Origin: Podarcis muralis
Taxonomy: Eukaryota
Length of the DNA stretch: 64,000 nt
Reading direction: 5' to 3'
NCBI RefSeq assembly: GCF_964188315.1
Contig: NC_135655.1
Span: 434,001-498,000 of the forward strand
Position numbers and translations under genes: made by a program. This document shows positions 1 through 64,000 of the stretch, piece after piece. The notes below the pieces were generated by a model. The model saw nothing but the letters and a program-made list of their open reading frames with translations, did no database searches and had not been told where the DNA came from. Position 1 is the stretch's first letter. Every line of letters begins with the position of its first letter.

Positions 1-169
1 TCTGGCTGAGCTGTGAGAAGAGAAGGGAGGTGGGCAGGCTTCCTTTGCAGAAGTACAGGCTGACCTCTCTGGGGGGGCCCTCAGGCTGCACCCCAAGAGC
101 CCCGGCCCAGCCTCCACTGCCGAGGGATGTGCCCTTCTGGGAGCGCTAGAAGAGGGCCGCTTATTGTGG

Positions 170-535
170 CAAAACAAGTTGATGGACTATGCTGAAATGG
201 CAAAATTAACTGGGAAGTTCAGAAATCAAGGAGACAAGAACTTCACAAAAGAATGGGGAAAGTTCATAATTTATTTACGAGACCATTGTAAGCAGGTTAA
301 AACATTAGCAGGATTTTAAACACATTTGTAAAGTAATGGAAAGTATGGATAATTTGGAAGGACAAAAATTTGAATAAGTATTGATATGCAGTTGTAAATA
401 TTATCATTAGGACCCATGGAAGGGATGTGGGGAAGTCAGGAAATTCAGAGTAATCTTGATAGTTGGATCTTGAATTGTTTTTTGTTGTATGTTTATATAT
501 ATATTAAAATCAAATAAAAATATATTAAAAAAAGA
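170..535 (+). mobile_element. L1/Tx1-type LINE 3' remnant (ORF2 C-terminus, 3' UTR, A-rich tail) in CYP2 intron 1
   Basis: From 182 it reads MDYAEMAKLTGKFRNQGDKNFTKEWGKFIIYLRDHCKQVKTLAGF*, resembling reptile L1 ORF2 C-termini. AT-rich UTR, then AATAAA and an A-rich tail at ~514-535. Family call is from recalled resemblance. Confidence 0.5.
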
Positions 536-979
536 AGAGGGCTGCTTATTTTGAGCCTGGTGCCTTCGGCGCACCTACCCGGGCAGAGTCTCCTTCGCTG
601 GCGGTTTCTGCAGCCATTTGGTGCTGCTGTAAGGAGGAGCTCCTGGGTGGTGCCTCTGGGCAGCTGAGAAGGGCAGGGCTGCCCTTATTGGGCCCCAGTG
701 TGTCCTGCAGCCTCACCACCACGTGTGCCTCCTTGAGACAGGGTGGCAGAGGTACGCTGCAGGATGCGGTCCCCCCTTGCTCCAAAGCAGCCCTCCTGGG
801 AACCCTCACATTGCAAAGTGAGTCTCAGTCTGCAAACATCTGGGGCCTCCTGACTGTGAAGACCAAGAGGGTGAACTACTCAGGCCTCTTGCTGGGCAGG
901 CCTGGGGTGGCACAGGCCCCATCTTGCCGTGGGGCTCCATGCCAGGCTAGCCTGCCAGCCCCCACCGGCCCGTACTTAC

Positions 980-1159
980 CTTCTCCAAAGATCTGGGGAA
1001 GTCCTTGGTGTCCAGCTGCAGGATGTTCCCCACCCAGGGCAGGGGCTGGGGGCCTGGAGGGAGCCTCTGGCGGCCAGGAGCCTTCCTCCGGACTGAGAGG
1101 AAGAAGAGGCAAGCAGCACATAGCAGGAGAAATATGCCAGGGGCCCCCCAAGTCTCCAT
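980..1159 (-). CDS. Cytochrome P450 family 2 (CYP2C/2H-like), coding exon 1; remainder lies left of the window
   Basis: ATG at 1159: METWGAPGIFLLLCAACLFFLSVRRKAPGRQRLPPGPQPLPWVGNILQLDTKDFPRSLEK. Signal-anchor, basic linker and the CYP2 PPGP-x-PLP-xx-GN motif. Phase-0 donor AAG|GTAAGT at 980/979. No exon 2 recognised in 1-979. Confidence 0.9.
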
Positions 1160-1989
1160 GACCAAAAACTGCACTTCACCAGATTGCAGGACGAAGGGAA
1201 GCTGTTTATTGCAGTCCAAAATATGCAAAACTGCTCAGATGAAGGTGGGGCTGGATTGCTAGCCAATCGCCTTCTGTTGGTCTTCAAGATAACAACTGCA
1301 ACCTTCTGTGCCCAAAGGTCACCGCTGGAGGTGTGTGGGAGGCCCTTGAAGGAAAGCCAAGGCAGATGCAGGCACACGCAGCCACCCGCAGAGCCTCCAA
1401 AATGCAGGACTCTCCTGGCACCTCCGGATCCATGAGAAGGTTCCTGCTGGCTCACAGCAAGGTGGGCCCAGCGTGCAGCACCCCCCCCCAAAAGGCCCAT
1501 CAGGCACCTCCCTGGAACCCACAAGCCCCAGCCAAAGCTCCCTGCTTTGGGGTGTCCCTGCTTCTCTTTCACACTGCTGCAGCGTCTTTTCTGTCCCCTG
1601 CAGTCTGTCCCACTCTGAATTTTGGGTTGTTTTAAGGCGGCCAGGAATGAGACACAGCATATTTCATCATGCAGCAAATCTGCTTTTCCTTCCATCTGCT
1701 TGCCCAGGGAGACACAGCGACTGACCAACCAGAGGTGGTGGCAGGGAAGGAGCTGCTTGCTCGCTGTCTGGGGTGCAGGTCCAAGGGGATTTAAGGCACT
1801 TCATGGGTTCAGGGCTTTTGCATTGTCCCCATGATGTCACCCTCATCCAAGTGACAACCTGAACTTTCCTCCCAATTAATTGGGGTTTCCCCAGTCTATG
1901 AATAATCTGATGCGGGTTGAGAGTGGGGGAGATCAACATAAAATCACATCCTACCCAAGTGTGGACACTGAAGCAGATACTTCCACATT

Positions 1990-2330
1990 ATGTTCTTGAG
2001 AAGAGCCTGCTGGACCAGGCAAATGACCCTTTCTAGTCCAGTGGCCAAGCAGATGCCTTTGGGAAGCCGTCAAGCAGGATTTGAGCACAAGAGCAATTCT
2101 CCCCTCCAGAAGTTTCCAGCAAATGGGATTCAGAAGTATTGCTGCTTCTGACCAGGAGGCCGAGCATAGACATCCTGGCTAGGAGCCACCCATGGCCTCT
2201 CGGCCATTCCTCTTCCTCCTCCTCCATGGATTTGTCTCGTTCTCTTTCAAAGCCATTCAAGCGGGTGGCCATCTCCGCCTCTTCTGGAAATGAGTTCCAT
2301 AGTGTAACTCTGTCAGCTGACCTGCGTTCA
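1990..2330 (-). mobile_element. Degenerate CR1-like LINE 3' end common in squamates
   Basis: Contains aagagcctgctggaccagg...tctagtccag, the reverse complement of the tggcctgatccagc...ctcttctt type tail also seen at ~12060-12140 and ~43720-43870 (+). Confidence 0.45.
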
Positions 2331-4752
2331 AGATGGAGGTCTACTTCTATTCTGGACACTTCTGACAGACCTTCTTAATAAGCTCCAGCTTAATATCAAA
2401 TAATGGAAAGGTATTCTGAATGGGCTCACTGAGCTTTGCATTGCAGGCCCCCAGACCGTGGGTCCCTGAGAGACAGTGTGATTCACTTTAAACTTGTTTT
2501 TAGAGCCTTTGAAAATCTGCACAAACTTCAGTACAAGGATTCTGAATTGCAAGCTTAGCGTCATTGTGTCTGCCCAGAGACCCAGGCAAAAATGTTCCCA
2601 TGCAACCAGACCTTTGGCTGATTAGCAGTCAATGTGCTTTTAAATGTGTTTTTTGGACGGGAGCATTACTGTTTTGTTTTTGTTCTTGTTCTTATTATGT
2701 ACTTTGAGGGTTTTACATTGTTAACTGCCTTGTGGTTTTCAGATGAAGGATGATATACAAATTTAATTAGGAGGAGACAGAGGAGTAATAGAGGTCAATA
2801 TCACTTGTAACAATACCAGTCTTGTTTTTCTCTTTTGTTTTTGAAGACACAAGTGAAAGATTCAGAAAGTCACAAACTGAAAACAGGAACAAAAGAATAT
2901 CTGAAGACACCATGGCAGAAGCTGCAAAGCCAAAGTCTGCAACAGGTATAAACCCGGGGTGGGGTGGGGTGTGGAGAACATTTTTCAGGTTTCTAAGATA
3001 TGTCAAAGACTTATAGGTCAGCCATACTGAAAACAGGCGTCTCCTGCTGGAGTCTGAACTGCACTTAGCAGCCCCTTTCATGATGGCAGCCCCTCAGCTG
3101 CCCTCTTCAGCCTCCGCTCTGAGGTGCTTATGGGGAAGAGGGTTCTGTGGCCTTTGTGCAGTGGCTGTATCCTGCCATGTCGCCCTTCTGGTTTCTCTGG
3201 CCTGGTATCAGTGCTGCAATCACGAGAGGAATCCAGAACTGCCCCCAGCTGCAACTGCAAGATCTGTCACTGTTAAGACAGACAAGGCAAGAGCTGGGGG
3301 GGCGGGGCAGAGTCCTGTTTCCCAGCAGGGGCCATTTCCCACAATGCTTAGGGAAGCAGCAGCTGCAGCCTCTGGAAGGCAGGCCAGGTGACCCCTAGAA
3401 GCCCAACCCCACGGGGGGGGGGGGGACGAAACCCTGACCAAGGGTGTGCCCTGCACGGTTGCCCTGGAGCCTGAGAGCAGGACTTCTAGTGGATCAGGCC
3501 CTCTTTAGAATGCTGGCCTCCTGCTTTATCAACCTGAGTGGCTCTCCAAGGCTCTTTTACGCAAGACAAGCACAGGAGCTGCTGCTTTGGAGAAACACAG
3601 CGAAGTCGCCTTGCGGCAAAGGGCTCCGCTTCCCCCAGGAGAGCACCTTGTGTGCCGAGTGCTGGGCTGGAGGGGACCTCAGAAGCCCCCAAAGGAGACC
3701 AAGTGTGCTCTGGTGCCAGAAGGGCAGATAGATTTTTTTAAAAATAGGAACGATCCACAACTGTATGGGTCGCATAGAAGCCAACTCCTAAGGGTCAAGG
3801 TACCTTCACCGCCCCCTAAAATATTTGAGGGCATTGCATGGCGGGGCTTACCTGTGCCCCTCATTATTTTATTCACGTTGGACAGTTGAATGAATACCTC
3901 TGCACATGTCCACATCAGACATCAGGTTTCCTAGGTTGGAGGAACACGTGCATGTTTTCCCCATCTTACTATTTTTTACTGCAATTTGGAGCAAATCTGC
4001 AATATTGGAAAATGTAAAAAAAGAAAGAAAAAGGGACAGGGAAGTTTAGTTTCCCCAACTGCCTTTAACCAGCTAATGAACCTTCCTGCCATTTTTCTTA
4101 GCATTTTGGCTCATCATTTGGTTTACATTTATTTTAGAGCATAAATAGAGGCATTACATGCTTTTAGTGATACCTTATAGTTTTTATAAACTCTCAGTGT
4201 GCTTATTGCTTTTAAACATCACAGGCAATAAATAAGAGAAGAACCAATGAGCCCATACATGGGATGCATCCAAGCAAAGAAGGGGTGGACAGAAAAAGAA
4301 AAAAGAAATGGTCTAATTGTAGAGCAAATCATTTGTTTACAGGTTGAAACCTATTTGTTAGCCAAATCAAGTGGACAAGAAGTTGAAAGAATAAGGCACT
4401 GAGGTACAGGAAAAGAATATTTAGCATTATAATTTGTCACCATGTTTTGCAGTGGGTTTTTCTACCTACTCCTGAAGCAGAGTAGCCAAGGAGAGAGAAA
4501 AATGAATTAATAGCAAGGACCGTTGAGCAAAGTTCATATTTGAAAAAGCAACAGAAGGTGGAGGTAGTGTTGGTAAGCTTTTGCTGCCTGGCGGAAGCCT
4601 AACAACTCTGTGGTCAAAGGGAGCTTGCCTCCTTGCTTGAATCTAAAAAGGGGGGGGGGGGCAGAATTCTGCAGTTAACCTGAACAAACCTAAGGGCAGT
4701 CGAAATATAAAAAAAATTAAAAGTCCAGTAGCACCAACTAAGTCTGTTCTGG

Positions 4753-4790
4753 GTATAAGCTTTCGTGTGCATGCACACTTCTTCAGATAC
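4753..4790 (-). ncRNA. Minimal type I hammerhead ribozyme motif (Penelope-associated), copy 1
   Basis: Minus strand reads GUAU-CUGAAGA-A-GUGUGC/AU/GCACAC-GAAA-GC-UU-AUAC. It has the CUGANGA and GAAA cores, a 6-bp stem II, a 4-bp stem I and palindromic AGCU in place of stem III. Confidence 0.75.
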
Positions 4791-4972
4791 ACTGAAACAG
4801 AAGTCGCCAGGCCCTTCTATATAGTGGGAGGGTGGGGTGGGGTATTTCTCAGAAGGGAAGTAGGAGATGGGTGATGGACTCAATGGGTATGGTAAACCTG
4901 TTGACAACTGTTAACTGCAATTAGTCCTACAAGAAAAAGCAAGGGATAGCATGCAGATGATTAGCACAGGCA

Positions 4973-5108
4973 CAGGCATAGGCAACCTCGGCCCTCCGGA
5001 TGTTTTGGGACTACAACTGCCATCATCCCTGACCACTGGCCCTGTTAGCTAGGGATGATGGAAGTTGTAGTCCCAAAACATCTGGTGGGCTGAGGTTGCC
5101 TATCCCTG
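4973..5108. mobile_element. Palindromic MITE (non-autonomous DNA transposon) nested between the Penelope arms
   Basis: Ends caggcataggcaacc ... ggttgcctatccctg, with internal arms gatgttttgggactacaact / agttgtagtcccaaaacatc. No target-site duplication seen. Confidence 0.75.
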
Positions 5109-5188
5109 GATCAGCATATGTAATGAGACAGAAAAACTCCACCCCACCCTCCCACTATATAGAAGGGCCTGGTGACTTCTGTTTCAGT

Positions 5189-5226
5189 GTATCTGAAGAA
5201 GTGTGCATGCACACGAAAGCTTATAC
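5189..5226 (+). ncRNA. Minimal type I hammerhead ribozyme motif (Penelope-associated), copy 2
   Basis: Identical 38-nt motif: stem I 5189-5192/5223-5226, CUGAAGA 5193-5199, extra A 5200, stem II 5201-5214, GAAA 5215-5218, predicted cleavage after U5222. Confidence 0.75.
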
Positions 5227-6297
5227 CCAGAACAGACTTAGTTGGTCTCTAAGGTGCTACTGGACAATTTATTGTGTTTTTTTATATATTTTGACTGCGT
5301 CAGACCAACACGGCTAGGTACCTGAATCTAAAACCTAAGGGCATTCACTCAATCTTGTCTCTCTGAAATGCAAATTTGGCTTGTCTACAGAACCTTCTCC
5401 CTCCTTCCCTTAGCTCCACCTCCCAACAAAGGAAGGAGGAAACTGCATGGATGGACTAGTATTGGCATCCATTAGCCTAGCCAATTAGCAGCTAGGAAGA
5501 GCTCAGAAGAACATACACAATAAACTGTTCATCACTTTTCATTGTCATTATCATATTTTTTAAGCTGTATTTTCAGAAATGGTCTGGGAAAGACTTACCT
5601 CTCATTTACCATTAAGAAGTTTTTCTGCAGGGACACTCAACAGAGTCTTTGCCCTACAAGTAAGTTGCCCTCCTGAATCGTGAATATAAACTGTGAATGG
5701 GGTGTTAGGAGAGCGGCACAACACCCCAAAGCAGCATTTTGCTCTTATGGCAGTTTAAAAGGGTTCTACCCTCCACCTTCAGGGGGCTGTGGAAGGCAAA
5801 GGTTAGCAGACCTTCCTTGAAGAGTTTTCTCAAAAGAGACCATCTTCCTGAGGATGTTTCACCCCTCCCATTGCAAGAACCTGCTGACAATGTTTCAGAA
5901 AGGAGGGGGCGGATTTTGCTCATTGCTTCTTCCTCTCCAGCCTGTGGGAGTCTGAGTGTTATCTGTATATAGATAAGGCGACTGCTCAAGCAGCTGTAAG
6001 ACTCATGCAGCCCAGCGTCTCCCATTAGTCTTTAGTTACGGTAGTTTATGCAGTAGCTGTAGAGAATAAAAGAAGTTATGCTTCAGAGCTGCCGTTCGTG
6101 TGGTTCCTACTCTGCTGACTTTTGGAACTGAGTTTGGTGCTCACAGCTCTGAGTTGTGAGTCCACAGCACTTAGACCTGCTCCCTGCAGTGGAAGGTAGG
6201 TCTCTGGAAGTGCTTTTCCAGCTCGCCTGGCCCAGTCGGGGCTGAAGAGGTTGAGCCCAGTCGTGGCACTGGCTCAAAGGCGAAGCTGACACTTCCC

Positions 6298-6442
6298 CCC
6301 AGTTCCGCTGGTTAGAGCCTGGTGCCTATAATGTCAAGGTTGCAGGTTCAAACCCTGTATGGGACAGCTGCCTATGCTTGCATTGCAGGGGGCTGGACTA
6401 GATGATCCTCAAGGTCCCTTCCAACTCTACAATTCTATGATT
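6298..6442 (+). mobile_element. tRNA-derived SINE with CR1-type tail
   Basis: A-box-like TGGTTAGAGC and B-box-like GGTTCAAACCC, followed by the CR1 tail ggactagatgatcctcaaggtcccttccaactctacaattctatgat. Confidence 0.65.
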
Positions 6443-6692
6443 TGATAAGAGCCAAAATGCTCCTCTCATTCTAGCTGGCATCTCCATGGGTGGGAAGGTC
6501 AGTGGGACCGGAGGAAGCCACGAGGCAACACCCTCCGACTGTCACATTACGGCTGGTATGAAATGAAGGTCCTTTGGAGCAGCCATTAGCCACCCCTTCC
6601 CCTCCACATCCCTCCCTGACAGCCACAGCCCCAACCGACTAGCCAGGAGCAGACGGGCTCAGCTCATGTATTTAAATATATAAAAACACCCT

Positions 6693-6698
6693 TTTATT
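6693..6698 (-). terminator. Probable CWF19L1 polyadenylation signal (AATAAA)
   Basis: TTTATT on the + strand, ~600 nt past the CWF19L1 stop; the first such hexamer I noticed. Confidence 0.55.
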
Positions 6699-7290
6699 TG
6701 AGGATTTTCTTATGACAAAACACTTTTTTTTACAGTACAACAATCCAACATATGTTCAAATTATATACACCCTCCTCAGAGCAATCCTTAGGAATCCGCC
6801 TTTGGCCGGCAGTTAATATTTCCCAGCAGAAGCAAGGAGCAGCATCTTCTGAGCTGAAACAAAGCCATGAAGAGGGGAAGGGGAGTCTGTCCTGCCATGG
6901 CCTCTAAGGCCCATCCTGCCTGGGTGCCCTGGAGGACCCTGTAGCAGAGAGAGACCCCTCTCTCCCTGAACCTCACAGGAGATGCTCGGTGTGGGGTGAG
7001 TCTGCCTCCGTTTCAGAGGGAACAGCTGCCTTCCTTTCCTCCACAGCACAATCTGGAGTTGTGCGCAGGACCCCCACTTAGACCCAGCAGCCACCTCTGC
7101 TCTGGAAGCCAGACAGGCCAATGGTAGCTGATCCGGGGGGGGGGGGGGGTGTCAGGTGGATGTGGCTGGCCACCCTCCCTCCACGCAGGAAGTCTCTGTG
7201 GCCGTGGAAGAAGAGCCCTCGCAGGGAGTGAAAGGAGGCTCCTCACAGGAAGAGAGAGGACAGGATCCAGCCGGTCTGTGCTGCGCCTGC

Positions 7291-8218
7291 TCACTCCCGC
7301 CCTGGCCCTTCATCTTCCTGGGCGAGGTCAAAGGGCTCAAAGGCCTGGCGGAAGTCTTGGGCTGCCGTGGCTTCTTCCTCCTGCCCCGCCTGGCAGCTCC
7401 TCCAGTCTGCCCGCCCAGGCATGGCCAGGATGGCTTCGCTGGCGAGGACCTCCCTGAGGGGAGAGAGAGGATACCCAGGAAAGCATCAGCCCGGGCTGCT
7501 CTCTCCAAGCGCCCCCAACCCCACCAGGCCCACAGAGCAGTTGGCTTCCTGCCCCCTCCCCAAACCACTCCTGATTGGGGGAGGTTGAAGGGGCAGAGAT
7601 ACTGGAGGTTTCCAAGCAGAGGCTGGATGGTTTCAGTTGAGACTCCCACGTTGCAGGGGGCTGGGCTGGATGACAACTGGGATCTCTTGCAACTCTACAA
7701 CTCTAGGATTCTCTGAGCAAGAGAATCCTGGGGCTCAGCAACCACCCAGCATGTGCAGAGTCCCTGTCATTGGGGGTGGGGACAAATGACAAACCTTCCA
7801 AACTGGAGGGGAAAGCTCTTCCTAATACGGTGGAAGAGCTTCTCCCCATTATCGAGCTCCACATAGAAATAAGGCGTCCCTGGCTGGACTATCTGAAAGA
7901 CAAAACCAAAGCCTCAGAACGAGACGCTGGGGCAGCATTCCGCTGCTGGGACCCCAGGGCTCAGAGTGGACAGAACACCAGAGCAGCCTCCTCCTTGCCT
8001 TGCCAGCCCCAGGCTGAGCGGGAGGTGCTGGGCCCAGCCTTGTAAGAGCTTTCAACAAGCCATTTGCTAAGTTTAGCCTGCCCGTTGACCCAAAGGCAGC
8101 AAATATGCCAGGGGTAAGGTAGGACCCTGCCCACTTGCAGCCAACTTGCAGCTTCGGTTCTCAAACATTGGTCAAATGGTCTTCCGGAACGGATTACATT
8201 CAAAAACTGAGGTTCCAC

Positions 8219-8267
<49 letters not shown>

Positions 8268-11200
8268 TTCATGGCTGCAGCAGGACCCAGGGAATCTGGA
8301 GAGCCTTAAAGCAACCACAGAGTGATGGAGAGGCCAATACTCCCTCCCCCCCCTCCCCGCAGGTGGCTCTGTGGGCTGGCCCAGGACACAGATGGTCTGG
8401 GCAGCTGCCCTAATGGCTACTGAAGAGGAGTCTTCACACAGCCTAGGAAGGGGAAGCCAAAAGGACTCCCGTTCAGGCTCTGTCAGCAGCAGATGCTGGG
8501 CCTGCATGACTCTCAGGCCTTCCTCTGATTACACCTGCCCCCCCCCCCCAGGGCCCTGCTATAGGCCTACTTCCCTCTGAGTGCCCCCCTCGGCTGATGG
8601 GGAGAGAAGCAGAAATGGCTCCAGGTTAGGTGAGCCACTTTGCAGTCAGTGACTATGGAGCAGGCGGCAAAGGAAGGACTAGTGACTGAGGTCCCCTGGA
8701 TTAGCTGTGATTCCTGGACCAGATGACCCTTGAAGTCCCTTCCAACCCTGCAATTCTGATTCCTGGACATCCAGATGAATTGTGCATAAAAAGGTGGCTC
8801 CATGCAGCCACCAGCCGTCTCTGAGCGTGGCCCACCCAAAGGGCTTGCTCCAGCCTCGCTACGGATGAAATGGACCTCGTGGCCCCAGGAGACCCTGGTG
8901 TGCTCCTTCTACCTGCTTGAGAGCCGAGTGCTCTGGGATCTCCAGCAACTCGATCCGCTGCTCTTCTGCCTGGACAATGAAGGCCTCCTTGATGTCTTCC
9001 GTAGTGCAGCAGTTCAGGGGAACAGGAACCACCTGGGCGATGGGAATGACAGCACAGAGGAGTTGGCATGGTGCATGGCAGCCTAAGAGCAGAACTGCAA
9101 AGCAAGCTGAGAGTACCATCACAGGGGCCCACAGGGCGTCCCTCAGTACAGCTTGTCATCATGGTGAAAGGCAGAGAGCCTCTCCTGCAGGCTTAAACTT
9201 ATGAAATTTGAGGAAAGAAGGAAAGGAAAGCTTTCCTGTAGCTGTAGGAGGTGAGCAGCAGCAGCCGGGGACTCTGCACCCTCCAGGAGCCCTCTGCTAA
9301 CTGGCCTCCTCCACACTCTCTGTGACAGCCAGACGCCGCTCAGACACTGTCTCTGGCCGGCTACGCAGAACTGCCACAACAGCTGCCCAGGCTCTGAGAG
9401 CCCAGCAGCAACTGCAATCTGCTCCCCAGAAGGAAGGAAGGAGGAGCACCCCACTGCTCTTACGCCCATAGCCATCCCTCGCCGGATCCTGAGGGACTAA
9501 CCCAGAGGCCTCTCACCTGGAGCTGGAGGTGCTGACTGCGGTAGTTCCTCTCAAAGGCCACAAATCTCTTCCCTCTGGCCCCGAAGAACCTTTTCAGGGC
9601 GGACTTGTACTGCTCTACTTCTTCCACCACCTCTGATGCCAGGTCCACCATCGACTGAGAGTGCCCAATGGGCAAGATGAGGACGTGGTCTGGAGTCAAG
9701 CCCCCTTTGGCCAGGGCCAGGTAGCACTGCAGCAGAACCAGGCACAGAGGAACACAAAGGGTGAGCACCCCACCCCGCTAGCTCCGGCAGCGACACCAGC
9801 CGGGTCAAAGCTGAAGCAGCCCAGAGCCCCAAGGCGGCTCTCCCTGTGGTCATACTGAGGTTTCCCCGGATCAGTGCTGCTTCCTTGCACACTGAGAGAT
9901 ACCAAAGAGCAGCTCAAGAGCATCCAGGGACGGGACAGAAAACCACGGGAAGTCCTTTAAGAGGGAACCAAGCCTCCCCTCCAGGAGGCCAAGTCATGGC
10001 CAGCCTCGCTGAATCTCAGTCATGCTGCAGCAACTCCTGTCCTCAGCTGTGAGTCCATCTCAGACCCACACAATGCCCGGCAAGCTCCGAAAGGGACCAA
10101 GGCAGAAAGAAAGAGGGACTCACGTGCGTGCCGATGCTCACCACCAAATGCTTCTCGACTTCTGGGCTAGCGAGGCAAAACCAGCAGGCGGCCGTTGGCA
10201 GGGCTTGAACAGGCAGGTGGAGGGGGGAGAGACACAAACACTCACACATGTGTCGCAGGATGGCCAGCAGGAGGCAGAAAGAGCACTGTTTGCTCCGGGC
10301 AACTTGGTGGGCCAGGCCTCCAGAAAGACCCTCCTGCAGGCCCTGGCTGTTCCGGACTCACGGGGGGAAGCTGACATTCCCTTGCTTCTTGCCCCTGAGC
10401 CCCCAAGGCAGGGCCACTGCTTCTTCCCAAGCACAATGGGGATCTCAGGGGGAGCCCCACAGGCAGAGAACAGGCATGTGCTACGAGGGGGCTCAAGCTG
10501 ACTCAGGCAAGGGAGCCCTCTCCCTTGAGGATCAAAAGCCCACCCAAGGTGGGAAGACTCTTTCACCAGCCAGCCACAGACAACTCCCTTCTCTCAGCGT
10601 AGGACAGTAGCCTAACGGGAACCCTCTGGGCAGGGGAACTTGGCAACCTAAGGCTGGACTACTGCCATGTGCTTCATTGGGGGGCTGCCCTAGGAAGTGG
10701 CTTGGAAGGCTGAATTTGTGCAGCTGCTTGACAGTTGACAGGTTGGAGGCAAGCAGATCCTATAACGTGAATCCTGTTGCAGCTCCACTTGGAAGTGATT
10801 GGGCACTTCCAAGCCTCATTCAAAGGGCTGGTTTTGACCCAGGAAGCTCTTTGTGAATTAGGGATTAGCCCTAACGTTTTATCATGTATTATTCTTATTC
10901 TTATTATCATCCTGTTGGTAGCCGCCCAGAGTGGCTGGACAATCCCAGCAGATGGGCAAGGTATAAATAAGAAATTATTATTATTATTAGGACCCTGTTA
11001 TCTTCTGGAGCCCCTCTCCCACAAAAGAGACCTGCCAGACCCCCTGAGGGAGACTGGTGCAAGAGAAGGGCCTTTTTTGCTGTGGCTCCACATCTGCAGA
11101 GTCCTTTCCCCAGCAAGGTCGCCTGCTGCTGCCTCCACTGCATGTGTGTGCTCTTTAATGGTGTAGAGCAATTACCTTTATGTTTTGGACTGTGTTGTAA

Positions 11201-14200
11201 CAAGTGAGTAGCAAGTCTAGAGCCTCGCCCTTAAGTGGCTCTGTTCTCTGCCTGCCGCCCAGTCAGAGTCTCCATGGAAGAAGTGCGGAAACAACCCCAC
11301 AAAAGGCAAATCCAATTCCTGGCCCGAAGGGAGAAGTCCACCCTCTGCCAGCCCATGGAGAGAGGTGTGGGCCTGGTACTCACGGGGCTTGCTGGGGGCA
11401 CGCTTGGGCTGCTGCCCCTCCCCACCTTCTGGTCGGCGCTTCCTTCCTTTTGGCTTGCTGCTTAAGTCAAAGAAGAACTGGGGAGCCGGCTCCTCCTGCA
11501 GAGGAAAGGAGAAGGGCTGCTATCAAGCCACCATCTGGAGAGCAGACCGGGGAAGGGCTGCTTCCATGTCCCTTGAGGCCTGGCAATCCTTCCTCTGCAA
11601 CCCTGGGAGCAAAACTCTTTTCTGAAGGAGCTGCAAAGCGGGACTGGGGAGCCCCAAAATAGTGAGCAGCAGGACGAGCAGACAGGGCACAGCCTGCTGG
11701 AAGTTTCTTTCGGAGGAAACTTGGGAGATGATCCAAATTCAACTCTTGTGCAGTGCAGAGGGAGGATCAGTGGAACTCAGTGTTGTGCCAGGATGAAGGC
11801 TGTGTCTGAGCAAGCATCTCAGCTCCCCAGGTGGAACAACCTCCCCCCATGAGCTGTTTTTGGGGGTGCCGGGGGGGGGGGGGAGTGGCAGTCCTGTTGC
11901 GCATGAAGTGAATTCTGGCCAGGATCTTCTGGATGCAGAAAAGGGAATGGCTCCTTCTACTGACCATTCCCTGGCTGCTGAAGCCACCAGCTCCGCAACC
12001 TCCCTCCCCCACGTGCCTATCACCCGGCCGGCCAGAAAATAGTGGACACTTGGCTGGCCATAAGAGAGGAAGAGGATGTGGGACTGAATGGGTCCCCTTT
12101 GGCCTGATCCTGCTGCTGGGCTCTCCTTACATGTTCTTAAACATGCCAGATTTATATCCCACCTTCCTCTCAGGGCAGGAAACACACTAGTGATAAGCCA
12201 ATTAAAGTTTGTGAAGACAATTCCAATGCAGAGGCAAATTGGGGGGGGGGGCTCTGCTGGAAATGCACGTGTGCAGCCCCCGCCCCCAGCACCTTTTCAT
12301 CCGGCAGCATGTGGGCACAGCTCTTGCCGCCCCCAGGCCTTCGATAGGGGTTCTCCGTCACATCTTGCGGCTGCTTGACCAGCTCTGCAGGCTCCATGGA
12401 GCTCATTGGGAGGATGCTGAAGGCGTAGAGATACTGGAGAAAGCGAAGAGCAAAGAGAGTCAGGAGAAACACAAACAACTGACTTGTTTCCATCAAAGAA
12501 ACAGTGATTCCTTTGACAATTCTCATCAGAGGAGACAGGAGGGTCCCTGGAACTCTCTGTACCTTCCTCTTGTCGGAATTGCCGACCCCGGCCAAGGCGA
12601 TGAACCTGCTGACATGCTGGGCTGCCTCCTGGAGAACCGTGTGGTTCCTGCAGAAGAGAAGAGTGAGGCCACTTCCAGCAGGAATCAGAGAAACCAAAGA
12701 AGTGCCATGCTCAGGTCAACATGGAATCTGGACAGAGTTCAGCTTCTTCCAGAGCAGCTCAGCAAGTCACACATTGAAAGCCTCCAGGGAAGGAGATTCC
12801 AAAAGTCCCATGCTGAAAGGTGTCCGGCTTCACAGCACCACTTTCCCGTTATGGGAGGGGCACGAGATGGGCTACAGGTGGAACCATCAATGCAGAACAA
12901 ATTTGGAATTCTATAAAATCCCAAAATATCAGGGTAGCAAGCAGATTCCCCCTCTGCCTCTCCAAGAGGACTCAAGGCAAAGAAATTGGTTGGAGAATTT
13001 CAAGAGGCCACTTATGCACAGCAATAGTTATCATATAAATAATAATAATAAACAATATTCCTCCCTGGCCTAATGCATGGGACTGCATCAACACAGAGAC
13101 ACCAGCCAGTCAGCAAACTGCGATCCCAGGCTCTGCGTACCTGTAGGGAAGTCTTTCGTAATAGACCTTTTGCAGGGCGGCAAAATGGTACCGTGGTTTC
13201 AGACTCGCAGCTAGTAAAGACACCAGGCCGGAGCCACATTTCTTAGTGTCTATGTCACCCTGTTTAAAACACAAACACACATATTTTGTTTCACATTTCT
13301 GTGGATTTGTTAGCAGCCCAAAGAAAGAAAGTCCCCCTCTGCCCATGTTTGCGAACTGCAGAAGGAAAGGATTGTTTTCTTGGGGAAAGAAAACCTGCTT
13401 CCTAGAAAGCCTCTCCCTCCAGCACAGCCCCCTCCACATCTGGGCCAGGCTGCTGAAAGGCTGTCTGGCTGCCATGGTAAACAGCTCACCTGTGGAGGTC
13501 TCTGAAGGGGGCCTCGTGCTGCACCCCCCTTCGTCTGATCTCAGGCTGGCGCCTGGTGGCTTCCCCATGGTGGCCCCAAGCCTGAGAAGGGTCTCCAGCC
13601 AGAAGCACATCTGGCCTTCTGGCTCTCAATTTAATGGAGACTTTCTTCTTCTCTCAGACTTTTGAAACAATGACAGCATTTGGTTTCCACTCCCCATTAT
13701 AAACTTTTTGGAGATGATAACTGTTTACCACAGTTTTGGATATACTGTTATGCATTTCCTTTGTCCATTTTAGAAAGGGTTGGGCTATTTCCTGTTACTT
13801 TATTGTCACTGCAAAATTTATTTATTATGCCTGCCTCCCACTCTTGTAGTCAGCATTTATTTTCTTCCAACGCTGAGCCACATTTATCTATTGCCATCCT
13901 CTGGGTTCAGTATTGCATCACCACATATTTTTGTTTCAGTTGACTTTGTGGTATTCCTTACTGTTCCTGCTTTTCCAAAGTGGTGTATAATTTCAAGCAC
14001 AGATTTACAATCACCACCACCACCAATCCAGAATGTGGATTTCTATGGAACAGAACATACAAGCCCCTCCCACCCAAAACTGGATACTTACAGGGCTATT
14101 TCCAAAGATTTCTACTCCTTTTGGCCAAGAAGATGTCAGCAAGATGTCTACGCCTTTGAACTTAGAGGCAGACAGCAGGGAGGTTTTGAGATCAGTCACA

Positions 14201-17200
14201 TCCTTGGTGCTGAAGCAGTGGGCTGGAGTTGGTTCCCCCCCTGTGGACTCAGTCCCACTGAGGTAGGCAATCTGCAGCCCAGAGGCTCCGCTGAAGACCC
14301 CTTTACGTCCTACATGCACAGCACAGAACACAACGGTCAGGATGGAACCCTTTGACACACCAGCAACATGCCTGAAGACTGAACACAATTAATTCTACAG
14401 GGAATGAATGAATGAATGAATGAATAAATTTATTACGGTCATAGACCAGAAGAAAAGAAAAAAACATAAAAGGCAACAGTAGTTTACGAGGGAATGATGG
14501 TGTCAATTAAAAGTTGTAAAATTATACATAAAAACAATACACATATGCACACCCACCCACACACACACACATATATACTCATATATGCACTACAGTATAT
14601 GTATAGACTTAAAAAAGGGGGGGGCTTGTCCAGGGGTCAGATCTTTTACTTTTTTACAACTAATGCCCTCCGCTTGATCGCGGCCGCAGAAAACTTGGCC
14701 ACTTTCTGTGTTACTTCTGGGTTTTTATCTCCTAATAGGATTTTCAGCCGCTGAGATTCAGATCGACCTGGAAATTTCTGAACGATAGGGGAGATAAACA
14801 GTGACCTGATATCCCCGTAAAGGTCGCAGTGTAACAACACATGTGAAGCCGTTTCCACCTCCTTCAGACCACATGGGCAAACTCGTTCAGCATAGGGTGT
14901 GCCCTCGTATCTGCCCTTTAATAAGGCAGATGGCAGTACATCAAATCTGGTAAGGGTAAACGCCCGCCTATATTTTGCGATTTGTAGATCCAGCAAATAT
15001 GGGGTTAGATTAAACCCTTTTCCATAATCTTGGATAGCTGGGTATTTATCTATCTTGCTCATATGGTCCTGAAGCTCTACATCTCCTATTCGCTGGCTCA
15101 CCATCATTTTAGCCTTTTCAAAACCTGAGGCTATAAGTTCTTGTGGGGAAAGCCCCAGGCCCTTCAATTTTTCATAAAGCGACAATCTCCATTTAGACTG
15201 GAACGGGTCTAGTAGAGTCAATGGAGCCACTCCCACTGGGAAAAATATGAGTTTTAGCCAGAAGTGAATCTTCAGGATCCATATCCTGGCATTAATAGGG
15301 AGCTGACCTACCTCCAGCCTAATGGCAGTGTTGGAGACACAGGTAGGTAACCCTAGTAGGGAACGGTAAAATTTAGTTTGTACAGATTCCAGGGACTTGA
15401 GTTTTTGAGAATTAAATATCTGGGTGCCATACATCAATTGTGGAAGTATTTTTGCAACAAAGACCTGGGAGGCAGCAGGAACATATTGACCTCCTTTTCT
15501 GTAAAAGAATCTTATGATAGCTCTGAAAGATCTTTGCGCATTTACAATGGAATTCTTAATCTGATGGCACCAAGATCCCTTCTCATCGAAAATTATTCCA
15601 AGATATCTAAAAGATGTTACTTGCTCAATAGGTTGGTTATTAATTTTCCATTTATGTCGGAGTTTTCTCTTGGAGAACACCATAATTTTTGATTTAGTGT
15701 AATTTATTATTAGGTGTTCAGCTTCGCAATACTCTGTAAGAGCTCGTAAAAGTTTTCTTAGACCCACACAAGAGAAGGAAATAAGTGCCGCATCATCTGC
15801 GTACAAAAGGACTGGGATTGGTGTATTATTTAAGTTTGGGGAATGAGTACTTGCTTCCTCCATCTTTCCGACTAAGGAGTTTATATAGTAGTTAAATAGA
15901 ATAGGGGCAAGAACACAGCCTTGCTTGACACCATGGAAACTTTGGATTTCCTTTGATAAGTTCCCATAACGGTCGCATCTAACACGGATCCGAGTATTTT
16001 CATGTAGTCTACGGATAAGAAGCAAAAGACGTCTATCGATGTTTGTGGCATTTAATTTCTCCCAAAGTCTGTGCCGGGGTATCAAATCGAAAGCTGATTT
16101 GAAATCTATAAAGGCTACATAGAGAGAGCCTCCTTTCTTTGAGGTGTATTTCTCCACTAGATGTTGCAATACCAGTCCTTGGTCTAGAGTTGATCTATGT
16201 GCCCTGAAACCAGCCTGGGCTTCCTTTAGGATGTGCTCCTGTTCCAGCCAGTCCGCAAACTTTTCACGTAAGTGAGTTGCATAAAGTTTGCTAATGATGC
16301 TTAAGAGACTGATTGGTCTGTAATTGGCTGGATCAAGTTTACAGCCTTTCTTGAATATGGGAACGATGATTGCCAATCCCCAGTCCTCTGGTATTATTGC
16401 TGTTTGATCTATGCTGGTGAAAAGGGTGGCAAGGACTGGGGCCCACCAGTCAATATTGGCTTTGAGAAGCTCAGGAGAGATATTATCTGCTCCCGGGGCT
16501 TTTCTGTGTTTGAGTGCCTGAATAAGCCTCCTAATCTCCGCAACCGACACCGGAGGCCACTCATCACCTGCCGCACACTGTATTAGTGGCTGTGTCAAAG
16601 GCAGAGCTGAATATGAAGATTGGAAAAATGCCTCCCAAGTCCCTGCAGGTATAGTATACTCCACTTCTGAGGAAGTAGATCGCACTCCATTTGCTACCAG
16701 TCTCCAGAAGGTGGCCGAATCTCTCTCTCTGGATGCATCTATTAGGCATTTCCATTCTCTTTTCTGTGCCAGGAGTTTTTTGTTTTTGATCAAAATTTTA
16801 TAATTTCGTTTATCTTCAAACCAGCCCGTGGGGAGTTGGGGTAAATTGGCAGATCTATAATTCTTGTATTTTTTCAGTAAGTTTAGCTTCATGTCCTGAC
16901 ATTCTTGATCAAACCAGGGTTTGGAGTTTTTATATACTGAGGATTGCCTACTTGGCCTGTTCCTTTTTTCCTTCAGGGAATCTTGAAGGAGTGAAATTAA
17001 CTCCTGAAATAAATTTATCTTTAATTCATGGCTTGAGGAAGTTATAAGGTTTTCTCTCTTAGTGAGGAGTTCCTTTGAGCATAGCCTACTTGAAATTTCC
17101 TTATGCAGTTCATCTGTCCATCTGATACGCGAATATCTGAGCTCCAAAGCTGTAGGGCTCGAATGCTCGATTTTCTCAGCGCAGGATAAATCCTTTCCCG

Positions 17201-20200
17201 CAGCTACGAGTGCACTTAATGGCAGATGGTCACTGTCTAAGCGCTCCTCCACTTTGCATTCCAGAACTTTGTTTTGAAGATCATACGACACGATTATATA
17301 GTCAATTGTGGAGGCGCCATTGTTAGATATAAATGTGAATTCTCCGACCTTCTCCCCCTCTGTACGGCCATTTAGTATAACCAAGTCCAACTTGTTGACC
17401 AAGTGTAATAGGCATAAGCCGGCATAATTGCAGCCTTTATCCTTTGAGATTCTAGCTGGTATTGGGTGGGTTTCCTCTATAATGGGGACTGTTTCGTGGA
17501 AATGGGCATACAAAGCCTCATCAGATTGTCCAGTTCTGGCATTTAGGTCGCCTGCCACCACTACAGAGGCATCAGGAAATTGATTTGATAGTTTGTCAAG
17601 ATACTGTTCTAACTGAGCCCAAGTATTTCTTATCAATCTTTTCTCTCTTTGTGGGGGTAGGTATACGTTAATCAGCAGCAAGCTGTGGGTTCTCCACTGT
17701 ACTTGCACAGCTGTGGCCAGATGGTCTAGTGGGTCTAGTTTTTTAAATATGGCCCTTAGCCTTGTTGAGATTAAAGTAACTAACCCACCTTTAACTCGCC
17801 CCCCTCTAGTACTTAAAAGACCTGGGAGGGAGAACGCAGAAAAACCATTTAACTCCACTTCACTTGTGCTCCAGGTCTCCTGGAGAAACACAATGTCATG
17901 TCTCTGGATATATTTAGCAAAGGATTGGTCAGAAACCCTCTTTTGCCAACCTGCAATATTCCAAGTTAGCAAGGCAAGGTTGCACGTTGTCTTGCCAAAA
18001 ATTGATCTTAGTCAATTTGCCTTTGAAAGATTTTTTGGGCCTATCTTTTTATCTGTTGGTTGGATTTCATTCATTTTGGCAATGTCCATAGATGTATTAT
18101 CGCCCAGGTACTCAATGGAATCAGTTGAAGGGTGCAGCGTGCTAACATTAGTGATCAGTACTCCTTTTTTTGGCGAATCTACCTTGAGGTGTTCTATTTG
18201 ACTGATACCAAGTTCATCCTCATCCAGGTATCTCATGCTGGTCCAAGAGCGCGTTGTGGTTGTCATAGGGATGGTTTCCTTCTTAGATGGTAGATTGTTG
18301 CTGTCCCTTACGCACTGTGTTAGATCTGTTGCTGTCAGGTTTATCTCTGCAGCTGCAGAGGTATTATAAGGGTAGTCTTTCATGGTTGCCATAAGGATGG
18401 TTTCCTTCTTAGATGGTAGTTTATCCCTTGCGCACTGTGTTAGATCTGTTGTTAACAGGTTTATCTCTGCAATTGCAGAGGTATTATAAGAGTAGTCTTT
18501 CATGGGGTCTGTCTTGGCTTTTTCAGAGAGGTTCTCTTTCTTTAATTGGTCCGTTGCCGGTTCTTTCTCTCTTACTTTTTCCTGAGCATTCATCTCTGTT
18601 AGCTTATTTCTAAGGGTCTCCAATCTTCTCAAGATCTCAGATTGGGCAAGGAAAGGCAACAATCCAAACTGATTTATTAATGCCTTTTCTTCTGGATAGA
18701 AGTTATCCGTCCCCTCATTAGGCAGTCTCATCTCCTGTCTTAGTTTCAAGGACCCTTGCTCAGTATGTTCCAGTTTGTCTTTTGAGTGTCCTCTCTCCTC
18801 CTTTGGTTTACAAGTAAATCTTATCTCAGCTGTCGTAAACTCATCAGGAAACAATTTCAAACATGTGCTGTTTTCAAAAAATCTTGTTACCGTTATCCTT
18901 TTCTTTAACAGCAAATGTCTTGATCTATATATATATTTAGCCAAGTTTTGATCTTTGAAGGAGGCAATCACTCGCAGAGAGTATCCATTGTAGAATATGA
19001 AATCTACTGAGGTAATGTCATTTAATTTTATTTTCCCTGGCAGCATATCATCTAAAGTATTCACAAAATGCACCGAGCGTTCTTCCTGTGTAAGGAAGCC
19101 CTTTGGCTTCGGGTAGTTAAGAAAAGCTAACTTCCTATCTGCCAACATCAGTTTCCATCCTTTATCCTGGGGCAAGTCTTGCCCTGCTACTGGCTCATCT
19201 TGAGATCTGCCATAATCAATGGTATGGGGTGAGTCTTCTTTAATATTTATGGATCCTTGGGGTTTCAGCATAGAGCACCCGGGTAGTGATTCCGTTTCCT
19301 CACTTGTTTTGTTAGGCAGCAATGATGTTTCTTTCAAAGACTTCAGCTGGATCTTTTTTCCTGGATCCACACTGTTGTTCTCTCTGCTGCCATGTATAGC
19401 AGGTTTGTTAGAGTTTGTTTTTGATTTTGTTGGAATCAGCTTATATAGTCTTTTCCAGCATACTTTACATGCACGTCGGTTTGTAACAGATTTCCTTGCA
19501 GTTTTTATGTTCTTACTTTTCTTTTTAGTTTCAGCTTTCTTCTTATGGGATCTCTTACTGATGCCTCGCTTCTTTTGATTTACTTCGATAGGAAATTCAG
19601 TTTTAGGGACAGATACATACAACCCTATGTCCTTTCCTTGGTGTAAATGATTTTCCGCTGCTGATCCTTGTGTGCACTTGCTGGTTGCTGGTTGCTTTGT
19701 ATATTCTGGCTCTTGAGGGGTGGTTGGTGGATCAACACCGTGAAATTCTGAGCCTTTAGCTTGGAGGGGATAATTTTCCACTAATGTCAGGAGCAGCCCA
19801 TTTGTTATTGTTAAGTATTTTTTCATAGCTGCCAGATCCAGATTTATAGAGAGCAGCCAGTCCTGAGGATAGCAGTCATTGTTTTCCGTCTGGGAGCCCA
19901 TAGATGAAGTCTGGGATTTCTGGGAGTTTCGGGTTTCTTCCTGTAGCTCTGAAGATAATATCTCAGCCAAGGCTATTTCATGGGCCAGGCTCATTGTATT
20001 TCTATTTTGGTTGTTATTCTCCGTGTCCTGTATTCCTCTAGAGAAGGATGAGTGATCTTGAGCAGCAGAGGGAAAAAGAAGAGCCTCATCCTGCTTCAAC
20101 TCAACCATCTCAGCCATCTTTTGCTCATTTCCATTTCCATTTCCATTCTCGTTGTCCCTTGTATGTAAAAAGTATTGCGTGATTTTACTCTGTTTCTCAT

Positions 20201-23200
20201 AACACTCCTGGAACAATGGGCTTGTCACTATCCCCAGGTCCCTACGTTTCTTTCTAGTAAGTACCATTTGTAAGTCTTTGTTACCAATCAGGGTTATTCT
20301 TCCTATTTCAAAAACTATGTCTCTTAGGAAGTCGGAAGCTCCACCCAGCTATAGGCTAAGGTCCAAATTGAGGCAAGATTTGGGATAGCTGTTTGTAATT
20401 TGTAATTTGATAGCTTATAGTTCAGAGCGTAACACGGAGTTGGCAATAAATCAGCTGTCACCCGTTTTCCTTATTGTCGGTCAGACTTGAGGAGCGTGGC
20501 AGCGCGGGGAGCAAACCCTCCGGACATCAAGATAACAAGGTAACAAAAGAGCTAAAAGGACTATTAAACTACTTAAAAACTCTGGAGGAGTTAAAATATA
20601 TTATAAAAGGGGTTTCAAAGGTTGGCTCGGTGTCGAGCCTGTTTAAAAAGCAGATTTAAGAACTTGCCTCAGATAACCTCCAGAACTCTGCAGCTAGTTC
20701 GGCGGCCATCTTCCCCCCTTCTTCCCCCCCAGGGAGAACCAGAGAGATCCGAGTTGGGTGTATATGCTGGAATTCTGATTTGTTCAAGAGACAGGGAAGG
20801 AGCCTCTCTGCCTTGTGCTGGAAAGAACTTTTCCCTGGCCAGTAAAAATTCCCAGTCTTTTCCCAGCCCCTGGTAGAGCCTGGCAGATGCCTGCATTATG
20901 ACCCATTCAATTCATGGGTCAGGTAGCTTGGCATGGAGTGGGGTGGGGGCTGAGTGAACAGGGGGAGAAACCTTGGGGAGCCCCACACCATCACCTTCTT
21001 GGGAGCATTGAGAGAGGTCAGAGGGGCACCATCCCTCTCCTCCAAACAAGAAGGCTGAAGATCAAAGATCTTTGTTCTCCACCAAAGAAGAGGCAGGTGG
21101 CAGCCGTGCTCCCAAGCCCAGACCCCAGCAAGGAAGGACCCAAGTGAGAATTCTCATTTGGCACAGTAACTTTCCATTTGGAAAAAGAAACAATTTCTGG
21201 TGGGGATCAGATAAAATCCACACCCTGCTAGGTTGAAGGAAATACAAAATATGGTTCCCACAGAGCCCTAAATTGGGGCCTCAAACCATGCCTGAGTCCC
21301 AAGAGCAGTCAGCTCCTCCTCCCCTCGTCAGCTTTTAGGTGCAAGCCTGAAACCTTTCTATTTGCCTGGGCTTTGGTGGTTCTTCACCTCCATTGTGGTG
21401 CTCATCTTTCAGTGGGCATGGGGAGGGATAGTCCTTTTTATTGGATTGTTGGACGAACAGTTTGAGGATTCTGTATGGTACATCATTTTAAATTTGGCTT
21501 TTAACTGATTTATCTCTCTGTAGTCTAAACCACAGAGCCTAGGGCTTGCCAATCAGAAGGTTGGCAGTTCGAATCCCCGTGACAGGGCGAGCTCCCGTTG
21601 TTCGGTCCCAGCTCCTGCTCACCTAGCAGTTCGAAAGCACGTCAAATGCAAGTAGATAAATAGGTACTGCTCCGGCAGGAAGGTAAACGGTGTTTCCGTG
21701 TGCTGCTCTGGTTTGCCAGAAGCGGCTTAGCCACATGACCCTGAAGCTGTCTGCGGACAAACGCCGGCTCCCTCGGCCTATAGAGCAAGATGAGCGTGCA
21801 ACCCCCGAGTCATCCGCAACTGGACCTAACGGTCAAGGGTAACTTTACCTTTATTTTTTTAAGAAGCTACTATCAGACGTTTTCCTCCTTCCTTTTAATT
21901 AAATGTAGTAAACAATAAGCATAAAGTTACCCAGGTAAGTGATGTTCTCCGCTAGTTCGCATCCGCTGGCATCTGGAAAACATTGTGCTGTTTCACTGTT
22001 GTTGGCACCCAAGACGTATGTCTGTATAGGAGCTGAGGGAGACAAAGCCACCATGGCCCAAATGAGATGAACTTTGCAGGGCTGTTATTTCTCGGTGATG
22101 GCACCCGCCCTGTGGAAGGCCCTCCCATCAGATGTCAAAGAAATAAACAACCATCTGACGTTTAGAAGACATCTGAAGGCAGCCCTGTTTAGGGAAGTTT
22201 TTAATGACTGATGTTTTAATGTATTTTTAATCTTTTGTTAGAAGCTGCCCAGAGTGGATGGGGAAATGCAGCCAGATGGATGGGGTATAAATTAATTAAT
22301 TATTATTATTTCTTTCTCCACAGACAATTCATTTCAGAGAAAGTGCTGGCTTTTGAAAAAGATATGACTGGGCACTGTGGTGTAGGCTAGAGAGAGAGTG
22401 AGCTTCCTACATGGAAAGGGGTCCTTCACAGGGAGAACAATGCAGATGTGTGACCCCACAGTGAAAGTCTGAAGGGCTGCAGCCCAGACACAGATCATCA
22501 CCTTGGCTGGAAAACAGCCTGAGGTGAGGGAGAGGGGCTTGGAGTCAGGGTTTGAAACGCCCATTGTTCTGGGCGCATTTTGTGAAAGGCAATTTCATTA
22601 GCATGAGCAGTTTCTGAGCTCTAGGTGCAGGAGTGTGCCTGAGATGTCAGATTAAAACTACAGAGTGGAAGGAGAGGAGGACCCTTTTCTGTCCCCCACT
22701 TCCAGCCACACTCTGAAGCCTGGAGAAGGGACCCTCATAAGAATATTAGGGGGGCGGGCAGGGGAAGCATGGCTTTGTTTTTTGCAGTCTACAGATGAGG
22801 ACTAGACCATGGGGGGAAAGCTGCAGTTCATTCATTTTCAGCTTTGTCTCAGCTCCCCGTTTTCCTGTCTCCTGCCACCTCGCCCCACCTTTCTTGGCTC
22901 CTGTCTGGTACGCCTCCCATTCTGGGTCGCGGGCCGAGCCGAAGAAGTTCCCGACGCACAAGAGGAGCTGCAAGAGAAGAGCAGGGGAGAGGGTCAGGAG
23001 GAGGCCCCGGAGGAGACTGGGCCGCGCCCGCCGCGGAGGAGACGAGGGGAAGGGGCGCCCTTACGTCGAAGGAGCCGCTCTTGCTCTGCGCCGCCTGGAC
23101 GCGGCTGTACAGGGAGCCCAGGCGACCCTCCACGTCCCCGCAGACCAGCCTGGAGGGGGAGAGAGAGAGAGAGAGAAGGCGCGTCAGGGGGGAGGAAGGC

Positions 23201-23286
23201 GGACGGAGCCCCGAGGAAGAGGAGGCGGAGGGGAGGCCGGCGGGGCCTGGCGGGACTCACACTCTCAGGGCACCGCCGGGCGCCAT
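7291..23286 (-). CDS. CWF19L1: CWF19-like protein 1 (spliceosome/lariat-debranching associated; calcineurin-like N-domain plus CwfJ C-domains), 14 coding exons
   Basis: Exons: 23261-23286, 23065-23149, 22889-22967, 21931-22032, 14092-14309, 13141-13259, 12563-12647, 12293-12433, 11384-11495, 10124-10203, 9517-9726, 8913-9032, 7795-7892, 7291-7453. All GT-AG with consistent phases. Motifs: [79 protein letters not shown]. Confidence 0.97.
8219..8265. repeat. (ATT)n microsatellite in CWF19L1 intron 12
   Basis: About 15 uninterrupted ATT units. Confidence 0.95.
9240..9380 (-). ncRNA. SNORA12: H/ACA box snoRNA candidate, probable SNORA12 orthologue, in CWF19L1 intron 11
   Basis: 141 nt, same strand as the host. 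5' hairpin GUGGCAG/CUGUCAC with upper stem GCCG/CGGC; hinge AGAGAG (imperfect H box); 3' hairpin GGAGG/CCUCC with upper stems AGCAG/CUGCU and GGGCUC/GAGUCC; ACA three nt from the end. The start GUUGUGG matches my recollection of human SNORA12, whose host gene is CWF19L1. Confidence 0.6.
10860..10990 (+). mobile_element. L2-type LINE 3' tip with (TTA)n tail
   Basis: gccgcccagagtggctgg...cagatgggcaaggtataaataa then ttattatt; same tail family as 22060-22310, 26487 and 37214. Confidence 0.6.
14646..18011 (-). CDS. LINE ORF2: apurinic-type endonuclease, reverse transcriptase and C-terminal Cys/His knuckle (no initiating AUG)
   Basis: EN motifs [34 protein letters not shown] motifs [41 protein letters not shown]. 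Knuckle [16 protein letters not shown]. The frame is open from 18011; the track's start at 17972 is a TTG. Confidence 0.95.
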   Translation of the reverse strand, partial: LRSIFGKTTCNLALLTWNIAGWQKRVSDQSFAKYIQRHDIVFLQETWSTSEVELNGFSAFSLPGLLSTRGGRVKGGLVTLISTRLRAIFKKLDPLDHLATAVQVQWRTHSLLLINVYLPPQREKRLIRNTWAQLEQYLDKLSNQFPDASVVVAGDLNARTGQSDEALYAHFHETVPIIEETHPIPARISKDKGCNYAGLCLLHLVNKLDLVILNGRTEGEKVGEFTFISNNGASTIDYIIVSYDLQNKVLECKVEERLDSDHLPLSALVAAGKDLSCAEKIEHSSPTALELRYSRIRWTDELHKEISSRLCSKELLTKRENLITSSSHELKINLFQELISLLQDSLKEKRNRPSRQSSVYKNSKPWFDQECQDMKLNLLKKYKNYRSANLPQLPTGWFEDKRNYKILIKNKKLLAQKREWKCLIDASRERDSATFWRLVANGVRSTSSEVEYTIPAGTWEAFFQSSYSALPLTQPLIQCAAGDEWPPVSVAEIRRLIQALKHRKAPGADNISPELLKANIDWWAPVLATLFTSIDQTAIIPEDWGLAIIVPIFKKGCKLDPANYRPISLLSIISKLYATHLREKFADWLEQEHILKEAQAGFRAHRSTLDQGLVLQHLVEKYTSKKGGSLYVAFIDFKSAFDLIPRHRLWEKLNATNIDRRLLLLIRRLHENTRIRVRCDRYGNLSKEIQSFHGVKQGCVLAPILFNYYINSLVGKMEEASTHSPNLNNTPIPVLLYADDAALISFSCVGLRKLLRALTEYCEAEHLIINYTKSKIMVFSKRKLRHKWKINNQPIEQVTSFRYLGIIFDEKGSWCHQIKNSIVNAQRSFRAIIRFFYRKGGQYVPAASQVFVAKILPQLMYGTQIFNSQKLKSLESVQTKFYRSLLGLPTCVSNTAIRLEVGQLPINARIWILKIHFWLKLIFFPVGVAPLTLLDPFQSKWRLSLYEKLKGLGLSPQELIASGFEKAKMMVSQRIGDVELQDHMSKIDKYPAIQDYGKGFNLTPYLLDLQIAKYRRAFTLTRFDVLPSALLKGRYEGTPYAERVCPCGLKEVETASHVLLHCDLYGDIRSLFISPIVQKFPGRSESQRLKILLGDKNPEVTQKVAKFSAAAIKRRALVVKK
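18012..20267 (-). CDS. LINE ORF1 protein (751 aa)
   Basis: True ATG at 20267, open to TGA at 18014-18012. Has a heptad-like segment, a basic KKxK-rich region, a possible RRM-like block (LAFLNYP...LRVIASF...ITVTRFFE) and a C-terminal tandem duplication. Domain calls are tentative. Confidence 0.85.
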   Translation of the reverse strand: MVLTRKKRRDLGIVTSPLFQECYEKQSKITQYFLHTRDNENGNGNGNEQKMAEMVELKQDEALLFPSAAQDHSSFSRGIQDTENNNQNRNTMSLAHEIALAEILSSELQEETRNSQKSQTSSMGSQTENNDCYPQDWLLSINLDLAAMKKYLTITNGLLLTLVENYPLQAKGSEFHGVDPPTTPQEPEYTKQPATSKCTQGSAAENHLHQGKDIGLYVSVPKTEFPIEVNQKKRGISKRSHKKKAETKKKSKNIKTARKSVTNRRACKVCWKRLYKLIPTKSKTNSNKPAIHGSRENNSVDPGKKIQLKSLKETSLLPNKTSEETESLPGCSMLKPQGSINIKEDSPHTIDYGRSQDEPVAGQDLPQDKGWKLMLADRKLAFLNYPKPKGFLTQEERSVHFVNTLDDMLPGKIKLNDITSVDFIFYNGYSLRVIASFKDQNLAKYIYRSRHLLLKKRITVTRFFENSTCLKLFPDEFTTAEIRFTCKPKEERGHSKDKLEHTEQGSLKLRQEMRLPNEGTDNFYPEEKALINQFGLLPFLAQSEILRRLETLRNKLTEMNAQEKVREKEPATDQLKKENLSEKAKTDPMKDYSYNTSAIAEINLLTTDLTQCARDKLPSKKETILMATMKDYPYNTSAAAEINLTATDLTQCVRDSNNLPSKKETIPMTTTTRSWTSMRYLDEDELGISQIEHLKVDSPKKGVLITNVSTLHPSTDSIEYLGDNTSMDIAKMNEIQPTDKKIGPKNLSKAN
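21523..21851 (+). mobile_element. Sauria SINE, 5'-truncated
   Basis: B box GTTCGAATCCC, conserved cctagcagttcgaaagcac...gcaagtagataaatagg core and a (TTTACC)-type tail. Confidence 0.9.
22060..22310 (+). mobile_element. L2-type LINE 3' fragment
   Basis: gcacccgccctgtggaa...agacatctgaaggcagccctgtttagggaag...cccagagtgg...ggtataaat then (ATT)n; matches the ends of the longer L2 copies. Confidence 0.75.
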
Positions 23287-23441
23287 CGCTCTCCCGCGCG
23301 CTTCCTCTTTCCGGCGGGAGGGCACTTCCGGCTGGGGGGGCGGTGCGTCGCCCAAAGTCCTCCGGCCCCCTGGGAAACGGGGAGGCGCTTCTGCGCAGGC
23401 GCCTCCCGAGAGAGCGAGAGCGAAGGAAGGAAGCCAGCGCC
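23287..23441. promoter_or_regulatory. CpG-island bidirectional promoter shared by CWF19L1 and ERLIN1
   Basis: Divergent ATGs at 23286 (-) and 23442 (+), 155 nt apart, inside a CpG island (~22900-24100). ETS/GABP-type ACTTCCGG at 23324-23331 and TTTCCGG at 23308-23314. Confidence 0.8.
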
Positions 23442-26400
23442 ATGTCCTCCTCCGGCCTGGGCGGGGAGGGGGACGCCCGTCGCTGGCCCGGCCCGGCTCC
23501 TCCGGGGGCGCCGCGCTCCCTCCCCGCCCGCTGGGCCGGCGCCGGGGCCAGTCTGGCCGGGGCGGCGGCGGCGCTGCTCCTGCTGCTGGGCGCCTCCGTC
23601 CACAAGGTGCAGGAGGGCCACCTGGCCGTCTATTACAGGTGAGGCGGGCAGAGGGAGACCCCCGGGACCCCCCCCCCCGACCCCTCCGCCTCTCCGCTCA
23701 GCCCCCTCTCTCTCCCCCCAGGGGCGGGGCGCTGCTGGCCACCCTCAGCGGCCCGGGCTACCACCTCATGCTGCCCTTCGTCACCACGCCCAGAGCCGTC
23801 CAGGTCTGTATCTCCCCTCGGCAGCTGGGCCCGGCAGGGAAGGGGGCCTCTGCCGACCCGCGGGGGGCTCCTGCCCGGGAGGAGCAGGCGGGACCTCCCC
23901 CCCCCCCCGCAGCCCTGCTGCTGCTGCTTCTGGGCTTGGCAGGGACCCTCCGCCCTCCCGGGGCTGCTCAGTCTCTCTTCTGTTTCAGACAACGCTGCAA
24001 ACGGACGAGGTGAAAAACGTGCCATGCGGGACCAGGTGGGTCGCCCTTCTTGTGGCTCTTGCTGTGCCGGGAGGAGCACCTCAGGCTGGGTGCGGCGGAG
24101 CCTGAGCGGCATTTTCTGGGCTGGAAGCACCCAGCACCCCGTCAGTGGCTCTGCTTCTTGGCTGCTCAGTGAGATGTGTTGGGCAGGATTCTGCCAGGAA
24201 TCTCTTCCGGAACCAAAGGGCTCAAAGGCAGTTTGCTTAATGGAAGCTGCAAGCAGCCAACAGGCTCATCTTGGGAAAGATGCTCTCCTGTGGGGCTGCT
24301 GGCCTTTCTCTTGCGGGGGGGGGGGGGCTAGTCAGGTGTATGGCAGGTGCCCCAGTCTGGCTCTTGGCAGCTGCTGGACACAGCCAGGCTACCTAGTTAT
24401 CTTTCAGTTGTAGCAGTGTGAAGGCAAAGGCGGGAGCTGGGGTTGCCTCTAGAGTCCTGTGTGTCTTCATTTTCTCTTGCATGTTGCTCAGTAGAGGTGT
24501 AGGTTAACCTTCAGTCTGCACCAATAGCAGTGCAATAACTGTGGGACCTGCATCTGTTCTAATCACTCCGCTGGCGGCTTCATTGCCACCCGCTCCGTGA
24601 CACAGGCTGTGAGGAACCGCAAAGGCTGTTGTCGTCATTGGCTCTGGCGGGAGTTTGTGTTGTGGAGGGAAGTGCTGCTGGTGCAGCAGCCCAGCTGGGC
24701 AGTCTGTGCCACTTGCTCCTGTGCCCATTGTTGAGGGCCAAAGGTTATCTGGGGTCTCCTGGAGCAGGAAGCTGCCTCAGACCAGCCCCCTGCCCACCCC
24801 CTGCTCTCTTGCACTTAAACTCTGTGCACGCTGTCTCTGCCTCTCTCCCTCTTGGTGCAGAGAAAGGCTTCAGGAATCTGAGTTTGCCCCAAGGGGTGGC
24901 ATAGCTCATTTTCCTCCTTTTTCCCTTGCAGTGGAGGAGTCATGATCTACATTGATCGGATAGAGGTGGTGAACATGTTGGCTCCACATGCAGGTATGGC
25001 TCCTTTCCCTGTGCCTGAAAGCAAATCCTGGAGGAAGGAGAGAAGCAGAGCCCCTCGGAGACAGGGGCGGGTGGGCTCACCAGCAAGAGAGCTGAGGGAG
25101 GTGGAGGGTTGGTGGGCCTGGAAAGGGGCTTGCAGAGGGAAGTTGGAGGGGCTCATGTTGCTGAAAAGGAGGGTTTCCTGTTGACTGCTCCTGACTTTTG
25201 ATGTTGGCTCAGTAAGGATTGCTAGGCTGATGGAAAACAGCCAGGGGTGGGTCCGGATTCTGATGCTCTTCAGTGTTGTTATTGGTGACTGGCATGAGTG
25301 AGACTTACACCCTCTGAAGGAACTGATTTTGGTCCAGCCGAAAAGGCTAAATTGCTTCTGAATCTGTCAGAGTCAAAGGCGTGTTTGTCTGTGTGGGGCA
25401 GGCTGAGCAGGCAGAGAGACTCTCCTTGGGCACCTGCAGGGGAGGCAGTGGGCACAGCTGTTCTGGTGGGGGGAGTGGCTGGGGCCGCAGGAGGAGGGGG
25501 AAGAGAAGGGAAGTGGGGTCCGGAAGGGCACCAGCTGGAAAAGGAGCGCAGGACAGGGCCTCTTGGGGATGGCAGAGGGTGAGCTCTGAGAAGAAGCTTC
25601 GCAGCTGGGCTTCTAGGAAAAAGCAGAGACTGACTCCCGCTGGGGCCTGGCTCTCACCACAGTCCCTGCGAGGCTTTGCAGGATTTTGGGAACTGCTGCT
25701 CACTGACTTGTAAAGGTGGACTTCTGTATAGAAGCCTTCAGTTGCAGTTGACATAGGAAGAAAAATGTTATCAGTCTCCTGTAACATCACATTGTAATGT
25801 TTTCATTAGAGCTGCTCACTTTGGAACTGCTGAGTAAAAATTAGGACGTTTGCTCATTAGGCCACTGCCATCTTTTTGGGGCGGCAGCCTTAAGCACACT
25901 TTCTTGCAAGTAAATCACACTAAAACCAGTTGGACTTCCTTCTGAGTAAATATAGCTAGGATCCGGCTTCAGATGTGTGGACAATCTTTTATACTTACAA
26001 GTCATATTCAGTTGTTAGATAGAAATTGTGATTAATTCAGAGAAATAGCTCCTATGTGTTCAAGAAACGCTGAGCACCAGCATCTTGAATTTGCCTGACA
26101 GGTGAGAGAGCACCAATGGCATCAGAGTGACTTTCCGGTGACACTTCTGCTGTTCCTTTTCTTAGTATACGATGTTGTGAAGAACTACACTGCAGATTAT
26201 GACAAGACCCTCATTTTCAACAAAGTCCATCATGAGCTCAACCAGTTCTGCAGTGCCCACACCCTCCAGGAGGTCTACATTGAGCTCTTTGGTAAGCAGG
26301 TGACGGGGGGGGGGGGGGCTTGCTTTTGCTGGTACCGTTTCCCCAAAGCACATCCAGTGAATTGGAAATGGAGCAAGGATGTTTACACAGTTCCATCCCT

Positions 26401-29400
26401 CCTCTTCTGGGACAGCATGGAAGAGGAAGCCCACAGAGATCTTGTGCCTCTTGCTCCGTCAGGACTTCGTCCTCCAGCTCTCACCTGATGATGATGATGA
26501 TGATATTTTCTCATATATACACCACCCATCTGGTTGGGTTTCCCCAGTCACTCTGGGCAGCTTACAACATACCTAAAAAATAATAAAAAGATCATTCCTT
26601 AAAAACTTCCCTTAACAGTGCTGCCTTCAGATGTCTTCTAAAAATCAGATAGTTGTTTATTTCATTGACTTCTGGAGGGAGGGTGTTCCACAGGGAGGGC
26701 ACCACTACCGAGAAGGTCCTCTGCCTGATTCCCTATAACTTTGCTTCTTGTAGTGAGGGAACAAGCAGAAGATCCTTGGAGGAGGACCTTAGTGTCCGTG
26801 CTGAGCAATGGGGGTGGAGACGCTCCTTCGGGTATACTGGACCGAGGCCGTTTAGGGCTTTAAAGGTCAGCACCAACACTTTGAATTGTGCTTGGAAACG
26901 TACTGGGAGCCAATGTAGGTCTTTCAAGACTGGTGTTATGTGGTCTTGGAGGCCGCTCCCAGTCACCAGTCTAGCTGCCACATTCTTTATTCATTGTAGT
27001 TTCCAAAGGTAGCCCCACGTAGAGTGCATTGCAGTAGTCCAAGCAGGAGATAACCAGAGCATGCACCACTGGTGAGACAGTCTGCGGGCAGGGAGGGTCT
27101 CAGCCTGCATACCAGATGGAGCTGGTAGACATCTGCCCTGGATACAGAATTGACCTGCGCCTCCATGGACAGCTGTGAGTCCAAAATGATTCCCAGGCTG
27201 CGCACCTGGTCCTTCAGGGGCACAGTTACCCCGTTCAGGACCAGGGAGCCCCCCACCCCCGTCCTCCAAGAACAGTACTTCTGTCTCGTCGCGGTTCAAC
27301 CATCCGCCAGCTGCCTCCAGACACTCACACAGGACCTTCACCGCCCTCACTGTTTCTGATTTGAAGGAGAGGTAGAGCTGGGTCTTCCTGGTCCTCCTGA
27401 GGTGCTGGATCAGGAGGAATGCAGGAGCCTTTTGTGTGGTTGGACCTGCTCCCATTTCAGAATCTGCCCTCCTGTTTCCTTAGATGTCTGGCAGGCAGGG
27501 TAAGAAGCTGCGTGACCAGACTGGGATGGAGTGCTTGGGGAATTTGGGATTTCTGAAGGAGGAAGAATATTTTTAGGAGAGAGATGCAGCTGGCAGCTGG
27601 GCATGTGTAGAGACACCCACAGAGCTGTTTCAAATATTCTGCTTCACATTAAGCACCACAGAATTACTCTTGGTAGTGAGAACAATATTTATTATGGCAT
27701 CCTGATATTTTGCCAGCTGTTCTTGGGCTTGTCTGGCAGATCCGATTCTCTGCTTTTGGGAATCTTCGACTGGCTTGCCTGAGGGCCCCGTCCACAGCTG
27801 GGCAGTTGGCAGGGCAGCCTGGTGTCTTTGTTGACTCTTGCCTGTGGTTGGCACAGGGGGTGCATGTGGCTCAGTGGCGCAACATCTGCGGTGCATGCAG
27901 AATTCCTGTGGGTCAAGTCCTGGCAGGGTCTCCAGTGAGACTGACCTGGAGCCATTGCGGCTGGTCAGTGCAGGCAGCACAGAGCCAGCTGGAGAAATGC
28001 TGGGACTCTCTTTGGCTGATGCTGCCTCTCATCTTTTCTCCCCCTAATCCTAGATCAAATAGATGAAAATCTGAAGTTGGCCCTGCAGCAGGATCTGAAT
28101 GCCATGGCTCCAGGTCTCACCATCCAGGTAATGCCCCCCTTCCCTTTTCCCTTTCCTGGCTCTGGGTGGATTTAGGACTAGCCCGCTTCTCTGCGTGGGG
28201 ATGCAGGTTGAGGAGGGAGAGCTTCCCTCTGTCGAAAGTGGAAACTTGCCATATTGCTGGCTGGGGGGTCCAGCCCAGCAGGACGAGGCCAGATGCAGGG
28301 GCCGCTTCCTTTCTTTGCAGTAGAGGAGCTTGCACTTGGGGGGCAGCTGCAGTCTTATGAGGTCTGCTGGCTTTTGTGTGTGTGCAGGCAGTGCGTGTGA
28401 CGAAGCCCAAGATCCCAGAAGCCATCCGAAGAGATTTTGAACTTGTGTGAGTATTTGCTGAGAGCATCAGAGAAAGGTCAGGCCAAAGCACAGGGCCAGG
28501 GAGGGGCTCTAGGCTGGTGTTTCAGGATTCCCACGGGGGCCAACCAAACGTCTCTTCTGGGAAGCCCTGGCAGGCAGGCTGGACCTGAACTCCACCAGTT
28601 TTCACCTCCCCTTGGGCTCCTCAGCCCCTGCTCTCCTGAGGCATCTCCTCCGTCCGGCAATGAAGGTAGTACACAGCCACAGCGTGGTTTCGTAGACATG
28701 GACAGCCGCCTCCTCTGTGGATTTGTGCCCACCCTTTTCTCAGAGGTCTCTCCCCATTCTGTGCAGCTGATGCAAAGGCCAGGGTGGGAGAAGCGCCTCT
28801 CAGGCAGAGTGTCTCTGCTTGCCAGGCCCCTGCAAAGAGGAAAGGAACAACCAAGGCCGTTGCTGGATTGCTCTGGGCCATGCCTGAGATTGGCCAGGTC
28901 TGGCCCTTCTATGGCGGAGGGGCAGGCATATGAAGAGAGAGATGGTTATTCGGGGGGTTTGGGGCTTAGATTCTGGCATATGGAGAAGTAGCTGGCCGTC
29001 AGTTGGACTGCTGTAAACTAGCAGAAGATGGCAGGAGTTGGTGCCTGGAGGTATTGGGCAGAGCAGGCCAAGAGACGTGGCTGGAAGGCTGAAGGAAAAA
29101 CATCTTGGGCAGCTCATTAACTCTTCAGGGCCAGTGACAATCTGAAGTGCAAATGTTTATCTTTTGGGTTTCCCCCCCCAAACACGCCATGTATCTGAAT
29201 GAGAAAACATTCTGTCTAGTGAAGGGAAGGGCCAAGATCCAGTGCTGGAAAAGGAAACGCGTGAGTCCGGAGCAGGGCAAAAGCTGGAGGGGATTTAAAG
29301 GCCAAGCTCCTGCTTTGCGCAGCACCTTGGGATGCAAACAGCAGAGGGGGGGGTCAGCCACCCCCTCCCAGGGCCCCTTCCTTCCCAGGGCGGGGGGGGG

Positions 29401-31669
29401 GGGAGGGCAGCTGGGGCCCCCCACCAGGGAGGAGCAGGGAAGGACCTTTCCTGTTTTGCCATTCAGGGAAGCAGAGAAGACGAAGCTCCTGATAGCGACC
29501 CAGAAGCAGAGAGTGGTGGAGAAGGAGGCCGAGACGGAGAGGAAAAGGGCCGTCATAGGTAACCAAACTCCCTATGGGAGAGTCTCTCTCTTCCCCCCAC
29601 CCCTGGTCCCTTATCTTCCCTTGGGACAGAAAATGGGGGGGGGGGGAGGCATGTGTGGCACGAAGACCTTAGATTCTAGGCTTCTGGCTGGATCTAGACA
29701 CATCCAAAAAGCATTTCAGGAAAATGCATTGCAAACCTCATGAAAAACGGAACTCCACAGTGCCATATTTGTTTCATACAATTTATATACCATGTGATTG
29801 TTAAAAAACCCTAAAGTGGTTTATGAAATGCATAAAATGAAAAAACAGTAAAAGCAGTTAAAAACAGCTATTTAAAACAATTAGATAAGAATTGAAACCA
29901 GCAGTAAGCTAAAGATGGATAAAACATCTTACATTTTTTGGGCAGGCTTGTCTTAAACAAAATATTCTTAGCAGGCGCCAAAAAGGCCACAGTGATGAAG
30001 GCACCTGCCTGGTGTCAATAGACTAGGAGTTCTGAAGTGTGGAGGCTGCTGCAATAAAAGATCAGTTTCTGGCAAATGCGGAACGAGAATCCTGTGGCAG
30101 CTGTGTAGCTTATTGCTTGACATGGCAAACAGTTGCTAGCGCCTGGTTGCAAAGATAGCCTGGAGCAAGAGACTCTGGAGAGAGGCCTGTGGCGACCACA
30201 ACTTCACTTCTAGCAGAGGCCAGGGTGTCTTCTTTCCCCAGGCCCAGCAGGCCTGAGAAGAGGACGTGGCCTGTGAGGTCCCAGTGACGGTGTGTCGCAA
30301 GCCAGGCCTGCATGCCCTTCGGGGCTCTTGGTTGCCTGCTGCAAGAGCTCTGTTGCCACGGATTTCCTCTTGGGAGTCCTGGAGCGCTGGCTGTGGGGCT
30401 CTGGAGCATTGGTGCCCTTGGCTGCTGGTGTTTGACTGACTGCTCTCTCCTCACAGAAGCAGAGATGGCGGCTCAGGTGGCAAAGATTCATTGCCAGCAG
30501 AGGGTCATGGAGACTTTGATGGAGAAGCAAATTTCTGAGCTTGAAGGTAGCTGTGCAGCCCTTACCTCTGCCTCCTCCCTGCCTGCAAAGCAGAAGCTGT
30601 GAGCCAAATAGCCCCGCGTCTCTGGCTGTGCTACCCACAAGCATTCTGCCTGCAGCCAAGCAGAGCACTGGGACTTTGCCTGTCTTCTGGGGTCTGAGAA
30701 GCCAAGTCCGGGTGCAGCCTGGGTGTCTGGCCACAGTTGGGCATTGATGCCTTGTGGGTGCCACTGGGGGTGGCCCAAGGCAGGGGCTCCTTTGCTCCAG
30801 ATTCACTTGTGTTCACTGGCTCAGATTGCTTGAGCCTGAAAAACAGATCTGCAGAGCCTGCACAAGCCATGTGCCTCATGGAGAAGGGGTGTGTGTGTTT
30901 GTGTGTGTTTGTGTGTGTGTGTGTGTGTCTTGTCCCCAAAGCCTTGTGTGCAAAGCATAATCCAGGTCCCCAAAGCCAAGGTGGGCAGGGAGGAGGCAGG
31001 CAGAAAAGGGGCTGCTTTCTGCTCTGGTGCATCCTCTGGACCGTGGGGTTGGGGCTGTTTATTATCTTCATCCTGGGTGGAACCAGTGCTTGAGTGGGAT
31101 GTTGCTTTGCTGTGGGTTTCCAGGGCCGTCTCCCCATGGGGCGCCCTGGTGATCCTCCTTTCTCCTGAGCTGCCTTCCTTGGTCTCTTCCCAGATACGGC
31201 TTTCTTGGCGCGAGAGAAGGCGAAGGCTGACGCCAACTTCTACATGGCCCAGAAAGCAGCTGCCTCGAACAAGGTGGGTGTTGACTCTTGGCTGCCCGTG
31301 TGCGTGCTGGGGGTAGATCCTGAGCCATCCTCTGGGATGCTCATTTGGAAGGATGGCTGCACTGTATCCCGTGGGTGCTCATGGCACAGAAATCCTTGCC
31401 TCATTCGTTCTCCTCCTCTCTCCCCCTGCCCTGTGCAGCTGAAACTGACACCTGCCTTCCTGGAGCTGATGAGGTACCAGGCCGTGGCCTCCAACAGCAA
31501 GCTCTACTTTGGCAGCAGCCTCCCCCCGAACCTCTTTCTGGGCTCTTACGCCTTTGAGCCGGCAGAGGCGAGGACTGCCAGAGACAGCCGTCTCCTCTCC
31601 AAAGCAGGGAAGCTGCGCCTCCAGCACCGGGGAGGCGGGGCCAGCTCTGCCACGGCAGCTGCCACATGA
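23442..31669 (+). CDS. ERLIN1: ER lipid raft-associated protein 1 (SPFH domain), 11 exons
   Basis: Exons: 23442-23638, 23722-23803, 23989-24035, 24932-24993, 26166-26291, 28054-28127, 28388-28446, 29467-29558, 30457-30546, 31194-31273, 31439-31669. All GT-AG. ERLIN1-type rather than ERLIN2-type residues: [40 protein letters not shown]. The start codon is inferred. Confidence 0.95.
26487..27385 (-). mobile_element. L2-clade LINE, 5'-truncated (~0.9 kb), ERLIN1 intron 5, antisense
   Basis: RT C-terminal peptides [15 protein letters not shown] and [26 protein letters not shown], with frameshifts; L2 tail plus (TCA)n. Confidence 0.88.
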
Positions 31670-32000
31670 TGCCTCTGCTGCACCAGCCATCGTGTCTGCG
31701 CCGTGGTCTGAAACTGCAACTCACTGGCTGCCTCAGATCTGCCTTATTCAGGGCAGCACAAACCGTCCTTGAAGTTGTGTGGTCCTCCACAGCCCAAGGG
31801 CCAGCTTTCATGGGAGTTTTATGGCTGCTGCATCTGCCCCACAGAGGAGGGGTGTGGGGGGGGGTGCTCTGGAGGACCTCAGCCGTTAAGTCCGTGGAGG
31901 GTAGACTCTACCGCAGACCTCCTGTGAGGACAACTTTGACACAGCAAAAGTGTGGGGGGGGGGGATCTGATTTTACCACTGGTGCTTGCATGGTCCTGGG

Positions 32001-32436
32001 TTTTGTTGGAAAGCTGCTCTTTAGCCTCCTTGCAGGGTTTGCTTGTGATGAAGGAGCATCTGTTGTCCTTTTGGAGAGTCTTCCTCACTCAAAACCTTCC
32101 TCCAGGTAGTACTTTAAGCAGGTGGGCTTAGGGTGCAAGCTCCCTTGGGTGTGGGTGTGTTGTGCTGCTTTATCATTGCTTCTTTCTGTGTCCCCTGGGT
32201 GGGGCATTGCCCCTCTGCGGAGCCCACCCCACAGCATGGTACTGGATGCTCCTTGCAGAGATGCCCAAAGGCTCAGAGTGTCTTCATTCTGGGGGCCAAT
32301 GCACCCTAAGCCCACCTGCTTAAAGTACTACCTGGAGGAAGGTTTTGAGTGAGGAAGACTCTCCAAAAGGACAACAGATGCTCCTTCATCACAAGCAAAC
32401 CCTGCAAGGAGGCTAAAGAGCAGCTTTCCAACAAAA
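32001..32436. repeat. Perfect 137-bp inverted repeat (arms 32001-32137 and 32300-32436, 162-bp spacer)
   Basis: Base-by-base comparison: the right arm is the exact reverse complement of the left arm. Confidence 0.97.
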
Positions 32437-32660
32437 ATGAACCGCGATGCCAGGGCGTGTGCAGAAGTGGGGACGCATTTGTTGGGTTGTAACTGTAAAC
32501 TGGATTAAACTGGTGGGCAGACTTTGCTTCAGAACTTAAAAATGCATTTGTGGAAGGTAAACCTGCTGACTGGAAGTGTTTCCTGGCTTTTTTTGTATGG
32601 CTTCTATTTCAAAAGAGCGAGAGAGATATATGCAAAATGTTGAACTTTGGATTAAGGGAA

Positions 32661-32666
32661 AATAAA
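32661..32666 (+). terminator. Probable ERLIN1 polyadenylation signal (AATAAA)
   Basis: First AATAAA I found after the ERLIN1 stop. ATTAAA at ~32504 and AATAAA at 33761 are alternatives. Confidence 0.5.
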
Positions 32667-32940
32667 GTTATTTTCATAATCTTTTCCTATGGCGTCTGTA
32701 TCTGTGCTGCATCTCCTCGATGGTTGCCTTCTAGCCTTTAACAAGCTGCTCTTCATCTCACACACACTGCATTTCACCAGAGCAGATTAGTTTCTCTCCC
32801 AGCTCCCCCGCAGAAAGCTAGTGGAGGGGGGGGGTTGAAGAGAGTGAGTCGGAAGTGCCAAGTTTCTCAGCTCCAAAAAAGGCAGGTTGCAGCAACATTG
32901 CCAATGCCGTATGAACAAGCAAGAAGCTTCCCTCCTTGCG

Positions 32941-32977
<37 letters not shown>

Positions 32978-32982
32978 GGGGT

Positions 32983-33352
32983 GTTGTTGTTTAGTCGTTT
33001 AGTCGTGTCCGACTTTTCGTGACCCCCTGGACCAGAGCACGCCAGGCCCTCCTGTCTTCCACTGTCCCCCGCAGTTTGGTCAGACTCATGTTTGTAGCTT
33101 CGAGAACACTGTCCCACCATCTCATCCTCTGTCGTCCCCTTCTCCTTGTGCCCTCCATCTTTCCCAACATCAGGGTCTTTTCCAGGGAGTCTTCTCTTCT
33201 CATGAGGTGGCCAAAGTATTGGAGCCTCAGCTTCAGGATCTGTTCTTCCAGTGAGCACTCAGGGCTGATTTCCTTCAGAATGGATAGGTTGGATCTTCTT
33301 GCAGTCCATGGGACTCTCAAGAGTCTCCTCCAGCACCAGAATTCAAAAGCAT
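32983..33352 (-). mobile_element. BovB (RTE-clade) LINE 3' fragment, next to a (GT)n run at ~32942-32976
   Basis: AFEFWCWRRLLRVPWTARRSNLSILKEISPECSLE...YFGHLMRREDSLEKTLMLGK...RRRGRQRMRW...GVTKSRTRLND*, followed by an (AAC)n tail. Confidence 0.93.
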
Positions 33353-33822
33353 GTTGGGGTGTTACGAGGGAGCTTTCAATATATGGTGTGGGTGTCCTCT
33401 TTGGCAAGCCCACAACTACGAGAGTCTAATGGAAAGGACCCTCTTTCCCAACAGAGCATGTAGGACGCAGTGTGGGTGAACATCCACCCACCCACTGCCC
33501 CAAGGTTATGGGGTGGGGCCTTGCTGTGCCCCCTTCGGCTCCATCACCATCTCATAGGCCTCAACGCCTCCCTCCCGCCACTGTGTCACATGACAGGACT
33601 TCAGGAACTGCTTACAGGTACTTTTTATGTCAAGTAAAATACACCAAATTGTTCAGCTGCGTTGTAAAAGTAGAAGCATCCAGAAACGCCACAATTCTTT
33701 ATGGACAAGCAACGGCGGCTGCAGCGGGAGTGTGTTGCTGTAGCTCTAGGCTACCTACGCAATAAAAGTGCTAAATTTACGTGGGGAGTTTTGGGTGCAG
33801 CCCCCGGGGAGAGGGAAGGGGG

Positions 33823-36800
33823 TCACTGGGTGGCCACCAGAGGCCTGGGGGGCCCCACCTGCAGCACGGCCTTCTGGCTCCGCTCGGCAGACATGTGCTC
33901 CAGCCGCTCCGTGTAGAAGCCGTTGAAGTCCAACCTGGGGGCGGAGAGACGAGAGGGAGAGGAGGGTGGAAGCAGCACAGGAGCGTGACCAGGAAGTCCC
34001 TCTGCCAGAGCAGGCTCTGCAGAGTCCAACCACCTCCTTCCTGCCATGGCCAAGCAGGCGCCATTCCCTGCACAGCCGCCCTGATGCTGGGAGGAGGACA
34101 GAGGCTCCACACGAGCCCCAGGCTCCCTCCAGCTGCCCAAGAGATGCTGCTCCCTGCTCACCTGTAAATGATGTTGATCATGCTGTGCTCGCAGTCGTTG
34201 GTGCTGTAGATGCTCAGTTTGTCCAGCAGGTCCAGGAGGTGGGCTGAGAAATTGCTGTCAAACTTGTTGATTGTGGCCTCGAAGCCAGAGGTGACGTGCA
34301 TGGTATCGGCCTGCTCTGCTGACAGCTGCAGAGGTGGGGGGGGGGGGGGAGAGAGAGAGAGAGAGTTAAGGCTCACAAGGGAGAAGGGAGGGTAGGCAAG
34401 GAAGCGGCCCTGGCCTTGCTGCCATGGTTCATCCTGGGGCAGGATTTTCTGGAGAGCACAAGGACTTGGGAAGGAGCCAGATAGTGCTCAGCACCACGAG
34501 AGAAGGGCTCTGCCCACACCTGAGGTGCTTTCCTGAGCGAAGGGCTGGGATCTGCAAATGAAGAGGCACCTCCACCCTCCCCTGCACCCCTACCTTGTTC
34601 GCCAGCTGCTTCCGGGAGGATTCCTCTGTGCGCTCCTGCTCGGTGGGGGGGCCCCTCATGGTCCCGTGCTCCACCGTCAGGCGTCCCAGCTCATTGTCCA
34701 GCTTTATGCTGTGGGATAATCTCTGGTGGGTGGGACAAAGGCAGGCATGAGCCCAGAGCACGCTGGCGCACCCAGGGGGTGCCCCTCGCTCCCCGTGGCA
34801 CAGAGGGACGCAAGAGGGAGCCCACCTGCATGCAGTTGGTGAACATGACGCAGACAGACATCATCTTGGAGAAGATCTTCAGCAGCTCTGGGTTGGTCAG
34901 CATGCAGTCCTTCAAGCAGTTGTCCAGGAAGCTGGTGTGGTGGCTCAAGACATCATCAATATTGGAAGCCTGCCCAGAGGAGACAGCCGCCCATCAGAAA
35001 CGCCCAGGGAATCGGAAGCAGCCATGGCCAGAAATAGTTCTCTGTTCTTTTGCTACAATCAACATGCAGAGCTAGCAATGACAAAGCCTTATTTTCAGGG
35101 GCTGAGGCAGGTGGCAAAGGGAGCGCACTAGAAGCCAAAATGTAGCCAAGGGGGTTTCTGGGCCAGTGGCCTCCTGTCAGCAGCTACTTTAGGCTCTCTG
35201 GCACAGCAGAAAGCTCCTTACCAGCCAGAACCTTGCTTTCCCAAAAGAGCCTGACACCCTTCCAACTCACAAATGAAGCCCCTGTTTTAGCGGAAAAGAA
35301 GAAAGCCCCTTGGGAACAGAGGCCCCACCCAGCCCCACAATTGGGGGGGGCGAAAGGAGGACTTGGGGGCCTGGTGTGGCCCACAGAGGCTCTGAGAGCC
35401 ACTGGCCCAAAACTGACCGACTTCAGGTTCTTCTCCAGGATGTGCCAAGTTGGCTCCATCACTTCAAACATCATGTAGTACTGGATATTCTGCACAAAGT
35501 TGAGCATCCGTTGGCGGAGAGTGAAGGCGCCAGCAAACCTGGGAACAAGAGAGGGAGGAGCCTGGAGGGGTAGATGGGAGGAGATCCCAGGATGCTGCCC
35601 AGAAGCCCAGGAAGGAGCCCAAACCAGTGCCAGGCAGGAGGAGCCCTGCAATTGGGGGGGGGGGGGAGAGGAGAGGAAGGCAGCAAGGAGAAGAGACACA
35701 CACCCCCCCGCAGCAGTTCTGACTACCAAGGTCTTTGCCCCATGAGCGGCTTCTGAAGCCTCAGTGCCCCCTTCCAGAATCTGAAGGGGGAGCTCCCAGG
35801 GCCAGAGGACTTGCAGGGAGAGACCCTCTTGCTGCCAGGGGACCCAGCAGCCCAATGCCCTCCCGTTGGCCTCGTCCATCCAAGAGGGTGTTCATTCTGC
35901 AGAAAGCAGGAAGGCCCAGGAAGCGGCCACAGCTCAGTGGGCTGAGCACCCACGGCACATGTGGAGGGGCCAGGCTCCGCTCTAGGCCTCCGCCTTCAGA
36001 GACTCTGCTGGCGACTGGGCCTGCTTGGCTCTGGGAGAGCTCACCATTTGGAGGAGTGCAGGGAGCACTGCTTGGCCGTCTTGCTGCTGATCCAGACGTT
36101 GCACAGCTGGCGCTCCACATGTTTGCAATAGAACATGTGCCGGAAGAGCATCTGGTAGCGCGTCAAGGCCTTCCTAGGAGACGGAGAGAGGCGTGGAGGA
36201 GCTGCTGCTTGGCCAGGGCCCGGAGGGGCCAAGGCAGGTTGCCTCAGGGCCAGGGGCCAGCAAGCCCTCTTTCCTCCAGAGGCACCGAGGAGGCCTTCCC
36301 AGCACCTCCTTCCCCTCCAGAGTTATGATGCATTGACTGAGGCACATGCACGGAGGAAGGAGGATCAGGATCAGGCCAATGGCTGGCTGTGCTCTGCCCC
36401 CTCTGGATGGAAAGGATGAGCCACCATCAGCTGAGCTGCTCTGCCTTACCTGTTGATGATCAGCGAGAGGGGCCACTTCACGATGTAATCAAAGGAAAAG
36501 GCTTCCAGGCCGCTGAGCGAGAGCTCCGTGGGGTCTGCGTGGATGATGGCCTTCTCCTGCTTGGTTTCGATGGCCAGGACTCTCAGGAGCTGCGTGATGA
36601 GATCGTGGGGCATCAAGTCAACCTGGAAGAGGGGAAAGGGCCGCCAGAGGAAGGAGGCCAGTCAGACACTCAAACTGCCAAACAGAGCATGTGACCAGAC
36701 TGTCAACAAACAAATGATAGCAAATATTTGAATTTTCATTCACTGACAGTCCGTGAGGCCAAAGTCAAACCCTGAACCAGCAGAAACGCTCATAGTAGTC

Positions 36801-37166
36801 TTAAACAACCTGGAATAATTAAGTATAAATAGATTTATAGAGTATTACAGGAAAAATAAGGTTAAAATGTGTTAAGATAATTATAGGATAGAAAACAGGG
36901 GAAGATGGAAAGGAATTGCTGAAATAATTAATAGATGTGGAATACAAAAAGGGAGGTGTGAGGAGGTCGTGGAAATATGTGAAAGAAAGAAAGATAAGAT
37001 ATTGAAAAAAATTTCTTTTTTTCTTTGATGTGTTTTTAAACTGTTTTTGTTTTGTCTTGTTAGTTTAATGTTTTAGTGTTTCTTTGTATTGTAATGTATT
37101 GTTTTTTCTGTGCTTTTTCCTTTTTGTTTAAATTGTAAAAGTAATGAACATTATAAAAAAAAACCT

Positions 37167-37213
<47 letters not shown>

Positions 37214-40200
37214 TTATTTATACCCCATCCATCTGGCTGGGTTTTCGCAGCCATTCTGGGCGGCTTTCAACAAAGTATTAAAACACATTGGTCCGTCAAA
37301 CATTAAAAGCTTCCCTAAACAGGGCTGCCTTCATATGTCTTCTAAAAGTGGGGTAGATGTTTTTCTCTTTGACATTTGGTGGGAGGGTGGGTGCCACTAC
37401 CGAGAAGACCCTCTGCCTGGTTCCCTGTAACTTGGCTTCTCACAGTGAGGGAACCACCAGAAGGCCCACAGCGCTGGACCTCAGTGTCTGGGCAGAACGA
37501 TGGGGGTGGAGACGCTCCTTCAGGTATACAGGACCAAGGCTGTTTAGGGGTTTAAAGGTCAGCACCAACACTTTGAATTGTGCTTGGAAATGTACTGGGA
37601 GCCAGTGTAGGTCTTTCAAGATCGGTGTTATATGGTCTCGGTGGCCGCTCCCAGTCACCAGTCTAGCTGCCACATTCTGGAATAGTTGTAGTTTCCGGGT
37701 CACCTTCAAAGGTAGCCCCACATACAGCGCATTGCAGTAGTCCAAGCGAGAAATAACCAGAGCATGCACCACTCTGACAAGACAGTCCGCAAGCAGATAG
37801 GATTCCAGCCTGCGTACCAGACGGAGCTAGTAGACAGCCTCCCTGGACACAGAATTGACCTGCGCCTCCATGGACAGCTGCAGGTCCAAAATGACTCCCA
37901 GGCCGCGTACCTGGTCCTTCAGGGGCACAATTACCCTGTTCAGGACCGGGGAGTCCTCCACACCTGCCCGCCTCTTGTCCCCAAAAAACAGTACTTCTGT
38001 CTTGTCAGGATTCAACCTCAATCTGTTGGCCACCATCCATCCTCCAGACACTCACACAGGACCTTCACCGCTTTCACTGGTTCTGATTTGAAAGAGAGGT
38101 AGAGCTTGAGTATCATCCACATACTGATGAACACTCAGCCCAAACCCCCTGATGATCTCTCCCAGCAGCTGCATGTAGATGTTGAAAACATTGGGGGGGG
38201 GGGAGAGGACAGAACCCTGAGGCACCCTACAAGTGAGAGCCCAGGGGTCTGAACACTCATCCCCCCCCCACTTTCTGATCACGGCCCAGGAGGAAGGAGC
38301 AGAACCACCGTATAACAGTGCCCCCAGCTCCCAGCCCCTCAAGACGGTCCAGAAGGATGTTATGGTCGATGGTGTCAAAAGCCGCTGAGAGATCCAGCAG
38401 AAGTAGGAAACAACTCTCACCTTTGTCCCTAGCTCGCCGGAGATCATCAACCAGCGTGACCAAGGCAGTTTCAGTCCCATGGTGAGGCCTGCATCCCGAC
38501 TGAAAGGGATCCAAATGGTTCACATCCTCCAGGAGTGCTTGGAGTTGTTCAGCAACCACCCGCTCAATCACCTTGCCCAAGAATGGCAGATTTGAGACTG
38601 GGCGATAGTTGGCCATATTGGCCGCGTCTAAAGATGGCTTTTTAAGAAGTGGTTTGATAACCGCCTCTTTTAGCGGGTCTAGGAAGGCTCCCTCAGAGAG
38701 AAGCATTTACCACCCTGCAAAGCCCATCGCCCAGCCCTTCCCGGCTACCTTTTATAAGCCAGGATGGGCAAGGATGAAGGAGACAGGTGGTTGGTTTCAC
38801 TCGTCCAAGCAGCCTGTCCACATCCTCAGAGGTAACAGATTGGAATTGATTCCATGCAACTTGACTAGACAGGATTCTAGCACTCTCCTGGCCTGACCCT
38901 GCTTCCACGGTGGAGTCTACCTCTTCCTGAATCTGAGCAACTTTATCTGCAAAAAGTCTTTTCTTTGGTTGGGTGGGCAAGGGCTCCACACCAAACGTCC
39001 CCCAGAGCCCTGCTAGACAAGCCAAAGCCACTCGCGGGGTTGCCCTGGCTCAATGGGGAGACACCGGCAGCAGCTCTGGGGCTCTGAGGCCTTGCCTTTG
39101 TGCTGGGCATCCTTTACCTTCAAGTCATCCTTGAAGGGGTCTGTGTTTGCTGTGCTCATCCGCAGGGCCAGCTCCAGCAGAGCCTCCAGCCGGGTGGGGA
39201 CAATGTCGTCCACCGGCTTCTTCAGCTCCTCTTCGGTGAGGTCCATGAAATGGACGTAGAAGTCCCCCTGGTCCATGAGGAAGTAGTGCTTGATGGACCT
39301 GCTCACAGAAAGGGGCCACCAGTCAACTCACTGCGGCAGGAACAGAGGAGACCGGAGGGACCCCTCACCCACCGCCTGCCTCCTCCCGCCCAGTAGAAAC
39401 AGGAAGAAGCGGACCTGGCTTTTGGAATAAGAAGTGCTGCAAGTATCTTTATGCCATCTGCAATAAAGCAGCCCCTTGCAATTCAGCCGGGAGGCAGGAA
39501 ATGGGAGGACTCTCTCTTGGAGTGGGGGTCCCATGGCCCCTGCCCCTCCACCCAGCTCCTCCTGCAGCCTCAGGGCAAGTCTATGAAAGTGCCTGCTTCC
39601 CGCCCCCTGCTGGGAAAGCCCAAGCTCCTCCACACTTTCCCCCCTTCATTTCCCAAATCAGCAGCCCCTAAAACTGCCCCAGTTGGCATGGAGAAGAAAA
39701 GCAGCCTGCAAGAGACGCCACTTGGAAGGAAGCAAACCTTAAGTGGGCCACAAGTTCTTTTTCCTCCATGAGGAAATCGAGCAGCACTTTGCTGGCGTAG
39801 TTGTAGGCTTTCTCGATCTGCTCCACATATTCCCGCTCCTTCAGTGTGTAGATGACCTCTTTGGCCAGGGGGCAAGTGACATCACGGCCACACTCCCGAA
39901 CGACATTCAAATACTTCCCTGCAGGACGGGAGGGACAAAGGGACATGAGGACGGGCTCAGCTCTTCACTAAACGCTGTTCAGACCTTGTGCACAAACAAA
40001 TGAGCACATTAACTCTCCCTTCCCTGCTGTCCCTCTCATCCTCCCAATGCATGAAACTTAAGCACAGAACCTGACATTAGTCTCTGCTGAAACTCATTTT
40101 GTTAGTTTGGGCTGACTTCTCCAATCCGTTAAGGTATTTTTGTATCCCGATTCTGTCTTCTGCAGCATTAGCTACCCCCTCCCAGTTTGGTATCCTCTGC

Positions 40201-43200
40201 AAATTTGATGAGGATCCCCTCAATTGCATCATCTGTCATCTCCCTCCTTGACGGAAGGGCAATGGAAAGAAGCCAGATAAATACAACGATTGGCTTTTGG
40301 AGCTTGAGAAAAAATCTCACAGGATACCCTCCATACGACTCGCCCAGAGGCAGAAGGGAAGAGCTGCAAAGGGAACCAGACCTCCCAGGCACTCCACAAC
40401 CGCTCCCCCCCGCCCCGCCCGGGGGCTTCTCCATCCACTGCATGACCCTCCCTCCTCCCCTCCCGCTTTCCTGTCAAGCAGGAAGTTGGCTCCTCACCTG
40501 TGCTGAGAATTTTGTCTGCAATCTTCTGGAGGAAGGAGGGGATCTGCTGCTGGACAATCGTGTACCTCTGGTCCCAGTACTTGTCATTATAGTCCTCTTG
40601 GATCTTCTCCTTCTGGAGCTCATGCTCTTCCACCATGAATTCACTGTGGAATTAAAAAGCGGTTAGGCCCATGGCAGGGAGGCGCAGAGCAGGAGGCTCC
40701 CCAGGGCTCTTCATCTAGGCAGTCCCAGGATACAGCGCCCTGCTTGGACTCCTAAACAGACCCAGAGGTTTCTCCAGCTCACATGCCAAGAGAAGGACCA
40801 CAGGTTCCTCCGCCCACCTGTAGGGATCATTGATGATGCCTCGGTAGATCCATTTCTCCAGGATTTCGAAGTAGGGGACGCTGGCAGCCTTGGTCAAGTA
40901 GAGGCAGAGCTCCTGGGCTTGGCTGTCTCCCGTGTAGTTGAACGTCTTATCGTGCAGCAGGCTGAGTGTTGACCCTCCAACACACTCCCCTTTGTCCACA
41001 GAAGTGGCTGCAACAAGAAGCAAAGGCCAAGAAGAGTCACGTCCCGCTGAAGCCAGGGTTGGTCAGGGCACAGGTGCCCATCCATGGCAGACACACCTGG
41101 ATGTTGCAGGAGCTCCCCCATCTGAAAAGGGGTCAGCAGGAGATGGCTGCTCTGGACCGTGGCCTGGGACACCGGCTTACGAGGTGAGCACCCAGAGTGG
41201 AGGCAGGGTTTCCGCAAGGCTCAATGGACCCTTGGGGTTGGTGAAGCGAAACCTGCCTCTCAGGGATCACTTGTGGCCCCCAAAGGTGCCCAAGAACCTC
41301 TGAAAAGAGGCTACTGGGAACCACTTCAGGAACAGAACCTCTGCCAGTCCCTGGTTGTCCTCAAGTGCACTTATCGCGATTGAGGTGCTCCAGCCAATCC
41401 GCTGTGCTGAATCTGAATCATGTAGAACTGTTCATTCAAAGAATGTCCCCCCACCTCACCCTATTCAGCTGATAGAAGCTTCTGCAAAATCAACAAATAG
41501 TGTACAGCTCACAGACTGCAGACACACAGAAACAGAGAGCGAGCACGCCACCATTATTCCTGCAGTCAGCAGGAGGGGCCAGGGGATTGGTTTTAATAAC
41601 TGTATTATAAGTTGGCATTGTTATAATGAGGCTATTATTGGATTGTAATTGCAAACTTCTTCTTCTTCTTAATTGAATTTATATACCACCCTATACCTGG
41701 AGGTCTCAGGGCGGTTCACAGAAGAGATCAACCTTAAAAACTGTAATATATATACAGTAATCAAAATGAAGACATCCTGACATCCCTCTGTGGCAACTTT
41801 ATAAAAATTATTACCAAAATAAGGAGGGGCCAGAGGATGCCCCCTTCTGCTCTGGGGCACCAGGGTAGGGGGGACTTGGAGGCTTCCACAGCATTGGGGG
41901 GGGGGAATGTGTGTACAAAGGAAGCTCCCCTGCAGCTCCTCTTTCTAGGGCTGAGGGATGGGGCTCCTTGTGGGAAGGAGAAGGAGTGGCATTCCCAGGG
42001 GGTCCTGGTCGTCCCTCCAGGGGCTGGGTAGGCCCAGAGGGAGCCCCTTTGACTCTGCTGCCCCCAGGAAAAGGAATGACCCAATCACTGGCCTCACCTG
42101 AGACTGACTGTGGCACGAGGGAACCCCTTTCAGCGCTGGGCTGCTGGACTCCCTTGGAAGGACCCTCCCTGCAGCAACATCCCAGCAGTGGGCAGAGCCA
42201 GAGGCCCACCTGGAGACACGGACCCAGCTCCTTCCACCGCCCCCCTTGATGAAGGAGAGCCATCTAGGCCTCTCCTGGCACTGGGGCTCCAAGGTCAAAG
42301 CCTCCCTCCGAGAGCCAGTGTGGTGTAGTGGTTAAGAGCGGTAGTCTTGTAATCTGGGGAACCGGGTTCGCTTCCCCGCTCCTCCACATGCATCTGCTGG
42401 GTGACCTTGGGCCAGACACACTTCTCTGAAGTCTCTCAGCCCCACTCACCTCACAGAGTGTTTGTTGTGGGGGAGGAAGGGAAAGGAGAATGTGAGCCGC
42501 TTTGAGACTCCTTAAAGGGAGCGAAAGGCGGGATATCAAATCCAAACTCTTCTTCTTCTTCTCCCTCCCTTGCCCCCTCCAGGGGAGCAGGAGGCAAGCA
42601 GACAGAGAAGGCGGCTGCCCAGAAAGACACCCTGCTCACTGCCCCCACCCAGAGAGACCTTGCCCCGCACTCACCCAGGGAAGCCAGGATCTCCATGGTC
42701 CTCATGGTGGGCTGGATGTAGAACCAGAGCTTCTGCAGGGAGAGCAGGCCTTGGCGCTGCAGGTGCTCCAGCTGCGTCACCAGGGTCATGTATTCCTTGA
42801 CCAGGGCCCTCATGGCGGCCGCCAGCGCGTGGTTCACCTGCCCGTACTCAAAGGAAGACTTCTCTTCCACAAACCTGTCAGGGCGCAGGACGGAGAGCTG
42901 CTGCTGGAAGCCAGCCCCAGCACCTCTGGGCCCCACCAGAAACGTGGCCCACCAATGCCGCCCCCCCCGCCCCCCCGCCCGAGATGCAAGGAAGCCTTGT
43001 TCTTGTGCAGCTCAGCATTGAGAGGAAGCAGGAAGCTCCCCAGGTTCCAGGGGCCTTTGGGGCTCTGAGCTGCTGCAGCCCCCAGGTGGGAGGAACCCCA
43101 GAGGCCCCCCACCCAGCCCTCAGCCAGAGGGATGGGACACAGGCTGTCGCTGCGTCCTCTTCGCCTCCCCCAGCTCCGTCCCTGATGAGGAACCCCAGGC

Positions 43201-45623
43201 TGCTACCTGGTGACGATGGAGTAGCTCGCTGCCACGGGGAGGATCCTGGTGACCAGCTCCTTGACCGACATATCCAGGTTGGGATCCACCAAGAAAGTGC
43301 GGCTCTCTCTGCCCACCAGTGGCTGCGCAGTGATGTACCGGCCATCCACCCCAATCAGGACGTAGAGCAAGTCTTCCACCACAGCAGATTCCTGGGCTGC
43401 CAGTGGCAAAGTCCCTGGCAGAGGAAAGCGGCAACAAATGCATCTGGGGAACCCGCCTGAGGGCCAAAAGGGCAGCTGGCCATTCTTAAAAAGAGCAGGG
43501 TCTCCCACCACCGGGAGAGGGGAGGGCATTTGACAGGTGGCTGCCTTGAAATGCTCTTTGACTTTATCCCTATTGATAATTTGTGTACCTGGACACGGTT
43601 TTGTGTGCTTATTTTTTTACGTCAAGCTGTTTGACACTGTTTTTACTGTGCCTGCTGGGCTCACGAATAAAACTCTACTCATATTCATGTGTTTTTAATC
43701 TATGGTAAGCTTGCAGTTGTTGGCAGCTATGGGAGAGGAGAAGGCTCTTGGGCTTGGATCCTGCCAATGGATTTCCCACTGGGGGCATCTGGTGGGCCCC
43801 CGTGAGGACAGGATGCTGGAATGGATAGGCCCCTTTGGCCTGATCCAGCCGCCCCACTCTTCTTGTGTTCTGGACCTTCCGCGCTGCACTGCCCAGACCC
43901 ACATTGGCAGAGCATCACCAGCTGCCCATTAAGAGAAACATCCAGCAGGCAGGGGAGGCAGAAACAGCCCCAAGCTGTGAGAGCCTCTGCTCCTCTCGTG
44001 CAAGACTCACCTATAGGCACCGTGGTGTCCAGGCTCAGGCTGGAGCTCGTGAGGAAGTCCCCGATGAGGGCCGGCCTCTCATACACCCAGGCAGGAAAGG
44101 ACGGGATGGGCTGCCCAGAGTTCTTCCTGTTCTGCTTGTCCCTGAGCGACTTCCGCACCAGCTCAAGAGACTGCCAAGGAAGAGAGCGAGTGACAGGCCA
44201 GCCCAGACACTGAACTATCAAGCAGCCAGGGCAGCAGGGTGTGTGGCAGCTGGGCTCCCACTCGCTGCCAGTTCCTGCCCCCTTTGCTCAGGGGGCAAAA
44301 GAGGCTGGCACAGTATTTGCACCCAGGGAGGCCTCTCAGGACCCACCCCTAGTCCCCTTGGCAAACCGAAGGGCAGCCCACCCGCCCAGAGCGTTGGACA
44401 AGGCAGAACTTCCTCTGAAGTAGGCACCACAGGGAGCCCAGCTAAGGGCCTCCTGCAGCTGCCCACTGAGGTCACTGGCTTCCCATCCCAGGCTTGGCGT
44501 GTGTGAGAGAGAGAGGTCCCAAAGGCTTTGGCTGCAGCAGAACCTTCCCTTCCCAAATAACAAATCAGGGGACCCGAGAGAAGAGAGGGACCTGTGGGGC
44601 GCTGGAGCTGGTTGTGACGGTGCCCAGCTGCTTCCGTAGCTCCTCCAGCTCCTGGACGGTCATTTTGGCTGTTGTTGAGGGGATGGAGAAAGTGACGCTG
44701 CTGCTGGCTCCGCCACTGCTGGCCGCTGCATTGGCTGCTAGCTCTGCCCTTTCCTTGGCATTTTGCTGCAAGTACTGGAGGGTCTGCAAAAGCCCCACAA
44801 AAAGCAGAACTCAGGAACGGCACCAAAGAGCCACAGCCCACAAGGAGAGTGGGTCTCCCAGCCGCCTCCCCAGTCTTGATATATGACAGCCGAGGTGGGC
44901 AACCTGCAGCCCTCAGGGGGCCGAATTCAAATTCAGGCCTCAGGCCAGAGCAACCTGTCTCTCTCTTGTCAGTCTGCCGGGTGGGAAGGGAGAGAGGGGA
45001 GGGGGGGTGGGCTCTGGACCCTCCAACCCTGGGCTGCAGGTCCCACCCTCTGCTTCTTCTCTTGATGGGGAACCGGTGAGCCAGCGCTGGGCTGGGCTGA
45101 GGAATGGCTGGCTGGGGCTGCTTCTGGGGGGGCCCCGCCGAGGTCTGCCCCGCCTCTCTGTCCCCCCCCCCCGCCTCTCCGCACCTCCTTGTCCTCGGTC
45201 AGCTTGGAGAGCAGCTGCACCAGCGAGTCCAGGTGCCGCGTGTTCTTCGACTTCAGCTCGTCGTACTTGGTCAGAAAGTCTTCCGGCGTCCGAGAAAACT
45301 CCGCGATCTTCACCTGCGGGGAGACGGGGGGGGGGGGTCAGCGCCCGGCGGGGGGAGTCCCTGGGGGGGGGGCCCGGGGCCACCCAGGGAGGGAGGGGGG
45401 CCGGGGGGTCCTTCCTTCCCTCTCTCCCTCCCTCCCTCCCCCCGGGGCCTCGCTCGCTCGCCTTGGCTCCGAGGGCGGCGGCGGAGGTGGCGAGGAAGGG
45501 CCCGCTCTGGCTCCTCTGCAGCAGCTCCACGTAGCCCTCGGCGCCGCCTTCCCCGCAGGAGCCCCTGGCGCGGAGGAGCCGGAGGAGCTCGTTCACGTCG
45601 TGGTGGAGCCGGAACTCGCTCAT
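33823..45623 (-). CDS. TUBGCP2: Gamma-tubulin complex component 2, 17 coding exons
   Basis: Exons: 45462-45623, 45185-45313, 44592-44783, 44011-44170, 43207-43414, 42675-42874, 40818-41007, 40498-40643, 39738-39918, 39118-39298, 36450-36622, 36045-36173, 35418-35538, 34826-34969, 34594-34722, 34162-34325, 33823-33934. Starts MSEFRLHHDVNELL (in-frame upstream ATG at 45632). Motifs YLNVVRECG, SIKHYFLMDQGDF, RQRMLNFVQNIQYY, LDFNGFY. Intron 1 is GC-AG. Confidence 0.97.
36780..37213 (+). mobile_element. AT-rich LINE-type 3' UTR relic ending in A-run and (AAT)n microsatellite (~37169-37213)
   Basis: Purine-rich then T-rich segment similar in style to 320-535, ending in an A-run and ~15 AAT units abutting the L2 tail. 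The microsatellite is certain; the LINE origin is inferred. Confidence 0.4.
37214..39012 (-). mobile_element. L2-clade LINE, 5'-truncated (~1.8 kb), TUBGCP2 intron 10, sense, frameshifted
   Basis: [80 protein letters not shown] split over several frames. Confidence 0.93.
40050..40240 (-). mobile_element. CR1 LINE RT fragment, TUBGCP2 intron 8
   Basis: DDAIEGILIKFAEDTKLGG, a decayed CR1 KFADDTKLGG motif. Confidence 0.75.
42313..42558 (+). mobile_element. tRNA-derived SINE with L2-type tail and (TTC)n end
   Basis: A box TGGTGTAGTGGTTAAGAG, B-box-like GGTTCGCTTCCC, core ctgggtgaccttgggc, tail gtgagccgctttgagactcc...gcgggatat and cttcttctt. Confidence 0.8.
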
Positions 45624-45751
45624 GGCCGCCATGGACCGGGAGGCGTCTCCCCGGCAACGGGGCCCCGGAAGCGCCGCGGCGGGAGAGGAAGCGGAAGCGG
45701 AAGAGAGAGAGAGACCCGCCTCTTCCGGCAGCGGGCGAGGAAAGCGGGAGG
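45624..45751. promoter_or_regulatory. CpG-island bidirectional promoter shared by TUBGCP2 and ZNF511
   Basis: Divergent ATGs 128 nt apart. X-box-like GTCTCCCCGGCAAC at 45645-45658, CCGGAAGC at 45665-45672 and tandem GGAAGCGGAAGCGGAAG at 45687-45703. Confidence 0.8.
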
Positions 45752-48256
45752 ATGCGGGACGAGGAAGGCGAGCGAGACGCGCGAGGCGGAGGCCCCTTCC
45801 GCTTCCGCCCGGCCAGGCTCCGCTTCCCCGCGCAGCACCCCTTCTTCGAGGCAGGCGGGCGGGCGGGCTGAGGGGGGGGGGAGAGAGGGGAGCCCTGGGG
45901 GGGGAGAGGGGAGCCCGGGGGGGGGAGAGGGGAGCCCGGGGGCGGGGGCCCTCCCGGAAGGGGCGTCATCCGGGTCTTTCTTCCTTCCTCTTAGGACGGC
46001 GACGTCCAGCGGCATCTCCGCCTCCAGGATGCGCAGCCCAGCGCCGTCCCCGGAGGGGCCTCACGGTGAGCGTCGCCCTCGGGGGAACCCCGGCGCCCCT
46101 TCTCCCCCCCCCCCTGCGGGGCGGGTCTGGATGGCCTTTGGGTGCCCCTTCCGACCCCCCCCCCCTTCCCCGCTGTGTCTCCCGCAGGCCCCCCGCCGCC
46201 GCCGCCGCCTTCCCGTGCCCGGCCGTGGGCTGCGCGCAGGTCTTCGACTCCCTGGCCAGCTGCGAGCACCACTACGGCCTCCTGCACCGCAGCGCCTGCT
46301 CGGCCTGCCAGCGCGCCTTCCCCTCGGCGCACCTGCTGCACCTGCACCTGCTGGAGTGGCACGACGCCCTCTTCGGGGTCATGGCGGAGAAGCGCAGCCT
46401 GGTGAGAGCCGGAGGCCCCTGGAAGGCAAGGCAGCCCCCGCGGCCCACATCCTCCCGCCTGCTCCATGAAGACCATTGGACCAGTAGCCAGCTGCTTCTT
46501 CATGATAATGATTTTATTATTTGTATCTTGTCCGCCTGACTGTATTGCCCCAGCCACTCTGGGCGGCTTCCAACAAATTATAAAAACGCAATAAGACATC
46601 AGAGATTCTTTTTTAAAAAACCACCTCCGCTTGAGTGGTTGGCACCCCAAATGCTGACCAGCCCCCTCTTGCCCCCTTTTCTAGTACCAATGCCTGGTTG
46701 AGAGCTGTCCGGAGAAGTTCAAGAACAGCAAAGAGCGCAAGGAGCACTTGGTCCGAGTTCACTGCTACCCGTCGGACTTCCGCTTTGATAAACCCGTGAA
46801 GGCAAAGAGGTAAGTACTCAGGTGTGGGTAATGGGGGGGGGGGGCAGACATGCTCACTGTTCAGCAGACTGGCTTTGGACAACGGGGGGGGGGGGAGCAG
46901 ACAGATCTTCTACACAAATCTAGTACTGTTTGGCTTTCTTTGGAATCCTGCCCGTTTCGCCCAGGAGCCAAGGTAGGTGAGGCTGAGAGGAAGTGCCTGG
47001 CCCCAAGGCCACTTGGTGAGCTTCATGGGTGGGGAGGGATTTAGATCCTCTTCTAAAAAGTCTTTGCCTGCCACTGCATGTTGCAGGAAGAAAAGCAAGG
47101 CTGGGGGGAGAAGAAGCTGACAGGGGAGAAGGGCCAGGACTCACAGACAGCCTCCATGTGGTGAGAGAAACTGGGGTGGTGGCAGCAGCAAGGTCCTCAT
47201 GCCTTTTCATAAAAAGTTTGCAAGGGTTTTGCTCTGGGCTGTGTTTTTGCACCAGCACAAAGGCAGCGAGATCTCCCTCCAGAGAGAGCGCCTTCCCGAT
47301 GGATGTGTGGGAGGGAGAAGACTGCAGGGAGCCGGCAGCGGACGATGCCATGGAAGTCGGCCCCAGCGAGAGCACAGAGGAGAAGCCGCCCCAGCCTGGG
47401 GCAGAGGACACGCCAGCCTTTCCGCCACCTGAGAGGCGGCTCTACAGCTCCAGGTAGGAGCCTCTCCTGGAGCGGCTGTCCTCGTCTTAGCATCCGCTTG
47501 TTCTCTGTGTGTGGAGAACAATGTCAACGCTTGCTTCTTCTGTCAGCCACAAACTAAAAAGGGTCACAAAACCTCCAAGAGAAAATAGGTATCTCATCTT
47601 AAAATCCTGCCCCAAATCTTTTAGAATGGCTGGAAGCTGCATGAATGGCATTGTGTGAGTGAAACTCGGGGCAATTTGGCACTACTAACTAATATTGCTG
47701 TTTATATTAAAATTATATCCCCTTTCCTCCTGAAGAAGCACAGGGTAGTAACGTCTTGAAATGTGTAAGTCTGGCCTCTGGAATAAGTCAGGAGGAGCTG
47801 TTCTGCTTTTGGAATATTGTTTGCATGTATATATGTTTGCATAGCTTAGTTACTGAACTGGTGACTGAGTAATTTTTTTACTAATCAAATGACAACGCTG
47901 CATGCACTTCTGGTAACATGAGCTCAATCTGGAGGTACCAGAAATGAGTTAAAATAAGGAACTACACCCGTTGTTGAGCCTGAGTGGCTGAGCAACAGGG
48001 AAGCGTAACAAATTTCAAAAGATTTCTGGGCCTTCTGTTGTCACACAAGTTATCTTAAATGGCCACGCTCGCATATGGCATTTGGAGACCTGAGAAGCCT
48101 CAGCCAAGCCTCTGATCCACCCGGAGCCCTTTTTACTGCTGGCCATGAGGACACTGAAAGCTCTTTTGCTGTTCCTTCTCTTCCAGTGTCCCACACACTG
48201 TTTGCTTTGGACAAGGGGCAAAGCGCAGCTTCCAAGGCAGAAAAAAGAAGGCCTGA
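45752..48256 (+). CDS. ZNF511: Zinc finger protein 511, 6 exons
   Basis: Exons: 45752-45850, 45995-46065, 46188-46401, 46685-46809, 47256-47453, 48187-48256. Motifs PFRFRPARLRFPAQHPFFE|DGDVQRHL, C2H2 fingers CPAVGCAQVF..CEHHY..LH and CSACQRAFPSAHLLHLHLLEWHD, YQCLVESC..HLVRVHCYPSDFRFDKP, VCFGQGA. Intron 1 is GC-AG. The start codon is inferred. Confidence 0.93.
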
Positions 48257-48516
48257 GGGACCAAAGAGGAACTTCAGGAAGTGGCAGAGTGAAGAAAGGC
48301 TTTTGCAAAGCCCAGGCGGCCTTTCCTCGGGCGGAGGAGCTAGTTTTGACCCTTCAGCAGAGGCAAAGTGGGCTCTGGTGCAGGGAGGTGCGCCTGCCCT
48401 ACCTGGCAGAGACAGTGAACTGGGTCCTTCTCCAACTGGGAGCTGCTCCTGCAGGCCAGGAGTCCCCAGGAGCAGAGTTGCGTGCAGAGGGTGAAAATCG
48501 TTTCTGTATTTTTGAA

Positions 48517-48522
48517 AATAAA
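48517..48522 (+). terminator. Probable ZNF511 polyadenylation signal
   Basis: AATAAA 260 nt after the stop, followed by GT-rich sequence. Confidence 0.6.
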
Positions 48523-49379
48523 ATGCTTGGTGTTTACAGAATCCTGGATGTTGAAAAGAGCAGCTGGTTGATTAAGCCACAAGAGGCAAATGGAGGGTCA
48601 TCTCTCTCTGAACAAAATGCATGAAATACACAATCTGCATCTAAAAATAATCTGTTCCTATGTTGCAAGAAATGTCCTATCGTCTCTCCATTAATCAAAA
48701 GGGGCCAAAGTATTATCTTTCCAGTCAATATCAGTCTTTTGGCAGAAGTAAGGGCACAAAGAGTCCATCTAGATCGACCAGCTGCCAAGCCTCATATAAT
48801 TGACATGACATTTAGGATAATGTCATCATCTGACAATTTTATTTCCCCCCAAATATAGTATTTATACATCCTAAGACTTTAATCCAAAAATTCATAAACG
48901 TCAGACATTGGTTAAACTTACGTTTCAAAGAAGCATTTTCCTAATTACATTTTCTGCAACATGTTGTGGATAGTCCCTTTCTGTACAAAAGTACCAGTCC
49001 AATTCTAAATACTATCTTTTGTTGCCCAAGACGTAGTTTATAATCTAAAAAACATTTGCTATGGAAGCTAAGACATTATTATGTTTCTTAGTGGCTTTAT
49101 ACAAAGAAAATCTCAAAGCAACTTAACAATACACTGTATAAAATAGAACTGGATAAAACCAGTTTAAAATCCGGGTGGAGGGAGACCCCTAACATATCTA
49201 TGAGACATTTAAATCATCAGTATGTGCTGGTGGTTCTATACAAAAATGTATTGCGGTGGCCTGTCTTAAAAAGACTGTTTCCAAGAGACACCTAAAAAGC
49301 TGCAGGGAGTTCCACGGGCATCCTTCTCCTTCCTGTGGGGCCAACAGCACCTTGTTGAGTTTCTCAACCAGGGAAGCGC

Positions 49380-50720
49380 CCCCCCCCCCAGTGCAGCCAA
49401 GTGCAGTCGCAGGGAGACCCCCTCATGGGGGGGGGCTTATCTGGCCCCCCCGCTGGAGCTGGCGCTTCTTTCCTTGGGGCTCAGGGCAGCCCCGCCACCC
49501 AGCCTGCGCCCCTGCACCTGCTCGGCCTGGCCGGGCAGGGAGGGGTCCCTTGGCTGCAGCCCCTCTTCCTCCTTCGCCCCGCAGCTCCCCCCGTTTCCAT
49601 GGCGACGGGGTGGGGTGGGGAGGGAGCCCGGCCGGGAGGAGGAGGCGGACGCCGCGCAGCAGCAGCAGCAGCGACTGGGACGGAGGCGCCGCCAGGTGAG
49701 CGCGGGGGGGGGGAGGAGAGGGGCGCCTCCCTGGAGCGCCAAGGGGCCCCGCATCCCCCAGAGAAGACCCGGCTGGTCGCCCCGGTCTGGGCGGGGGGGG
49801 GGGGGAGTGGGATGGGCAACCTTGCCCTTCCCCGGGGGCGACCCAGAGTCCCCCCCCCCGGCCGGGATGGGCTCCCGTCGGCCACCACAGGACCCCCTCG
49901 CGGCCCTTCTTTGTCCCTCCGCCCCCCTCTCCAGACGCAGGGTTCTGCAAGGAGGCGCCCTCAGCAGAAGGAGCAGGGGGCTCTTCCAAGGCTGCCCCCC
50001 CCCGGCTTGCCCCTCTTTGGAAGCAAGGGGGACTGCCCTGCGGGGGGGGGTGGACTAGATGCCCCGGGCTCCCCTCCAGACCCGGCCAGTCTTGGCTCCT
50101 GGAGGCATCGCAGGAAGCCGGGGGCTCCGCCTGCCCCCCCCCCCCCCCGCGGGGCTGCTCTGGCTTCGTCCTTCTCTGGCTTCCTGCCTGGGCGAGAACG
50201 GGAAAGGTGAGTCATCTTAGCTGCAGGTGGCTCCGTCCTGTCCCCTGTCCCCCCCCCGCCCTCCTCCGAGGAATCGGAGCACCCCGCCCGCCCCCGGCAA
50301 GAGGGTCCCCCGGCCGAGAGCAGGAGGCGGCGGGGGGCGGGCAGGTGAGGGCCCCCAGTCCGGAGCAGCTGCGCCTCCCCGCCGCGCTGGGCGCGCCAGG
50401 GGCGGAGGTGGATGCTGGGCGGGAGGGAGGTCCAGGCTCTGCCCGGAGGAGGAGGAGGAGGAGGAGGAGGAAACGGGAGCCTGGTCTCTCCGCTGCGCAA
50501 GGAGCTCCGGAGCAGCCGGCAGACGCGCCTTGGGGGCTCAGGACGCGGAGCAGAGATCGCAGCAGCAGCAGCAGCAGCAGCAGGTGGGTCTTGGCCGGGC
50601 TGAGCGCTGCCTGCCGGGGCTGGACTGCGCGGCGAAGGAGGCAGCGCTGGGGGCACCGAGGAGGGAAGAGTCAGGCCCAGCCTGCTTGGGTCGCTTGGGC
50701 TACCGCCAGGTGGACGGAGA
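49380..50720 (+). promoter_or_regulatory. CpG island: probable promoter and first exon(s) of the CYB561 gene
   Basis: Very CpG-rich. Plus-strand donors at 49695 (CAG|GTGAGC), 50206 (AAG|GTGAGT) and 50583 (CAG|GTGGGT). The first recognisable coding exon begins after an acceptor at 53884. Confidence 0.65.
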
Positions 50721-51109
50721 GGATTTCTTTGGCTCTGCTGACTGCAAGGGGCGCCCAAGGAAGCAGATGGCTCTTTCGCAGAACTGGGTGGCAAGGGCAG
50801 GTCTGCCAGCCACTTCGGAGTGGATCCGACTTGCCAGAGTTCAGCCAAACAGGTGGAGGGGCTTGTGGGCAAGATGCCTTTCATGGTTCTTTTTTTATAT
50901 AACGTGGAACCTATAATATTTATTGATTTGCAGAATTTGTTGAAATTTTCAAGTCAGTGCTGGGGTTTTTGTGCAAGAGAAGTCTAGAAAGTGTGTGTGT
51001 GTGTGAGGGGGGTTATCTCTGCTGTGACTTGGGGGGCAATTTGTATGAAAATAGCTTACATATATTTTTGCCGAGCCCCCCACTTTTCTTTCTTGTTGGT
51101 ATTGTCTGC

Positions 51110-51480
51110 ATTTGGGCCTTCAGTATTTCTCCTTTTAGAAACTCCCATCCTTCTTGGACTCCCTTCTCTTTGACGGTGGGATCACACCCAGTAGCTCCTT
51201 AAGCTATATGAAGTTGGCCCTTTTGAAGTCCAGAGTCTGTGTCCGACTTTCATTTCCCCTTTCCTCTGTATCCTGAAACCCAGGAGAAGAGGATCACTTC
51301 CTCCCAAGTTTCAGAGTTTCCAAGTGCTTCCAGCTCCTCCCTGTTGGTGAGGACCAGATCCAAGATAGATGATCCCCTTGTTGGTTCTTCCACCTTCTGG
51401 GAAATGAAATGGTCAGCAGGGCAAGGGAGGAATTTGTCAGACCTTACACGCTTGGACCAGAAGATGATGCCCAGGGTCCC
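51110..51480 (-). mobile_element. CR1 LINE endonuclease-region fragment
   Basis: SDKFL...[23 protein letters not shown], a typical CR1 EN motif. Confidence 0.8.
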
Positions 51481-51769
51481 TTTCAACTCCACAATGACAC
51501 AGGGGGAAGGGACTTGGGATGTGTGAAAGTTGGTTTGAGGTTTTGATTTTTGATTTTTTTGTCCCTTGGCAGCAACTGGTAACTCCATTCTATTACCCCC
51601 CCCCCCCGGCACTGTGATTGGGAGACGGAAGGAGAGCCTGGCTAAGGTGCTCCCTGATTAGAGGCTGGTGCTGCCAGTCACCTCCTCCCCTCCTGCCCTG
51701 GCACATCCCTTACATGGCAAGCCTCACGGGACAGGCAGTGTGGGCCTGGCATGGAGGGGGGGGCGTGCA

Positions 51770-51935
51770 ATGCTGCCTCATACTGAGTTGGACCCATTGC
51801 TGCATCTCGCTCAGTACCGTCTGCACTGACTGGCAGCAGTGGCTCTCCAGGATTTCAGGCAAGGAGTCTCTCCCCAGCCTTGCCTGGAGATGCCAATGAC
51901 TTTCTGCATGCCAAGCAGCTGTTCTACCACAGACC
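51770..51935 (-). mobile_element. Degenerate squamate tRNA-derived SINE
   Basis: Minus strand has gcatgcagaaag...gcatctccagg..gctgggga.agactcc..cctgaaatcctggagagcc.ctgcca.tcagtg, recalled as a common squamate SINE body. Confidence 0.55.
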
Positions 51936-52489
51936 AACTTATGGAGAGCAGGAAGGAAAGTGCAGCCCCTCTCCCTGGCAAGTCAGCACAGCCTAAGGAA
52001 TCCCCTGCCTTGCGCCTCTCCCTAGGGAGGCCTGTTCTGCAGCCAGATGTTTTCATCTGTTTTAATGGCAGCTCCTGCTCTTTGCTGTTGTGGAGCAGCA
52101 GACTCCAAAGTGCTCGGGGGGGGGGGGCAGAGGGGGATCTGGTTGGGGAGCAGGATGTGCCCAACAGAAGCCTGGATCCTGGAAGCTGAGGTGGGAGTGG
52201 GTGTCTTTATCACATTTGCATCGATTCTTGGCCAGAGCTGCAGGCCTTATTAGATCAGCGCAGTTAAGTGGATTAAGTCAATTGGCTTAGCCCCGTCCTT
52301 CTCCCTGCTGCAAAGGCCAGCTGTGTGCTGTGCAACAGAACAGGCCCCTAGGGTACCCACATCCCTGGCAGAGGGGCAGGGAGATCCAGAGCCCAGCAAC
52401 GCAGCTGGGGGACAACTCACCAGGCTCCGCAGAGGCATTGCAGGCTCTGCTTCTCCACCAGCAAATGGTGGTGCTGAGGTTTTGCCCAC

Positions 52490-52844
52490 AAGGTAAAGGA
52501 CCTCTGGACGATTAAGTCCAGTCAAAGGCGTCTACAGGGTTGTGGTGCTCATCTCACTTTCAGGCCGAGGGAGCCGCTTTTTGTCCATAGATAGCTTTTC
52601 GGATTGTGTGGCTAGCAGGACTAAACCATTTCTGGTGCAATCGGACACCATGACAGAAGCCAGAGCACACAGAAACGCCATTTAGCTTCCCGTCACAGTG
52701 GTACCTATTTATCTACTTGCACTGGCATGCTTTCGAACTGCTAGGTTGGCAGGAGCTGGGAAAAGGCCACAGGAACTCATTCCGTTGCGGGGATTTGAAC
52801 TGCCGACCTTCTGATCAGCAAGTCCAAGAGGCTCAGTGGTTTAG
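52490..52844 (-). mobile_element. Sauria SINE, diverged
   Basis: Reverse complement of the cctagcagttcgaaagcatg...gcaagtagataaataggtacc core; ACCTTTACCT-type tail. Confidence 0.85.
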
Positions 52845-53907
52845 TCCTGGTTCTGCCCATAAGCACATCTTGGCTCCATCCTGCCCTATCTTTGGGTGGA
52901 GGCTCAGTAGAAGAGAGAAGCTGGAAGGCAGCCTGCAGGCGGTGGGGGGCGGGCGGTCAGACTTTGCATTTCCCTTTCCCAAGAGCAGAGGCTCTGGCTT
53001 GGATTGGGAACTCCCAGTGCAGAGAGGACACCATCATTGTTGGTTGTGGCCCAACGAAGGCATTTTTGTGTTTTCATGGGGCTTGTGTTTGTTTTAAAGG
53101 GGAGGATGTTTGCAGACCTTTCTGCTGTGTTGGGTCAAAGTGCAGAGAAGGACCTGAAGATGCAGGTGGGGAGCAAGCATTTTGGGTGAGGGACTCCTGG
53201 GGGGAGTTTGGCCAGAGTGGCCTTCCCCAACATGGTGCTTCATGCCTGCTCAGATGTTCTGAACTCTCCAGGTCCCATCAGGTACCCCAAAACATTGCTG
53301 TATGAAGCCGAGGAGAATGGGAGTTGTAGCTCCCAGTTGCAGAAGGCGGAGGAGCCTCAGACTCTTGCCCCACAGCTTTGGCTTGGGCTCTCTGCCCCAG
53401 GGCCAAGTGGGGCCATGCCAGCTTCCTCTTCTCCCTGATCCTTATAGAGCCACGAAATGGTGAAGGAGAAACCCCAGGCAGCCTGGCCCAGCGTCTTAGT
53501 TGTGTATGAAAAGTATTCATAGAGCACCCTTCGTGCAAAATTCCAGAGCTGTGTGCAGCAAGCTTTACAAAAGAGATAAAATATCACTTTAAAACAATGC
53601 AGACAGATAATTAAGAATCGCAACGGGCTCCACTGGAAGTCCAGCGAGATCTTGAGGGCCACCTTTGGCTTGTAGTGTAACTGGTCCACCCTCTGGGCCT
53701 TCTTTGGCCACTGGAATCAACAGAAGATCTGGTGACGGGTGCAGCTTCTCCAAGCTGCTGCTGCCAAGTGGGACAAGGAGGGGTGCAGGTCTCCCCCAAA
53801 TTCCAGTTCCCCTGAGATTTCCAGAGGGAGCCCCTGCCCTCCCTGGGTCTACCTGCTGACAGCTGTGCCCCTCTTGTTTGGCAGCCCCGGGCTCTGCTGA
53901 GCACAGC

Positions 53908-56900
53908 ATGGAGGATTCTCCAGCCAGGAGCGCCAGTCCATCTGGCCTCACCTACGCCGTGGCTGCTTCACAGGTGGTGGGCCTGGCCGTGATCACCCTG
54001 ACCGGGGCCTGGATGGGCCAATACCGAGGCGGCATTGCCTGGGATGGATCCAAGCTGCAGTTCAATGCCCACCCACTGTGCATGGTCATTGGGATGGTCT
54101 TCCTCCAAGGAGACGGTAAGGAAGCGGTGGGAGGGGGGCCTTTTGAGAACTGCCTTCCAAGGGAGACAACTGGGAGCTGCTTATTTCAAACCCCTCCCCC
54201 TGCTGTAACTGCATTCACAATTTAGGAGAGGGGGCAGAACAGGATGTGCCACCCACCCCACGTACCAAAAGAGGCAGAAGCACATCTTGCACTGCCCAGC
54301 CAAGGGTCCACAAACTGTGTCTGCGCATGGTCATTCAGCCACATGATTAAGGCAGATGCTCCACTAGATTATCTTCCACTCTGTTACTCAAATCCCAGAC
54401 TTTTGAGAGACCCTCAAACCTTTTCAATTATTTGTTTTTTAAAAATATATTTATGAATTTATAAGTGTACAAAATACAGAACTGAAGAACACTACTTGTG
54501 GGGTCTGAGCGGAGCAGTTCCTGGCCAGGGGAGCAAGAGCCAAGCCCCCTCTCAGCCAGCCCCACACCTCATCGCCCCTCTCCCCTCCCTCTTCTCCTCT
54601 TGCAGCCCTCCTGGTATATCGGGTCTTCCGGAACGAGAGCAAGCGTTCCACCAAAATCCTCCATGGGCTGCTCCACGCCCTGGCGCTGGTCATTGCACTG
54701 GTTGGTGAGTCCGGGGGGGGGGGGGCAGCTGGAATAATCTGCCCTGTTTGCTTGAGCATCAACCTCCTGCCTGCCTTCTCAGAAGCCCCTCTGAGGGGCA
54801 CCAGGCTCAAGGGGGTGGTCAGAGGCTTCCCTGAGTCTCAGGGTCAACCCACAGCTCCTCTGAGTTCTCCAATAAGCTGGAGGAAGCGGGCATGTTTTGG
54901 GCCTCCTCTCCCATAAAAACATACGGCTGGGGTGGATGAGGCCGTGGGTGGCTTACTGTGTTCCTCACATATCTGGATTGGAATACAACTAGCAGGGCTC
55001 CCCCAGACAGACAGACAGACAGTCTCCACCACCTGCCATTTCCACCCATGTGCTTCTTCCCAGGCAAGTTGGACCTGCCCATCTCCCCATCCCTCGTCCC
55101 TCATGTTAAGTGGGGTCCCACTCTGGTGCAGTTTTGGCAGGGGGTCACCTGAGGCCTCTCCCACCCTCCAGGTCTGATAGCCGTGTTCCAATTCCACAAG
55201 AAGCAGAGCATCCCAGACATGTACAGCCTGCACAGCTGGTGCGGCATCCTGGCCTTTGGCTTCTACTTTGTGCAGGTGAGGCAAAAGCAGAGCGGGAGGA
55301 AGAAAGGGGGCTGGTGTCTGCCTGGCCTCCTTCCAAAGCTGGTCTGTGCCCCAGAGAGCAGCGAGGGAGAAATGCAAGAGGGGCAGGAAACCAGAGCAAG
55401 AGAAAGGAAGAAACTCTGGCTGCTGATTCCCCTGTTGAAACGGCATCTGGTGCTGGGGCTCCCCAGATTCCTCAGCAGCCTTGGAGGGGGGCTTGAGCTG
55501 TCCAGGGGTCGGTCTGGACACAAGCGATTAGAGGAAGGACACCCTTGAGCCACATCCTTGCTGGACGCTGCAGCCTGACAGCTTCAGAGCTTCCAGCAGC
55601 CACCCACATCCATCTCAGGGGGGCCTCTGATTCCAGGCGCTGGATGGGGGATCTCTGGGAGGGCTCCATCTGCACTGCAGAAACAACACGGGGCTCTTGA
55701 CACTGTCTGCCTGGGGAGCTGGGTCTTGGCTCCCAGGAGCCTCATCTTTTCCCAAAGCACAGCTGATCTGCATTGCTGGGAGCCCTTCCTGCGCCCCCCC
55801 TTCCTCCTGGGGGGGGGGGTCACTTGCAGTGGCACCACATAAAATCTTAAGAGTTGGAAGGGACCCCCCAGGGTCATCCAGCCCAGCCCCCTGCAATGCA
55901 GGAATCTCAGCTAAAGCATCCATGACAGAGGGCCCTCCAGCCTCTGCTTAAAAACCTCCAAGGAAGGAAGCTGCCGCTCTGAATTGCCTTTGAGCCAGCC
56001 CTTGTGCCCCCCCCCCATCATGGCTTCCTGGGATTATTGGAAGGGAGACCTTTCGCCCCTCATCCTGGGGCACCACCCGCCTCTCACCAGAACTTAAAGG
56101 CGGTGGCGGCAAGGGAGCTTGCAGTGTTTGAGGGCTGGCTCCTCTTTGCCTCCTGATTGTTTAGTCAATTCTGGGGGTGGGATGGGCTCCATGGGAGGTG
56201 GGCTGCTGTCTCTTGACTTTGGGGCACTGCCTCCCCTTCCTCCCTAGTGGCTGCTGGGCTGGAGCTTCTTCCTCTTCCCCGGAGCCTCCTTTTCGCTCCG
56301 CAGCAGATACAAACCGCAGCATGTCTTCTTTGGGGCTGCCCTCCTCATCCTTTCCATCGCCACTGCCCTGCTGGGAATCCTGGAGGTGCTGCTCTTCAAC
56401 ATCAAGTGAGTGGCCCCCACTTTGTGGAAGTGTTTCCGTTTTAACTTACAACCTGATGGCTCTGTCTCTGCTCGGCTTCCTTCTGATAAATCCAGAATTC
56501 TGGGCTGCAAAGTCAGGGATGGAGCAGAAATGACTGCCTAGGAGGGGTGTTCATTACAGCTTTTTGCAGTTGACTTGGCTAATATATTCTCAAATCAACA
56601 TCCTGCAAAATGGCAGCAGTGCTGGGCTTGGAACTGAGTGCCGTCTCTATTGCCTCCTCTGGCCTGGAAGGCAGAATGAGATTCTGAACATGTCTGGTCA
56701 GCAGACGAGTTGCCCAAAGCCTTGAGCTGCCTTTTTCTTAAATGAATGAATTAGAAATTGGGGGGTGGGGTGGGGTGGAGATAAAGTGCTTGTGCTAATG
56801 TCAACCTTTCTGTTCTTGCTCAGGGAGACTTACAGCTCCTTTGCCCCAGAGGGAGTCCTTGCCAACACCTTGGGCCTCCTGCTGGTGGCTTTTGGGGCCA

Positions 56901-57019
56901 TTGTGGGCTACATCTTGACACGGGAGGAGTGGCAAAGGCCCCCCTTGGCTGAGGAGATGGCCCTGTCCATGGATTTCAAGACCCTCACGGAAGAGGGCAG
57001 CCCAACAAGCCCCCAATGA
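53908..57019 (+). CDS. CYB561: Transmembrane ascorbate-dependent reductase cytochrome b561 (CYB561/A1-type), 5 coding exons
   Basis: Exons: 53908-54115, 54606-54704, 55172-55275, 56248-56405, 56824-57019. Heme-His motifs [30 protein letters not shown]. The C-terminus [14 protein letters not shown] closely matches recalled human CYB561. Orthology versus paralogy is not established. Confidence 0.9.
55843..55970 (-). mobile_element. CR1 3' tip in CYB561 intron
   Basis: gagttggaagggacccc.agggtcatc.agccca is the reverse complement of the CR1 tail. Confidence 0.7.
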
Positions 57020-58133
57020 CGGCCGCCATCGCCGCCTGCCTGTGTCTCCATGTGGTGTCTCTCGCTTGTCGTGCAACATGGTGGCTGCCACCTTTCCTGC
57101 TGGGCCACGTGTCAGCAAGCCCTCTCCAGAGCACTCTTTGCCATCCCTTTTCCTTCCGTGGCCATTGCAAGGGTCTCGTTCTGAGCAGGGGTCTCCTGCC
57201 CCTGCTCTGCTCACAGGGGGGTCAGTGCCTTGGTCACTCCTGTGAGCTGGGGTGTTGTGCCACATTCCCTGTGAAGAGGGGATTTAACAGGGACTTCCAG
57301 TTTCTGCTCTGGAAGCAGCTCCTCTCTTCCTGCTCAGTGTTCATTAATGGTGGCAGGACAAGGAGTCCCCTGGGGCCATTCCCAGAAGGGGGGCTGACAG
57401 CACTCACAAAAAGGGTTCAGGGGTGTTGGGAGAGCAGCTGCAGATTCTGTGCAGCTGGAGGCTGTGACTTCTTGCAGAGCTGTATCAGTAAAAAACAAAA
57501 TTCTGAAGGCTTTAGACATACATACCTTTCTTCAATTAATTGTCCAAAAGATTTAAGCAAGCATGAATATTTGTAGAGTTTCTCCTGTTTACACAGTGAT
57601 TATCAGACATAACAACTGGGAGGCTGAGGCAAGAATGTTGCTTGTGCAATTCTGTCTCCTCTTTCTCTACCAGCAGATATTTGATTGAAATGTTTGTTTT
57701 TTCCAACTCCAGAAAGCCCTAAAGTTGACAGTATCTCACTTATCCTGTTTTCTGGGGTTTGGATGCACGCATTTCCTCTGACGCAAACTGCTCTGGGAGA
57801 TCTCTGTGGGACCTGGATGTTTAATCTCTCCTAATGGCTCAACTATATAAAAAAGATTATATAATACTGCAGGTTTGCAAAATCTTTGTAAGAAAAAGGT
57901 GGGACATTATTCTATGGAAGTATTTGAATTGAATGCATCAGGCGTAATAGGGGGTTGTGTAAGAATTACTTAGCTAAGGATGAGGACCACTATGAGCACT
58001 CAATAGGCACTATGACAATACTGATCTTAAGTGTGAAATTATTTATTTTCCTGGGGACTCCTTGCCTTAATACAAATACACTCTCTTGTGTACTGACCGG
58101 TATATATTGTGTTTGGTGGTTGAGATGAACTTC

Positions 58134-58139
58134 AATAAA
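58134..58139 (+). terminator. Possible CYB561 polyadenylation signal
   Basis: AATAAA ~1.1 kb after the stop. Confidence 0.45.
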
Positions 58140-58467
58140 TATTTGCAGCAAGTTCTTGAATTGTTTGAAGTTGAATTGTCAGTGAAATCTCAGCAGGGCC
58201 CTTTGGGACTGGATCTCGGCTGCTGGTCAAGCTACACTCCTGAAGCTACTTAGTCCTGCTTAGCTCTTTCAAGAGTCGGTCCCAAATCAAGCCCAAAACT
58301 GTTCCACAAGCCAGAGGCCCAGCCATTGCAGCATCTTTGTTGTGTTCTGCCAAGGGCAGCTGCTCTTTCTGGATTTGAAGGCAATGAAAAGGCTTGGGGT
58401 GACGACCACGCCTTGCTCATACCCAGCAAAAATATATAAAATATATAAAAGGATATATAAAAGGATG

Positions 58468-58762
58468 TCATATAGAGGAGGGAGAAAGGTTGTTTTCTGC
58501 TGCTCCAGAGAAGCGGACACGGAGCAATGGATCCAACCTACAAGAAAGAAGATTCCACCTAAACATTAGGAAGAACTTCCTGACAGTAAGAGCTGTTCGA
58601 CAGTGGAATTTGCTGCCAAGGAGTGTGGTGGAGTCTCCTTCTTTGGAGGTCTTTAAGCAGAGGCTTGACAACCATATGTCAGGAGTGCTCTGATGGTGTT
58701 TCCTGCTTGGCAGGGGGTTGGACTCGATGGCCCTTGTGGTCTCTTACAACTCTATGATTCTA
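58468..58762 (+). mobile_element. CR1 LINE 3' end (~300 bp)
   Basis: [52 protein letters not shown], then the tail ggactcgatggcc...ctctatgattcta. Confidence 0.92.
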
Positions 58763-59254
58763 AGAATGAAGCACAACATAGCTGCGTAGCCAACCTGCAG
58801 AATGTATTATGTGTAATGCACAGGACTAGCCTGCATACCGCATGTTAAAGCACAAAGACTAACAGGGTAATGCTCAGCACCCCAGTTGGAGTGCCCTAGT
58901 GCCACCAGTGTGTCCAACCCCAACTTACAGGATGCCAGGCAAAGCAAGAAGCCCGGTTCCTAGATTGGGCTTCTATATTAAGGCATGAAACAGCACACTT
59001 AATAGCAAAGTATCCGGCTTCCAGGCACTTACGGCTCTTTAGTAGTTCAGAACCTTGGACAGCAATGGACGTGGCCCCTCGCAGTCAGCCTGCAGCATCT
59101 GCACCAGCCCTGGGCCTTGCTTTGCTGCTGATTTGCGGAGTCTGAGCTGAGTTGAAGTCTTTCCCTTCCGTCTGGCTCCCTGACTCCTGCCCACAGTGTC
59201 GCACTGTCAGGAAAAGGGAATGTTAGTTACACTGTGGTTACAAAGCACGAGGTA

Positions 59255-59434
59255 CCGTATTTACTTGAGTCTAATGTGCCATCAAATCTAATGCACACCT
59301 CAATTTTCAGAACCTTGAAACCAAAAAAAGCATTTGCTGGCAAATGTAAATGTGTCATCGAGTCTAACGCAAACCTAAATATTCACAACGTGATTTGGCC
59401 AAAAAAGTTGTGCATTAGATTTGAGTAAATATGG
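59255..59434. mobile_element. Tigger/pogo-type (Tc1-mariner) MITE, 180 bp
   Basis: Imperfect terminal inverted repeats ccgtatttacttgagtctaatg / cattagatttgagtaaatatgg, flanked by TA at 59253-59254 and 59435-59436. Confidence 0.8.
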
Positions 59435-61596
59435 TAATTAGGGCATATTCAATGTGGTGTGATAATTGAGATTTGAACACAAAAGTCAGATAAACAGGTG
59501 TTATTTTGCTTTGTTAGGAGACATGGAAGAATGGAGTTAGTAAGGGATGTATAATGTAACAAGTGTTTTGGGTAAAGCCACATTTTCCCAATGCACATAG
59601 GGCTTCCCCATCATTCCCATGTCTCTCATTGCCCTTTGTGGCTGAAGTTAATTGCACTGAATATGCTAGAACATGCTGACTACCAAACGGATGGGCCACT
59701 GTCCTTACCCAAAGGAAAACCAACGACAGCAGGCTAGGGCACCCTATATTGTGAACTGCTTTGTGATCTTTGGGGGAAGGGCAGAAAACAAATTTAAAAA
59801 CAAAACAATGTAAAGTAAAGCAAAATAAATAAAGGAGGCTCTTGTCCTGCCTGCTGGCTGCTCATAGCCATGTGACCTAAGCGTCAGCTGTCATGCAGGC
59901 TCTTTCTGGTGCTGTGGACGCTGCTCCATGAGTTTCTCCCCCACTCCTCTAGTACTTTCTTTAGGAAGGAGACCTCACATATTTGCTCTGGAGCTGCTGC
60001 TGTAGACTTTCCCCACCTGTTTCAGGTGGCCCTCTACCTTGCTGAAGGTAAGTGCTCTAGAGGAACCTGCAAGGACACAAGAGGGTAAGCAGGAGGCAGA
60101 AGAGCCACTGGACTATCGGAGTCAAACAACATGAGATGCTCAGGTGTTCCATTCCTCTCCCACTCCCTCCCTTCATCAATTCTCTTATTCTTTCTCTTCA
60201 TTTTTCTTCCTTCCTTTCTTGGCTGAAACTTCTAGCAGAAGTTGAGCAGTGGGAAATGGTGGAGGGGGCAGTTTCTTAACAATTTTGCTTCCTTTTTTTT
60301 TTTTTTTTTTGCCAGAAATCCATCCCAAGCTGCATCTCCTACTGACAGGAAAAAGATAATGAGTACAGTTAAATTGTCAATGCTTTAAAACCTGCTGAGT
60401 TGTGTGAATATATCATGGTGTGATCCATGACATCAGTCCAGAGGCTTAAGCAGTTGGGAATACATCACTGTGTGATCTATGACATCAATTTAGCTTCTTA
60501 AGCAAGAAACCAGAAAATCTTAGCTTTCTTTTTTTAAAGTGTCAATAAAGTTTTTATGCCTTAAAAGAACACAATTGCTCTTACAAGTCTGATTCATGGG
60601 GCTCAGATATAATTGTACAGATTTCCAAATTTTCTCCCCTTGAGTTCATAAATTCTGAGCTTAAACTTACAAACACATATTTCAATGCACTGAAATTGGG
60701 GGCAGGATGAGGTAACAAACTTTGGTTCACATAGATCAAAGCTCAGATACCCTGAGTTTAACTACGTTGTACTAAACTTTGATTTTGTGTACCAAAAATG
60801 AATGCATTCTCAGATGGCACTATTCATTCCACCAGCATTGTTATGCTTATGTGAAGTGGGATTTTGTAGCGCAACGCCTAGAAGGCCTGAATGCAGTAGT
60901 CTTAGGAATCCCCTCGGGGACTTTGAGAAGAAGATGCAGTTTGTTTACTGCCAGGCTTGAGGCAGAAATGCTACACACTTCACCTGGGAGAAAGTCCCAC
61001 TGAACTCAGTGAGACTGGCTCCTAGTAGAGATGCATGAGATGGTACTGTAAGTTCAGTGTCTATTCTTGCTTGCATTTCTTTGATAAACTCAGATGCAAC
61101 ATGCCTATAATATTATTAGGCACTGAATTTGTATTCTCAGCTTGAATTCTGTGTGTCCCTATCACAGAAGCAGGGTATTTAAAAGAAATCTCATCCAGTG
61201 ATTTTTTTAAACGTATGGATTCCCCCTGAATTAAGATGCCATTATTGGAGGCCTGTTCACGGAGTGCTCCTCAGGTGTGCACTGAAAGCCAGAGCCACGG
61301 CACCGATGCCCAGAAGGATCTCTGGCTGCAATCCAGACAGGACCTTTGCTTCCTCAGAAGGACGGAGTTGCATTGGAATTGCCAGAAAGGGCACAGGCAG
61401 GGCAGGCAGCTGGTGAAGGGCCAGATTCCCCAGACCATGTTGGTTGCGAAGACGAGTGAGCCGGCTGCGACCCAAGGAAGCCTCTCCTCCCAGACACACA
61501 CGGGACGGAGCCACTGCAAATGCCTTACAAGCACTTCCTATGAGATAGGAATGGACCTCCAGAATAAAGGATTTATTTCTGCCTATTGCTTATTTA

Positions 61597-61953
61597 GAGG
61601 GACGCGGGTGGCGCAGTGGGTAAAACCTCAGCGCCCAGGGCTTGCCGATCATCAGGTCGGCGGTTCGAATCCCCGCGGCGGGGTGCGCTCCCGTTGCTCG
61701 GTCCCAGCGCCTGCCAACCTAGCAGTTCGAAAGCACCCCCGGGTGCAAGTAGATAAATAGGGACCGCTTACCAGCGGGAAGGTAAACGGCGTTTCCGTGT
61801 GCGGCTCTGGCTCACCAGAGCAGCGATGTCACGCTGGCCACGTGACCCGGAAGTGTCTCCGGACAGCGCTGGCCCCCGGCCTATAGAGTGAGATGAGCGC
61901 ACAACCCTAGAGTCTGTCAAGACTGGCCCGTACGGGCAGGGGTACCTTTACCT
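61597..61953 (+). mobile_element. Full-length young Sauria SINE with 13-bp target-site duplication
   Basis: A box GGTGGCGCAGTGG, B box GGTTCGAATCC, CpGs intact. TATTGCTTATTTA at 61584-61596 and 61954-61966. Confidence 0.95.
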
Positions 61954-62049
61954 TATTGCTTATTTATGTAGCCAAAGCCATTGCAAAGCAAGACACACAG
62001 AAACAAAACACACCACGCAATTAAAGTAAGAAGAATTCCACTGAGCATC

Positions 62050-62900
62050 CCCACAAACTTCTCATAAAAGGCGAAATGGCCCCCTTTTGAGAAATGCAAA
62101 GGGCGCCTGTGGCCGAACGGAAAGCGAGCGGAGGGCCCAATCCCGGGCGAAGAAGGCACCTTAAGGCCCTTCGCTCCCTCTGAGGCGGACGCTCTTCCCA
62201 CCGCCTCCTCCAACCACGACCGAGCGGCAGCTCAGAGAGGCGTCTGACTGGGCAGGCAGCGTGGCGCAAGGAGGGGCCACATGTTGACAGGCAGGCGGAG
62301 CAGCCAACGCCGAGACCGAAAAGGCGAGCGCGGAGGGAAGCTCAGAAGCGCCTCTCGCGCTGCCGCCTCCGAGGTTTCCCGCCCTTTTCTTCGCTTCGCC
62401 TGAGGCGCTGGAAAGGGCGGGAAGGAGGCGGCGGCGAGGAGCGCCGGGGCGGGTGTCCCTCGCCCCCTCGGGAGAGCGAAGCCCTGGGCGGGTCCCTCCT
62501 CAGAGTTATCCCGCGGAAGTCGAGGAGGGCCCCGCCGAGGAGCTCGTCTAAGCAAGCGTGGGGAGGCGAGGAGAGGAAGGCCGCGCTCGCCGATCCCAGC
62601 GGCCATGGACAGACTCCCGCGGAAGCCCGGGAAAGAACGGAAGACATTCTGCCTGGTTCCTTCCAAGCCTGCAAGAGCTTTGGGCGCTTGGTCTGGCATG
62701 TTTTGGCTGCCCCAGGACTCCTCGCGTCGCCTCTCCAGCCAAGAGTCGGGTGCCCTTTGGAGACCTGCCCTGTGGGTCGAGCCCACTCCGGAGCCCAGAA
62801 AGCGCCGGCTGTTGGCGGCCCCTCTCGCCTCGCCTCGCCCCCACCCGCCCCCTCTGACTACCTTTCGGGCGCAAAATCTACCGTAACTCCTCTGTGGGGA
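62050..62900. promoter_or_regulatory. CpG island, likely promoter of an unidentified gene
   Basis: Dense CpG with CGGAAG motifs; no protein recognised on either strand. Confidence 0.55.
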
Positions 62901-63449
62901 GATAATGTCATGTTTCCCCTGTCAAGAGCAGAGATTTAGAAATAATCAGCAGTATGAAAGTGCTTATGTCATTTGAGTAGGATTAGGCTGAAATAGAAAC
63001 CATGGAGATGAGGAATTCTATCTCTCGCAATCAAATTAAAGCGTTTCTGCCTTTTGTGAAATGCCAGCCTTCATTTGCCTTAATAGGTTGTGACAACTTT
63101 AGGCTTTGGTGAAATCCTCTTAGTAAGAATGTGAGGTGGCTTCTTTGTTCTCCACCCTGTAATCATGGAGCGAAGAACAAAGGTGACATCTCTCGCCTTT
63201 GTAGAAGCACTAAGAGTGCCTCCTGCAAGTCTGGAATAGTTTTAGCTTTGGCATAGTCATATCCGTTTCTCAATGGATGCAGCATGCAACTCTGGATAAC
63301 CTGAATTAAGAAAGAACAAGGATTACAGGGGGAAAAGATCCCAAAGTTTCAAGCAGTGTGATACCAAGGTTTTGTGGCAAAATATTTGTGAAGTCAGGAG
63401 TCCTGCAAGGGGCATCCAGGCATAGAGTGCTTACTCTTGAAGTGACCCA

Positions 63450-64000
63450 CCTGCTGCAAATTTCATACAATACTCCAGTGAAACATCAGGAACAACTACC
63501 GTGGTCAGAAATACTCAGAGAGAAGGGAGTCCAAGACTGATGGGAGCTTCCTTAAGATGAAATTTTGAAGGTCCGAATGCAGATATTTCCAACAAGAAAG
63601 AAAAGTGGGAGGCATCTAAGGAAACTGGTGTGGCTACATAAGGAGCTTACAGATGAACTGAGAGTTAAGGGAATGTATAAGAAATAGAAGAATGGATAAA
63701 TCACAAAGGAGGAGTATATATGAGTAGCCAATAGATGTAGGGTGAATGTCAGGTGGGCTAAAGCTCAGTATGAGCTCAGGCTTGCTAGAGAGGTTAAAAA
63801 TAATAATAAAGGTTTATTCAGCTATGCTTGAAGGAAGAGGAAGAACAAGCAAGTGCTAGGTCATTTGCATGGAGAAGACAGAGCAATGCTCTTGGGTGAC
63901 AGAGAGAAGGCGGAACTGCTTAACATAGACTTTCTGTCTTCACACAAAAGGAACCTAGTGACAAAATAAATGATGCAAAAAAGGAGTTGTAGCTCATGAA
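63450..64000 (+). mobile_element. Degenerate CR1 ORF2 fragment (EN-RT linker), running off the window
   Basis: Decayed ITKEEY..VANRCR..V..AKAQYELRLAREVKNNNKGLFSY...DREKAELLN with stops and frameshifts. Confidence 0.8.

Follow-up and report, generated by a model that had tools for sequence, protein, structure and literature searches.

The ORF2 enzyme of a young LINE family of the lizard Podarcis muralis is probably produced as a minor 1873-aa ORF1-ORF2 fusion, through programmed readthrough of the single UGA codon that separates the two frames, a reading to which we give a probability of about 0.75. Programmed readthrough had been proposed from one genomic copy; it is now supported by the identity of the stop and of the following base in diverged families and by an ORF2 devoid of an initial AUG.

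Structure of the element and of its ORF1/ORF2 junction

The window, i.e. the whole stretch of 64,000 nucleotides that was analysed, carries on its minus strand a full-length copy of what is called here family A. This family is an APE-type non-LTR retrotransposon, as its ORF2 carries an APE endonuclease and a reverse transcriptase, and the hallmarks of such elements (dispersed copies, 3' simple-repeat tail, target-site duplications and 5' truncation) are present. Seven aligned copies share 98.8-99.6% identity with the window element, and intact frames of 751 and 1121 aa are found in six of these seven, the remaining one being 5'-truncated. The element is organized as follows:

14402..20716, minus strand: full-length young APE-type LINE, family A (ends set by alignment to seven other copies)
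20268..20716, minus strand: 5' untranslated region, with a G-rich run at its start
18012..20267, minus strand: ORF1, 751 aa and TGA, with its ATG at 20267
18012..18014, minus strand: ORF1 stop TGA, candidate readthrough codon
18009..18011, minus strand: CTA triplet completing a type II UGACUA context (definition from PMC13517186)
17964..18011, minus strand: Met-free linker of 16 codons ahead of the endonuclease W-N-I-A-G-W
17917..17996, minus strand: three stacked predicted hairpins, from 16 nt past the stop (family A only)
17226..17969, minus strand: APE endonuclease domain (PF03372, ORF2-frame residues 15-262, E 4e-14)
16890..16892, minus strand: first ATG of the ORF2 frame, codon 374, beyond the Pfam endonuclease match
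15591..16352, minus strand: reverse transcriptase domain (PF00078, residues 554-807, E 9e-33)
14826..14879, minus strand: C-terminal Cys/His motif CPCx9Hx4C found in the sequence, which we take to be a zinc knuckle
14646..14648, minus strand: ORF2 stop TAA, followed by A (non-leaky context)
14402..14434, minus strand: AATAAA and (TTCA)n 3' tail

The nearest solved protein to the RT/ORF2 of family A is L1 ORF2p (E 9e-23). The 90% protein cluster of the family includes Podarcis muralis entries, and relatives come from the squamates Rhineura, Pogona, Hemicordylus and Naja. The sequence-only reading placed the element in RTE-X (RTEX), which is taken here as a candidate assignment. An SGNH esterase is described in the ORF1 of some members of that clade and is not said to be universal in it (PMC3905857); the ORF1 of family A matched no Pfam family, and its model shows an L1-like RRM.

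The stop-to-stop frames 20348-18012 (778 codons) and 18011-14646 (1121 aa) adjoin and share one frame on the minus strand, as the sequence-only reading had stated. The junction reads GCA AAT TGA CTA AGA TCA ATT TTT GGC AAG ACA ACG TGC AAC CTT GCC and continues with TTG CTA ACT TGG AAT ATT GCA GGT into the endonuclease. From the ATG of ORF1, readthrough would give a product of 751+1+1121 = 1873 aa, the size first estimated. The same reading had claimed that no ORF2 AUG precedes the endonuclease, and it was right: codon 14 of the ORF2 frame (17972) is TTG and the first ATG lies past the whole Pfam match, so that ordinary initiation cannot yield a complete ORF2p.

A DNA search of the 1.5-Gb genome of the species returned 23 near-identical family A loci, one of which (L023) does not span the junction. 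All of the other 22 read AAT TGA CTA; none has a sense codon at the position of the stop (18014-18012) and none has an ATG in the linker, two changes that would have told against the proposal. Together with the census of 88 contexts given below, these copies rule out a copy-specific nonsense mutation, yet they are more than 99% identical and hence are no test of selection.

Conservation of the stop in diverged families

Protein searches were run with three endonuclease queries (150 scored out of 810, 694 and 649 candidates), and the junction set combined 60 chosen stretches, 10 search-returned loci and targeted searches, all in one genome, on which the clade-wide statements made here rest. At least 21 families of this genome have an ORF1 that ends in the frame of ORF2. 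They are highly diverged, with 24-77% identity for the endonuclease and 33-74% for the full ORF2 (11 compared). The 21 do not include L088, L115, L116 and L117 (decayed or truncated), L105 (an interrupted copy of S) and L026/L027 (family D, in which foreign DNA has inserted after TGA-CAA); M, N and O form a separate count. Damaged copies of H (L074) and J (L100) have retained TGA-CAA and TGA-CAG, respectively.

The ORF1 stop is TGA in 21/21 in-frame families and the next base is C in 17/21, the other four (I, I2, U and V) having A at +4. The only other kept columns are A at -2 (17/21) and A at +9 (14/21), the remaining ones between -15 and +18 reaching at most 11/21. The triplet that follows the stop is CTA in A, G, K, K2 and K3, CAA in B, C, E, H and Q, CAG in J, S and T, AGC in I and I2, AAT in U and V, and CTG, CGG, CAT and CTC in the single families F, L, P and R, respectively. 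Whether TGA-CTA is conserved while its neighbours vary had been set as a test; this holds for TGA and for C at +4, whereas the complete CUA is shared by 5/21 families. That the flanks are scrambled while TGA-C is kept argues against passive inheritance.

As a control, the terminal stops of ORF2 were examined in the 15 families with an intact ORF2: TGA is found in 6/15 and TGA-C in 1/15. The difference between ORF1 and ORF2 stops (Fisher, p 5e-5 for TGA and 2e-5 for TGA-C) persists after collapse by hand to eight deep lineages (TGA 8/8, TGA-C 6/8; p 0.007 and 0.002), all of these p-values being optimistic because the families share an ancestor, which overstates their independence. The background frequency of C after TGA is 152/746. 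When all fetched loci of the 21 families are considered, with anchors that matched the flanks and not the stop codon itself, the distinct junction contexts number 88, of which 87 have TGA, one has TAA and none has a sense codon; TAA occurs in one of six family U copies. The procedure takes the nearest upstream in-frame stop, and it was therefore necessary to check that ORF1 really ends there. ORF1 is open to that stop over 408-778 codons in 12 families, and ORF1 homology was found in the frame of the stop in C, I2, K2, Q, U and V, more weakly in L and T, and as local similarity only in K3.

The linkers of the in-frame families take 10 different lengths (12-18, 25, 54, 64 and 66 codons). Conservation of a Met-free linker had been part of that test: an in-frame ATG ahead of the endonuclease is absent from 19/21 representatives, and the exceptions are P, U and, in addition, several copies of family V. 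As in type II readthrough, the stop and its +4 base are kept beyond their flanks and the downstream frame is coding and startless. Taken as a whole, the comparison indicates that the in-frame UGA junction is a real, selected feature.

Readthrough contexts and RNA structure

UGACUA and UGACGG belong to the type II contexts of viral readthrough, exemplified by alphavirus nsP3/nsP4, and CAR-YYA after the stop defines the type I context, effective across stops and hosts (PMC13517186). The first of these hexamers is found at the in-frame stop of A, G, K, K2 and K3, so that the initial assignment of UGA-CUA to the readthrough contexts agrees with the type II definition (PMC13517186); UGACGG is found in L, and the type I consensus is matched in H (CAAUUA) and J (CAGUCA).

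Folding of the 150 nt located 3' of the stop, suggested with the original proposal as a search for a stimulatory stem, gave a mixed answer. The hairpins of family A stand out (z -3.07, 0/200 shuffles), whereas no clade-wide stimulatory structure was found, z being -2 or lower over the first 150 nt in only 2/18 families. A hairpin spanning the W-N-I codons is found repeatedly in the clade and was rejected as its stimulator: it forms 166 pairs vs 163 +- 5.5 in synonymous shuffles and is explained by the protein motif.

Sister families with a putative -1 frameshift

In the families M, N and O, ORF1 overlaps the ORF2 frame, which sits in -1 phase, and no usable in-frame AUG for ORF2 was found in M or N. 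The heptamer U_UUU_UUA, known as the shift site of HIV (PMC5009743), is located in the right phase within the ORF1/ORF2 overlap of 15/15 N loci and 8/9 M loci; in the O lineage, it is imperfect in both readable loci. Given the residues V-F-L, the chance of the slippery codons is 0.015 and 0.019; the peptide motif of ORF1 that includes these residues occurs in U and V as well. The ORF1 stops of the three families lie in non-leaky contexts (TAA-A, TAG-A). Pseudoknot-free folding revealed no stimulatory structure 3' of the slippery sites, only weak stems (z 1.3 to -1.9).

M, N and O nest among the in-frame families in both trees that were built (quick IQ-TREE and FastTree, midpoint root, distant outgroups, no bootstrap, unlabelled relatives only). 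From this nesting, readthrough looks ancestral and the -1 shift derived. The clade would use two recoding signals that have the fusion as their sole common outcome, and this is the strongest argument for a fusion of ORF1 with ORF2.

Organization of ORF1p

The ORF1p of family A was modelled with AlphaFold2 and searched for motifs, with the following results:

20169..20192, minus strand: PIP-box-like motif, ORF1p residues 26-33 (pattern match; candidate PCNA-binding site)
19773..19871, minus strand: predicted long helix, residues 133-165 (AlphaFold2 model)
18870..19154, minus strand: RRM domain, residues about 372-466 (AlphaFold2 model, pLDDT 84-95 in most blocks)
18257..18505, minus strand: 120-bp tandem duplication within the low-confidence ORF1p tail

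The best fold match of the RRM is human L1 ORF1p (VIA-align Z 8.9, rmsd 2.3, 86 aligned), other RRMs reaching Z 7.6 or lower, and the top three Foldseek rows obtained with this domain are also L1 ORF1p (E 2e-3 to 6e-3). The helix 133-165 would occupy the position of the coiled coil of an L1-type ORF1p. The model further predicts a helical pair at 525-567 and, directly ahead of the stop, a tail of low confidence (569-751, some 180 residues) that is likely disordered. A search of the ESM Atlas with the ORF1 core gave a top score of 0.78, a lead only.

The PIP consensus applied to the ORF1 motif is the generally known one. Its strict form is matched by 10/17 ORF1 sequences, several of them partial (0.14 hits expected), and by 0/17 ORF2 sequences (0.9 expected), and residue Q26 of the motif is invariant among 13 aligned ORF1s. 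With a relaxed pattern, the motif is N-terminal in A, B, E, M, N and P and lies 23-32 residues ahead of the stop in F, G, H, J, R and S. In human L1, the contact with PCNA is on ORF2p, where it was assigned first to a PIP box and later to a wrist motif, PUB (PMC10830420, PMC7617806), whereas the lizard LINE has its PIP-like motif in ORF1p. Because the L1 contact was so reassigned, the absence of the pattern from the lizard ORF2 does not imply an absence of PCNA binding.

Relatives in other genomes and databases

One metagenome scan yielded 20 distant loci. In two of them, from one sample (L123 and L135), ORF1 ends in frame with TGA-CTG, the linkers being Met-containing and 110 and 181 codons long; L140 has an in-frame TAG-G followed by a Met-free linker of 13 codons, L122 and L124 have AUGA stop-start overlaps, and the junctions of the others are ordinary or unreadable. 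No related locus was found in prokaryote genomes and viral contigs. A query with the ORF1 core, a weak test, found no fused ORF1-ORF2 protein among long database proteins. In two database proteins, P0134 and P0136, no stop separates ORF1-like sequence from the endonuclease; P0134 was not retained as a genuine fusion, as it is a Naja naja gene model, possibly spliced in silico, with an untrustworthy junction.

Alternative explanations

Ribosomes might instead terminate at the UGA and reinitiate independently of an AUG at or just after it, in an L1-like or stop-and-carry-on manner, so that ORF1p and ORF2p would be separate. Slow termination at UGA-C would favour such a restart, the AUGA overlaps of the distant relatives L122 and L124 are compatible with it, and L1 shows nothing like the 751 aa that a fusion adds at the N-terminus. 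Replacement of the L1 ORF2 AUG is reportedly tolerated, the result being attributed to Alisch in 2006. Accounts of human L1 indeed indicate that any sense codon can replace this AUG (PMC1965478), and in both human and rat L1 AUG-tolerant reinitiation yields an ORF2p that is separate from ORF1p (PMC2241872, PMC1965478). However, scanning needs no frame match, yet 21 families keep it over 10 linker lengths. They have no start codon in common either: near-cognate starts share no position across the in-frame families and are wholly absent from E, G and T, and the ATG of the A-TGA overlaps (I, J, K, L, S and others) is out of the frame of ORF2, the frame that it opens in family I closing within a few codons. 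In addition, the families with a -1 slippery site would yield only a fusion by that route. Reinitiation is therefore considered unlikely. A junction without a programmed role, inherited unselected or produced by repeated decay (e.g. of a CGA that lost its CpG in an ancestor with one ORF), could draw on the ancestry common to all families and on the uninterrupted P0134 and P0136, but CGA or any other sense codon is found in 0/88 contexts, all young, intact and recently multiplied copies have TGA, and saturation has reached the flanking columns but not TGA-C; this explanation is largely refuted and keeps a very small probability.

Two other processes would give the UGA a different role. TGAC resembles the core consensus of a branch point, and ORF2 could be made from a spliced, or an internally initiated, RNA. 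Whereas 9/21 families fit yUnAy, no YAG acceptor lies between the stop and the start of the endonuclease in A, B, E and U, and the acceptors of other families share neither place nor phase. No joint was found in 28, 85 and 69 RNA reads or in 15 contigs, a sample too thin for a rare isoform, and none of the public RNA runs is listed as containing the element, which says nothing on its expression. Splicing would moreover leave unexplained why ORF1 ends exactly at an in-frame TGA, and we regard it as very improbable. Decoding of the UGA as selenocysteine, through a SECIS element, would account for a stop that is always UGA at the family level; it is hardly credible, since the codon sits in an unconserved linker and not in a catalytic site, leakiness accounts better for the bias for C at +4 and for the sisters with a frameshift, and no Rfam SECIS match was obtained up to E 5 in 14300-20800, with models that can miss divergent elements.

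Proposed mechanism

Programmed readthrough, the reading preferred here, can be viewed as follows. The majority of ribosomes would stop at the UGA and release ORF1p, and a few would insert a near-cognate residue and continue into ORF2. Trp, Cys and Arg are the near-cognate residues at a UGA that is read through. The leaky UGA-C would give a few percent of fusion and so set a low ORF2:ORF1 ratio. More speculatively, the ORF1 part may allow the fusion to assemble on its own RNA together with ORF1p trimers, in the way that Gag-Pol joins Gag, and may connect the enzyme to the PIP motif through a tether that is long and flexible; a later cleavage of the fusion is possible. A fusion would link the enzyme both to the PIP-like motif and to the part of ORF1p that trimerises, which would be a reason for making one. 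A broader proposal is more doubtful, at somewhat less than even odds in our estimation: this vertebrate LINE clade may require a covalent ORF1p-ORF2p fusion, according to a Gag-Pol logic that loads the enzyme into trimers in cis and supplies a PCNA-binding motif carried by ORF1p and not by ORF2p, with UGA readthrough as the ancestral device, replaced in a single derived branch by a -1 frameshift of the HIV type.

Comparison with known systems and significance

Paramecium uses a variant code in which UGA is the only stop, so that stop identity carries no signal there. Readthrough was proposed from consensus sequences for the Group 3 non-LTR elements of Paramecium tetraurelia (Guerin et al. 2017, PMC5405496). 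Like the lizard families, these are APE-RT LINEs in which a stop separates an ORF1 and an ORF2 of the same frame, and they have frame-offset sister groups. Unlike them, they form a separate ciliate clade, their sisters have a +1 offset, and the excerpted account describes neither a context analysis nor a test; the vertebrate clade picks UGA-C among three stops and has sisters with a -1 slippery site.

The lizard junctions share their stop and 3' contexts with type II and type I viral readthrough, in which the polymerase is a minor readthrough extension (PMC13517186). Viral readthrough has been measured and often involves an extended 3' stem-loop (PMC13517186), whereas the lizard system has no evident element-encoded protease or family-wide stem-loop. 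A 3' stem-loop is required at some type II sites but not at all of them. The parallel extends to retroviral Gag-Pol, where a structural RNA-binding protein is fused to the polymerase by readthrough in gamma- and epsilonretroviruses and by a -1 shift at U_UUU_UUA in HIV (PMC13517186, PMC5009743). UGA-A contexts (UGAAGA, UGAAGU) are recorded from fish and frog retroviruses, and UGA-A is also found in families I, U and V. In contrast to retroviruses, the lizard elements are non-LTR, their ORF1p is L1-like (RRM) and not Gag, protease, capsid and integrase are lacking, and no pseudoknot was found.

With mammalian L1 and silkworm SART1, they share a bicistronic LINE RNA, an L1-type ORF1p RRM and a low output of ORF2 (PMC5972666, PMC3894237, PMC2241872). 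However, L1 makes separate proteins and has a spacer of about 60 nt that contains an AUG and additional stops in frame (PMC5972666, PMC2241872); this spacer is absent from the lizard LINE, as is the UAAUG stop-start of SART1 (PMC3894237), no ATG being located in or near the linker of family A. The routes to LINE ORF2 given in the reviews consulted are reinitiation, stop-start, IRES and 2A, all leaving the proteins separate (PMC5972666, PMC5009743, PMC3894237). A search of the open-access literature found neither readthrough nor -1 frameshifting reported for a vertebrate LINE.

The translation of ORF2 in LINEs is a long-standing open question. If the reading proposed here is true, the retroviral solution of a fusion would be added to those of non-LTR elements, in a vertebrate clade, the ORF2 annotations of this clade would start at false positions, and the elements would be sensitive to host termination factors and to readthrough drugs. 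The clade would then offer a natural series of about 20 readthrough contexts and, with its intact young elements, would be amenable to direct tests.

Stop contexts at the ORF1/ORF2 junction

At L103, a LINE locus of Podarcis muralis, the end of ORF1 is of the type found in families A, B, C and E (37–52% identity) and is followed by the in-frame junction TGA-CAA and a 54-codon linker, while the identity of its ORF2 to the ORF2 of these families is only about 35%. On these sequence comparisons, L103 is apparently a chimera of an A/B/C/E-type ORF1 end and a distant ORF2, in which the junction signal appears to have moved together with ORF1. Other stop contexts are shared between families: TGA AAT AAG GTC is common to families U (L108/L141-L146) and V (L109/L149-L160), the preceding sequence otherwise differing, and CCA CAA TGA AGC CAA is common to families I and I2. 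Judged from their sequences, both are possible non-C readthrough contexts.

A pattern scan also identified the following feature in ORF1p:

20169-20192, minus strand, putative PIP-box-like motif

The same scan found this motif in ORF1 of L062, L065, L067, L069, L073, L075, L082, L095, L102, L104 and L107, but not in ORF2p. Its position in ORF1p differs by family, lying either at the N-terminus or shortly before the candidate readthrough stop.

Genomic setting and transcription

Translations of the window reveal exon-like frames at 12170-13625, 22800-31700 and 42450-46500, which may resemble CWF19L1, ERLIN, TUBGCP2 and ZNF511; the LINE sits between the first two regions. Among the matches listed, one 30-Mb contig (C20) of the Podarcis muralis genome G000 holds a disproportionate share of the copies of many LINE families, as would be expected of a repeat-rich sex chromosome.

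In the single-cell RNA run X19, read depth is highest in the 5' UTR of the element, and 25 reads exit it at 20539 into one single other sequence (window 20473-20541). A transcribed truncated copy, a host-LINE junction and a start region are the candidate sources of these reads.

ORF2 strategies in related LINEs

In sister families (L063-L068, L090, L172, L174-L197), ORF1 and ORF2 overlap in −1 phase with the HIV-type slippery heptamer U_UUU_UUA inside the overlap, making them candidates for −1 programmed frameshifting in a vertebrate LINE. Two database proteins, P0136, which originates from a short ENA contig, and P0134, a snake (Naja naja) gene model, carry an ORF1-like sequence that continues into the endonuclease with no stop between; P0136 may be a natural single-ORF fusion. 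Among distant relatives at metagenome loci, L122 and L124 have stop and start codons that overlap as AUGA, L123 and L135 carry TGA-CTG in frame ahead of a long linker, and L140 has TAG-G in frame; one wider group would hold several ORF2 strategies.
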